Of a DNA stretch of 49,117 nt, positions 1 to 49,117 are shown one piece after another; the stretch's first letter is position 1; each line of letters starts with the position of its first letter. A program made the position numbers and the translations under genes. The stretch is taken from sequence record SRR31156797_472; one strand, written 5' to 3'. The notes beneath the pieces are model-generated. The model was not told where the DNA came from, ran no database searches, and saw nothing but the letters and a program-made list of their open reading frames with translations.

Positions 1-32
1 AGTTTCTTTGATATGTTTAAAAGGTGGATAAA

Positions 33-806
33 ATGAAAGTATTAATATTAGCTGGTGGATTAGGAACAAGAATATCTGAAGAGTCTCATTTAAAACCAAA
101 ACCTATGATAGAGATAGGAGGGAAGCCTATACTTTGGCATATTATGAAAATATATTCCCATTATGGTTATAATGAATTTGTGATTTTACTAGGATATAAA
201 GGCTACTTTATAAAAGAGTTTTTTGCAAACTATTATCTACATCAAAGTGATATCACTTTTGATATGAAAGATGGGAAAATGGAAGTCCATAACAATAGTA
301 GTGAACCATGGAAAGTGACACTTATCGATACTGGCCTCAATAGTATGACTGGAGGAAGAATAAAACGTGCTAAAAAATTTATAGAAGATAGTACTTTTTT
401 GTTAACCTATGGTGATGGTGTGAGTGATGTAAATATACAAGAAGTAGTGAAGTTTCATCAAAAAAACAAAAAAATGGCTACTCTTACAGCAATACAACCA
501 GCTGCTAGATTTGGGGCATTGGATATCGATAATGGCTTAGTTAATAGTTTTGTAGAGAAGCCTGATGGAGATGGGAATTGGGTGAATGGTGGATTTATGG
601 TATGTGAACCTGAAGTATTAAATTTAATTGAAGGAGATTCTACTTCATTTGAACAATATCCATTGCAAACACTTGCGAAAAGGGATGAATTGAGTGCTTT
701 TAAGCATTATGGTTTTTGGCAATGTATGGATACACAAAGAGACAAAAAAGTTTTAAATGATTTATGGGAAAATTCAAGCATACCATGGAAAGTATGGAAT
801 GACTAA
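33..806 (+). CDS. rfbF: Glucose-1-phosphate cytidylyltransferase
   Basis: ILAGGLGTRISEESHLKPKPMIEIG, TGGRIKR, LTYGDG, WQCMDT motifs. ATG at 33 follows AAGGTGG, preferred over the ORF-track GTG at 24. Confidence 0.95.
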   Translation: MKVLILAGGLGTRISEESHLKPKPMIEIGGKPILWHIMKIYSHYGYNEFVILLGYKGYFIKEFFANYYLHQSDITFDMKDGKMEVHNNSSEPWKVTLIDTGLNSMTGGRIKRAKKFIEDSTFLLTYGDGVSDVNIQEVVKFHQKNKKMATLTAIQPAARFGALDIDNGLVNSFVEKPDGDGNWVNGGFMVCEPEVLNLIEGDSTSFEQYPLQTLAKRDELSAFKHYGFWQCMDTQRDKKVLNDLWENSSIPWKVWND

Positions 807-1893
807 TCTTTTTGGTAGTATTTATAAAAATAAAACTATTTTAGTAACAGGTCATACTGGATTTAAAGGTTCATGGCTTGTATACTGGCTTGAGTTAATG
901 GGAGCCAAAGTTATAGGATATGCTTTAAAAGCTCCTACTAACCCTAACCATATAGGATTATTAGATCTTGATATTACATCTATAGAGGGGGATATAAGGG
1001 ATCTAGATAAATTAAACAATGTTTTAAGAAAATATAATCCAGATATTGTCTTTCACCTTGCAGCACAACCTTTAGTAAGATTATCCTATTTAAATCCTAT
1101 AGAAACTTATGAGATAAATGTAATGGGTACTTTAAAAGTTTTTGAAGCCTGCAAAACAAATAATATAAAAGCTATAGTAAATATAACCAGTGATAAAGCA
1201 TATGAAAATAAAGAACAAATATGGGGATATAAAGAAATTGATCCTATGGGAGGCTATGATCCATATAGCTCCTCAAAAGCCTGTAGTGAACTTTTAACTA
1301 CATCTTATAGAAATTCATATTTTAATCTAGATGATTATAAAAATACACATAATACCCTACTGGCAAGTTGTAGAGCAGGAAATGTTATAGGTGGTGGAGA
1401 CTGGGCAAAAGATAGATTACTTGTAGATATTATGTTAGCTGTCTCTAAAAATGAAAAAGTTCTTATAAGAAACCCTAATTCTACTAGACCTTGGCAACAT
1501 GTCCTCGAATCTCTGAGCGGCTATTTAAGTATAGGACAAAAACTTCTTGAAGAGGATAAACAGTTTGCAACAGCTTGGAATTTTGGAGCTACAAATAAAA
1601 ATATGACGGTAAAAGAATTAGTAAAAACCAGTAAAAGATATTGGAATAAAATAGATTATACAATCAATCAAAATAAGGATAATTTGCATGAAGCAAACTT
1701 ATTAAAACTCGATTGTACTAAGGCAAATACCATTTTACAATGGGAAAATATATGGGATAGTGAACAAACACTAGAAAAAACAATAACTTGGTATAAAAGC
1801 TATTATGAAGAAGCTAAAGTTTTGACTCAAAATGATTTAAATGAATATATTAATGAAGCAAAAAGTAAAGATCTATTATGGACAAAAAGTTAA
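799..1893 (+). CDS. rfbG: CDP-glucose 4,6-dehydratase
   Basis: VTGHTGFKGSWL, HLAAQPLVR, TSDKAY, YSSSK, RAGNVIGGGDW, RPWQHVLE. Likely start is ATG 799, overlapping the rfbF stop (ORF track 757). Confidence 0.95.
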   Translation: MTNLFGSIYKNKTILVTGHTGFKGSWLVYWLELMGAKVIGYALKAPTNPNHIGLLDLDITSIEGDIRDLDKLNNVLRKYNPDIVFHLAAQPLVRLSYLNPIETYEINVMGTLKVFEACKTNNIKAIVNITSDKAYENKEQIWGYKEIDPMGGYDPYSSSKACSELLTTSYRNSYFNLDDYKNTHNTLLASCRAGNVIGGGDWAKDRLLVDIMLAVSKNEKVLIRNPNSTRPWQHVLESLSGYLSIGQKLLEEDKQFATAWNFGATNKNMTVKELVKTSKRYWNKIDYTINQNKDNLHEANLLKLDCTKANTILQWENIWDSEQTLEKTITWYKSYYEEAKVLTQNDLNEYINEAKSKDLLWTKS

Positions 1894-2447
1894 ATATATC
1901 ATCAACCGATTTTAAAGGTTTATTTATCATTGAACCAAATAGTTTTATTGATGAAAGAGGTTTTTTCTCTAGAATTTTTTGTGAAGAGGAATTACAACAG
2001 ATAGGAAATATACATATAAAACAAATTAATCACTCATACACTAAGGACAAAGGAAGTGTAAGAGGTCTTCATTTTCAATATGAACCAAATAGTGAAGCTA
2101 AAATAATAAAGTGTTTAAAAGGTGCTATTTATGATATAGCAGTAGACATAAGAAAAAACTCACCTACTTTTTTAAAATATTTTTCAATTGAACTCACTCA
2201 AAAGAATCAAAAAATGCTATACATTCCCAAAGGCTTTGCTCATGGTTTTCAAACCTTAGAAAAAGATACAGAAATTCTCTATCTTCATACTAATATATAT
2301 ACTCCAAATAATGAAGCAGGATTAAATATAAAAGATCCAAAAATAAATATAAAGTTACCATTAGATATAGTGTCTTTATCTAAAAGAGATAAAGAACATA
2401 CATTTTTAGATGATCATTTTCAAGGAATAGTTTTAGATGAAATGTAG
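1878..2447 (+). CDS. rfbC: NDP-4-keto-6-deoxyhexose 3,5-epimerase (RmlC/RfbC family)
   Basis: DERGFF, RGLHFQ, DIAVDIR, GFAHGFQTL, LSKRD cupin motifs. Confidence 0.9.
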   Translation: MDKKLNISSTDFKGLFIIEPNSFIDERGFFSRIFCEEELQQIGNIHIKQINHSYTKDKGSVRGLHFQYEPNSEAKIIKCLKGAIYDIAVDIRKNSPTFLKYFSIELTQKNQKMLYIPKGFAHGFQTLEKDTEILYLHTNIYTPNNEAGLNIKDPKINIKLPLDIVSLSKRDKEHTFLDDHFQGIVLDEM

Positions 2448-3648
2448 ATTTTGTAATACCCCTTTAACTCATACTGTAATAGACTTGATAAACTCACCAG
2501 CATCTAACTCCTATTTGAAAAAAGACCAATTAAATGAAGCAGAGGTATTTTATCCTCTTAAAGTTTATGTATGTGATAAATGTAAATTGGTTCAAATAGA
2601 TGAATATAAAAAAGCTAATGATATTTTTAATGAAGAATATGCATATTTTAGTTCATTTTCAAAAAATTGGTTAGAACATGCTAGAAACTATGTAGAGATG
2701 ATAAGTAAACGATTATCATTAGATAGTGAATCTCATGTGATTGAAATAGCTTCTAATGATGGATATTTACTCCAATATTTTCAGCAAAAAAACATTCCCT
2801 GTTTAGGGATAGAACCTACAAAAAGTACAGCAGATGTAGCTAGAGGAAAAGGTATAGAAGTTATAGAAGATTTTTTTGGAATAAACTTAGCAAAAAGTTT
2901 GAAAAATGCAGACCTCATTCTTGGAAATAATGTTTTGGCACATGTTCCAGATATCAATGACTTTGTCAAAGGTTTAAAAATAGTGCTTAAAAAAAATGGA
3001 ACTATAACTATGGAGTTTCCCCATTTACTTAAACTTATAGCAGAAAATCAATTCGATACTATTTATCATGAACATTATTCGTATTTCTCATTATATTCAG
3101 TTATACAAATATTTGAAAAACATGGTTTAAAAATATATGATGTAGAAGAACTATCAACACATGGTGGAAGTTTAAGAATATATGCTACACACACTGACAA
3201 TAATATTATGATAGTAAATAGTGTTACAAATATAGTAGCAAAAGAAAAAAAGTTTGGTCTATATGATATGACTACATATACTTTATTTCAAGATAAAGCA
3301 AATAAAGTAAAATATGATCTTTTAGAGTTTTTATTAACTGCTAAAAAAGAGAAGAAAAGAGTAGTAGGATACGGAGCTGCTGCAAAAGGAAATACTCTTT
3401 TAAATTACTCTGGAATCAAAAATGATCTAATTGATTTTGTAGTGGACAAATCACCTTATAAACAAGAAAAGTATCTCCCTGCAAGTCATATACCAGTAGT
3501 AAGTGAAGAGTATATAAAAGATATAAAACCTGATTACATTTTGATTCTTCCTTGGAATATTAAAAGTGAAATCATATCCCAATTAGATTATGTAAAAAAA
3601 TGGGATTGTAAGTTTGTCACAGCAATACCTCAACTGGAGATATTTTAA
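2437..3648 (+). CDS. NDP-hexose 3-C-methyltransferase (Zn-binding, class I SAM)
   Basis: N-terminal CRFC...CDKC Zn motif, EIASNDG, IYHEHYSYF, THGGSLR, GYGAAAKG, LPWN; TcaB9/TylCIII-type architecture. Confidence 0.88.
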   Translation: MKCRFCNTPLTHTVIDLINSPASNSYLKKDQLNEAEVFYPLKVYVCDKCKLVQIDEYKKANDIFNEEYAYFSSFSKNWLEHARNYVEMISKRLSLDSESHVIEIASNDGYLLQYFQQKNIPCLGIEPTKSTADVARGKGIEVIEDFFGINLAKSLKNADLILGNNVLAHVPDINDFVKGLKIVLKKNGTITMEFPHLLKLIAENQFDTIYHEHYSYFSLYSVIQIFEKHGLKIYDVEELSTHGGSLRIYATHTDNNIMIVNSVTNIVAKEKKFGLYDMTTYTLFQDKANKVKYDLLEFLLTAKKEKKRVVGYGAAAKGNTLLNYSGIKNDLIDFVVDKSPYKQEKYLPASHIPVVSEEYIKDIKPDYILILPWNIKSEIISQLDYVKKWDCKFVTAIPQLEIF

Positions 3649-4769
3649 TGAATAAAAAACATATATCTTATGCAAAACCTAGTATTACTGATATTGAGAA
3701 AAAATATGTATGTGATGCGATTGAAAATGGATGGGGGAAAGCTTGTTATAATTATATTTTTAAATTTCAAGAGAGTTATAAAAAATATTTAAATGTATCC
3801 CATGCAATTGCTACATCAAGCTGTACAGGAGCTTTACATATTGCTCTTAAAACAATAGGTATTGAACCTAATGATGAGATTATTGTTCCTGATGCAACTT
3901 GGGTTGCATCAGTGGCACCGATAACATATCTATGTGGCACTCCAATATTTGTTGATGTTTTAGAAGACACCTGGTGTATTGATCCAAAAAAACTAGAAAA
4001 TGCTATTACTCCCAAAACAAAAGCCATCATAGTTGTTCATTTATATGGTAGTGTGTGTGAGATGGATGAAATAATGGAAATAGCAAAAAAATATGGTCTT
4101 TATGTAATAGAAGATGCTGCTGAAGCTATTGGAAGTGAATATAAAGGCAAAAAAGCAGGATCAATGGGGGATTTTGGAGTTTTTTCTTTTCATGGAACTA
4201 AAACTATCACTACTGGTGAGGGTGGAATGTTAGTATGCAATGATAAAGCATTGTATGAAAAAGCCTCTATTTTACATGATCATGGGAGAGATCCACAAAT
4301 TGAAAAAACTTTTTGGGCAGAATATATAGGATTTAAATATAAAATGTCAAATATTCAAGCAGCTATAGGCTATGGACAAATGCAAAGAATAGAGATATTA
4401 GTACAACGAAAAATTGATATTTTTTATAGATATAAAGAACTATTATCCAAAATCAATAATATTACTCTTAATAAAGAACAGGCATATTGCAAAAACAGCT
4501 ATTGGATGCCTACTATCATTTTAGATGAAACTTTAGGGATTAAAGCAAAAGAATTAATAAAATATTTAAATAATCATCATATAGATGCCAGACCATTTTT
4601 TTATCCTGTGAGTAGTTTTCCAGAATTCAAAGAAGAAGATAAAAACAAAATAAGTAAAAAGCTATCACAATATGGTTTGAACCTTCCTAGCAATTTTGAT
4701 ATGACACAAAATGATATAGAAAGAGTTGTACAACTTTTAAAACAATTTATCGGTAAAGATATAAAATGA
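3648..4769 (+). CDS. DegT/DnrJ/EryC1/StrS sugar aminotransferase (perosamine synthase-like)
   Basis: SSCTGALH, EDAAEA, FSFHGTKTITTGEGG with PLP Lys. Confidence 0.9.
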   Translation: MNKKHISYAKPSITDIEKKYVCDAIENGWGKACYNYIFKFQESYKKYLNVSHAIATSSCTGALHIALKTIGIEPNDEIIVPDATWVASVAPITYLCGTPIFVDVLEDTWCIDPKKLENAITPKTKAIIVVHLYGSVCEMDEIMEIAKKYGLYVIEDAAEAIGSEYKGKKAGSMGDFGVFSFHGTKTITTGEGGMLVCNDKALYEKASILHDHGRDPQIEKTFWAEYIGFKYKMSNIQAAIGYGQMQRIEILVQRKIDIFYRYKELLSKINNITLNKEQAYCKNSYWMPTIILDETLGIKAKELIKYLNNHHIDARPFFYPVSSFPEFKEEDKNKISKKLSQYGLNLPSNFDMTQNDIERVVQLLKQFIGKDIK

Positions 4770-5413
4770 AAAAAGAAGAACTTATTATTTGGGGGGCAAC
4801 AGGACAAGCAATAGTCTTGGAAGAATTTTTAAAGGAGCATTTTACAATCAAAGCTTTTTTTGACAATAACAATACTATAAAAAGTCCTTTTTCTTACATT
4901 CCTATTTTTTATGGGAAAAAGGAGTTTGAAAAATGGTCACAAACAAATAATAAATGTTCTTTTACAGTTGCAGTAGGTGGAGCACATGGAAAAGACAGGG
5001 TGGGAATATCCAAATATCTACTAGATAAAGGCTTTGAACCAATCAATGCTATTCATCCTAAATCAATTATTGCTTCTAATGCAGAGTTAGGAACAGGTAC
5101 TCAAATTATGATGGGAGCTGTTATCGCGGCAAAAGTGAAAATTGGAGATTATTCAATTATCAATACAGCTTCCTCAATTGATCATGAATGTGAAATATCA
5201 AGAGGGTGTCATATTGGCCCAGGAACTAAACTAGCTGGTAATATAAAGATAGATGAATATACATTTATAGGAACAGGTGCTATTATATTACCAAATATAA
5301 AAATAGGAAAAAATTGTGTTATTGGTGCAGGAAGTGTAGTAACAAAAGATATTCCTGACAATAAAATAGTTTATGGTAATCCGGCACAAATCAAAGGAGA
5401 AACAAATGGATGA
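4766..5413 (+). CDS. Sugar N/O-acetyltransferase, NeuD/PglD/PerB hexapeptide family
   Basis: IWGATGQA N-domain, INTASSIDHEC, hexapeptide repeats, GAGSVVTKD, GNPA. Confidence 0.88.
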   Translation: MKKEELIIWGATGQAIVLEEFLKEHFTIKAFFDNNNTIKSPFSYIPIFYGKKEFEKWSQTNNKCSFTVAVGGAHGKDRVGISKYLLDKGFEPINAIHPKSIIASNAELGTGTQIMMGAVIAAKVKIGDYSIINTASSIDHECEISRGCHIGPGTKLAGNIKIDEYTFIGTGAIILPNIKIGKNCVIGAGSVVTKDIPDNKIVYGNPAQIKGETNG

Positions 5414-6152
5414 AATAGAAAAATTTGAATTAGAGAAAAAAAATAATATTGAGAAACTTTCTGATGAGAAATATAAAAAACTTGGATTAGAGTTTATCAA
5501 TAAAACAGCAGATTTACAATATTCATACAATTTTTCATGGTTAGGACGACCTATAATACAATTTCCACAGGATATTATTGCTTTAGAAGAGATTATTTGG
5601 GAAGTCAAACCTGATTTGATTATAGAAACAGGAATAGCACATGGAGGTTCATTAATATTTTCTGCATCTATGCTTACACTTCTTGAAGCTTGTAAAGAGA
5701 TTGAAAATGGACAAGTTTTAGGGATTGATATAGATATACGTGAACATAATAAAAAAGCAATAGAATCACACCCTATGAGTAGTAAAATTACTATGTTTGA
5801 AGGTTCAAGTATAGATGAAAATATGATAACATCAGTGAAAACATTCGCTAAAGATGCTAAAAAAATATTAGTATGTCTTGATAGTAACCATACCCATGAT
5901 CATGTGTTAGCAGAATTAGAGGCCTATGCAGATTTAGTAAGTATAGATAGTTATTGTTGTGTATTTGATACAGTTATTGAAGATATGCCTAAAGATAGTT
6001 TTCCTCATAGACCTTGGGATATAGGGAACAATCCTAAAACAGCTGTTTTCGAGTTTTTAAAAAATAATGATCACTTTGAAATTGATAGAAGTAGAGAAAA
6101 CAAAACCCTTATAACTGTTGCACCGAGTGGTTACCTAAAAAGAGTAAAATAG
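5406..6152 (+). CDS. CmcI (cephalosporin hydroxylase)/rhamnosyl O-methyltransferase family protein
   Basis: YSYNFSWLGRPIIQFPQD, IETGIAHGGSL, LDSNHTHDHV, NNPKTAV, APSGYLKR. ATG 5406 follows AAGGAG (ORF track 5373). Confidence 0.88.
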   Translation: MDEIEKFELEKKNNIEKLSDEKYKKLGLEFINKTADLQYSYNFSWLGRPIIQFPQDIIALEEIIWEVKPDLIIETGIAHGGSLIFSASMLTLLEACKEIENGQVLGIDIDIREHNKKAIESHPMSSKITMFEGSSIDENMITSVKTFAKDAKKILVCLDSNHTHDHVLAELEAYADLVSIDSYCCVFDTVIEDMPKDSFPHRPWDIGNNPKTAVFEFLKNNDHFEIDRSRENKTLITVAPSGYLKRVK

Positions 6153-6155
6153 ATA

Positions 6156-9100
6156 ATGGATACAGTAATAAATCAAAACTTATCATATCTTCAAAAGAAC
6201 TTTCCAAAAATACTTCATAAGTTGCAAAACCATACCTATGATCAACAACATCAAAGAGTAGATATTGGATCAAAGCTCAATCTAAAAATCAACATCATAA
6301 GAGATAAAAATGATATAGAATCATTTAGTTCTCCATCCTATAAGATTATAGAACAGCAAGAGATAATTAAACAAAAGCATATTAATGTTTCTAAAGTCGT
6401 TATCTTTAGTTCTTTTGATATAAATAGTTTAAAACACTTTTTAACTAATCAACACATACATAGTGTTTTGATTTATGAAACAAACTTGAATTATTTATTA
6501 GAAGTTTTCCATCAAATAGCATTTTTTCAATATAGTATTGAAAAAAAAATATTTATAGCAACAGACTATAATGAATTAAAAGAACTCACTTTTAAGTTTT
6601 TACTTGATAAATCATATTGTAATAATGACATTTTACTTTATAGTTCAAATCAAAAATATACTGCTTTATTAGAAAAAGAGTATGTTGGGATATTTAATGA
6701 TTATTTTAGCTTACATTTTGAAGCTGCTGCATCAGCAGTTCAGAATAAAAGTTTAAATATAAAAAATAAGTATCAATACCTAGCTGTATATAATCAATTT
6801 CAAAATATAGAACTCCCCATACTTTTTTTAGCCCCTGGTCCATCATTACTAAAAAACATACAATGGATAGAAAAACATAAAAATAACTTTATTATTGCAG
6901 CGGCGGGTTCTGCCCTTAATATACTTTATGAAAATCATATTGATGTTGATATTGTATTTTCTGTAGATATGAAAATAAGAATAGCAGAGCAATTTAAAAA
7001 TATTGATCTAAAATATTTGGAAAAAGTACTATTAATTGCTAATGAATCAACTGATATAGGAGTATTGAAACTCTTTAAAAAAGTACTTATCTCTGAATAT
7101 TCAAATATAACTGTTAATCATTTTGCTTTGAATATTTTATTAGGTTTAGGGCACAAACTTATTCTTACTTTGGGAAATGATGCTGCTTATGGAAGTGATG
7201 GAAATGAATATTCAAATGGAGTTATATTTGATAAATACGAAGATAAGAGTTATATCAATGTAGCTGGAAACTTTCAACAAAATGTTTTAAGTAGTCATGA
7301 GTTTTTTAACCATATAAAAATATATACAGAGATTTTATCTAAGCATGAAAATCTATCTATATTTAATCTATCTGATGGAGCGTATATTGAGGGAATGATC
7401 CCTTTAGCAATATCAGAAATTCAAGAAAATACATTTCCTGATATTGAGGATAAAAAACTAGAATATCAAAAAACACTTCATAGTTTTACATACCAATTAA
7501 CTTATTTTGAAGATATTAAAGTGATTATTTCATCATTAAAAAAAATAAAAAAACGTGTTCATAAAAATCATTCAAAGAACCATATTGAATTGATAAAAGA
7601 TGTATCAAAAGCTACTTTTGAGCTAAACAACTCTCATATTCAAAAAATATTAATGAATATATTATTTCATGTCAATAATATTATAGATGAAAAAGATACT
7701 ACTCTGCTAGATATCTATACATTATACAAAAATATTTTAGATGAAACTCTCGATACCTACATAAAAGCCTACTCTTATCAAAGTAGCATTCATAAACCAA
7801 ATATAATCATTGAAAACTATTTACCGAAAAATGATCAATTTAGTATCAATAAACTTGTAGAGATAAATGGAGTTAAAACAGATTCTTTTTTAAAAACTCT
7901 GTTATATAAAAAGAAACTCAAAAATAAAAATAGTTTAGCTAAGGAAGATGGAAAGTTTATGGTTGGACTATATCTTGATACTTTAGATCAGGATTTTAAA
8001 TATGCTTTAGAAATTCAATTGTTTAACTTTACAAATCACAAAAGCCACCTTTTAAAACTTAACTCTTTATATCAGATCATGACTAAAATGAGGTTAGAAA
8101 AATTAGAGGATATAGCTTATGATATAATAATTGATATGTATACTATACTATTAAATGATCAATCTTTTTTTAATACAAACTATTCCTATTTAAGTGAGTA
8201 TATAAAATATTATTATGCATTTTATCTTATTAAAAGAGATGAACTTTTTAAAAAAAACTTATCAGAACTAAGCTCGTTATTCAAAAACTTATTAAATACT
8301 AATATTAGTGTTTTTGAATTAATAAGCATCTATGACCATATCACTTTTATCTACTGGGGAACTATGAAACAAGAATCTGATTTAAAAGTGTGTAACAACT
8401 TAGTAATTGAATCTTTTTCACTATATTTAAATAACTATTTTAAAAAAACAAATATTAAAAAAAGAGAACATCTAGTATCAAATAAAAAGAAAAGAATTTG
8501 CTTTTTATTGAGTAAACTAGTAAAAAGTGGTAGCTACTCTGTAGGCAAAATTGAGTATTCATTATTGCGATCACTATCTTTAGATTCAAATGAACAGTAT
8601 GATTTTTATTGTTATGAATATTGGGGAATCGAAGAAGAATACAAACAAGAAATAGAAAAGTTTAGTATAAACTTAAGAAGCTTTAGTCATATTAATGATA
8701 TCAAAACTAAACTTGAGAATATGAGGAATGCATTTTTTGAAGATAATATAGATGTGGTAATAAGTGATATGCCATGGGGAATACCATCTTATTTGTTTGA
8801 AAGTAGAGTTGCTAATAAACAAATATATTGGTCTCATGGATGGCATGAATACAATATGCAGGAGATAGATAAAAGAGTCACTCATGGCTTAGCTTTTGAA
8901 ACAGAATTTTTAAATGGATACCAATATTATAAAATAAACATACCCCATTTACATATTAAAGAAAACGAAGATAATAAAGAGGCAAAACTAATAAAAAAGG
9001 ACTATTTAAATAAATTTGGATCTGATACTGTTATTTTAGGAACCCTTAGTAGACTTGTTAAAATAAATAATAATGAATTTATAAAAACACTCAGTAAAAT

Positions 9101-9578
9101 AATGTCTCAAAATACAAATACTATTTACCTTGCATGTGGGGAAGGAGATCAAAAAGATATTACGAAAAAGTTATTAACATATAATATAGATATGAAAAGA
9201 TTTTTATTTTTAGGTCAGGTTTCATCAGAAATTTATTTTGAGGTACTTGATATTTGGTGTGATACTTTTCCTATAGTACAAGGGGAGTCTAGAGTAGAAG
9301 CAGCGTTAAGAGGGTTACCACTTTTATTATTAATGCAAGAGAGCAATGAAGGGTTCAATTTACCAAAAGAACAAATCAAAGGGTATAGACCTCAGCAAGA
9401 AATAGCTAAGAAATACAATTATCCCTTTTATCCTATTATCACTCCTGAAGAATATATTATTATGGCAAAGGCACTTATTAGTAATGAATCATTTAGAAAA
9501 AAGATAGGGCAATCTTTCCAAAATGATTATCAAAGAAGTTATATAAAAAATAAATTAGATTACTCTCATATCTTATAA
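6156..9578 (+). CDS. Maf/DUF115 (MptE-like) flagellin glycosyltransferase domain fused to a C-terminal GT41 (OGT/HMW1C/FlmG-like) glycosyltransferase domain
   Basis: N-half: LAPGPSL..NI.WI, IAAAGSALNIL, VFSVD, LGNDAAY, FNLSDGAYIEG. C-half: SRVANKQIYWSHG, GTLSRLVKIN, LDIWCDTFP..QGES..EA..RGLP. Confidence 0.75.
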   Translation: MDTVINQNLSYLQKNFPKILHKLQNHTYDQQHQRVDIGSKLNLKINIIRDKNDIESFSSPSYKIIEQQEIIKQKHINVSKVVIFSSFDINSLKHFLTNQHIHSVLIYETNLNYLLEVFHQIAFFQYSIEKKIFIATDYNELKELTFKFLLDKSYCNNDILLYSSNQKYTALLEKEYVGIFNDYFSLHFEAAASAVQNKSLNIKNKYQYLAVYNQFQNIELPILFLAPGPSLLKNIQWIEKHKNNFIIAAAGSALNILYENHIDVDIVFSVDMKIRIAEQFKNIDLKYLEKVLLIANESTDIGVLKLFKKVLISEYSNITVNHFALNILLGLGHKLILTLGNDAAYGSDGNEYSNGVIFDKYEDKSYINVAGNFQQNVLSSHEFFNHIKIYTEILSKHENLSIFNLSDGAYIEGMIPLAISEIQENTFPDIEDKKLEYQKTLHSFTYQLTYFEDIKVIISSLKKIKKRVHKNHSKNHIELIKDVSKATFELNNSHIQKILMNILFHVNNIIDEKDTTLLDIYTLYKNILDETLDTYIKAYSYQSSIHKPNIIIENYLPKNDQFSINKLVEINGVKTDSFLKTLLYKKKLKNKNSLAKEDGKFMVGLYLDTLDQDFKYALEIQLFNFTNHKSHLLKLNSLYQIMTKMRLEKLEDIAYDIIIDMYTILLNDQSFFNTNYSYLSEYIKYYYAFYLIKRDELFKKNLSELSSLFKNLLNTNISVFELISIYDHITFIYWGTMKQESDLKVCNNLVIESFSLYLNNYFKKTNIKKREHLVSNKKKRICFLLSKLVKSGSYSVGKIEYSLLRSLSLDSNEQYDFYCYEYWGIEEEYKQEIEKFSINLRSFSHINDIKTKLENMRNAFFEDNIDVVISDMPWGIPSYLFESRVANKQIYWSHGWHEYNMQEIDKRVTHGLAFETEFLNGYQYYKINIPHLHIKENEDNKEAKLIKKDYLNKFGSDTVILGTLSRLVKINNNEFIKTLSKIMSQNTNTIYLACGEGDQKDITKKLLTYNIDMKRFLFLGQVSSEIYFEVLDIWCDTFPIVQGESRVEAALRGLPLLLLMQESNEGFNLPKEQIKGYRPQQEIAKKYNYPFYPIITPEEYIIMAKALISNESFRKKIGQSFQNDYQRSYIKNKLDYSHIL

Positions 9579-10451
9579 TTTAACTTTATCTACAGTTTTT
9601 TGAATATACTCTTCTTCAAGATTAAACCATTCAATATTTTTAAATGTATCAATTTTTTCATTTAATAAATAATGTCCAGCCGTAAAGGTAAGAAACATCA
9701 CTCTTCTACTTGTTTGTGAAATATATTTTGCCCGATGGATACCTTCACCTGTGTTGACAATAAATAAATCTCCTTGTTTCCCAATTGCATGAGATATTGG
9801 ATATTTTGAAATAATTTCTTCTTCTTTTAATTCATTTCTATTCCAAGGTAGATTGGGAGTATTATTTGATCCTACTGCATACTCTAAATGTGTATCATCA
9901 ATGGTTAAATCCTCAAGAAGAAGCATGCAAATTGTTTGCTTATAATAGTCAATATGAAATTTAGAATCTATTGATAACTCTGTATTTACTAAACTTGTAG
10001 GCTGCGCACAAACAATTGCTGGTTGTTCTCTGTAATATGGCTGTGTTTTAAAAAAATGATATATAATCTTTATTAAACTTCTATTAAAGTATAAATCTTT
10101 TAATTTTAAATCAGTAAAACTTAGGCTTGCAACTTGGGTGCCAATGTTTTTATTTCTTTGCGTAATACCAATTTCATTCATATATAAATTATCGTTTAAA
10201 GTTTTATTTTTAATCAAAGCTTCACAATAAGTTTCATTGATATATCGAGCTAATGTTTCAAAACTCCATGGAACCTTTACTAAGCCATTCTCTTCAAGTT
10301 CTTTTAATACTTTCTTTTCTTCACTATTTAAAACTATCCTATTGTGAAATTTATCTGGTTTATAATAATATTTATAAACTAAATTTTTAAGTTTTTCATT
10401 ATCTAAAATTTTATGTTGTAGTATTTTCTTCATTTGATAATTGACTGACAT
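9573..10451 (-). CDS. Fe(II)/2-oxoglutarate dioxygenase, PhyH-like
   Basis: FHID (HxD), LEYAVGS, GKQGDLFIVNT..IHRA, distal RR. Confidence 0.65.
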   Translation of the reverse strand: MSVNYQMKKILQHKILDNEKLKNLVYKYYYKPDKFHNRIVLNSEEKKVLKELEENGLVKVPWSFETLARYINETYCEALIKNKTLNDNLYMNEIGITQRNKNIGTQVASLSFTDLKLKDLYFNRSLIKIIYHFFKTQPYYREQPAIVCAQPTSLVNTELSIDSKFHIDYYKQTICMLLLEDLTIDDTHLEYAVGSNNTPNLPWNRNELKEEEIISKYPISHAIGKQGDLFIVNTGEGIHRAKYISQTSRRVMFLTFTAGHYLLNEKIDTFKNIEWFNLEEEYIQKTVDKVKL

Positions 10452-10461
10452 AAAATATCCT

Positions 10462-12294
10462 TTAATTTCGTTCTATATAAAGTTCGTCTATTAATAAAAA
10501 GTCTAAATCCGTATCTAAAAAATCTGTAATTGCATCATCAATACTTTCTACTATTGTTCTCCCATGCATATTAAAAGAAGTATTTATTAATATACCAAAA
10601 CCATTTATTTTTTTAACTTCATTAAGAAGGTTAAAATAGTTAGGATTATCATTTTGAGATACAAACTGAACTCTTGATGTTCCATCAATATGAATAGCAG
10701 CTGGTAGTATTTCATGATATTCTTTTTTCATACTAAATGCTGTTGTCATATGTCTATTATAATAACTATTTTCAAACAACCTTTCTTTTTCACCTATTAA
10801 TATACTAGGACAAAATGGTTGGAAATATGGACGCTTTTTTATTTTTAAATTTAATTTATCCCTTAGCTTTGGGTCTCTTGGATTTGCTATGATACTTCTA
10901 TTTCCAAGAGCCCTAGGCCCCCATTCCATTCTATTTTGGAATAATGCACCAATTTTATTATTTTTTATTTTATCTGCAATAAAAGGATATAGTTCTTTAT
11001 CTAATACTTGAAACTTAATTTGATCAGAATAGTTATTTAAAATAATCAAAGCATCTTTTTGTGTATATGATGTCCCAAAATAGGGATTCGTATTTTTCAA
11101 CCAATCAAAATCTGAAATAGAATATCCTTCATCTATATAAGATAAGATTACGGCACCTAAACTTGTCCCATCATCTGCCATTGCTGGCATTACAAAAACT
11201 TCATCAGTTAGTTCTTCAAAAACTTTCATATTTGTGATTACATTTGCAACAGTACCACCTGATAAACATATTTTTTTTATCCCCGTTAAATCTATAAAAA
11301 ATTTAATATATTCTAAAGTTTTATTTTCTAAAAACTTTTGAACACTAGCTGCAATATCTTCTTTTTTAAACTCTTTTAAATATATCTCAAAGTTTTCTTC
11401 AGAAAAAAAGCTTTGATACTCTTCTATATTCATAACAAGTTCTTGCTTTATTTCATCAAAAGTGACAACTTCCATTAGCTTGTCAAATAGTTTGTTATTA
11501 TAATCTCCATAAGCTGCAAGTGCTTCTACTTTTCCCTCTTCACTAAAAGGTGAAAATCCTAGCATTCTTGTAAAGTATTGATATACATTCCCTAATGAAC
11601 TACCTTCTTTTGTATTATCTCCTACGTCAAATAAAACTCTCTTTGAAGATGCAAGCTCTTTATACTTATCTTTATTGAAATGAAAAACTTTTGAAAAACT
11701 GCCATCACCTTCACCGTCAGATGTTATGGCTAAACAATTATCAAAACCAGATAAGCAAAAACTTGAAATAGCATGTGTCAATTGATGATCGTAATATTTT
11801 ACTTCAATTTGAGCATTTGGATAAATCTCTGAAATATATCGCTTTATTTCACTTTCTAATGAAACTTTGCCTTTTTTCTTTTGCTCATCTCTAATCTTCA
11901 ATAATTCCATTCCAAATTTATTATTAGATAAAATTTCATTTTGAGTATCAAGATCTTTTTTAGTAAATATCGATGATAAATGATCTCTTTCTTTTATATA
12001 TTTTGCTCCAAGAAATTGCCTGTAAACTGTTTCATGTTCATACCATTTATAGAATACTTCTGTAGTTTTATAAGCTTTTGCAATAACTGCTATAGTTACT
12101 TCACTGATATCTTCGACTGAAATGTTTAGATAATCATTCATTTTTCTGATTACATCAATTGGATAAGTCGTATCATGTTTAAACCGAGTTACTCTTTCTG
12201 TAGACATACCAAATGTTATATTAGTTGATGGATCAATCATAAATATACAACTATCATGTCCAAACCACTTTGTACCTAATGTTAGCTTTTTCAT
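10462..12294 (-). CDS. O-carbamoyltransferase, NodU/CmcH/TobZ family
   Basis: GHDS, ERVTRFKH, DHQLTHA, SDGEGD, SGGTVAN, DDGTSLGA, EWGPRALGNRS, NTSFN. Confidence 0.92.
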   Translation of the reverse strand: MKKLTLGTKWFGHDSCIFMIDPSTNITFGMSTERVTRFKHDTTYPIDVIRKMNDYLNISVEDISEVTIAVIAKAYKTTEVFYKWYEHETVYRQFLGAKYIKERDHLSSIFTKKDLDTQNEILSNNKFGMELLKIRDEQKKKGKVSLESEIKRYISEIYPNAQIEVKYYDHQLTHAISSFCLSGFDNCLAITSDGEGDGSFSKVFHFNKDKYKELASSKRVLFDVGDNTKEGSSLGNVYQYFTRMLGFSPFSEEGKVEALAAYGDYNNKLFDKLMEVVTFDEIKQELVMNIEEYQSFFSEENFEIYLKEFKKEDIAASVQKFLENKTLEYIKFFIDLTGIKKICLSGGTVANVITNMKVFEELTDEVFVMPAMADDGTSLGAVILSYIDEGYSISDFDWLKNTNPYFGTSYTQKDALIILNNYSDQIKFQVLDKELYPFIADKIKNNKIGALFQNRMEWGPRALGNRSIIANPRDPKLRDKLNLKIKKRPYFQPFCPSILIGEKERLFENSYYNRHMTTAFSMKKEYHEILPAAIHIDGTSRVQFVSQNDNPNYFNLLNEVKKINGFGILINTSFNMHGRTIVESIDDAITDFLDTDLDFLLIDELYIERN

Positions 12295-12301
12295 TCTATT
12301 C

Positions 12302-13273
12302 CTATATATTTACTATAACTTTTGTATCATTTTTAAATGAATACTTATCTATACAAGCTAAAATATTATTTTTTATAAAATACTTTTGCTCATCTATTAT
12401 CTCATAAAATTGATTACAGTTTTGACAAACTTGTAAATCTTTTGATTGGAGTTCTTTTCTTACATTATTAAATATTTTATTATTAAAAACATTTAACAAA
12501 CCATCATTCACATTACCACATTTTACATCAAGTCTTATGTCATCACAACACAGAGGAATATCACCATTATAATTTATAATCATTGTATTATTTAAATAAG
12601 CACAAGAATAATAATCATAGTCTTTTTTCTTAAAATCAAAATAGTATTCCTCTAGATTCTTCTCTCTTACTAATTCAAACTTATTTAATAGTTTATTAAA
12701 AATCATAGATGGATACATAGGGTTTATTGTAATCTCATCTACATAATCTGACCATAAATCAAAAAACTTTTTTAAATCTGTCTTCTTACTATATACTAAA
12801 TTAAGTGATATTTTTAAATTTTCATTATAGATATTACGATATTGATAAAATTCTTTTACATTTTTTAGAACCTTTTCAAAGTCTAAGCCTTTTCGAAGAA
12901 GATTAAAAGATTCTTTATCCCATCCATCAATAGAATATCTAACATTATCTACCTTTATCAAACTTTTGAAATGTTTTTCAAGCATCATTGCATTTGTACT
13001 TACATCACAATACATTGATGATTTTTTAACATATTTGATAAATTCTCCAATATACTCATGCAATGTTGGTTCACCAAACCAATAAAGTCTGATATATTTT
13101 ACACCGACAGATTTAGCTTCATCAATTATACTTTTAAAAAACTCTAAACTCATATACTTGTGAGGTCTACTATCATGAAAATTTTTAATTATCTCTCTTG
13201 GGCAAAAAGGACATTTTGCATTACAAGAAGATGTGATATCAATAGCCAATTCATTTATATGATCTTTATGCAA
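12302..13273 (-). CDS. Radical SAM protein with SPASM/twitch domain
   Basis: CNAKCPFC, GEP, STNA, SIDG, C-terminal C..CC..CxxC. TTG start with GGAG about 10 nt upstream. Confidence 0.88.
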   Translation of the reverse strand: MHKDHINELAIDITSSCNAKCPFCPREIIKNFHDSRPHKYMSLEFFKSIIDEAKSVGVKYIRLYWFGEPTLHEYIGEFIKYVKKSSMYCDVSTNAMMLEKHFKSLIKVDNVRYSIDGWDKESFNLLRKGLDFEKVLKNVKEFYQYRNIYNENLKISLNLVYSKKTDLKKFFDLWSDYVDEITINPMYPSMIFNKLLNKFELVREKNLEEYYFDFKKKDYDYYSCAYLNNTMIINYNGDIPLCCDDIRLDVKCGNVNDGLLNVFNNKIFNNVRKELQSKDLQVCQNCNQFYEIIDEQKYFIKNNILACIDKYSFKNDTKVIVNI

Positions 13274-13489
13274 TTTAATGATTCTCCGCTAGTTATAATG
13301 TAGCTACTTAGCTATAATCTTACAATGTGTAAGCTTTTATACTGATAAATAAATAAGAATACTATTAAACTATATTCTGTAAGATAAGATTAATATCTTA
13401 TTCAATACTTCTAAGGTAAAATCATATCTATAAAATTAATTAAATTTAAATTTAGAGTAAAAGAAAGTATTTAATTTGGGATAATTTTT

Positions 13490-14680
13490 ATGAGTAATAT
13501 TTTAAATCTAATTGGACGTGACACTCCACTGTTTTTAGAAGATATAAATACATATAATAATATACTAGAAAAAATTATTTCTACTTCTTCTTTTTTAGTA
13601 ATAGGTGGTGCTGGTTCAATAGGACAAGCAGTAGTTAAAGAAATATTTAAAAGAAACCCTATAAAACTACATGTTATTGATATTTCAGAAAACAATTTAG
13701 TAGAACTTGTAAGAGATATTAGAAGCTCATTTGGATATATTGATGGTGAATTCTCTACATTTGCTTTAGATATTGGAAGTCTTGAATATGATGCATTTAT
13801 AAAAAATGATGGTAAATATGACTATGTATTAAATTTATCTGCTTTAAAACATGTAAGAAGTGAAAAAGACCCCTTTACTTTGATGAGAATGATAGATACT
13901 AATATTTTTAATACAAAAAAAACAATCCAGCAATCAATTGACCATGGTGTGAAAAAGTATTTTTGTGTAAGTACCGACAAAGCAGCTAACCCAGTAAATA
14001 TGATGGGTGCAAGTAAAAAAATAATGGAAATGTTTGTAATGAACAAATCAAAAGATATAGATATATCAATGGCAAGATTTGCAAATGTGATTTTTAGTGA
14101 TGGTAGTTTAGTACATGGATTTAATCAAAGACTCCAAAAACAACAACCAATTGTAGCACCCCAAGATATAAAAAGATATTTTATCACACCTCAAGAAAGT
14201 GGTGAACTTTGTCTTATGTCTTGTATCTTTGGTAAGAATAGAGATATATTTTTTCCTAAGTTAAATCAGCACTTACATCTTATAACTTTTTCAGAAATAG
14301 CTATTAAATACCTTGAAAATTTAGGCTATAAAGCATATGTCTGTCAAACAGAAGAGGAGGCGAGAGAATTAGTAAAAACACTCCCACAAAAAGATAAATG
14401 GCCTTGTATTTTTAGCTTTAGTGATACTACAGGAGAAAAAGACTTTGAAGAGTTTTATACAGATAAAGAAACTTTAGATATGAGTCGATTTGAAAACTTA
14501 GGTGTTATAAAAAATGAAGCTTTTTTAGATGAAGATAAACTCAAATTTTTTGAAAAAAACATTACTCACTTTAAAGAAAATCTATTATGGACAAAAGAAG
14601 ATATACTAAAAGAATTTTTAACTATTATACCAGATTTTAAACATAAAGAAACTGGTAAATATCTTGATGGGAAAATGTAG
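13490..14680 (+). CDS. legB: NDP-GlcNAc 4,6-dehydratase, legionaminic acid pathway (LegB-like)
   Basis: GGAGSIG, ALKHVRSEKDPFTLMRM, STDKAANP, ARFANV.FSDGSL, TTGEKDFEEF; first gene of the leg block. Confidence 0.85.
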   Translation: MSNILNLIGRDTPLFLEDINTYNNILEKIISTSSFLVIGGAGSIGQAVVKEIFKRNPIKLHVIDISENNLVELVRDIRSSFGYIDGEFSTFALDIGSLEYDAFIKNDGKYDYVLNLSALKHVRSEKDPFTLMRMIDTNIFNTKKTIQQSIDHGVKKYFCVSTDKAANPVNMMGASKKIMEMFVMNKSKDIDISMARFANVIFSDGSLVHGFNQRLQKQQPIVAPQDIKRYFITPQESGELCLMSCIFGKNRDIFFPKLNQHLHLITFSEIAIKYLENLGYKAYVCQTEEEARELVKTLPQKDKWPCIFSFSDTTGEKDFEEFYTDKETLDMSRFENLGVIKNEAFLDEDKLKFFEKNITHFKENLLWTKEDILKEFLTIIPDFKHKETGKYLDGKM

Positions 14681-14681
14681 T

Positions 14682-15818
14682 GTGCAACAAATAATTGATT
14701 TTATAAAAAAAACTTTTAATCATAAAGATTTTATAGCCTTACATGAACCAAGATTTTCAGGCAATGAAAAAAAATATATCAATGAATGTATAGATTCTAC
14801 ATTTGTTTCAAGTGTTGGTAAATATGTAGATATTTTTGAAAAAGAGTTTTCTAAAACAGTGAAATCTAAATATGCAATTGCTACTATAAATGGTACTGCC
14901 GCATTACATATCTCTTTATTATTAGCTGACGTACAAAAAGATGATGAAGTTATAACTCAACCACTTACCTTTATTGCTACTTGTAATGCCATTAGTTATC
15001 TAAATGCCAAACCCGTATTTATTGATGTTGACTTAGACACCTTGGGGATGAGTCCAGACTCTTTAAAAATGTTTTTAGAAAAAAACTGTATGCTCATAAA
15101 CAACAAATGTATAAATAAATTAACACATAAAACAATAAAAGCTTGCGTTCCTATGCATACATTTGGTCATCCTTGCAAAATTGAAGAAATAAAAAACATT
15201 TGTGATGAGTGGCATATTATATTAGTTGAAGATGCTGCTGAATCTTTAGGAAGCTATTACAAAAACAAACACACTGGAACTTTTGGGAAATTAGGTGTTT
15301 TTTCTTTTAATGGGAATAAAATTATCACTTCAGGCGGTGGTGGAGTTATTGTAACTGATGATGAAATATTGGCAAAAAGAGCAAAACATATAACAACAAC
15401 TGCAAAAACTTCTCACCCATATGAATATATACACAATGAAATAGGATATAATTATCGTTTACCAAATATTAATGCTGCCCTATTAGTTGCTCAACTAGAA
15501 CAATTAAATATATTTTTAGAATCCAAAAGAGATTTATATACACACTATAAAAAGTTTTTTTCTACTCTAAATATTAAACTTTTATCTGAACCAAAAGATT
15601 CAAAGTCAAATTATTGGTTCCAAGCAATTTTATTTAATAACATAAAGCAAAGGGATGAGTTTTTAAAACTTACCAATAAAAATGGAGTAATGACTAGACC
15701 TATATGGAAACTTATGAATGAACTAGAAATGTTTAAAGATTCTCAAACAACAAACTTAACCAATGCAAAATATTTAGAACACAGAGTTGTAAACATTCCT
15801 AGTTCGGTGAGGATATAA
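14682..15818 (+). CDS. legC: LegC-family 4-aminotransferase
   Basis: IALHEP, FVSSVG, MHTFGHP, EDAAESLGS, SFNGNKIITSGGGG, RLPNINAAL. GTG 14682 is the likely start (ORF track 14664). Confidence 0.9.
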   Translation: MQQIIDFIKKTFNHKDFIALHEPRFSGNEKKYINECIDSTFVSSVGKYVDIFEKEFSKTVKSKYAIATINGTAALHISLLLADVQKDDEVITQPLTFIATCNAISYLNAKPVFIDVDLDTLGMSPDSLKMFLEKNCMLINNKCINKLTHKTIKACVPMHTFGHPCKIEEIKNICDEWHIILVEDAAESLGSYYKNKHTGTFGKLGVFSFNGNKIITSGGGGVIVTDDEILAKRAKHITTTAKTSHPYEYIHNEIGYNYRLPNINAALLVAQLEQLNIFLESKRDLYTHYKKFFSTLNIKLLSEPKDSKSNYWFQAILFNNIKQRDEFLKLTNKNGVMTRPIWKLMNELEMFKDSQTTNLTNAKYLEHRVVNIPSSVRI

Positions 15819-16715
15819 ATGAAATTAAATATTGGTTATTTTGCAGATGGTCCATGGAGTCACAATGCATTTGAAAAGATAATTAAAGATTTTGATATAA
15901 CCATATCTTTCATATGTGTTAGATATGATACAGAAGATCTTATTTTAAAGGATTTTGCAGAGAAATATAACATAGACTATTTAAAACATAAGGATATCAA
16001 TTCTGATGAATTTATCTCAATTGTAGAAAAATACAATTGTAACTTATTTGTCTCAATGTCATTTAATCAAATATTTAAAACAAAAATGATTAATTTACCC
16101 CCATACAAAATTATAAATTGTCATGCAGGAAAGTTACCATTTTATAGAGGAAGAAATATATTAAACTGGGCATTAATCAATGATGAAAAAGAGTTTGGTA
16201 TTACAGTACATTATGTTGATGAAGGGATTGACACTGGAGATATTATCCTACAACAATGCTTTGAAATTTTAGAGGAGGATAATTATAAATCTTTACTTGA
16301 AAAAGCTTATATAGGTTGTGCAAATATTCTTTATGAGGCGATTTTACTGTTTAAAAAAGGGAAAGTTAAAGTAAAACAACAAAGTGAAATACACCCTATA
16401 GGTTTTTATTGTTCTCAAAGAAAAGTAGGTGATGAAATTTTAAATTGGAACCAAACAAGTCGAGAAATATTTAATTTTGTAAGAGCTATTTGTAGCCCTG
16501 GTCCAAATGCAAGGGCATTTATAAACGGAAAAGAGATGAAAATAAATAAAGTGGAATTTATACCAAATGCACCAATTTATAACTGTACCATTGGTGCTAT
16601 AATTAATAAAACAAGTAATGGCTTTTTAGTGAAAACCAAGGATAGCTTTATAAAAGTTACCAAATTTGATTATGATGGTATTATTAAAGTAGGAGACCGA
16701 TTTGAAGCGAAATAA
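15819..16715 (+). CDS. Sugar N-formyltransferase (Fmt-like, N10-formyl-THF dependent)
   Basis: INCHAGKLPFYRGR, HYVDEGIDTGDII, Fmt-like C-terminal domain. Confidence 0.85.
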   Translation: MKLNIGYFADGPWSHNAFEKIIKDFDITISFICVRYDTEDLILKDFAEKYNIDYLKHKDINSDEFISIVEKYNCNLFVSMSFNQIFKTKMINLPPYKIINCHAGKLPFYRGRNILNWALINDEKEFGITVHYVDEGIDTGDIILQQCFEILEEDNYKSLLEKAYIGCANILYEAILLFKKGKVKVKQQSEIHPIGFYCSQRKVGDEILNWNQTSREIFNFVRAICSPGPNARAFINGKEMKINKVEFIPNAPIYNCTIGAIINKTSNGFLVKTKDSFIKVTKFDYDGIIKVGDRFEAK

Positions 16716-17706
16716 TGTATTTATAATTGCAGAAGCAGGAGTTAATCATAATGGTTCAATTAAATTAGCTAAAAAACTTATAGATGTAGCTGTTGAAGCA
16801 GGTGCTGATGCTGTAAAGTTTCAAACATTTAAGACTGAAAATCTTGTTTCAAAGAATGCTGAAAAAGCAAAATATCAACAACAAACTACAAAGAAAGAAG
16901 AGTCTCAATTTGAGATGTTAAAAAAACTTGAATTAGATCAAAACACCCATAAAGAACTTATAGCGTATTGTAAAATGAAAAATATCATGTTTCTTTCTAC
17001 TTCATTTGATCATGATAGTACTAAATTACTCAATACATTAGGACTTGAAATATTTAAAATACCAAGTGGAGAGATTACAAACCTTCTATACCTTCGAGAT
17101 ATTGGAAAACTCAATAAAAAAGTGATTCTTTCTACCGGTATGTCTAATATGGGTGAAATTGAAACCGCATTGAACATCTTAATCAGCTCAGGAACGCAAA
17201 AAGAAAATATTACCATATTACATTCTAATACAGAGTATCCAACTCCAATGGAAGATGTTAATTTAAAAGCTATGATAACAATTGGAAATACTTTTAATAT
17301 AAACTATGGATATAGCGATCATACTTTGGGTATAGAAGTAAATATTGCAGCAGTTGCTCTTGGAGCTAGTTGTATAGAAAAACACTTTACGCTAGATAGA
17401 ACTATGGAAGGTCCTGATCATAAGGCAAGTTTAGAACCCGATGAACTAAAAAAGATGATAAACGCTATAAGAAATATTGAAGTAGCATTAGGTAGTTCTA
17501 TTAAAAAACCTTCAAAAAGTGAAATACCAAATATAAGAATAGCAAGAAAATCAATTATTGCAAAAACTAATATAAAAAAAGGTGAGCTTTTAACAGAACA
17601 AAATATAACAATAAAAAGACCAGGAGATGGGATATCCCCAATGAGATGGGATAATATTATTGGAACTTTTGCAATGAAAGACTATAAAAAAGATGATTTA
17701 ATATGA
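16702..17706 (+). CDS. legI: Legionaminic acid (nonulosonate) synthase, NeuB/LegI
   Basis: IAEAGVNHNG, VKFQTF, KIPSGE, YSDHT, IEKHFT, C-terminal SAF domain. TTG start after AGGAG. Confidence 0.9.
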   Translation: MKRNNVFIIAEAGVNHNGSIKLAKKLIDVAVEAGADAVKFQTFKTENLVSKNAEKAKYQQQTTKKEESQFEMLKKLELDQNTHKELIAYCKMKNIMFLSTSFDHDSTKLLNTLGLEIFKIPSGEITNLLYLRDIGKLNKKVILSTGMSNMGEIETALNILISSGTQKENITILHSNTEYPTPMEDVNLKAMITIGNTFNINYGYSDHTLGIEVNIAAVALGASCIEKHFTLDRTMEGPDHKASLEPDELKKMINAIRNIEVALGSSIKKPSKSEIPNIRIARKSIIAKTNIKKGELLTEQNITIKRPGDGISPMRWDNIIGTFAMKDYKKDDLI

Positions 17707-18863
17707 AACAAAAAATTTGTGTAATTACAGGGACAAGAGCTGAATATGGATTACTTTTTTGGCTTATGAAAGAGATAGAAGCTGACAAAGAACTTGAACT
17801 TCAACTCATTGTAACTGGGATGCATCTTAGTCCTGAATTTGGGCTCACATACAATGAAATAGAAAAAGAGTTTAATATAAATAGAAAAATCGAAATAATT
17901 TTATCATCTGATACTTCCATAGGGGTATCTAAATCTATGGGTTTAGCTCAAATTTCTTTCGCAGAAAGTTATGATAATTTAAAACCTGATCTTATAATTG
18001 TACTAGGTGATAGATATGAAATTTTTAGTGCAGTAAGTGCTGCTATGGTAACACGTATTCCAGTAGCTCATATTCATGGAGGAGAAATAACAGAAGGTGC
18101 ATTTGATGAATCTTTCAGACATAGCATAACAAAAATGAGCCATCTTCATTTTACAGCTACTGAAAAATACAAGAGTAGAGTCATTCAACTTGGAGAGTCT
18201 CCAGAAAGAGTTTTTAATGTTGGAGGAATGGGTATTGAAAATATTAATAAATTAAAACTTCTAAACAAAGATGAATTTGAAAAGTCAATTAATTTTACAT
18301 TAAATAAAAAAAATATATTGGTAACTTTTCATCCAACAACTTTAGAAAATAATACAGCAAAAGATCAATTTCAAGAGCTTCTTAATGCTATTGATGAACT
18401 TCAAGATACAAATATAATTTTTACAAAAGCAAATAGCGATACAGATGGAAGAATCATAAATAAAATGTGTGAAGAATATGTATTACAAAATCCACATAAA
18501 TCTAAAGAATTTACTTCTCTAGGACAATTACGATACCTAAGTGCCTTACAATATATGGATGCTGTAGTCGGTAACAGTTCAAGTGGTCTTCTTGAAGCAC
18601 CAAGTTTTAAAATAGGTACTATCAATATTGGAGATAGACAAAAAGGAAGAATAAAAGCTTCTAGTGTGATTGATTGTCAACCAATCAAAAGTACTATAAA
18701 TAATGCTTTTGAAAAACTTTATTCAGTAGAATTTCAAACAAACCTCAAAAACACTATAAACCCATATGGGGAAGGATGTGCTAGCAAAAAAATTATTGAA
18801 CAAATAAAAAAAGTTAAATTGAAAAATTTATTAAAAAAATCATTTTATGATTTAAAACTTTAA
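17703..18863 (+). CDS. legG: Hydrolysing NDP-diacylbacillosamine 2-epimerase, NeuC/LegG
   Basis: TGTRAEYG, TGMHLS, LGDRYE, HIHGGE, GNSSSG, GDRQKGR. Confidence 0.9.
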   Translation: MKQKICVITGTRAEYGLLFWLMKEIEADKELELQLIVTGMHLSPEFGLTYNEIEKEFNINRKIEIILSSDTSIGVSKSMGLAQISFAESYDNLKPDLIIVLGDRYEIFSAVSAAMVTRIPVAHIHGGEITEGAFDESFRHSITKMSHLHFTATEKYKSRVIQLGESPERVFNVGGMGIENINKLKLLNKDEFEKSINFTLNKKNILVTFHPTTLENNTAKDQFQELLNAIDELQDTNIIFTKANSDTDGRIINKMCEEYVLQNPHKSKEFTSLGQLRYLSALQYMDAVVGNSSSGLLEAPSFKIGTINIGDRQKGRIKASSVIDCQPIKSTINNAFEKLYSVEFQTNLKNTINPYGEGCASKKIIEQIKKVKLKNLLKKSFYDLKL

Positions 18864-18872
18864 AGAGAATAA

Positions 18873-19634
18873 ATGAAAACACGAATAATCGTTAAACTTG
18901 ATGTCAAACCACCTTATATTGTAAAACCAGTGCATTTTGAAGGTTTGAGAAAAATTGGATTTACAAATACTTTAGCAAAAAAATATTATGATCAAGGGGC
19001 TGATGAAATTGTTTATATCGATATTGTTGCTTCACTTTATCGACGAGAAATTCTATTTAGTGAAATTGAAAAAACTGCAAATGAATTATTTATACCTTTT
19101 GGTGTAGGAGGTGGAGTAAAAACAATAGAAGACTTTTCTAAACTATTCCGTAAAGGTGCCGATAAAGTTATAATTAATACGTATGCAATTCAAGAAAATC
19201 CAAACATTATAAATCAAGCAGCACAAATTTTTGGAAATCAAGCGATAGTTGTAAATATTGAAGCAAAGAAATGGGAAACCTGGTATGAATGTTATACAGA
19301 TTGTGGAAGAATTCAATCAGGTAAAGATGTTATTCAATGGGCACAAGAAGTTGAATCAAGAGGGGCAGGAGAAATATTCTTACAATGTGTTGATACAGAT
19401 GGTAGACAAAGAGGATTTGATGTAGAGTTGATAAAACAAATCGTTGATAGTGTAAATATACCAGTTGTAGCTGCAAGTGGTGCTGGAAAGCTAGAAGACA
19501 TTAAAAAACTTGTAGAATATGCCAGACCAAGTGGAATAGCTATATCAAGCTTACTACATTATGATAAAGTTACCATATCTGATATTAAAAAAGTAATAAA
19601 ACAAGGCGAAGATTATTATGATAAAAAACATTGA
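18873..19634 (+). CDS. HisF-like cyclase paralog (WbuZ-type ammonia channel), copy 1
   Basis: RIIVKLDVK, GADE, GGGV, GADKV, DTDG, AASGAG; located within a glycan cluster. Confidence 0.85.
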   Translation: MKTRIIVKLDVKPPYIVKPVHFEGLRKIGFTNTLAKKYYDQGADEIVYIDIVASLYRREILFSEIEKTANELFIPFGVGGGVKTIEDFSKLFRKGADKVIINTYAIQENPNIINQAAQIFGNQAIVVNIEAKKWETWYECYTDCGRIQSGKDVIQWAQEVESRGAGEIFLQCVDTDGRQRGFDVELIKQIVDSVNIPVVAASGAGKLEDIKKLVEYARPSGIAISSLLHYDKVTISDIKKVIKQGEDYYDKKH

Positions 19635-20442
19635 AATAGATATAGAAGCTTACAATAAAAATGGATTCTTATTAATTAATAATTTTTTTGAAAAAGAGAT
19701 GCTTGAAAAATTTAATATTACTTGTATAGAGTTTTTAACAAAATCTTTAAAGGATTTTAATATAAAAACAAATGATGTTTTGCATGATGGATTTATACAA
19801 TTAGATAAACTAAATCATCAAAGTATTCATAACTTTTACAATTTAATCAAAAACTCTAATATATTACAAGAATTTAAAAATTCTAAAAAAGTTTATACTG
19901 TAGTGCAACGACTACTAAATATGAGTAACAATCAACTCATATATAATATGTATGGTGTTTCAAGAATGGATCCACCAAATGATAATAGATTTTTATATAA
20001 ATGGCATCAAGAATCATATTATTCTATACCAAACTCACAATCTGTACAATTATGGGCTCCTCTAGTAGATAAAAGTTCAGATATTAATGGAACTATAGAT
20101 GTTCTTATTGGATCTCATTTAGAAGAATTACCTCATTATATTGAAAAAGTTCCTAATGGACATGAACAAAAATTTATAATGGATAAGGATATTAAAAAGC
20201 GTTATAAATTATTAAAAGTAGAAATTAATCCTGGTGATGCATTATTTTTCCATCCATATTTAATTCATAAAAGTAATAATAATTGTGGAGATAGAGTTAG
20301 ATACTCTCTTGTTTCACATTATATCAATCCCTATTCTGTAAATTTTGATTTTGATTATAATGATTCCCTATTTGCTCAATATCATAAAAAAAGATGCGTA
20401 AATTATCAAAACTATACACAAGGAGATCATAATAATATCTAA
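19618..20442 (+). CDS. PhyH-family Fe(II)/2OG dioxygenase
   Basis: YNKNGFL, WHQE, LWAPL, NGTIDVLIGSH, PGDALFFH..LIHKS..N....RYS. Confidence 0.82.
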   Translation: MIKNIEIDIEAYNKNGFLLINNFFEKEMLEKFNITCIEFLTKSLKDFNIKTNDVLHDGFIQLDKLNHQSIHNFYNLIKNSNILQEFKNSKKVYTVVQRLLNMSNNQLIYNMYGVSRMDPPNDNRFLYKWHQESYYSIPNSQSVQLWAPLVDKSSDINGTIDVLIGSHLEELPHYIEKVPNGHEQKFIMDKDIKKRYKLLKVEINPGDALFFHPYLIHKSNNNCGDRVRYSLVSHYINPYSVNFDFDYNDSLFAQYHKKRCVNYQNYTQGDHNNI

Positions 20443-21919
20443 AAAATATTGGGATTTTATTTCTCATCCAATACTAAATACTAATGATTGTGAAAAATAT
20501 GCGATTGATACACTTAAAAAAAGAGTTAAGTTTTTTCTTCCAGATTTTGAATACAAAAACAAAAACAATCTACAACATGAAGAAATAGTTTTCATTTTAT
20601 TTAATTTATCTAATCCCTTATTTGATGAAGTTGAATTAATCAAAGCTTTAAAATATTTATATACTCAAAATGAATTAAAAATAAAATTCGAAGGTCTTGT
20701 TCCAGGAAGTTCAGTATGCTATATAGCTAAAACAAAAACTAGTAATCTAGATATATTAAGAGTTAAAACTATTGTTAGTGATATAAATAAAGATTATAAT
20801 ACACAACTAAATTTATTAAAACCTAAAAGACAAAAGATTTTTAAATTTTTAGTTACAAGAATTGATGACTTTTCTATAAAACCCTTGTATGAGCTATTAG
20901 ATTGGTTTGGAGAAGATGAAGGGATTAAATATATTCTTTCCTATGGAGAAGATGTTATATTGAACCATAATTCTCAATGTCCATATTGCAACTCAACTAA
21001 TATTTATCCTATATTTCAAACAGTATCCCATCCCACAATTGGTTTTTTAACTAATAAATCTCATTACTATTCAAGGTGTAACAGCTGTGGACTTGTTTTT
21101 TTAAAATACTCTTTCCAAGAACATGATTTACATAAAATTTATGATGAATATGAAACAGAAATAAATACTCGTGAAACAAATATAGATGAAATAAATTCGA
21201 GCAACACTTCACATTATGAAAACTATATTGCCTCGTATCAATATATTAAAAACAACTATGAAAACAATTTAAACTTACTTGACATCGGTTGTGGAAGATG
21301 TCAATTTATTACTTTAAGTAGATCTCACTTTGCCAATGCTTATATAAAAGGAGTTGACTTTGATATTCCAGATATATTCAAACAAAAGTTAACTAATTTA
21401 CAAATAGACTTTCAAGAAGGTAATATTATAGATATCATTCAAAATGAAACTAAAAAATACCATATTATCACATTTTGGGAAGTTATTGAACACCTACCTA
21501 TTAATAAACTTGATGACTTTTTTAAAAATGCATTAAATTTACTTGAAAAGGATGGGTCTATTATATTTTCTACCCCTGATTATGATGATCCTGTATCACA
21601 AATGTTTGATTTCGGATTAACTATGCCGATTCACCATCTTAGTATTTTCTCTAAAAAATGGTTGCAATTTTTTATAGAAAAAAATGGTGGTTATATAGCT
21701 GATGAATTTAGAGAATCTGTAAGTTTGAAAGAAAATTCAGGCTGGATTGACTATTATATAGAAAATTCTCATACTAAAAGTTATCACAGTATTGCCAAAA
21801 TTTTTAAAGTACTTACCTCTCATAAAGATTTACAAATGCAATTTATGAATATGCTAAGATATGAGAAGATCGGTTCTGAATTAATATTAGTAGTAAAAAA
21901 AGGATCAAAAAATGAGTAA
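20432..21919 (+). CDS. Class I SAM methyltransferase with Zn-ribbon and ~150-aa N-terminal extension (non-canonical start)
   Basis: CPYC...CNSC, LDIGCGRC, WEVIEHL, STPD. The frame is stop-free from 20402, and AAGGAG at 20420-20425 precedes in-frame ATC/ATA codons. The ORF track starts only at TTG 20885. Confidence 0.78.
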   Translation: MISKKYWDFISHPILNTNDCEKYAIDTLKKRVKFFLPDFEYKNKNNLQHEEIVFILFNLSNPLFDEVELIKALKYLYTQNELKIKFEGLVPGSSVCYIAKTKTSNLDILRVKTIVSDINKDYNTQLNLLKPKRQKIFKFLVTRIDDFSIKPLYELLDWFGEDEGIKYILSYGEDVILNHNSQCPYCNSTNIYPIFQTVSHPTIGFLTNKSHYYSRCNSCGLVFLKYSFQEHDLHKIYDEYETEINTRETNIDEINSSNTSHYENYIASYQYIKNNYENNLNLLDIGCGRCQFITLSRSHFANAYIKGVDFDIPDIFKQKLTNLQIDFQEGNIIDIIQNETKKYHIITFWEVIEHLPINKLDDFFKNALNLLEKDGSIIFSTPDYDDPVSQMFDFGLTMPIHHLSIFSKKWLQFFIEKNGGYIADEFRESVSLKENSGWIDYYIENSHTKSYHSIAKIFKVLTSHKDLQMQFMNMLRYEKIGSELILVVKKGSKNE

Positions 21920-22514
21920 TATAATAGGTCTCATAAATTATGGTGTAGCTGGTAATATTCATAGTATAGAAAAAGCAATTAAAAAAGCTGGAGGAACCAT
22001 ACATATAGTAAATAATAAAGATGACTTAGATTTGGTGGATAAAATTATCATTCCAGGGGTAGGAAGCTTTAAAGATGCTATAATTGAACTTGAAAAAGAT
22101 GAACTTTTAGCACCCTTAAAAAAACATATTCAAAATAAGTATACCCTTGGAATTTGTCTTGGAATGCAAATTCTTGCAACCTTAGGATTTGAATATGGTA
22201 AAATGGAAGGATTAGATGTTATAACAGGTGAAGTAAGACCGATATTAGTAGATGCAAAAATACCCCATATGGGATTTAATACTATAGATTTAGTAAAAGC
22301 AAATTCACTTTTAAGTGGTTTAGAAAATGAAGAGTTTTATTTTATGCATTCATATGAAATGACTAATTATACAAATATAACTTCATTAAGTGATTATTCT
22401 GGTCATAAGTTTGTATCATCTGTTCAAAAAGATAATATTTATGGTGTACAGTTTCACCCTGAAAAAAGTCGTGAAGCTGGAATAAAATTATTCAAAAACT
22501 TTATAGACTTATAA
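21912..22514 (+). CDS. HisH-like glutamine amidotransferase (WbuY-type), copy 1
   Basis: PGVGSF, GICLGMQ, PHMGFN, QFHPEKS; catalytic triad intact. Confidence 0.9.
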   Translation: MSNIIGLINYGVAGNIHSIEKAIKKAGGTIHIVNNKDDLDLVDKIIIPGVGSFKDAIIELEKDELLAPLKKHIQNKYTLGICLGMQILATLGFEYGKMEGLDVITGEVRPILVDAKIPHMGFNTIDLVKANSLLSGLENEEFYFMHSYEMTNYTNITSLSDYSGHKFVSSVQKDNIYGVQFHPEKSREAGIKLFKNFIDL

Positions 22515-22524
22515 GAAATATTCA

Positions 22525-23742
22525 ATGGAAAAACTATTTGGGAAATATGGACTTCCTTTAGAAGTAAAATATTGTAAAAAATGTACTATGAGTAACCAAA
22601 GACCATCCTCTAGTATAGAGTTTAAAAATAAACCTGATGATATAAAAAGAGCTATTTCTTTTGGAGATGATGGTATCTGTGAAGCTTGTAAATATGCAGA
22701 AAAGAAAAAAACAATTAACTGGGAAGAGAGACATGAACAACTTAAAATATTATGTAATAAATTTAGACGCCATGATGGAAGATACGATGTTATAATTCCT
22801 GGAAGTGGTGGAAAAGATAGTGTTCAAGCAGCACATTTATTAAAATATAAATATAATATGAACCCTATACTAATTACATGGCCTCCTGCTTTGTATACAG
22901 ATATAGGAAGAAGAAATTTTGATTCATGGTTAAATGCTGGCTTTGCAAACTACACATACAATCAAAATAAAAAACTCCATAGATTCCTTACAAAGAATGC
23001 ATTTTTAAACCTTGGACACCCTTTTCAACCTTTTATTTTAGGTCAAAAAAATTTAGCACCTAGACTTTCTGTATTGTTTGATATCCCTTTAGTAGTATTT
23101 GGAGAAAATGAAGCAGAATATGGAAATGCTATTGAAGAGAATGAAAAACCAACTAGAGATCCTAAGTACTATAGTGCAGAATTCAATATAAAAGATTTAA
23201 TTTTAGGAGGAATACCAGCTATAGAATTGATTGAACATCATAACTTTAAATTATCAGATCTAGAAGCATATTTACCAGTAAATCCTTATGCAATTCAAAA
23301 AACAAGAACAGAAGTTCATTATTTAGGATACTATGTGAAATGGCATCCTCAAGAGACCTATTACTATTCCGTTGAAAATACAGACTTTATGCCAAATGAA
23401 CATCGAACAGAAGGTAGTTTTAGTAAATACAGTTCATTAGATGATAAAATTGATTGGCTTCATTATCATACAACTACTATTAAATTTGGTATAGGTAGAG
23501 CCACATATGATTCGGCACAAGAAGTAAGAAATGGTGATATTACACGAGATGAGGGAATTGCATTAATTAAAAGATTTGATGGTGAGTTTCCTAAACAATA
23601 CATAAAAGATTGTTGTGATTATATGGATATATCTCTAGAGAATTATCATGAAACAATTGAGAAATTTAGAACTCCTCATTTATGGGAAAAACATAATGAA
23701 AAATGGGAATTAAAATATCCTATATGGAAAGAAAATGTTTAA
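22525..23742 (+). CDS. N-acetyl sugar amidotransferase (WbuX/PtmG/PseA family), copy 1
   Basis: CKKC...CEAC Zn motif, PP-loop SGGKDS, GENEAEYG, SLDDK, KFGIGRA. Confidence 0.88.
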   Translation: MEKLFGKYGLPLEVKYCKKCTMSNQRPSSSIEFKNKPDDIKRAISFGDDGICEACKYAEKKKTINWEERHEQLKILCNKFRRHDGRYDVIIPGSGGKDSVQAAHLLKYKYNMNPILITWPPALYTDIGRRNFDSWLNAGFANYTYNQNKKLHRFLTKNAFLNLGHPFQPFILGQKNLAPRLSVLFDIPLVVFGENEAEYGNAIEENEKPTRDPKYYSAEFNIKDLILGGIPAIELIEHHNFKLSDLEAYLPVNPYAIQKTRTEVHYLGYYVKWHPQETYYYSVENTDFMPNEHRTEGSFSKYSSLDDKIDWLHYHTTTIKFGIGRATYDSAQEVRNGDITRDEGIALIKRFDGEFPKQYIKDCCDYMDISLENYHETIEKFRTPHLWEKHNEKWELKYPIWKENV

Positions 23743-24781
23743 TTTAAATGATATTACCGTTCTATCTTCAATCTCCATTCGTGATGTTTTAGATATTATA
23801 GACAAAAGCTCTAAACAAATTGCATTAGTTGTTGATCAAAACTATCAATTAATTGGAACCGTAAGTGATGGCGATGTAAGAAGAGCACTTTTAAAAGGAT
23901 ATAATTTATCTGATGAGATTAAAGATATTTATTTCAAAGAACCTACCACAGCAAAAATAACTGATTCTAAGGAATCAATAATTAGACTTGCAACAAGAAA
24001 AAAAATCCATCAAATACCAATAATTGATGAAAATGGGATTTTAGTTGGATTAGATATTCTAGATGAATTAATTGAGGAAAAATCTAAATTAAATAAAGTT
24101 GTTCTTATGGTAGGAGGATTGGGAACAAGACTCAGACCACTTACAGAAAAAATTCCAAAACCTATGCTAAAAGTAGGGAATAAACCCATCCTTCAAACCA
24201 TTATAGAAAAGTTTGCAGATTATGGATATATTAATATAATTATGTGTGTTAATTATAAATCACATATTATTCAAAGTTATTTTGAAGATGGAAGTAAGTT
24301 TGGAGTAAATATAGAATATGTTTTAGAAAAGAATCGTATGGGGACTGCTGGTGCTCTTAGTTTACTAAAAGGAAAACTTGAAGAACCTTTTTTTGTCATG
24401 AATGGAGACATATTAACAAATATAAACTTTGAACACTTACATAATTATCATTTATTAAATAATTCTGTTGGAACTATGTGTGTAAGAGAATATGATTTGC
24501 AAGTTCCATATGGTGTAGTTAATATTAATCAAAATAAAATAAGTTCAATTGAGGAAAAACCTATTCATAAATTTTTTGTGAATGCTGGTATTTATATATT
24601 AAATCCTGAAGTATTAAAAATTGTACCTCAAAATAAATTTTATGATATGCCAACTCTTTTTGAAAAGCTTATAAATGAAAAACAAAAAGTAACCTCCTTT
24701 CTTTTACAAGAATATTGGATAGACATTGGAAGAATGGAAGAATTTAAAAAAGCAAATCTTGACTATGATGAAGTATTCTAA
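23735..24781 (+). CDS. CBS-domain sugar-1-phosphate nucleotidyltransferase (PtmE/LegX-like)
   Basis: N-terminal CBS pair (DGDVRR), GGLGTRLRPLT, PKPML, NGDIL, WIDIG. Confidence 0.9.
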   Translation: MFNLNDITVLSSISIRDVLDIIDKSSKQIALVVDQNYQLIGTVSDGDVRRALLKGYNLSDEIKDIYFKEPTTAKITDSKESIIRLATRKKIHQIPIIDENGILVGLDILDELIEEKSKLNKVVLMVGGLGTRLRPLTEKIPKPMLKVGNKPILQTIIEKFADYGYINIIMCVNYKSHIIQSYFEDGSKFGVNIEYVLEKNRMGTAGALSLLKGKLEEPFFVMNGDILTNINFEHLHNYHLLNNSVGTMCVREYDLQVPYGVVNINQNKISSIEEKPIHKFFVNAGIYILNPEVLKIVPQNKFYDMPTLFEKLINEKQKVTSFLLQEYWIDIGRMEEFKKANLDYDEVF

Positions 24782-25476
24782 TGTATAAAGATAAAACATT
24801 TTTAGCAATAATACCTGCACGTGGGGGAAGTAAAAGAATCCCTAGAAAAAATATTATTGATTTAGCTGGAAAGCCCCTAATAGTTTGGAGTATAGAAGCA
24901 GGACTTAAAAGTAAATATATTGATAAAGTAGCTGTTTCAAGTGATGATGATGAAATCTTAAATATTGCGAAGAGATATCAAGTAGAAACTATAAAACGTC
25001 CTGATAAACTTTCAAATGATACAGCTACAACTTTTGACACGATAAAGCATTCTTTAGAAAATCTTGAAAAATACGACTACATAGTAGTACTGCAACCTAC
25101 TAGTCCTCTAAGAAATGAATATCATATAGATAATGCGATTGAACTATTAGAAGAAAAAAAAGCAGATGCAATCATTAGTGTATGTGAAATGAAGCATAGT
25201 CCATTATGGAGTAATACTTTACCCAATAATGGTGATATGAGTAATTTTATAAAAGATGATATAAAAAATAAAAGAAGCCAAGATTTAGAGAAATATTACA
25301 GAATAAATGGTGCTATATATATTAATAAAATAGATAGGTTATTAAGAGAAAAAACATTTTTTTTCAAGAGTGATATTTTTGCTTACTTGATGAATAGAGA
25401 AAACTCCATTGATATTGATGAACCTATAGATTTTCAATTATCAGATTATTACATAAAAGCAATATATGGATTATAA
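24781..25476 (+). CDS. legF: CMP-nonulosonate synthetase (LegF/NeuA)
   Basis: IPARGGSKRIPRKN, LQPTSPLR, NGAIY, SIDID. Confidence 0.9.
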   Translation: MYKDKTFLAIIPARGGSKRIPRKNIIDLAGKPLIVWSIEAGLKSKYIDKVAVSSDDDEILNIAKRYQVETIKRPDKLSNDTATTFDTIKHSLENLEKYDYIVVLQPTSPLRNEYHIDNAIELLEEKKADAIISVCEMKHSPLWSNTLPNNGDMSNFIKDDIKNKRSQDLEKYYRINGAIYINKIDRLLREKTFFFKSDIFAYLMNRENSIDIDEPIDFQLSDYYIKAIYGL

Positions 25477-25548
25477 AATATAGTATAAATAAATACCTAT
25501 ATAAAGGCAAGTAACAGATAGTTAAGATATTATTAATAGACAGATTTC

Positions 25549-25554
25549 TATAAT
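25549..25554 (+). promoter_or_regulatory. Candidate sigma70 -10 box for the second half of the island
   Basis: TATAAT in the 180-bp gap between legF and the B12 radical SAM gene; AT-rich context weakens it. Confidence 0.3.
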
Positions 25555-25656
25555 GTTCATTAAAAATTATTAGTTAGAGAATTTTTATAACATAATCTTA
25601 ATAGAAAAAATATTGAACTTATTAGAAGGTTGCATTAAAATTAAAATGAGAAAACT

Positions 25657-27684
25657 ATGTCAAAAAGAAAAATAATCTTAATAGATCCAGCATATTTTAA
25701 TAAATACTCTGTATCTTTCCTAACTGTACCTCTAGGAATTGGTTATTTAAGTTCTTATATAACTAACTGTTACGGGGAAGATAATGTAAGCATATCTATT
25801 TATAAAAATCCTGATAGTGCTTTAAAAGATATACGTTCAATAAAACCAGATATTGTTGGGCTATCACTCTTTTACTGGAATGCCTCTTTGGTAAAATTGA
25901 TTATAAAAAGAATTAGACAATTATATGGTAAAAATGTCTGTATAGTACTTGGTGGACAATCAATAGATGACCTTCCAGACTTACAAAATAATATACTACT
26001 TGATACCGGGGCTGATGCATTAATACCTGGAGAGGGAGAACTTGGTTTTTCTAATCTAGTGAAACATTTTATCTCATCTACATACCCTTATAAATTATAT
26101 CCTCCTTTAGATGGTGTAATATACCATCCTTTTTATAATATAGAAAAGAAAAAATCAATAAACTTTGATACTGACCTCTCCAATATCCCTTCACCTTATT
26201 TAAATGGTAACCTCGATAAATTTTTAAATGGAACCTATCAGCCTATTATTCAAACAAGTAGATTATGCCCTTATACATGTGTATTTTGTACTGTAGGAAA
26301 AAACAATGGAAAGTTAAGGGCATTTGACCTAAACACAGTTTCTGACGAGATTGAATATATTGCTGATAGAATGAAAAAGTTCCCAATAAAAACTCTACTT
26401 TTATCGGATGATAATTTTGGGATATTTGACAGAGATGAACAAATTGCAGAATTTATTGTCAAAGCAAATGAAAAATATGGTTACCCAAAAAGTGTTTATT
26501 TTTACAGCGATAAAAACTTCACTGAAAGTTCGAAAAATGTAGTAAAAATATTAAAAAACTTAAGTTCACAAGGACTTGCCATCGCATTGCAATCAGATAA
26601 TATAGACACATTAAAAGCAGTAAAAAGGAAAAACCTCTCAAGTGAAAAGATTGATGCTGCCATACAATGGGCATCAGAAAACAATATACATACTACTACA
26701 GAATTATTATTTGGACTACCTTTTGAAACAAAAGATAGTTTTACCCAAAGTATGGCACATATTGTCCAAAAAGGTATCGATTCTGTCTTATGTCATAATG
26801 TATTTGTACTCCCTGGTTCAGAAATGGATCGTCCCTATTATAGACAAGAACATAGACTAAAAACAAAATATAGGTTATTAGCAACTAATTATGCTGAAAT
26901 TGAAGGCAACTTTGCAGCAGAAGTTGATGAAGTTGTCATTGGCAGTAAAGATTTTGGATTTGATGATTTCTTAGTCATTAGACAACTAAATTTTATGTTT
27001 TATACAGTATTCACACTTGATTTTTATAAATGGTTTTTCCAACTTTTAAGACTTGAAAATATCGATATCATTAAAATATTTAGTTACTTTATGAATCCAG
27101 ACCCTACTATGTTATGGCCTTCAAAATATCTCAACTTTATAGATGATTTCAATAATGCAATAAAAGATGAATTATTCGATACGAAAGAAGAAGTAATTAA
27201 ACATGCCAAAAAATGTTGGGATGAAAATGCTCAAAAGGTAGGTGAACCTACAAGAATCAATGTTCTATTTGGTGCAAGAATTATCTATATGGAAGATTGG
27301 GTATATGATGTACTTTTGACTATTTTTAAATTTGTCTCTAAAGATAAAAATATTTTAAACAAAGTAAAAGAAATATTATTAATATGTAAAAATGAGAGAA
27401 TTGATTTACGTAATCTCTCACCAAAAAAAAGTATACAATGCAGTTACAACTTGAATGATTGGAAAAAATCTAAGTTCAAAAAGAATATAGATCACTTTTA
27501 TACTGAGAATACCCTTGTTTCTTTTGAATTAGAAAATGATGCAAAAGAAAGTATTATTGCTTTTAATAATGAATTTGGATATCTGAAAAATTTAGATTAT
27601 TATTATAATGCTCTAGATATCATTTCCCCAAGACATAAAACTTTACATAAATTAGAAATGCTAAAATCAGTAAAACCTATATAA
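25657..27684 (+). CDS. Cobalamin-binding radical SAM protein (class B methyltransferase-like)
   Basis: PLGIGYL, DIVGLS, VLGG, GEGE, TSRLCPYTCVFC, DDNF, LFGLPFET. Confidence 0.88.
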   Translation: MSKRKIILIDPAYFNKYSVSFLTVPLGIGYLSSYITNCYGEDNVSISIYKNPDSALKDIRSIKPDIVGLSLFYWNASLVKLIIKRIRQLYGKNVCIVLGGQSIDDLPDLQNNILLDTGADALIPGEGELGFSNLVKHFISSTYPYKLYPPLDGVIYHPFYNIEKKKSINFDTDLSNIPSPYLNGNLDKFLNGTYQPIIQTSRLCPYTCVFCTVGKNNGKLRAFDLNTVSDEIEYIADRMKKFPIKTLLLSDDNFGIFDRDEQIAEFIVKANEKYGYPKSVYFYSDKNFTESSKNVVKILKNLSSQGLAIALQSDNIDTLKAVKRKNLSSEKIDAAIQWASENNIHTTTELLFGLPFETKDSFTQSMAHIVQKGIDSVLCHNVFVLPGSEMDRPYYRQEHRLKTKYRLLATNYAEIEGNFAAEVDEVVIGSKDFGFDDFLVIRQLNFMFYTVFTLDFYKWFFQLLRLENIDIIKIFSYFMNPDPTMLWPSKYLNFIDDFNNAIKDELFDTKEEVIKHAKKCWDENAQKVGEPTRINVLFGARIIYMEDWVYDVLLTIFKFVSKDKNILNKVKEILLICKNERIDLRNLSPKKSIQCSYNLNDWKKSKFKKNIDHFYTENTLVSFELENDAKESIIAFNNEFGYLKNLDYYYNALDIISPRHKTLHKLEMLKSVKPI

Positions 27685-27717
27685 AATTATAAATGATTAT
27701 ACTAAAGAAGAATTTCA

Positions 27718-29109
27718 ATGAATAATGCATCCAATAATCTTGATCTCATAAAAGAAATAGAATCTAAATTTGATATAAATAGTTGGAATTATGATGGGAT
27801 AAACTTATGGCCATTAATTAAAATATTTTTAGGTGTAAATATATTTAGCTTAGATATGAAAATATCATTGAATAAATCTAAATCTACTCCTTCAAAATCT
27901 TTAAAAAAAAATACTTATGTCATAGATAAAAAATATGACCTTATTCTTTTCTCCCATGAATTATCAAAAATAAAAGTTGATAATTCATGGTATGATTATT
28001 TAATGTCACCAATTATTGAAGTAGCATCAGGTATTGGATTAAATAGTTTATATTTAGAATATTTAAATAACCCAAATACTGAGATAAAACTGATTGATAA
28101 TCAAAATAACTATTTTTTTAGTGATAATTTACAAACCATCTTCGAGGATCCTAATAACCTTGACATTAAAAATACAAACTGGAATGATTTTGATAAGTTT
28201 TTAAGCTTTTTAAAACAAAATATACCAAATTTACAAAGACCATCTATAGAAAAAACTATTATGAAATATAAGAAAATATCTAACTTATCAAAAAAACTTT
28301 TACCTATTCTAAAACAAGTAAACCCAAAACTCATCCTAATGATTGACTTTTATAATGAATTTGGCTTTGCAATGACATTGGCAGCTAAATCTCTAAAAAT
28401 TAAAACAGTAGATTTACAACATGGTACAATAGACTCTACACATTACGCATATAACCATTGGAATTGTTTATCCAAAACAAATTATCATTTATTACCAGAT
28501 TTTATATGGGTATGGAATGATTATAGTTATAATATATCAATAAATGGAAACCTGAATGCTATAAAAGGTGGGCATCCTTTTTTTAATAAAGTTTTTTTTA
28601 ATAATATACAAAACAAAAGTAATACTATAAAGGCAAAAATATTATTTACTTTGCAACCAGATTATAATCAAGAATTAGATAGAATGAAAGATATTATATG
28701 TGATTTAGGAAATAATTTTGACTATTTAGTTAAATTACATCCGTGTTCAATTTCTGATGATAAAAATGTTCAAATGTATTTTGATAAACATGATCTAAAT
28801 GTGGATGTTATAAATACTTCATCAAAACATCTTTATCAGTTATTTGATAATGTAAAATACCATATAACATTTTATTCAAGTAGCTGTATTGAGGCATGTT
28901 CGTTTAATATACCTACTATTTTTTTAGGACAATTTGCAAAAAATGGATTTAAATCTTTATTTGATACAAACTGGGCTATTTCACTGAATGACTTTGAAAA
29001 TATTTTTAAAGCAATTGATCATTTAAAGAATAATAATAAGTATTCTAATGATATGATTTTAAATCCTATAGATATGAAAAAAGTTTTAAACTATTTGATT
29101 AAAAACTAA
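27718..29109 (+). CDS. Putative GT-B glycosyltransferase, possible nonulosonate transferase
   Basis: DLQHG, LPDFIWVW, VKLHP, TFYSSSCIEA (HP and SS motifs as in CMP-sugar transferases). Confidence 0.55.
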   Translation: MNNASNNLDLIKEIESKFDINSWNYDGINLWPLIKIFLGVNIFSLDMKISLNKSKSTPSKSLKKNTYVIDKKYDLILFSHELSKIKVDNSWYDYLMSPIIEVASGIGLNSLYLEYLNNPNTEIKLIDNQNNYFFSDNLQTIFEDPNNLDIKNTNWNDFDKFLSFLKQNIPNLQRPSIEKTIMKYKKISNLSKKLLPILKQVNPKLILMIDFYNEFGFAMTLAAKSLKIKTVDLQHGTIDSTHYAYNHWNCLSKTNYHLLPDFIWVWNDYSYNISINGNLNAIKGGHPFFNKVFFNNIQNKSNTIKAKILFTLQPDYNQELDRMKDIICDLGNNFDYLVKLHPCSISDDKNVQMYFDKHDLNVDVINTSSKHLYQLFDNVKYHITFYSSSCIEACSFNIPTIFLGQFAKNGFKSLFDTNWAISLNDFENIFKAIDHLKNNNKYSNDMILNPIDMKKVLNYLIKN

Positions 29110-29132
29110 TAATATCATTTAAAGAGAGTATA

Positions 29133-29705
29133 ATGAATATAGGTATTATTGATTATGGAATTAATAATATAGTTACATTAACTAATACATTACATAAATT
29201 AGACGTCAAGTATGGAATTATTCATCATTCTGAGGATATAAAAAAATATGATAAACTCATTCTTCCTGGAATTGGTAGTTTTGATGAAGCTCATAACTCA
29301 TTGTTACATATAAAAGATCAACTTAAAAAAGTTGTTTTAGAAGATAAAAAACCTATTTTAGGAATATGTTTAGGAATGCAACTTTTTGGAAACACAAGTC
29401 AAGAAGGGGTAGAAGAAGGCTTAAAGTTTATAGATGGAGAGACACATAAACTACAAGGTGACTCCCATCATAATATTCCACATATTGGATTTAACTATGT
29501 GGAAAATAAAAGATATTATTTTTCTCATTCTTATTACATGAAATTAAATACTACGAAAAATTGTAAAATTTCATATACCCATTATAAAAATAATATAGTT
29601 GCTATAATTGAAAAAAACAATATTTTAGGGGTACAATTTCACCCTGAAACAAGTGGGAAAGATGGTCTAGATTTTTTAAAATACTTTATCAAGGAATTTC
29701 ATTGA
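29133..29705 (+). CDS. HisH-like glutamine amidotransferase, copy 2
   Basis: IIDYG, LPGIGSF, GICLGMQ, QFHPE. Confidence 0.88.
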   Translation: MNIGIIDYGINNIVTLTNTLHKLDVKYGIIHHSEDIKKYDKLILPGIGSFDEAHNSLLHIKDQLKKVVLEDKKPILGICLGMQLFGNTSQEGVEEGLKFIDGETHKLQGDSHHNIPHIGFNYVENKRYYFSHSYYMKLNTTKNCKISYTHYKNNIVAIIEKNNILGVQFHPETSGKDGLDFLKYFIKEFH

Positions 29706-30481
29706 TTCCTTTACGAATTATCCCTTTAATTTTATTAGATAAGAATAAAGTTGTAAAAACAAAACAGTTTAAATTTGATAAATACATTGGTGACCCAATA
29801 AATAGTATTAAAATTTTCAATGATAAAAACATTGATGAAATAGTAATCATTGATATTAGTGCAACAAAGTTAAACAGAATCAATTTTAATCTTTTATCTC
29901 AAATGAGAGAAGAGTTTCAATTACCTGTATCTTATGGAGGATTTATTTCCAATATCTCTGATGCAAAAAAACTCATTGAACTGGGAATTGAAAAAATTAT
30001 ATTAAATACAAACTCTTTCAACTATACTTTAATAGAAAAACTAGTAAAAAAATTTGGTTCTCAGAGCATATCAATTTGTATTGATATACAAAAAATAAAT
30101 GGAAAATATTTTTTATATAATTACACAACAAACTCAACTTATTCTATTACTATTAAAGAACATTTAACAATACTTCAAAACCTAGAAGTAGGAGAAATAA
30201 TAATTCAAAATGTAGATAAAGATGGAATGATGAATGGATATGATATAGAGCTTTTAACTTATTGTAAAAATTTAATTAACTGTGAAATAGTTTGTTTAGG
30301 GGGCATGGGAAATTTAAATGACATATCCAAAGTTACAAATGAAACGGCAATCAAATCATTTGCTATAGGGTCTTACTTTTTATATACTTCAAAATTAAAA
30401 AGTGTCTTGTTAAACTATATTAGTAAAGAAGATAGAGCTTACATTATTAAAAATATTAAAAATGGACAAAAATATGTCTAA
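29702..30481 (+). CDS. HisF-like protein (AglZ/WbuZ type), copy 2
   Basis: RIIPLILL, VKTKQF..KYIGDPIN, DE, YGG, DKDG..NGYD. TTG start after AAGGA. Confidence 0.85.
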   Translation: MIPLRIIPLILLDKNKVVKTKQFKFDKYIGDPINSIKIFNDKNIDEIVIIDISATKLNRINFNLLSQMREEFQLPVSYGGFISNISDAKKLIELGIEKIILNTNSFNYTLIEKLVKKFGSQSISICIDIQKINGKYFLYNYTTNSTYSITIKEHLTILQNLEVGEIIIQNVDKDGMMNGYDIELLTYCKNLINCEIVCLGGMGNLNDISKVTNETAIKSFAIGSYFLYTSKLKSVLLNYISKEDRAYIIKNIKNGQKYV

Positions 30482-31469
30482 TAAATATCAAATATGTACA
30501 CAATGTGTGATGGATACAACTGATCCGTCTATAAAGTTTGATGATAAAGGTATTTGTGTACATTGTAACTGGTTTAAATCAAAAAATATACAACAATTAC
30601 CCTACCATGAACTACTCGAATATGTGCATAAAATAAAGGAGGAACAAAAAGGTTGCAAGTACCATGTGATACTCGGTATAAGTGGTGGAATTGATAGTTC
30701 ATATTTACTCTACTATTGTGTTGAAATATTAAAACTTAAACCTTTGGTAGTTCATTGCGATAATGGCTGGAATACGGAACAAGCAGTACACAATATAGAA
30801 TTACTTGTCAAAAAGCTCAATGTTGATTTACTTACTTATATAATTAACTGGGAAGAGTTTCGAGAACTTCAAAGAGCATTTTTCTATTCTAATCATATTG
30901 ATCTTGAAATGGTAACAGATCATGCTATGAATGCAATACAACAAATTATATGTAAAGAATACAATATTAAATATTCTGTAAGTGGACAAAACTATCAAAC
31001 AGAATCAATTCTCCCTAGAGATTGGGCACATGATAAAATGGATTTTAATTTAATTGAAAAAATAGCATATGAATATGGAACAAAAGAGTTTATAAGCTAT
31101 CCACACATAAAAGAAAAACTTATAGACATTAATTTTATTGCTCCTTTAAATTATATAGACTACAATAAAGAAAAAGCAAAAAGGTTTTTAAAAGACTTTT
31201 GTAACTGGCAAGAGTATGGAGGCAAACATTCAGAATCTATTTTTACTAAATTTTATCAGAATTATATTTTACCTAAAAAATTCAATATTGATAAAAGAAA
31301 AGCCCATTTATCTTCGATGATATTAGCCAATCAAATGACTAGAAGTAAAGCATTAGAGATTTTAAAACAACCAATCTATTCTCATGAAGAATTGAAAAAA
31401 GATAAACAATATATTTTAAAAAAATTAAAACTATCTAATGAATGGTTTGAAAATTATTTAAAGGAATAA
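30462..31469 (+). CDS. N-acetyl sugar amidotransferase (WbpG/WbuX-like), copy 2
   Basis: CTQCVMDTTDP...CVHC, SGGIDSS, DNGWN, TDHA, YGGKHSES, DKRKAHLS. The start may be ATG 30474. Confidence 0.88.
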   Translation: MDKNMSNKYQICTQCVMDTTDPSIKFDDKGICVHCNWFKSKNIQQLPYHELLEYVHKIKEEQKGCKYHVILGISGGIDSSYLLYYCVEILKLKPLVVHCDNGWNTEQAVHNIELLVKKLNVDLLTYIINWEEFRELQRAFFYSNHIDLEMVTDHAMNAIQQIICKEYNIKYSVSGQNYQTESILPRDWAHDKMDFNLIEKIAYEYGTKEFISYPHIKEKLIDINFIAPLNYIDYNKEKAKRFLKDFCNWQEYGGKHSESIFTKFYQNYILPKKFNIDKRKAHLSSMILANQMTRSKALEILKQPIYSHEELKKDKQYILKKLKLSNEWFENYLKE

Positions 31470-31470
31470 A

Positions 31471-32190
31471 ATGCAATGTATTATTTGTAAAAGTAAAATA
31501 AGTGATGTTATCGATACGGAAAAGCACTACTGGTATCAATGTGATAATTGTAAAAATGCATTTAGTAAAGAAAAAAATAAATGTGAAAACAAATCTGCAG
31601 TATATGATTATTTTACTAATTTTAAGCATATAAAAAAACAAGCATATATTTTTCAAGAATTTATGCTAGATACCGAGGATATATATGAAATATGCGATTT
31701 TAATTTTACTGATAAGCATATTTTAGATATTAGCGGTGGAAATGGGCATTTTGTTAAAAAATTCCAAAAACTAGGTGCAGTACCTTACCTTACAGAATAT
31801 AATGAAAAAGCCATAGAATATGCAAGTAATGTTTTAAAGATTCGTAGTTTTCACTTTGACTTTCAAGATGTAGACAAAACAATATTTCAAAAAAAATTTG
31901 ACCTTATATTATTAAGAAACGGCATGATGTTTTGCACAGATTTAAAATCATTTATTACAAAGTTGAGAGAGATAATGCACTCAAAAACAATATTAATTAT
32001 ACACGGTAGTTTAACTCCATCTCTGGACGCTTATAAAAGATTTGAAAATGATGATTATATTTATAAAGTATTATACGATAAAGACTATTTATACAATTAT
32101 TTTATAAACAATGGATTTGATATAATACAATTTGACTACAGAGATACCCTATCTGGAAATGTCAATTTTACATTAAGGTTAAAGGATTGA
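31471..32190 (+). CDS. Class I SAM methyltransferase with N-terminal Zn-ribbon
   Basis: CIIC...CDNC, LDISGGNG, FDLI. Confidence 0.75.
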   Translation: MQCIICKSKISDVIDTEKHYWYQCDNCKNAFSKEKNKCENKSAVYDYFTNFKHIKKQAYIFQEFMLDTEDIYEICDFNFTDKHILDISGGNGHFVKKFQKLGAVPYLTEYNEKAIEYASNVLKIRSFHFDFQDVDKTIFQKKFDLILLRNGMMFCTDLKSFITKLREIMHSKTILIIHGSLTPSLDAYKRFENDDYIYKVLYDKDYLYNYFINNGFDIIQFDYRDTLSGNVNFTLRLKD

Positions 32191-33149
32191 AAAAGTTTGC
32201 ATTAGTAGGTGTTGCCGGATATATAGCCCCTAGACATTTAAAAGCTATAAAAGAAACAGGAAATATACTTGATGTAGCATTAGATAAATGTGATAGTGTC
32301 GGTATTTTAGATAGTTTCTTCCCAAACTGCTCTTTTTTTACAGAATTTGAAAGATTTGATCGTTATGTTGATAAATTCAGAAACAGTGATAACAAAATTG
32401 ATTTTATCTCCATTTGTTCTCCTAATTATTTACACGATGCACATATCAGATTTACATTAAGAAGTGGAGCTAATGCTATTTGCGAAAAGCCCCTCGTACT
32501 CAATCCAAAAAATATACTAAAACTTATGGATATTGAGAAAGAAACCGGTAAAAAAATATATCCGATATTACAATTACGTCTTCATCAAGATATTATTAAT
32601 TTAAAGAAAAATACCATAGAACAACTAAAAAAAGATCCAGATAAAATATTTGACATTGATCTCACTTATATTACATCAAGAGGAAAATGGTATTATTATT
32701 CATGGAAAAATGATATTGTAAAATCAGGTGGTATTGCTACAAATATCGGTATACATTTTTTTGATATGCTTATTAACATCTTTGGTAATGTTAAAACAAA
32801 TATCGTTCATATTAGAGAAGATAATGTTACTGCAGGCTATTTAGAATTAGAGCATGCAAGAGTTAGATGGTTTCTCTCAATAGATGAAGCACATTTACCG
32901 GAAGTATGTTCTAAAAAAGGACAAAGAACATATAGAAGTATCACAGTAAATAATAAAGAAATAGAATTTTCAAACGGTTTTACCGATTTGCATACCTTAA
33001 GTTATGATGCCATTTTAAAAAATCAAGGCTTCAGTATCGAAGACACTTTATCTTCAATTACTTTAGTTTCTAAAATTAGAAATTGTGATATCGAACCATT
33101 AAAAAAAGGAGATGCCCATCACTTTTGTCAAAAGGTACTCAATGTATAA
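32187..33149 (+). CDS. wbpB: UDP-GlcNAcA 3-dehydrogenase (WbpB/WlbA, Gfo/Idh/MocA family)
   Basis: GVAGYIAPRHLKAI, CSPNYLHDAH, CEKPLV, LQLRLH, TSRGKWY, ATNIGIHFFD, GFTDLH. Confidence 0.9.
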   Translation: MKKFALVGVAGYIAPRHLKAIKETGNILDVALDKCDSVGILDSFFPNCSFFTEFERFDRYVDKFRNSDNKIDFISICSPNYLHDAHIRFTLRSGANAICEKPLVLNPKNILKLMDIEKETGKKIYPILQLRLHQDIINLKKNTIEQLKKDPDKIFDIDLTYITSRGKWYYYSWKNDIVKSGGIATNIGIHFFDMLINIFGNVKTNIVHIREDNVTAGYLELEHARVRWFLSIDEAHLPEVCSKKGQRTYRSITVNNKEIEFSNGFTDLHTLSYDAILKNQGFSIEDTLSSITLVSKIRNCDIEPLKKGDAHHFCQKVLNV

Positions 33150-33175
33150 AGTGCATCTAAATAGATACACTTTAT
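33146..33175 (+). terminator. Hairpin overlapping the wbpB stop (candidate terminator)
   Basis: ATAAAGTGCATCTA-AA-TAGATACACTTTAT; 13 of 14 bp complementary. Confidence 0.45.
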
Positions 33176-33262
33176 TGATATTTACCTTAATTTAATAAAT
33201 ATTTTATATAATATTTTAAGCAACATATTTGCTTTAATATAGATTATCAAAGGTCATACCTA

Positions 33263-33955
33263 ATGGAGTTAACAGAACAAGATTATGAAATATTTAAAAA
33301 AATAGAAAACTTAAGAGAAGAACAGGCATCAAAAGATATAATAATTTGTTCTATTGACTATGGAGCAGGTACACCTGATCATAACAGAACTCAAGAAGAG
33401 ATGTATGCCGGAACTAATTTTCAAATTTCATATTCAGAAGCAGCAAAAGTTGGATTAAAAGGGGATTATGTTCACTATATGTATTCCCTCATCAAGAAAT
33501 ATAAGCCAAAAAAACTATTAGAACTAGGTACTTGTTGTGGTTTTTCATCTTTATATATATCAAAAGCATTAGATGATTCCTCTGTTTTATACACAATAGA
33601 AGGGGCTGAAGAGCTTGCAAAAATAGCTATTGAAAATAGAAATAAACTTAATTGTAATAACGTAATTCAGGTAATAGGTCGTTTTCAAGATGTTTTGGAT
33701 GAAACTTTAGAAAAGATGCAATATGTTGACTTTGCTTTTATTGATGGACATCATGATGAACAAGCAACAATTAATTATTTTAATCAGATAAAGCCTTATT
33801 TGTCTTCAGAAGCAATTATAGTCTTTGATGATATCCGTTGGTCTAGAGGCATGAAAAAAGCATGGATGGATATAATTCAAGATACTCATATTAAAAAATA
33901 TATTGGATGGGGAAATATAGGAATTTGTTTCTTTAAATCTAGTAAAACCATTTAA
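33263..33955 (+). CDS. Class I SAM O-methyltransferase (Methyltransf_24-like)
   Basis: LELGTCCGFS, TIEG, FIDGHH, FDDIRWSRGM. Confidence 0.85.
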   Translation: MELTEQDYEIFKKIENLREEQASKDIIICSIDYGAGTPDHNRTQEEMYAGTNFQISYSEAAKVGLKGDYVHYMYSLIKKYKPKKLLELGTCCGFSSLYISKALDDSSVLYTIEGAEELAKIAIENRNKLNCNNVIQVIGRFQDVLDETLEKMQYVDFAFIDGHHDEQATINYFNQIKPYLSSEAIIVFDDIRWSRGMKKAWMDIIQDTHIKKYIGWGNIGICFFKSSKTI

Positions 33956-34063
33956 GTTTATTACTAAAATTGTAAATGTGTATTTAAATGAAGAATAATA
34001 ATTATAGAAGATCTCTGATTTACTTTTAAAAAACTATTATCCATTCACTAAAAAGGTATAAAT

Positions 34064-34780
34064 ATGTACAATGTTATTATATTTGGATATGACTTTCCTC
34101 ATAAAAAAAGTGAGGATTTTTTACATATATTAAAAAAACATGATATTCATGTTGTTGCATATTTAGCAGCAAAAAAGGTAGACCTAAAATTGCCTAAAAA
34201 AATTTATCTGAAAAATATCAATAATCCACCTATTTTTCATCCAAAAGAGCTTTGTGAGATTTATAATATACCCTACTATCAAGTTGAACATAATAGTAAT
34301 GAAACAATAGAAATAATTAATAGTGTTAATGGAAATATAGGAATTATTTCTGGTGCTAGAATATTAAAAGATTGTATTATAAATAATTTTAAATATGGAA
34401 TAATAAACTTTCATCCTGGCAAAATTCCTGAAGCAAGTGGCTTAGATGGATTATTTTGGAGTATATATAAAAACGTCCCATTGTTTATGACAACGCATTT
34501 TATAGATAAAAGGATTGATGCAGGTCTATTAATAAAAGAATGTAAAGTAGATTTTTATAAAGATGATAGAATAGAAGATATAAAACATAAAATTCATTTG
34601 ACTGAAAATAAAGAATTAATAACTTTGTGCCAAGAATTTTTAAAAGTGAATAAAGAAATAACGTGTCACAATATATCAAACTATAATAAAGCTAATATTC
34701 CAATGGATGAAATAATGCAAGAAAATGTATTGACGCAGTTTCTCTCTTCTTGGCTAATAAAGTATGGAAAAGATCTATAA
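34064..34780 (+). CDS. Formyltransferase family protein, copy 2
   Basis: INFHPG, THFIDKRIDAG (Asn/His/Asp catalytic residues). Confidence 0.75.
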   Translation: MYNVIIFGYDFPHKKSEDFLHILKKHDIHVVAYLAAKKVDLKLPKKIYLKNINNPPIFHPKELCEIYNIPYYQVEHNSNETIEIINSVNGNIGIISGARILKDCIINNFKYGIINFHPGKIPEASGLDGLFWSIYKNVPLFMTTHFIDKRIDAGLLIKECKVDFYKDDRIEDIKHKIHLTENKELITLCQEFLKVNKEITCHNISNYNKANIPMDEIMQENVLTQFLSSWLIKYGKDL

Positions 34781-35923
34781 ATGAAAATACTTCATATAGT
34801 TTATATAGGGATTAACGGTGGAACAAATATTTACCAAAAATATTTAAATTATTATAATATATTAAAAAAATTTGATGATGTTAATTATAAAATCATTTTT
34901 ATTTCACCAAGAGGCTACAATAATTTTGACAATATAAAAGATATTTATTTTATAAAAGGAAAATTTCTTAACTATAGATTCTCAGCTTTAAGAGTATGGG
35001 AAAATATATATACTGAACTAATAAAACGTATTGAAGATTTACAGCCAGATAATATAATTCTAAGAGTTGATATAATGTCAAAAAGAATTTCAAAGTTTGT
35101 TGAAAAATTTAATCCTATTTTAGAGTATCCCACTCCCCCTATAGAAGAAACAACAATTGATAAACCTCTTTACCATAAAATGTCTAATAAATATAATTTA
35201 AAAGCTATGAAGAAAGTTCCTTTTAATATCTTAGCTTATAATAATGGTTATTACAAAGATTTGAATAACTTGTATATCATGCATAATAGTGTGAATCTAG
35301 ATAATTATAAAAAGAAGAAGTTTAGACAATTTGATGGAAGTAATATTAGTTGTTTATTGATGTCATCAAAATATGGGAGATATGAGTATTCTGGATACGA
35401 TAGGTTTTTAATAGGTCTTGAAAAGTATCTTTTGAGAAATAAAAATATACAGTTTAAATTATATATTGGTGGAACAGATATAAATGGATTTAAAGAGATA
35501 TTAGAATTTTATAATTTAACTAATGTAAAGCAATATGTAGAAATAGTTTATTTAGGTTTTATCCCAATTAAACAGTTAAATACTATAATTGATGATATAG
35601 ATATTGGTATTAATGATTTAGGGGTTCATAGAAAAAATGGTGGTAAAGTTAATGCACTTAAAACACTGGACTTCATGGCCTGGGGATTACCGTCTGTTCT
35701 TGCACATGATGATTATGCATTGGATGGTAAAACCTTAATTAGCAAATGTTATTTAAAAGAAAGCTTTACTGATGAACCAATTAATATAGAAGAAGTAATA
35801 GATTTTATAGCAGTACAATCATCTACAAATATTGACTTATTAAGACAAGAAACAAATAATATGTCATTACGGAATAATTTAAATAACCTTATTCTGTACA
35901 TGAAAAGTGAAAACAATGTATAA
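34781..35923 (+). CDS. Putative glycosyltransferase (GT4-like)
   Basis: MKILHI start, GYDR, YLG, DIGINDLG.HR, LK..DF.AWGLP. Confidence 0.6.
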   Translation: MKILHIVYIGINGGTNIYQKYLNYYNILKKFDDVNYKIIFISPRGYNNFDNIKDIYFIKGKFLNYRFSALRVWENIYTELIKRIEDLQPDNIILRVDIMSKRISKFVEKFNPILEYPTPPIEETTIDKPLYHKMSNKYNLKAMKKVPFNILAYNNGYYKDLNNLYIMHNSVNLDNYKKKKFRQFDGSNISCLLMSSKYGRYEYSGYDRFLIGLEKYLLRNKNIQFKLYIGGTDINGFKEILEFYNLTNVKQYVEIVYLGFIPIKQLNTIIDDIDIGINDLGVHRKNGGKVNALKTLDFMAWGLPSVLAHDDYALDGKTLISKCYLKESFTDEPINIEEVIDFIAVQSSTNIDLLRQETNNMSLRNNLNNLILYMKSENNV

Positions 35924-36890
35924 AATAGAAGATATAAATTTTATGGTCTCCTTACACTGCCCGGGACAGTGTACCAATTGTAATATATGGCAATATGATA
36001 AAAATGAAATTACAAAAAATGAAATAGAGATTGAAGTATTTGAAAATATTTTTCAATCTAAATATCTAAATGAAACATCTCATTTTGATCTAACCGCAGG
36101 TGAATCTCAGCTTAGTACAAAATATGTTGATATTATAAAAACCATCATAAAATATAAACCAAAAATATTTATTCATACAAATATAAGTGGATGGTATCCC
36201 AAAAAACATTTTGAAGTTACAAAAGAAGCATTAAAATATATATCACCTAATAATTTAAGATTAGATATATCTTTGGATGGTAAAAAAGAGAATTATGAAA
36301 AAATAAGACTCGTTAAAAATGGTTATGAGAAAGTTCAAGAAACTATTCATTTATTAAAACCTTTGGGAATACAACTTAGAGTTGTTATGATAGTTTACAA
36401 AGAGAACTATCAGGATATTCCATGGTTTGTTGAGTTTGCAAAGAAAAATGGCATAGGATATTTTATAGGATATGCAAGAAATGCTGGTCTTTTACAGAAT
36501 CAAAATAAATCTTACGATTATACCAACGAAGAGTTAGTAGAAATTGAAAGCTTACTTAATAAAGTTAATTGGTTAGATAAAAGACGATTACCTAATTGGC
36601 TTTGGGCTAAATCAATATATCAACATAATATACCTTTATTTGATTGTTATATGGGACAAAGATCATTGGTAATTGATCCATATGGTAATGTTTTTCCATG
36701 TAATGAGTGTTTGGAATTTTTAAATATGGGTAATTTGAAAGATTTTGGTGGAGATTTAGATAGCTTATTAGAATCAAAGCAGGCGTTAAGTGTTATAGAA
36801 AAAGTAAAAACTAAAAAGTGTCAGCCTTGCGGAATGCTTTGTGCGAGTAAAGTAGAATTTCCTTGGGGTAAACAAGTGGGTATGCAATAA
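35916..36890 (+). CDS. Radical SAM protein with SPASM/twitch domain
   Basis: CPGQCTNC, TAGE, SLDG, CYMG...VFPC...CQPCGMLC. ATG 35916 (ORF track 35907). Confidence 0.85.
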   Translation: MYKIEDINFMVSLHCPGQCTNCNIWQYDKNEITKNEIEIEVFENIFQSKYLNETSHFDLTAGESQLSTKYVDIIKTIIKYKPKIFIHTNISGWYPKKHFEVTKEALKYISPNNLRLDISLDGKKENYEKIRLVKNGYEKVQETIHLLKPLGIQLRVVMIVYKENYQDIPWFVEFAKKNGIGYFIGYARNAGLLQNQNKSYDYTNEELVEIESLLNKVNWLDKRRLPNWLWAKSIYQHNIPLFDCYMGQRSLVIDPYGNVFPCNECLEFLNMGNLKDFGGDLDSLLESKQALSVIEKVKTKKCQPCGMLCASKVEFPWGKQVGMQ

Positions 36891-38590
36891 TGTGTGGAAT
36901 AGTAGGAACAAACTTTTTGACAAAAAATTTTGATAAAAGTATAGATTTACTAAAACATAGAGGTCCAGACAATCAATCAAGCATAATCTATACAAATAAT
37001 CAATTTCAAGGAAACTATGCTGAAGCTTGTTTTGGGCATACAAGACTTTCCATTATTGATCTTGATCGAGAAGCAAATCAGCCTATGGATTTTGATGATA
37101 TTATTATCACTTTTAACGGTGAAATATATAATTATAAAGAGTTAATTAAAAGTGAAAAGCTAGAGTGCAAAACAAAAAGTGATACAGAAGTGATAATAAG
37201 ACTCTATCAAAAATATAATATCAATTTTTTAAACAAATTAAACGGTATGTTTAGCTTTTGTATATATGATAAAAATCTAAATAGGTTTTTTTGTGCTAGG
37301 GATCGGTTTGGAAAGAAACCATTGTATTATTATAATAAAAATGGCAAATTTATCTATGCAAGTGAAATAAAATCTATTTTAAATCTTTTAGAGACACTTC
37401 CAACTTTAAATGAGTTGGCATTAAATGAATATCTTTCTTTTTGGGCACCTATAGGAAAAAATACTTTTTATAAAGATATAAATAAACTTCAAGCTGGTCA
37501 CTATTTATTATTAGAAAACAATCAACTTTTAATTAATAAATATTATGATATTGATGATATAAAAACTCTTCAAAATACTAAAGAAAAAACTTTAAAAGAT
37601 ATTGAACAGTTATTGGAAGATTCCGTTAAATTACGTTTAGTATCAGATGTAGATATCGCGGCACTTTTATCAGGAGGATTAGATTCTTCTTTTATATCAG
37701 CTTTATACTCCAAAATAAGTAAAAAAAAAATTGATACTTATTGTATAGGATATGATGAATATTTATATTATAGTGAATTAAATTATGCAAAAACAGTATC
37801 TACTCATATTAACTCAAATCATCATGAAATAATTATAGGGCAAAAAGAGTTTATAAACTCTATTGAAGATATGATATATCATCTTGATGAACCACTTGGG
37901 GATAGTGCATGTATACCTACGTATTTACTTTCAAACACTATTAGTAAAGATAAATTTAAAGTCGCTTTATCTGGTGAAGGAAGTGATGAAGTGTTTTTTG
38001 GATATGACAAATATTTTCAACTATTAGACAAAAACACAGAATTTCAACCTATAAACACCACTCTACTCTTAGAAGATAAAAAAAAGTTACTACAAAATTT
38101 TAAAAATATAGATTTGAATTTTTTAGATAAATATGAGCAAAAAGACAAACAACTTTCATATATGGATTTCAAAATATGGATAGCTGAAGTTTTAATGACA
38201 AAAGTTGATAAAATGTCTATGGCAAATTCACTTGAGATTAGAACACCTTTTTTAGATTATAACTTAGTTGAATATCTATTTAGTGTAGATAGTAAGTTAA
38301 GAGTAGGTAAAACAAATAAACAACTATTAAAAGATATCGCTACAAAATATCTCCCTAAAGAAATAGTAAATAGACAAAAAAAAGGCTTTAGCTCCCCTTT
38401 TAATGAATGGCTCCATAAAGAATACAAAGATGAAATACAAAAACAAATAATAAGGGTAAATAAGCAAACAAATTTTTTCAATGAAGATTATATAAAGTTT
38501 TTATATAATGAATCAAAAGAGAATAGATACAAACAACATATATGGAATATTTTTAATTTTTCAAAATGGTTTGAAAAGGTATATTTATGA
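36890..38590 (+). CDS. asnB: Asparagine synthase-like glutamine amidotransferase (WbpS-like, probably sugar carboxamidation)
   Basis: MCGI, HRGPD, FNGEIYN, RDRFGKKP, LSGGLDSS, GEGSDE, RTPFLD. Confidence 0.9.
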   Translation: MCGIVGTNFLTKNFDKSIDLLKHRGPDNQSSIIYTNNQFQGNYAEACFGHTRLSIIDLDREANQPMDFDDIIITFNGEIYNYKELIKSEKLECKTKSDTEVIIRLYQKYNINFLNKLNGMFSFCIYDKNLNRFFCARDRFGKKPLYYYNKNGKFIYASEIKSILNLLETLPTLNELALNEYLSFWAPIGKNTFYKDINKLQAGHYLLLENNQLLINKYYDIDDIKTLQNTKEKTLKDIEQLLEDSVKLRLVSDVDIAALLSGGLDSSFISALYSKISKKKIDTYCIGYDEYLYYSELNYAKTVSTHINSNHHEIIIGQKEFINSIEDMIYHLDEPLGDSACIPTYLLSNTISKDKFKVALSGEGSDEVFFGYDKYFQLLDKNTEFQPINTTLLLEDKKKLLQNFKNIDLNFLDKYEQKDKQLSYMDFKIWIAEVLMTKVDKMSMANSLEIRTPFLDYNLVEYLFSVDSKLRVGKTNKQLLKDIATKYLPKEIVNRQKKGFSSPFNEWLHKEYKDEIQKQIIRVNKQTNFFNEDYIKFLYNESKENRYKQHIWNIFNFSKWFEKVYL

Positions 38591-39603
38591 ATAAAAAAGT
38601 GATATGGTTTGATTTAGGAACACCTAAACAAGTGATGTTTTTTGAACCTATTATTAAAGAACTGCACAACAATTTTGAGATTTTAATAACATCAAGAGGA
38701 GATGAAAAATATACAGAGGCGAATGCATTATTAGATCGAAAAGGATTGCCATATCATTCTTTTGGTACACATGGGGGAAAAGATTTAAAAAGTAAATTGG
38801 ATTGTGCTTTATATCGCCAAAAGTGTTTAAATGAATTTATACAAGATTATACTATAGATAGATTAGTGAGTTTATCTAGTATTGATGGTAGTAGAGTTGC
38901 TTTTGGAAATGGGATTAAAGTTATTAGTTTTAATGATTTTCCAACAGGAAAAGATGATAAAATTACTCATGCAGCAAAGTTATCTTTACCTTTAGCAGAT
39001 AAAGTATTTTACCCATTTTATATACCTAAAGAGATTTTTAGTAGATATTGCGATAATATAATTGAGTATGATTTTTTAGACCCTGTAGTATATCTTCAAA
39101 ATCAAGAAAAAGAAAGAAGCTTTTTTGAAAACCTAAAACTTGATAAAAATAAGAAAACTATTCTTTTTAGAGAAGAGGAGCATAAAGCTGCTTATGTGGA
39201 TGAAAAAACAAGTTTTGCACATACTGTTTTAAAATCCACGGATTATAATTTGATCATCATTCCAAGATATGAAATAGAACCATTAAAAAAAGAGTTTCCA
39301 GAGGCTATTATAATTAAAGAGAAAATTGAACTATCATATCTTTTACCTTATGTTGACCTTTTTATTGGAGGAGGAGGAACCATAAATATAGAAGCTGTTT
39401 ATTGGAATACTCCTGTTGTATCCACAAGAAGTTTTTTATGTTTTTATGATAGATATTTAGTAGATAAAGGATATTTACATTGGGCAACAAATGAAAATGA
39501 GTTAAAAGAACTTATTGAAAAACATATTGGTACAAAGATTGTAAACAATATAAATAGAGAAGTTAATCTTAAAAAACTATGTGAAGAAATCCTTAAAGAT
39601 TAA
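38587..39603 (+). CDS. DUF354 family GT-B protein
   Basis: IWFDLGTPKQV.FF, FREEE.KAAY, GGGGTINIEA. Confidence 0.8.
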   Translation: MNKKVIWFDLGTPKQVMFFEPIIKELHNNFEILITSRGDEKYTEANALLDRKGLPYHSFGTHGGKDLKSKLDCALYRQKCLNEFIQDYTIDRLVSLSSIDGSRVAFGNGIKVISFNDFPTGKDDKITHAAKLSLPLADKVFYPFYIPKEIFSRYCDNIIEYDFLDPVVYLQNQEKERSFFENLKLDKNKKTILFREEEHKAAYVDEKTSFAHTVLKSTDYNLIIIPRYEIEPLKKEFPEAIIIKEKIELSYLLPYVDLFIGGGGTINIEAVYWNTPVVSTRSFLCFYDRYLVDKGYLHWATNENELKELIEKHIGTKIVNNINREVNLKKLCEEILKD

Positions 39604-39606
39604 TTT

Positions 39607-39615
39607 TGTTAGAAT
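39607..39615 (+). promoter_or_regulatory. Extended -10 promoter upstream of gnnB-like gene
   Basis: TGTTAGAAT (TGnTAnAAT), 26 nt before the ATG, preceded by a TTAAAG A/T tract. Confidence 0.55.
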
Positions 39616-39641
39616 ATAGAGTTTAATAAAAAGAAGAATAA

Positions 39642-40724
39642 ATGAATTTTATAGATTTACAAAAACAATACCAACAATACAAAAATGAGATAGATGATAA
39701 TATTGCAGACGTCTTATCTAGTTCTTCTTATATAGGTGGAGAACAAATTTCAAAACTTGAAACAACATTGGCAAACTATGTTGGAGTAAAGCATTGTATA
39801 GCTTGTAGTAGTGGAACAGATGCCTTAGTTCTATCACTTTTAGCTCTAAATATCAAACCTAATGATGAGATTATAACAACCACTTTTACTTTTATTGCAA
39901 CAGCAGAAATTATTGCATTTTTAGGTGCAAAGCCAGTTTTTGTAGATATAGATGAAAAAACTTATAATATTGATACAACACAAATAGAATCTAAAATTAC
40001 AGATAAAACAAAAGCTATTATTCCAGTTTCTTTATTTGGGCAAATTGCAGATATGGATAGAATTAATCAAATAGCAAAAAAATATAACCTTTATGTAATA
40101 GAAGATGCTGCACAAAGCTTTGGTGCAATGTATAAAGATCAAAAGTCTTGTTCTTTAACAGATATCGCAACAACTAGTTTTTTCCCTGCTAAACCATTAG
40201 GTTGCTATGGAGATGGAGGAGCAGTATTTTTAAATGATGATAATTTAGCAAATGATATAAGAGTGTTTCTTAACCATGGACAAACAGAAAAATATATACA
40301 TTCAAAAATTGGAATAAATGGAAGATTAGATTCAATTCAAGCAGCAGTTTTAAATGTAAAAATAAAATATTATGATAAAGAGATTGAGATAAGACAAGAA
40401 ATAGCAAAAAAATATAATGAAACTCTAAAAAATGTTATTGTTCCGACACTTTTAGAAGATTCTAAAAGTGTATGGGCACAATACTGTATACGAGTAAAAG
40501 ATAGAGAAAGCTTTATCAAAAAACTAAATTCTAAAAATATACCAAATGCCATATATTATCCTGTACCTATGCATCTACAACCAGTCTTTAAAGATTTAGG
40601 ATATAAAGAGGGTGACTTCCCTATTTCAGAAAAAATCTCAAAAGATATAATAGCACTTCCTTTTTCTGCTTTTTTAACAAAAAAGGATCAAGATATAGTA
40701 ATAAAAGGTGTTAATGATGAATAA
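39642..40724 (+). CDS. gnnB: DegT-family 3-aminotransferase (GnnB/WbpE-like)
   Basis: MNFIDL..QY, SSGTDAL, EDAAQSFGA, TSFFPAKPLGCYGDGG, NGRLD; directly upstream of a Gfo/Idh/MocA gene. Confidence 0.75.
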   Translation: MNFIDLQKQYQQYKNEIDDNIADVLSSSSYIGGEQISKLETTLANYVGVKHCIACSSGTDALVLSLLALNIKPNDEIITTTFTFIATAEIIAFLGAKPVFVDIDEKTYNIDTTQIESKITDKTKAIIPVSLFGQIADMDRINQIAKKYNLYVIEDAAQSFGAMYKDQKSCSLTDIATTSFFPAKPLGCYGDGGAVFLNDDNLANDIRVFLNHGQTEKYIHSKIGINGRLDSIQAAVLNVKIKYYDKEIEIRQEIAKKYNETLKNVIVPTLLEDSKSVWAQYCIRVKDRESFIKKLNSKNIPNAIYYPVPMHLQPVFKDLGYKEGDFPISEKISKDIIALPFSAFLTKKDQDIVIKGVNDE

Positions 40725-41613
40725 AATTGCAATCATAGGGCTTGGTTCTATGGGAAAAAACCACTATAGAGTTTTAAAAACTATTTCTAGTGTCCAAATC
40801 GTTGCACTTTGTGATATAACGATAAATGATAGTGAATATAGTGAAAAAACCTACACAAACTTAGATGAGATGCTCAAAAGTGAGAAAGTAGATATGGCTA
40901 TTATAGCAGTACCTACAACTTTGCACAAAGAGGTAGCTCTCAAATGTTTAGAATATAACATCCACCTTTTAATCGAAAAACCTATTGCTATTGATATTGA
41001 AAGTGCTAATGATATTTTAGAAAAAGCTAATGAAAAAAATTTAAAAGTAAAAGTAGGATATATAGAAAGATTCAATCCTGTCGTTCAAGCTTTAAAAGAT
41101 GAATTAAAAGGTAGAGAAATTTATAGTATTAATATTACTAGAGTAGGCCCTTTTTTACCTAGAAATGAAGATTGTGGAATTTTAACAGACTTGGGTGTCC
41201 ATGATATTGATTTAATCAGATTTGTAACAGAAAAAGAGATTAGAAAAACATCTATTTATAAATCACAGAAAATTCATAAATACTATGAAGACAATGCCAT
41301 AGTCTCATGTGAATTAGAAGATGAAACTATGGTCTCAATAACAACTAACTGGCTTACACCATTTAAAAAAAGAAAAATAGAAGTGGCTTGTAAAGATGCT
41401 TACTTTGAAGCAGATTTAATGTCTCAAGAACTAATTGAATATTCAAATTATAAATTGAATAATTCATTTGTTACAAGAAGCTGTTTTGTTAGAAAAGGAG
41501 AACCTCTATTATTTGAACTTCAAGAGTTTATTAAATATATAAATGGTGATGAAGAAGTTAAAATTGCCTCAATAGAGGATAGTATTATATCACTAAAGCT
41601 CGTTAATGAATAA
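40717..41613 (+). CDS. gnnA: Gfo/Idh/MocA oxidoreductase (UDP-GlcNAc 3-dehydrogenase, GnnA-like)
   Basis: GLGSMGKNH, EKP, GYIERFNP, DLGVHDID. Start taken at ATG 40717 (ORF track 40708). Confidence 0.7.
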   Translation: MNKIAIIGLGSMGKNHYRVLKTISSVQIVALCDITINDSEYSEKTYTNLDEMLKSEKVDMAIIAVPTTLHKEVALKCLEYNIHLLIEKPIAIDIESANDILEKANEKNLKVKVGYIERFNPVVQALKDELKGREIYSINITRVGPFLPRNEDCGILTDLGVHDIDLIRFVTEKEIRKTSIYKSQKIHKYYEDNAIVSCELEDETMVSITTNWLTPFKKRKIEVACKDAYFEADLMSQELIEYSNYKLNNSFVTRSCFVRKGEPLLFELQEFIKYINGDEEVKIASIEDSIISLKLVNE

Positions 41614-42406
41614 AAATAGCTTTAACATTATAGATACAAATATCTCTATCGATGATTCTATTTCTATAGGAAACTTTAATACAGTTAAAGGAAATATTAA
41701 ACTAGGGAAAAATATAAAGATTGGAAATAATTGTACTATTGAGGGTAATATTACAATTGGGGATAATACAATTATTGGAAATAATGTTAGTATCTTAAAT
41801 AATATAAATATAGGCAAAAACAATCAAATTTATGATGGTTGTATCTTTGGATATGAAGCGCAACATTTGAAATATACACAAATAGAAAAAACTTTTATTG
41901 AAATCGGTGATGAAAATATCTTTAGAGAAAATTGTACTGTACATAATCCTTTTGTAACAAATACAACTAAAATTAAAAACAATTGTTATTTTATGGTAAA
42001 TACAAATATTCCACATGATGCAATGATTCATAATAATGTAACGATTGCATATAATGTAGCGATAGGTGGTCACTGCGAAATTTTTGAATATGCAAATATT
42101 GGATTGAATGTTTCGATTCATCAATTTATAAAAATAGGAGCATATTCTATGATTGGAATGGGAAGTGTAATTACAAAAGATGTACTACCTTTTCATTTAA
42201 TTTATGGTAATAAAAAAATGAATATAAAATTAAATAAGATAGGGTTTAATAGAAATTACAAGGGTTCAGGCACTCTTAATGATTTGGAAGAAATTCATAA
42301 AACGTTATTGAATAAAAATATTTCTATTGATTCATATGGAGTCACAAAAATAGGTTTAATATTTAAAGAATTTATCTCTTTATCTTCTAAGTATTATTCT
42401 CACTAA
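41606..42406 (+). CDS. LpxA-like acyl-ACP:UDP-sugar acyltransferase paralog
   Basis: Hexapeptide beta-helix; QHLKY, RENCTVH, PHD, GGH, IHQF, KDVLPF align with LpxA active-site segments. Confidence 0.78.
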   Translation: MNKNSFNIIDTNISIDDSISIGNFNTVKGNIKLGKNIKIGNNCTIEGNITIGDNTIIGNNVSILNNINIGKNNQIYDGCIFGYEAQHLKYTQIEKTFIEIGDENIFRENCTVHNPFVTNTTKIKNNCYFMVNTNIPHDAMIHNNVTIAYNVAIGGHCEIFEYANIGLNVSIHQFIKIGAYSMIGMGSVITKDVLPFHLIYGNKKMNIKLNKIGFNRNYKGSGTLNDLEEIHKTLLNKNISIDSYGVTKIGLIFKEFISLSSKYYSH

Positions 42407-42440
42407 AGAAGTGAAATCAGGAAATTACTTTTGAGTATTC

Positions 42441-42659
42441 TTATTCACTACTCTCTTGTAACTCTTTAATTTTTTCTATAGTATTAATATGACTTATAAC
42501 TCGTTTTTGCATAGTATACTTTTTGATATGTTTTGCTAAAATCTTTTGATATTTTTTATAATTTCGTGAACCCACTTCATAAGAAGCTAATTTTTTTTGG
42601 ATTTTTAAAATATTTTCAGGTACTGAATTTTTATATTCTACATCATTATTATCATTCAT
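42441..42659 (-). CDS. Small basic hypothetical protein
   Basis: 72-aa Lys-rich ORF with upstream GGAG and a consensus promoter. Confidence 0.7.
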   Translation of the reverse strand: MNDNNDVEYKNSVPENILKIQKKLASYEVGSRNYKKYQKILAKHIKKYTMQKRVISHINTIEKIKELQESSE

Positions 42660-42689
42660 TATAACACATCACTCCAAATTGATTAGTTT

Positions 42690-42729
42690 ATAAAAAACTA
42701 TTATATCAGAATAGTTTTTTATTTGTCAA
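42690..42729 (-). promoter_or_regulatory. Consensus sigma70 promoter overlapped by a perfect 13-bp inverted repeat (possibly also the hom terminator)
   Basis: Minus strand TTGACA (42724-42729)-N18-TATAAT (42700-42705) with TG extension; ATAAAAAACTATT-N7-AATAGTTTTTTAT at 42690-42722. Confidence 0.65.
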
Positions 42730-42733
42730 AGAT

Positions 42734-43999
42734 TTATTTTTCAATCCTAATCATCACAGGCTGACAATTAACTACTTTAAGATCAGTCAACTTTTTCAAA
42801 GCAGTCTTTATGTCTTTTTCCTTAGATTCATGTGTTGAAAACAATAGATTTGCACATCCCTCTTTAGAAGCTTTTTGTATCATAGTTTCTATTGAGATAT
42901 CCTCTTCACCTAAAATAGTTGCGACTTTTGCTAAAACGCCACTTTTATCTTCTACTTCCATTCTTATATAATATTTTGTAATGATATCTTCAGGAGATGC
43001 CAATTTTAGTTCACCCTCTAATGGTTTTGTAAACCCAAGCATTGGAGCACCTTTTCCACGACGTGCAATATCGATGATATTTGCTATAACGGCACTTGCA
43101 GTTGCATCTCCTCCTGCACCTGGACCTATGTAGAGTGTTTCATCTACTTTATCGCCTAATACACTTACCCCATTGAGTACACCATCAACTTTTGCGATCA
43201 TATCTTCAGTACTTACTAATGTAGGATGTACACGAAGTTCTACTTTACCCTCACTATTTTTTTGAGCGATTGCTAAAAGCTTAATTGCATAGTTATGCTC
43301 ATTTGCAAAATAGATATCATCCATTGAGATATTTTCAATCCCTTCTATTAATATCTCTTCAGGTTTTGCATCAATTCCATAGGCGATACTTGCAAGGATC
43401 AAAAGCTTGTGGGCAGCATCAAATCCACCCACATCAAAAGTAGGGTCAGCTTCTGCGTATCCTAGCTCTTGAGCTTCTTTGAGTACCTCATCATATGCAA
43501 CCCCTTCATTTACCATCTTTGTGAGCATATAATTACAAGTACCATTTAAAATACCCCAAATAGATACAATATGATTTGCACTGAGTCCATCTCTTAAAGC
43601 ATTGATAATAGGAATTCCACCTGCAACTGCTGCTTCAAATTCAAAAGGTGTATCTCCAGCTAACTCTTGAAGTTCATATCTATGATACGCAAGAAGAGCT
43701 TTATTTGCAGTAACAACTGCTTTTCCACGTTGAAGTGCTTTTTTTACCACTTCATAGGCTTGATCGACTCCACCCATAAGCTCAACTACCACATCAATAC
43801 TCTCATCTTCAAGTACATCATCTGGATTATCGGTAAGTTTTATTGAAACATCTCTTTTTTTATTTAAGTTATTCACTACTCCAATAACTGGCTGTATCTC
43901 TTTTCCTGCTCTTGCACTAATAATATCTTTATTATCTTCTAAGATTTGACATACACTTGTTCCAACAGTTCCTACTCCAATAATTCCAACTTTTAACAT
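42734..43999 (-). CDS. hom: Homoserine dehydrogenase with ACT domain
   Basis: GVGTVG, VTANK, EAAVAGGIP, NGTCNY, EADPTFD, GPGAG, C-terminal ACT domain. Confidence 0.97.
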   Translation of the reverse strand: MLKVGIIGVGTVGTSVCQILEDNKDIISARAGKEIQPVIGVVNNLNKKRDVSIKLTDNPDDVLEDESIDVVVELMGGVDQAYEVVKKALQRGKAVVTANKALLAYHRYELQELAGDTPFEFEAAVAGGIPIINALRDGLSANHIVSIWGILNGTCNYMLTKMVNEGVAYDEVLKEAQELGYAEADPTFDVGGFDAAHKLLILASIAYGIDAKPEEILIEGIENISMDDIYFANEHNYAIKLLAIAQKNSEGKVELRVHPTLVSTEDMIAKVDGVLNGVSVLGDKVDETLYIGPGAGGDATASAVIANIIDIARRGKGAPMLGFTKPLEGELKLASPEDIITKYYIRMEVEDKSGVLAKVATILGEEDISIETMIQKASKEGCANLLFSTHESKEKDIKTALKKLTDLKVVNCQPVMIRIEK

Positions 44000-45241
44000 C
44001 TATACTTCCTCTTTATCCTCAGGGATCTCACACCCATCATACTGTTTTAAAAACTTCTTAATATTTTTCGCAGCTTGTCTGATACGTTTATCATTCTCAA
44101 TTAAAGCGATTCTTACATACCCCTCACCATAATCTCCAAATCCAATCCCTGGAGCTACAGCCACATCTGCTTCTACAAGAAGTTTTTTTGCAAACTCTAA
44201 ACTTCCAAGATGCTCTACACATTTTGGAATTGGTGCCCATACAAACATACTTGCTTTATTACGTCGAAGTGGCCAACCAGCATTTTCAAATGCTTCAATA
44301 AGCACATTTTGTCTATGGTCATATTTATCTGTGATATCTTGTACACATTGTTGATCACCATTTAATGCAACTGTTGCAGCTACTTGAATAGGTGTAAACA
44401 TTCCATAATCTAACCATGACTTAATTTTTTGTAATGCACCTATTAGTTTTTTATTTCCTACAAAAAACCCTACTCTCCATCCTGCCATATTATATGACTT
44501 ACTCAAAGTAAAACTCTCTACGGCTACATCTGTAGCTCCTGGTACTTCCATAATTGATGGCGTTTTATATCCATCAAAAGTGATATCACCATAAGCAATA
44601 TCTGAAATTACATAAAATCTCTCTTTTTTTGCCATCTCCACAAGTCTTACATAAAACTCTGGTGTAACAGTTGCAGTACTTGGATTGTGTGGAAAGTTTA
44701 CCAATACATATTTAGGTCTTGGGCTTGCTTCTTTAAATACTCTCTCTAAGTCTTTAAAGAATTGATCCTCATCCACATTATAATCTTCATCAAATACGAT
44801 ACCAAACTTATGTACGTTTCCTCCAGCTAAGATAAATGCATAGCTATGGATTGGATATGTTGGATCAGGAACTACTGCCACATCTCCAGGATTTGTAATA
44901 GCATATGCTAAGTGAGCATATCCCTCTTTACTTCCCATTGTTGCAACACATTGTGTCTCTGGATCTAACACACAGTTATATCTTCTTTTATACCAATCTG
45001 CGATTGCTTTTAAAAGTTTTGGTATCCCTTTTGATGTTGAGTATCCGTGAGTTTTTGTTTTTTTGGCTGATTCAACGAGTTTTTCTCTAATGTGCTCAGG
45101 AGTATCCCCATCAGGGTTTCCCATAGAGAAGTCAATTACATCATATCCTTCTCTTCTTCTTTGCATCTTTAGCTCATTCACTTCAGCAAATACATATTTT
45201 GGTAGTCTTTCCATTCTATCAAATTTTATCTCGTCAAACAT
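44000..45241 (-). CDS. Class I PLP aminotransferase (AlaC/LL-DAP aminotransferase-like)
   Basis: MGNPD, GSKEG, NFPHNPS, DIAY, SKSYNMAGWRVG; immediately upstream of hom. Confidence 0.9.
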   Translation of the reverse strand: MFDEIKFDRMERLPKYVFAEVNELKMQRRREGYDVIDFSMGNPDGDTPEHIREKLVESAKKTKTHGYSTSKGIPKLLKAIADWYKRRYNCVLDPETQCVATMGSKEGYAHLAYAITNPGDVAVVPDPTYPIHSYAFILAGGNVHKFGIVFDEDYNVDEDQFFKDLERVFKEASPRPKYVLVNFPHNPSTATVTPEFYVRLVEMAKKERFYVISDIAYGDITFDGYKTPSIMEVPGATDVAVESFTLSKSYNMAGWRVGFFVGNKKLIGALQKIKSWLDYGMFTPIQVAATVALNGDQQCVQDITDKYDHRQNVLIEAFENAGWPLRRNKASMFVWAPIPKCVEHLGSLEFAKKLLVEADVAVAPGIGFGDYGEGYVRIALIENDKRIRQAAKNIKKFLKQYDGCEIPEDKEEV

Positions 45242-45244
45242 TTT

Positions 45245-46060
45245 TTACCTCACTATAATAGTTAATCCTCTTTTTATGTTAATAAGATTATATAAATCTG
45301 TCACTTTTATATACCGTGTCCCAGCAGGTGCATTCATCTTTATCTTTCTTTGATACGATTCATATTTGACTGTATCTAAAATATTCAAATTTTGATCAAA
45401 AAATACGATCTTTGGATACCATCTATTTAGATTATGACTTCTCACCTCTAAAGATTGTACCCCTTGTACACTCAATAATAAAGGTTTAAGCAGTTTTCTA
45501 AAATAGACTTTTTCATTGGTATCGATCAAAGTAGATTTTTCTAAAAATGCATTTGCAAAATCTATCTCATATGACCAATCCGCTTCATCAAGCTTAGTCA
45601 CATCAAGCACCCGGGCGCCATTTTGCTTGAGTTCTCTTATAAATACCACAGGGTCTAAATTGTACTCTGCGTTAAAAGAGATATCCCAAACTAAATACTC
45701 CGTATTATTTTCAAACACTTTTGTAAAAAAATATTTATATCCCAAAGTCTCCAAAGTATCATTTAGGATCTTATATCCTTTTTTGATATTATTATACACT
45801 TTAAATTTGATCGTTACATTTCCTCTTTGGGAAAGTCTTGTATCAAGGAGTCCATTCTCTTGTAGAGTTTTAAAAAGACTAAGATATCTGATATCTTCAC
45901 CATTGATATAATTTATTCTATTTTTAAAAAGATGCCCTACAAGACCTTTATGTATCTGGTAGTTTCTATCTCCTATAATATTTTGTATCTTCTCTTCAAG
46001 TTTTTGTGCTTGCAATAAAGAGGAGAATATAATAAAAGAAAGTAAAATATTACGCAACAT
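45245..46060 (-). CDS. Exported hypothetical protein
   Basis: N-terminal signal peptide (MLRNILLSFIIFSSLLQA); tightly coupled in the rlmB-hom operon. Confidence 0.75.
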   Translation of the reverse strand: MLRNILLSFIIFSSLLQAQKLEEKIQNIIGDRNYQIHKGLVGHLFKNRINYINGEDIRYLSLFKTLQENGLLDTRLSQRGNVTIKFKVYNNIKKGYKILNDTLETLGYKYFFTKVFENNTEYLVWDISFNAEYNLDPVVFIRELKQNGARVLDVTKLDEADWSYEIDFANAFLEKSTLIDTNEKVYFRKLLKPLLLSVQGVQSLEVRSHNLNRWYPKIVFFDQNLNILDTVKYESYQRKIKMNAPAGTRYIKVTDLYNLINIKRGLTIIVR

Positions 46061-46061
46061 A

Positions 46062-46742
46062 TTAGATCAACTCATATACCAAGATCGCAGCAGCTACAGA
46101 TACATTTAAACTATCAAAATCATTTTTCATCTTTATCGCCACTTTTTGATCTAATTTTTGTTCAAGTTTGTTAGATAATCCATTTGCTTCACTTCCTAGA
46201 AAAAGAGCTTTTTTCCCAGTTGATTTATCAATTGTTTTCAGATCATCTCCATCCATTGCTGCACCTATTAAAGTAAACTCTCTTTGCTTCAATTCATTTG
46301 CAAGATCAACACTACTATTATATAATGCAATATTCATATCAAGCATCGCTCCAGTACTTGTTCGAACTACTCCCTCAGGATTAAAGTTCTTAATACCACA
46401 AATCACTATGCCATCTACACCCAATGCATAGCAACTTCTAACAATCGCTCCAATATTTCCCACATCACTTAAACCATCAAGAACTACTATAAACTCGCCA
46501 AGTTTGAGCTGTGAAATAGGGGTAAATTCAAATGGTTCAATATCCAGCAAAAATCCTTGATGATTTCCACCACGAGCTAAGCTTTGAGCTTTTTTAGGAT
46601 CAGGTTTTATTATTTTAACCCCGATATCGATAAACTCTTTAAAAAGCTTTTTATCTATCTCTTTTGCTAAATATACTGTTTTTATTAATTTGGGATGTTG
46701 TTTTAAGATATATAAAACAACCTGTTTTCCATATACTATCAT
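46062..46742 (-). CDS. rlmB: 23S rRNA (Gm2251) 2'-O-methyltransferase, SPOUT
   Basis: YGK, NHQG, DVGNIGAIVRS, GSEANG, DSLNVSVAA. Confidence 0.92.
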   Translation of the reverse strand: MIVYGKQVVLYILKQHPKLIKTVYLAKEIDKKLFKEFIDIGVKIIKPDPKKAQSLARGGNHQGFLLDIEPFEFTPISQLKLGEFIVVLDGLSDVGNIGAIVRSCYALGVDGIVICGIKNFNPEGVVRTSTGAMLDMNIALYNSSVDLANELKQREFTLIGAAMDGDDLKTIDKSTGKKALFLGSEANGLSNKLEQKLDQKVAIKMKNDFDSLNVSVAAAILVYELI

Positions 46743-46748
46743 TTTGGG

Positions 46749-46754
46749 ATTTTA
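46749..46754 (-). promoter_or_regulatory. -10 box of a probably leaderless rlmB transcript
   Basis: Minus strand TAAAAT-CCCAAA-ATG; no SD. Confidence 0.55.
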
Positions 46755-46785
46755 TCTAATAAAACCTTAATAATAATAGTATAAT

Positions 46786-47190
46786 TTACTTGTGACAGTT
46801 TTTACAAACTCCTGAAAAAACAAGATCACTTTGATTGATATGAAACTCATGTTGCTTTGATATATCTTGTAGCATATTTTCCGTATCAACTTCTATATCG
46901 ATTATATTTCCGCAATGAGTGCACAGTAGATGAGAATGTCCATCTTTGACAATCTCATACATAGATTTCTCATTGGGTACTTTTACCTCCGATAATAATA
47001 AATTTTTTGTCATAGCATTTATATTTTTATATATAGTTGCTAGGGATATAGAATTGAATCTCTTTTTAACTTCACTATAAAGAGTATCAATATTGATATG
47101 TCCATATACTGCAATAATATCCATAATCGCAAGCCTCTGTGGCGTTGCCTTTAAATTGTGTTCTCTTAACATATTTGAAAAATTACTCAT
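46786..47190 (-). CDS. perR: Fur-family peroxide stress regulator PerR-like
   Basis: TPQR, H, SLATIYKN, HSH, CxxC...CxxC; near ahpC. Confidence 0.8.
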   Translation of the reverse strand: MSNFSNMLREHNLKATPQRLAIMDIIAVYGHINIDTLYSEVKKRFNSISLATIYKNINAMTKNLLLSEVKVPNEKSMYEIVKDGHSHLLCTHCGNIIDIEVDTENMLQDISKQHEFHINQSDLVFSGVCKNCHK

Positions 47191-47196
47191 GTTCGC

Positions 47197-47202
47197 ATTA
47201 TA
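47197..47202 (-). promoter_or_regulatory. -10 box of a probably leaderless perR transcript
   Basis: Minus strand TATAAT-GCGAAC-ATG; no SD. Confidence 0.6.
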
Positions 47203-47278
47203 TTACATAACATCTTGATTTGATGATAATAGTTCCTTTCTAATAAGATAATTTTAGTCTTTTATAAGATTTTTCTAT

Positions 47279-48277
47279 TTATAAATCTTTTTTAAACTCT
47301 TTTGGAGTTTTTTTATACCACTTTTTAAAAGCTCTATAAAAAGAGCTTACCTCAGAATATCCAAGTAAAAATGAGATAGTGGTATCATCTAAATTTGTAT
47401 TTTTTATATAATGTTCCGCTAAATTTTTTCTTACACTATTTAGAGCATCACTAAATTTTTTTGACTCTTTTTTTAAGTAGTTTTGCAAGGTTCGAACACT
47501 AAGACCTAGGTTAGTTGCAATAAAATTGATAGTAATATCTCTATCTCCAATATTTTTTAAAATCTCTTTTTCTGTCTTTTTAAACCAAGTATTATTTTCA
47601 AGATCTTCTAATATCTTATTGGCTTGGGCTTCAAAAAAACCAAGCATAGCTGGATCTGCATTATTTACTGAAGCTGTTAATTCGCTTTTTTTAAAATATA
47701 TAGCATTTTCATCATCTTCAAAATATATTTTTTTACCAAATATTTCGTAATATCTTTCCACATTCTCTTGTTTTGTATAAGAAAATGTGGCATAGGCTGG
47801 GAAAACTTTCTCCCCTAATATTTGTGATAAGATATTTAAAATACTACTTAAATGCACCTCAGCATGAAAACTAGGAACTGGGATATATCGATTTTCATTG
47901 ATATAAATCGCAAATTTATAATACTCTTCATCTTCAAAAAAGTGAAACTTCAAATGTTTACTTACAAGTTTTTGATAGGTATGAAACTTCTCGATCATAT
48001 CTTTAAGGTCACTTGCATTTAAAAGTAAATACCCTAAGATCCCTAAAGATTGATAAGGGATAGATTCCCCTATATCAAATGCAAGATTTGGATTATTGGT
48101 CTTTTCCATACAATATCTAAAAATTGCAGAAAGTTTATAGCTTTTAATGGTTCCATCTTTTCCTAGTTCATTAGCATCTAAATCAACAAAACTAGCCATC
48201 TCTTCAACAGAGATCTTTGTTTTGCTTTCTAAAGCTTTTAAGACATAATGAAAAGTAACACTTGATACCTCTGCCAT
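47279..48277 (-). CDS. AraC-family regulator (OruR-type N-terminal sensor domain)
   Basis: LGILGYLL N-domain; C-terminal double HTH (IA..LGLSVRTLQ, LGYSE.SSFYRAFKKW..TP). Confidence 0.9.
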   Translation of the reverse strand: MAEVSSVTFHYVLKALESKTKISVEEMASFVDLDANELGKDGTIKSYKLSAIFRYCMEKTNNPNLAFDIGESIPYQSLGILGYLLLNASDLKDMIEKFHTYQKLVSKHLKFHFFEDEEYYKFAIYINENRYIPVPSFHAEVHLSSILNILSQILGEKVFPAYATFSYTKQENVERYYEIFGKKIYFEDDENAIYFKKSELTASVNNADPAMLGFFEAQANKILEDLENNTWFKKTEKEILKNIGDRDITINFIATNLGLSVRTLQNYLKKESKKFSDALNSVRKNLAEHYIKNTNLDDTTISFLLGYSEVSSFYRAFKKWYKKTPKEFKKDL

Positions 48278-48300
48278 TTTTGCTCCATAATATTGTACAT

Positions 48301-48365
48301 TTTCGTAAAATGTCAGTAATTATTCATATAATAGCATAAAAAATATTTCAACGTTTGTATATAAT
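48301..48365 (+). promoter_or_regulatory. Candidate cowN promoter with tandem AraC-type sites
   Basis: TTTCGTAAAATGTCA (48301) and ATTCATATAATAGCA (48322): 10/15 identical, 21-bp period; TATAAT at 48360-48365. Confidence 0.45.
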
Positions 48366-48391
48366 TGTATAAAAAATAATGAGGAGATAAG

Positions 48392-48718
48392 ATGTGTAAG
48401 TGTAAAGAGAAAAAAGAGATACGTGTTGATGAGAGTTATGTGAGTTTTAAAGATATAGATTGTTTTGAAAATGCGTGCATGGTTATTGATAATCTTTTAA
48501 GACTGTGTAAAGATCCAAAACTAAACAATGCTTACTGGGAAAAATTTATCCCTAAAATTCCAAAAGCATACTATTCAAGAGATCCAAAAGATGATCCAAC
48601 AGAAGCCCTTTTATATCTAGTATGCTCTAATGCTTTTTATATAATAGAGCTTTTTGAAGAAGCAGACGATGATGAAGCGATCCATGCATTGGAGAAATGT
48701 GAACAGGAATGTTGTTAA
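48392..48718 (+). CDS. cowN: N2-fixation sustaining (CO-protection) protein CowN
   Basis: YVSF.DIDC..NA, NAYWEKF, L..V.SN...I.ELFE..DD.EA..ALE..E.ECC C-terminus; GAGGAG SD. Confidence 0.85.
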   Translation: MCKCKEKKEIRVDESYVSFKDIDCFENACMVIDNLLRLCKDPKLNNAYWEKFIPKIPKAYYSRDPKDDPTEALLYLVCSNAFYIIELFEEADDDEAIHALEKCEQECC

Positions 48719-48838
48719 TAATTTTTTTCTTTTACGAATCTTAATTTTTACAACTTATTGATTCACTAAGTTATATTTTTAAAAAAATTTACTACAATTC
48801 TAGCGATCAAAAATTTAAAACAAAAAAAGGAAACATAG

Positions 48839-49117
48839 ATGTTAGTAACTAAAAAAGCTCCAGATTTTACAGCTACAGCTGTACTTGCAGACGGTCAAAT
48901 CGTAGAAGATTTTAATTTAATGGATAACTTAGGGGAAAAAGGTGCAGTTCTTTTCTTTTATCCACTAGACTTTACTTTCGTATGTCCATCTGAGATCATT
49001 GCATTCTCTCACAGAATCGAAGAGTTTACTTCAAGAGGAATCAATGTAATTGGTGTATCTGTTGATTCACAATTCTCACACTTTGCATGGAGAGAAACTC
49101 CAGTTGAAAATGGTGGA
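48839..49117 (+). CDS. ahpC: Peroxiredoxin AhpC (5' part; runs off the window)
   Basis: Translated by hand: [12 protein letters not shown]...[15 protein letters not shown]...[24 protein letters not shown] at 48793. Absent from the ORF track. Confidence 0.95.

Follow-up and report, generated by a model that had tools for sequence, protein, structure and literature searches.

Gene content of the locus

The window, that is, the whole 49,117-bp stretch of DNA analysed, contains on its plus strand a single uninterrupted open reading frame (ORF) of 3423 nt (positions 6156 to 9578; ATG at 6156, stop codon at 9576 to 9578) that encodes a protein of 1140 amino acids. The gene has a GC content of 26% and no internal stop or change of frame. 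Its ATG lies 3 nt past the stop codon that ends the methyltransferase gene upstream, and its 3' end shares 6 nt with a convergent ORF (9573 to 10451). A preliminary description of this DNA saw in the ORF one polypeptide with a Maf half and a GT41/FlmG-like half. The translation bears this out and contains each motif quoted: GPSL (residues 228 to 231), LGND (339 to 342) and NLSDGAYIEG (404 to 413) in the amino-terminal half, R884-x-A886-xx-Q889-x-Y891-W892-x-H894-G895 and D1032-xx-C1035-DTFP-xxx-G1043-xxxx-E1048-A-xxx-GLP in the carboxy-terminal half (C-half). A metagenomic protein of 1186 amino acids from a different metagenome contig, P0022, is collinear with both halves over residues 52 to 1060 at 30% identity and matches the Pfam families PF01973 and PF13692/PF00534.

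A tight plus-strand CDP-sugar operon has the fusion gene as its final cistron. Directly upstream (24 to 6152, plus strand), profile matches and gene order identify seven genes for a CDP-glucose-derived branched amino sugar, which encode a glucose-1-phosphate cytidylyltransferase, a CDP-glucose 4,6-dehydratase, an RmlC-type 3,5-epimerase, a sugar C-methyltransferase, a DegT aminotransferase, a NeuD/PglB/VioB-type N-acetyltransferase and a CmcI-type methyltransferase (TIGR02623, 425 bits; TIGR02622, 470 bits; both above cut-offs). Profile matches also identify a legionaminic acid (Leg)-type nonulosonate cluster (13490 to 25476, plus strand), which includes a 4,6-dehydratase, a LegC-family aminotransferase (561 bits), a formyltransferase, NeuB, a NeuC-type 2-epimerase, a WbuX/HisH/HisF amidotransferase set, a CBS-nucleotidyltransferase and a CMP-transferase. 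The preliminary description had placed the gene after a CDP-derived branched-sugar pathway and linked it to CMP-Leg; the CDP-glucose-based operon with its C-methyltransferase and the Leg-type cluster beside it confirm that context. The island as a whole carries two complete WbuX/HisH/HisF sets and many tailoring enzymes, with one NeuB and one CMP-transferase within the window. No flagellin or flagellar genes were found within the 49-kb window.

A Maf-type enzyme in the amino-terminal half

Sequence comparison identifies residues 1 to approximately 590 as a Maf-type enzyme (DUF115, sialyltransferase-like). The MptE-like/DUF115 domain that forms the Maf core (PF01973/MAF_flag10) is matched at residues 207 to 346 with an E-value of 9.8e-18 and 64.9 bits, above the cut-off of 34.6, in agreement with the Maf/DUF115 motifs noticed initially. 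The Maf amino-terminal domain PF20157 was not found in a Pfam search of the protein at E ≤1. In the corresponding region (residues 1 to 200; 6156 to 6755, plus strand), alignment with 16 stand-alone Mafs shows N8 and E108 to be invariant and G85 nearly so.

The catalytic core (residues 201 to 445; 6756 to 7490, plus strand) retains the conserved Maf residues GPSL (228 to 231), D265, D271, G340, D342, N404, G408 and A409, of which GPSL, D265, G340, D342, N404, G408 and A409 are invariant with the 16 stand-alone Mafs. The sole match in a sequence search of the PDB is the Magnetospirillum magneticum Maf (5mu5). The available text of a study of Mafs (10.1101/2020.06.03.131540) gives acidic residues 324 and 415 of the M. 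magneticum enzyme, and D272 and D357 of CbMaf, as critical. By alignment offset, D271 occupies the position of residue 324 in 5mu5, and residue 415 probably corresponds to D342, which is invariant and part of the G-x-D motif; on this mapping, equivalents of both acidic residues are present. The core departs from the family at Tyr352, which replaces the His that follows the G-x-D-L motif in at least 90% of aligned Mafs; P0022 also has Tyr.

The core is followed by the Maf tail and linker (residues 446 to 592; 7491 to 7931, plus strand), a helical region predicted with low confidence at 531 to 591. It is about 145 residues long, and the tails of stand-alone Mafs span 122 to 184 residues. In the full-length AlphaFold2 (AF2) model, residues 1 to 590 have a pLDDT below 50, and stand-alone Maf rows were misplaced onto the C-half in the underlying alignment; this region of the model was not used.

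The helical arm and the boundary between the halves

Residues ~432 to 542 and 577 to 764 are helical in the models, with a confident prediction for 593 to 764 only; to that extent the helical linker noted in the preliminary description exists. Residues 593 to 775 (7932 to 8480, plus strand) form a TPR-like lead-in of the glycosyltransferase (GT) partner with about nine helices (pLDDT ~75 to 97), the last part of which (701 to 775) superposes on the helices that precede the catalytic domain in the O-GlcNAc transferase OGT and in SPINDLY (SPY). No canonical TPR profile matches the 1140-residue protein. Comparison of residues 445 to 700 by hhalign yields no significant match to Maf tails (E 0.46) and a weak match to the amino-terminal domains of stand-alone GTs (probability 32%, E 5e-4, query ~634 to 713), and BLASTP against a stand-alone GT is significant from residue 704 onward only. 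Since sequence comparison of this region is weak, the boundary at ~590 rests on model confidence and length arithmetic.

A GT-B glycosyltransferase in the carboxy-terminal half

According to structure prediction, residues ~593 to 1140 consist of the helical TPR-like arm and, after it, a catalytic domain of the GT-B type with a GT41-like fold. The AF2 model of the C-half is two-lobed, with a pLDDT of 89.7 and a pTM of 0.88. Its best ~50 Foldseek matches are all GT41 enzymes (E 1e-14 to 8e-11), and the best structural matches from two independent aligners are likewise all GT41: bacterial OGTs, SPINDLY, human OGT and the N-glucosyltransferase AaNGT. The preliminary description hinged on a GT-B/GT41 fold in this half, and the model provides one.

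An exhaustive HMMER search with residues 760 to 1140 retrieved 615 relatives at E ≤1e-3. In a family alignment of 103 sequences, G962, R966, K969 and G1043 are invariant and Q889, W892, H894, G895, F1038 and E1048 are conserved in at least 90%. The C-half motifs quoted in the preliminary description coincide with the most conserved columns and are thus real family features. The N-lobe (residues 776 to 935; 8481 to 8960, plus strand) contains the R884..Q889-IYW-S-H894-G895 block, which lines up with 'R-P-A-P-x-Q-x-x-W' in OGT and SPY; the His of its WSHG motif is absent from P0022 and from two TPR-GT relatives. The C-lobe (residues 936 to 1140; 8961 to 9575, plus strand) contains the four invariant residues, DTFP (1036 to 1039; 9261 to 9272) and E1048. 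The family profile is collinear with the motif blocks of SPY and OGT, at weak E-values, and K969 (9060 to 9062) aligns with the '...L-A-K-I...' motif of SPY at E 0.36. A phosphate-binding C-lobe lysine is conserved in GT41 and is the mutated residue in the TtOGT K341M entry.

At the level of sequence families, the C-half is recognised by no Pfam or NCBIfam model, and NCBIfam has no family for the whole 1140-residue protein. The Pfam GT41 model (PF13844, cut-off 25 bits) does not match the protein; among 50 relatives it matches four at 18 to 26.5 bits, with P0030 alone above 25, and it matches nothing in G001 or G003, the Caulobacter and Synechococcus controls being positive. The C-half is not a member of PF13844, and 'GT41-like' therefore describes its fold. 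Thus, of the combination of DUF115 and GT41 hits expected in one chain, the PF01973 match and a GT-B fold nearest to GT41 were found, but not a match to the Pfam GT41 family.

Distribution of the fusion and of its separate halves

The preliminary description called for a survey of how common the architecture is, and the fusion proves to be rare: it was seen in one of 150 inspected C-half relatives (of the 615), at none of 25 genomic loci and in none of 401 sampled Campylobacterota genomes. The C-half family itself is present in at least 83 of those 401 genomes. Its stand-alone members have 550 to 750 residues, with an amino-terminal part of 150 to 330 residues ahead of the GT module, and are annotated in their sources as 'hypothetical' or not named. 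The two enzymes as separate genes are, in contrast, common: a Maf gene, a flagellin gene and a GT41-like gene occur within 10 kb at 17 of the 25 related loci. C-half relatives adjoin Maf and flagellin in Helicobacter, Wolinella, Sulfurospirillum, Sulfurimonas, Nautiliaceae and Arcobacteraceae, and genes for the tailoring of sugars other than nonulosonates lie downstream of the GT41-like gene in relatives.

Further searches for fused forms were of limited reach. Word-indexed homologue searches, which are insensitive for an AT-rich protein, gave three matches for the whole protein, five for the amino-terminal half and one for 'longer' forms; the last search spanned 1195 to 3410 residues only and was therefore blind to fusions of 1140 to 1190 residues. 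A genome scan with an alignment of the two fusions produced 118 pattern matches and no relatives; search patterns were drawn from the smaller alignment A4, alignments A1 and A3 being too variable. A metagenome scan added a single relative. The contig ends within its gene, so its amino terminus cannot be judged. The carboxy-terminal extension of P0161 is not the C-half GT module (hhalign probability 0.6%). Atlas leads for this extension have scores of at most 0.85.

Relation to known protein glycosyltransferases

Many polar flagellates need flagellin glycosylation to assemble their filaments and to be motile, and the process has been described in terms of two alternative classes of enzyme: Maf, which is GT-A-like, and FlmG, which combines TPR and GT-B. 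The amino-terminal half resembles the Maf transferases of M. magneticum (5mu5), Campylobacter jejuni, Helicobacter pylori and Shewanella (Maf-1/Maf-2) in its PF01973 domain, its conserved residues, its helical tail of Maf length and its location beside a CMP-nonulosonate pathway, but differs in the undetected PF20157 and in Tyr352. Whereas these enzymes end after the tail, the protein described here carries a second glycosyltransferase of about 550 residues. Among them, Shewanella Maf-1 is a fusion too, with a non-catalytic TPR as its partner.

The C-half and its stand-alone relatives resemble FlmG of Caulobacter and Brevundimonas (596 residues; amino-terminal TPR and carboxy-terminal GT-B domain) in layout, with a helical or TPR-like arm ahead of a GT-B domain. 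The stand-alone relatives sit in flagellin loci. However, FlmG is reported to occur only in Caulobacterales and in organisms that lack Maf, whereas the C-half family belongs to Campylobacterota and co-occurs with Maf; and FlmG uses CMP-pseudaminic acid (CMP-Pse) or CMP-Leg, whereas the donor of the C-half may be an NDP-hexose.

The GT41 enzymes, which are cytoplasmic protein glycosyltransferases, include OGT, the O-fucosyltransferase SPINDLY and the N-glucosyltransferases HMW1C/AaNGT. They are the best structural matches, lead-in helices included, and their blocks R-x-A-P-x-Q..W, G..L.K and LDTFP are collinear with the C-half. In contrast, the C-lobe motif of the C-half reads G-E-S-x-x-E, the Pfam GT41 model fails to detect it, and the closest sequence-level Pfam matches of its relatives are of GT4 type (PF00534/PF13692). 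A precedent is the flagellar glycosylation island of Aeromonas hydrophila, for which additional GTs are described as lying beside flagellin glycosylation genes and extending the flagellin glycan; those are separate proteins making penta- and hexasaccharides, whereas here one additional GT is fused to Maf.

Proposed function

The reading that on balance seems somewhat favoured is that the gene product is a bifunctional O-glycosyltransferase of flagellin that works in the cytoplasm, born by fusion of two enzymes that are neighbours in other Campylobacterota. The predicted bifunctionality is supported indirectly because both halves keep the conserved or critical residues of their families and because the halves are separate genes flanking flagellin at 17 of the 25 loci; at one of the loci, L001, they share the order of the fusion and their ORFs overlap. 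Since the fused enzymes occur as separate genes beside flagellin in related bacteria, the protein is likely to decorate flagellin with two kinds of sugar. Like the characterised Mafs, the Maf half would act on Ser/Thr residues of flagellin, to which it would attach a CMP-activated Leg derivative. The helical arm would position the GT-B half on that same flagellin, and this half would transfer a nucleotide-diphospho sugar, most likely the CDP-activated, C-methyl-branched, N-acetylated 4-amino-6-deoxyhexose of the upstream operon; its target would be either further Ser/Thr residues or the sugar attached first. The fusion would hold the two activities at 1:1 on one bound substrate. Since FlmG enzymes, which are the only GT-B transferases of flagellin to have been characterised, use CMP-Pse/CMP-Leg and not NDP-hexoses, the donors could be the other way round, or both could be nonulosonates.

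That both halves are nonulosonate transferases is rather unlikely. The GT-B half would then be FlmG-like and use a CMP-Leg derivative, the Maf half would use another Leg derivative or other Ser/Thr sites, as with Shewanella Maf-1/Maf-2, and the CDP-sugar would serve another structure, such as LOS or capsule. The TPR arm and GT-B domain of FlmG, which transfers Pse or Leg, are consistent with this, as is the documented action of two Mafs on different serines of a single flagellin, and the two amidotransferase sets and many tailoring enzymes make more than one Leg derivative plausible. However, a gap of only 3 nt couples the fusion gene closely to the CDP-sugar operon in translation, the GT41-like gene of relatives precedes genes for non-nonulosonate sugars, the window has only one NeuB and one CMP-transferase, and, judging by entry titles, the crystal structures of GT41 enzymes were obtained with UDP- or GDP-sugars.

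It is less probable still that only one half is catalytic and the other binds flagellin or serves as a scaffold, whether as a GT-B pseudoenzyme in the role of the Maf-1 carboxy-terminal TPR or as a Maf disabled by the His-to-Tyr352 change. Mafs do require a flagellin-binding addition (the carboxy-terminal TPR in Maf-1, GlfM for Maf-2), a TPR-like arm opens the C-half, the nearly invariant Maf His is Tyr in both fused proteins, and the WSHG His is not universal. Nevertheless, G962, R966, K969 and G1043 are all kept, the Maf half keeps D265, D271 and D342, and stand-alone versions of both enzymes persist beside flagellin.

An acceptor other than flagellin, either another protein (for example, a general O-glycosylation target) or a glycan such as capsule or LOS, appears quite improbable: the window is devoid of flagellar genes and nonulosonates decorate other surface structures too, but Maf is flagellin-specific in every characterised case, and 17 of the 25 C-half relatives adjoin a flagellin gene.

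Hardly credible is an assembly or frameshift error that fused two neighbouring genes, although the order at one related locus is flagellin, Maf, GT with overlapping ORFs, a pair that a single-base error could merge, since P0022 is collinear through the junction, the 3423 nt of AT-rich DNA lack stops and frame changes, and a second assembly, probably of the same sample, contains an identical contig (49,117 bp, ~229x, zero differences), which speaks for reproducibility only. A further sequencing run yielded nothing but short fragments. On this sequence evidence the join between Maf and GT, which the preliminary description had flagged as a potential assembly artefact, is not one.

Implications for flagellin glycosylation

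The Maf and GT-B enzyme types are here physically joined in one gene, and a layout like that of FlmG occurs beside Maf and flagellin in relatives. The C-half family may tentatively be regarded, at somewhat less than even confidence, as a second class of flagellin glycosyltransferase beside Maf: TPR-armed, GT41-like enzymes that would transfer non-nonulosonate NDP-sugars to flagellin or to the Maf-attached sugar, the donor here being the CDP-activated branched amino-deoxyhexose. The gene is a candidate for an enzyme that attaches a rare CDP-activated branched sugar to protein. The fusion predicts dual glycosylation and offers a one-polypeptide system in which to study acceptor recognition. If the C-half family is such a second class, the flagellins of these bacteria would bear two glycans of different chemistry, and nature would have supplied in the Maf-GT fusion a 'Rosetta stone' that places both enzymes on one bound substrate.

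Domains of the fusion protein

The fusion gene (6156-9578, plus strand) forms a single open frame of 1140 codons with a G+C content of about 26%. Its ATG lies 3 nt past the upstream gene's stop codon, and its last 6 nt are shared with a convergent ORF (9573-10451, minus strand; 292 aa) whose sole match, to PF23169 (HalD), is sub-threshold (25.3 bits versus a cut-off of 26). The translation contains every motif named in the preliminary description (residues 228-231, 339-342, 404-413, 884-895 and 1032-1055).

The N-terminal half is a Maf, as had been proposed. The sole Pfam family in the protein is PF01973 (MptE-like/DUF115, the Maf core; residues 207-346, E 9.8e-18), which scores 64.9 bits versus a cut-off of 34.6; a search of the protein against NCBIfam gave no match. 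The only PDB sequence match of this half is the Magnetospirillum Maf structure 5mu5 (E 0.38). Alignment with 16 stand-alone Mafs leaves N8, E108, G228, P229, S230, L257, I262, D265, G340, D342, N404, G408 and A409 invariant. The acidic residues 324 and 415 of the 5mu5 protein are reported to be critical, as are D272, S334 and D357 in the Clostridium botulinum Maf (10.1101/2020.06.03.131540). Position 324 corresponds to D271 of the fusion protein by the offset of the 5mu5 sequence alignment, and we infer that the second critical acidic residue is D342, which belongs to the invariant G-x-D motif. One departure from other Mafs is Tyr352, in a column occupied by His in at least 90% of them; the fused homolog P0022, a metagenomic protein, likewise has Tyr there.

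Neither the Pfam nor the NCBIfam profile library recognizes the C-terminal half. A HMMER search with its catalytic part (residues 760-1140, the C-module) against 1.84 billion cluster representatives retrieved 615 relatives at E ≤ 1e-3, 333 at E ≤ 1e-10 and 75 at E ≤ 1e-30, of which the best 150 of the 615 were considered. G962, R966, K969 and G1043 are invariant in an alignment of 103 sequences, and the C-terminal motif positions named earlier are among its columns conserved at 90% or more. When 50 of these best 150 were run against Pfam, 17 matched PF00534 (glycosyltransferase (GT) group 1) at E ≤ 1e-3, four matched PF13844 (GT41) with 18-26.5 bits versus a cut-off of 25, and many matched no family whatever. 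Against the PDB, the family profile found a GT group 1 fragment (5i45, E 9e-4), Drosophila O-GlcNAc transferase (OGT; 5a01, E 1e-3) and SPINDLY (SPY; E 0.06). A smaller profile is collinear with SPY over about 255 columns at a weak E of 0.36, placing the lysine of the family's G-R-L-x-K motif on SPY L-A-K-I and DTFP on SPY LDTFP. These profile E-values versus SPY and OGT are weak, yet the order of the sequence blocks is right.

An AlphaFold2 model of residues 701-1140, built from the 103-row alignment, has a mean pLDDT of 89.7 and a pTM of 0.88, with two Rossmann-like lobes after three leading helices. The top 50 or so Foldseek matches of this model in the PDB are GT41 enzymes only, including Thermobaculum terrenum OGT, Arabidopsis SPY, Xanthomonas OGT, human and fly OGT, and AaNGT (E 1e-14 to 8e-11; query-normalized TM-scores 0.55-0.66). 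On the basis of the model and these matches, the predicted fold is GT-B; its nearest solved relatives are GT41 enzymes, partly because of the helical lead-in, and the margin over GT4 is small. The Pfam GT41 model does not match the fusion protein, which is thus not a member by that model, and finds nothing in genomes G001 and G003, both of which carry the family, while Caulobacter and Synechococcus controls match. The earlier assignment to GT41 therefore stands for the fold and fails for the profile, and of the two profile matches expected in one chain only DUF115 is present.

In a model of the full-length protein, residues 1-590 mostly have pLDDT below 50, the Maf rows having been misplaced in the input alignment, and that part is unusable. 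The model is confident from residue 593, with about nine helices (593-764) followed by the catalytic lobes, in agreement with the helical segment described between the two parts. With this model, Foldseek alignments to SPY grow from about 480 to about 610-640 columns, with high rmsd. Tails after the core span 122-184 aa in stand-alone Mafs and about 145 aa (residues 446-592) here, and residues 593-1140 (about 550 aa) match the length of the shortest stand-alone GT proteins (552-595 aa); since both lengths fit, the boundary is placed near residue 590. The linker probably lies within the low-confidence stretch 531-591. From model confidence and lengths, with sequence comparison not confirming the origin of residues 445-700, the protein is therefore read as the joining of a Maf and a GT protein with a TPR-like arm, each nearly complete.

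Occurrence of the fusion

The join is not an artifact. P0022 (1186 aa, labeled 'hypothetical protein', on a 14.4-kb metagenome contig) is collinear with residues 52-1060 at 30% identity and contains PF01973 plus PF13692/PF00534. Another assembly of the probable source run contains a 49,117-bp contig identical to the window (about 229x depth), which attests reproducibility rather than independent support. This Logan contig shows no differences over the stretch 5800-9900, which suggests that the window is a complete contig.

The architecture is rare, P0022 being the sole further case among the proteins and genomes surveyed. Of 153 proteins compared, it alone matches the Maf core as well as the C-module, and none of the 25 genomic loci of C-module relatives contains a fusion. 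A scan of 401 sampled Campylobacterota genomes, in which two candidates per genome were scored, found matches in 176; 74 weaker matches fall outside the matches listed. Those listed include at least 84 C-half matches in at least 83 genomes, in open frames of up to 889 aa, and Maf-half open frames of up to 873 aa; none spans both halves. A metagenome scan added one relative, its gene cut by a contig end.

In a quick tree the fusion protein, P0022, P0005, P0006 and P0007 form one clade (SH-aLRT 100). The last three, the closest C-module relatives, are TPR-GT proteins of 1054-1163 aa with true Pfam TPR matches, canonical repeats in N-terminal regions of about 630-735 aa replacing the Maf. Since these proteins interleave with the two Maf fusions, which do not group as sisters, this tree hints that N-terminal modules have been exchanged within the clade. 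P0014, P0021 and P0141 (1200-1442 aa) are another double-glycosyltransferase type built on the GT41-like module (about 290-650), with a strong PF00534/PF13692 domain at about 1020-1190. In P0161 (1224 aa) a Maf (PF20157 plus PF01973, residues 14-429) is followed by a C-terminal extension of about 600 aa; the extension is not this C-module and gave only weak leads to GT family 1 (atlas, at most 0.85).

Separate Maf and GT41-like genes in Campylobacterota

All 25 genomic C-module relatives belong to Campylobacterota (Helicobacter, Wolinella, Sulfurospirillum, Sulfurimonas, Sulfuricurvum, Nautiliaceae, Arcobacteraceae and unclassified Campylobacterales). Of these loci, 17 have a stand-alone Maf gene in the 10-kb flank, and the same 17 contain a flagellin gene, usually between the Maf and GT genes or adjoining them (L001, L002, L003, L005, L008, L011, L012, L014-L019, L021 and L023-L025). 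The other eight, one of them a 4.3-kb contig, have neither within the flank. In L001 (5755-10954) flagellin, Maf and GT follow each other on one strand, with overlapping Maf and GT frames; this is the unfused form of the window's fusion gene.

Relatives carry, 3' of the GT gene, genes for sugar tailoring outside the nonulosonate pathway. In L001 (10958-19885), L003 (10982-16641) and L013 (12948-16320) a recurring set directly 3' combines methyltransferases with two or three radical-SAM(/SPASM) enzymes and a transketolase whose N and C halves are separate; the set apparently serves to make an unusual, possibly two-carbon-branched, sugar. L015 has an oxidoreductase, an aminotransferase and an acetyltransferase. 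The window contains a similar trio at 39642-42406 (aminotransferase, UDP-GlcNAc 3-dehydrogenase-like oxidoreductase and hexapeptide acyltransferase), which may supply a further candidate donor sugar.

Sugar pathways and a possible mechanism

The fusion gene is the last of a plus-strand operon whose upstream genes (24-6152) include the CDP-sugar genes noted previously: glucose-1-phosphate cytidylyltransferase (TIGR02623, 425 bits versus a cut-off of 300) and CDP-glucose 4,6-dehydratase (TIGR02622, 470 versus 278). With them are genes for an RmlC-type epimerase, a sugar C-methyltransferase (PF08421/PF08484), a DegT aminotransferase, a NeuD/PglB/VioB-type acetyltransferase and a CmcI-type methyltransferase. 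The legionaminic acid (Leg)-type genes recognized before are likewise present, in a set that lies from 13490 on and includes a LegC-family aminotransferase (561 bits versus 420), NeuB, a NeuC-type epimerase, a CBS-nucleotidyltransferase and a CMP-transferase, besides many tailoring enzymes. Two complete WbuX/HisH-like/HisF-like amidotransferase sets of the acetamidino-forming type (18873-23742 and 29133-31469) occur in this one island, which suggests that it makes two amidinated positions or two nonulosonate derivatives. Tailoring genes are dense at 10462-13273 (minus strand), 25657-27684 and 35907-38590, encoding a carbamoyltransferase, two radical-SAM/SPASM proteins, an asparagine-synthase-like amidotransferase and a B12-binding radical-SAM C-methyltransferase-like protein. 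There is no flagellin gene within the 49-kb window. A gene at 48392-48718 for CowN, an N2-fixation sustaining protein, suggests a diazotrophic host; together with a G+C content of about 27% and the taxonomy of the relatives, it points to a free-living member of the Campylobacterota.

Characterized Mafs transfer CMP-activated nonulosonates to flagellin Ser/Thr in the cytoplasm and need a flagellin-binding element; Shewanella Maf-1 has a C-terminal TPR for this, and Maf-2 relies on a separate four-helix protein, GlfM (10.1101/2023.12.03.569772). In FlmG an N-terminal TPR binds flagellin and the GT-B domain transfers Pse or Leg (PMC7591256; 10.1101/2022.03.25.485807), while extra GTs of the Aeromonas hydrophila flagellar glycosylation island are described as lengthening flagellin glycan chains (10.1101/2024.06.23.600306). 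Given these precedents, most likely the Maf half would add a Leg derivative and the GT41-like half, its helical arm holding the same flagellin, would add the CDP-pathway sugar, at other flagellin sites or atop the first sugar. This putative donor assignment is drawn entirely from the operon structure and the usual donors of the two folds. Cytidine is common to both candidate donors; the two may be reversed between the halves, or both halves may use nonulosonates.

In the open-access literature searched we found no report of a Maf fused to a second glycosyltransferase, or of flagellin enzymes of the GT41 or GT-B type in Helicobacter or Campylobacter. What appears new is the presence of two known flagellin-glycosyltransferase types in one chain. 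Neither Pfam nor NCBIfam has a model for the GT41-like family, whose members are labeled 'hypothetical protein', unlabeled or, in one case, wrongly called 'Flp pilus assembly protein TadD'. The fusion also indicates that Maf is accompanied in Campylobacterota by an unannotated FlmG-like/GT41-like family.
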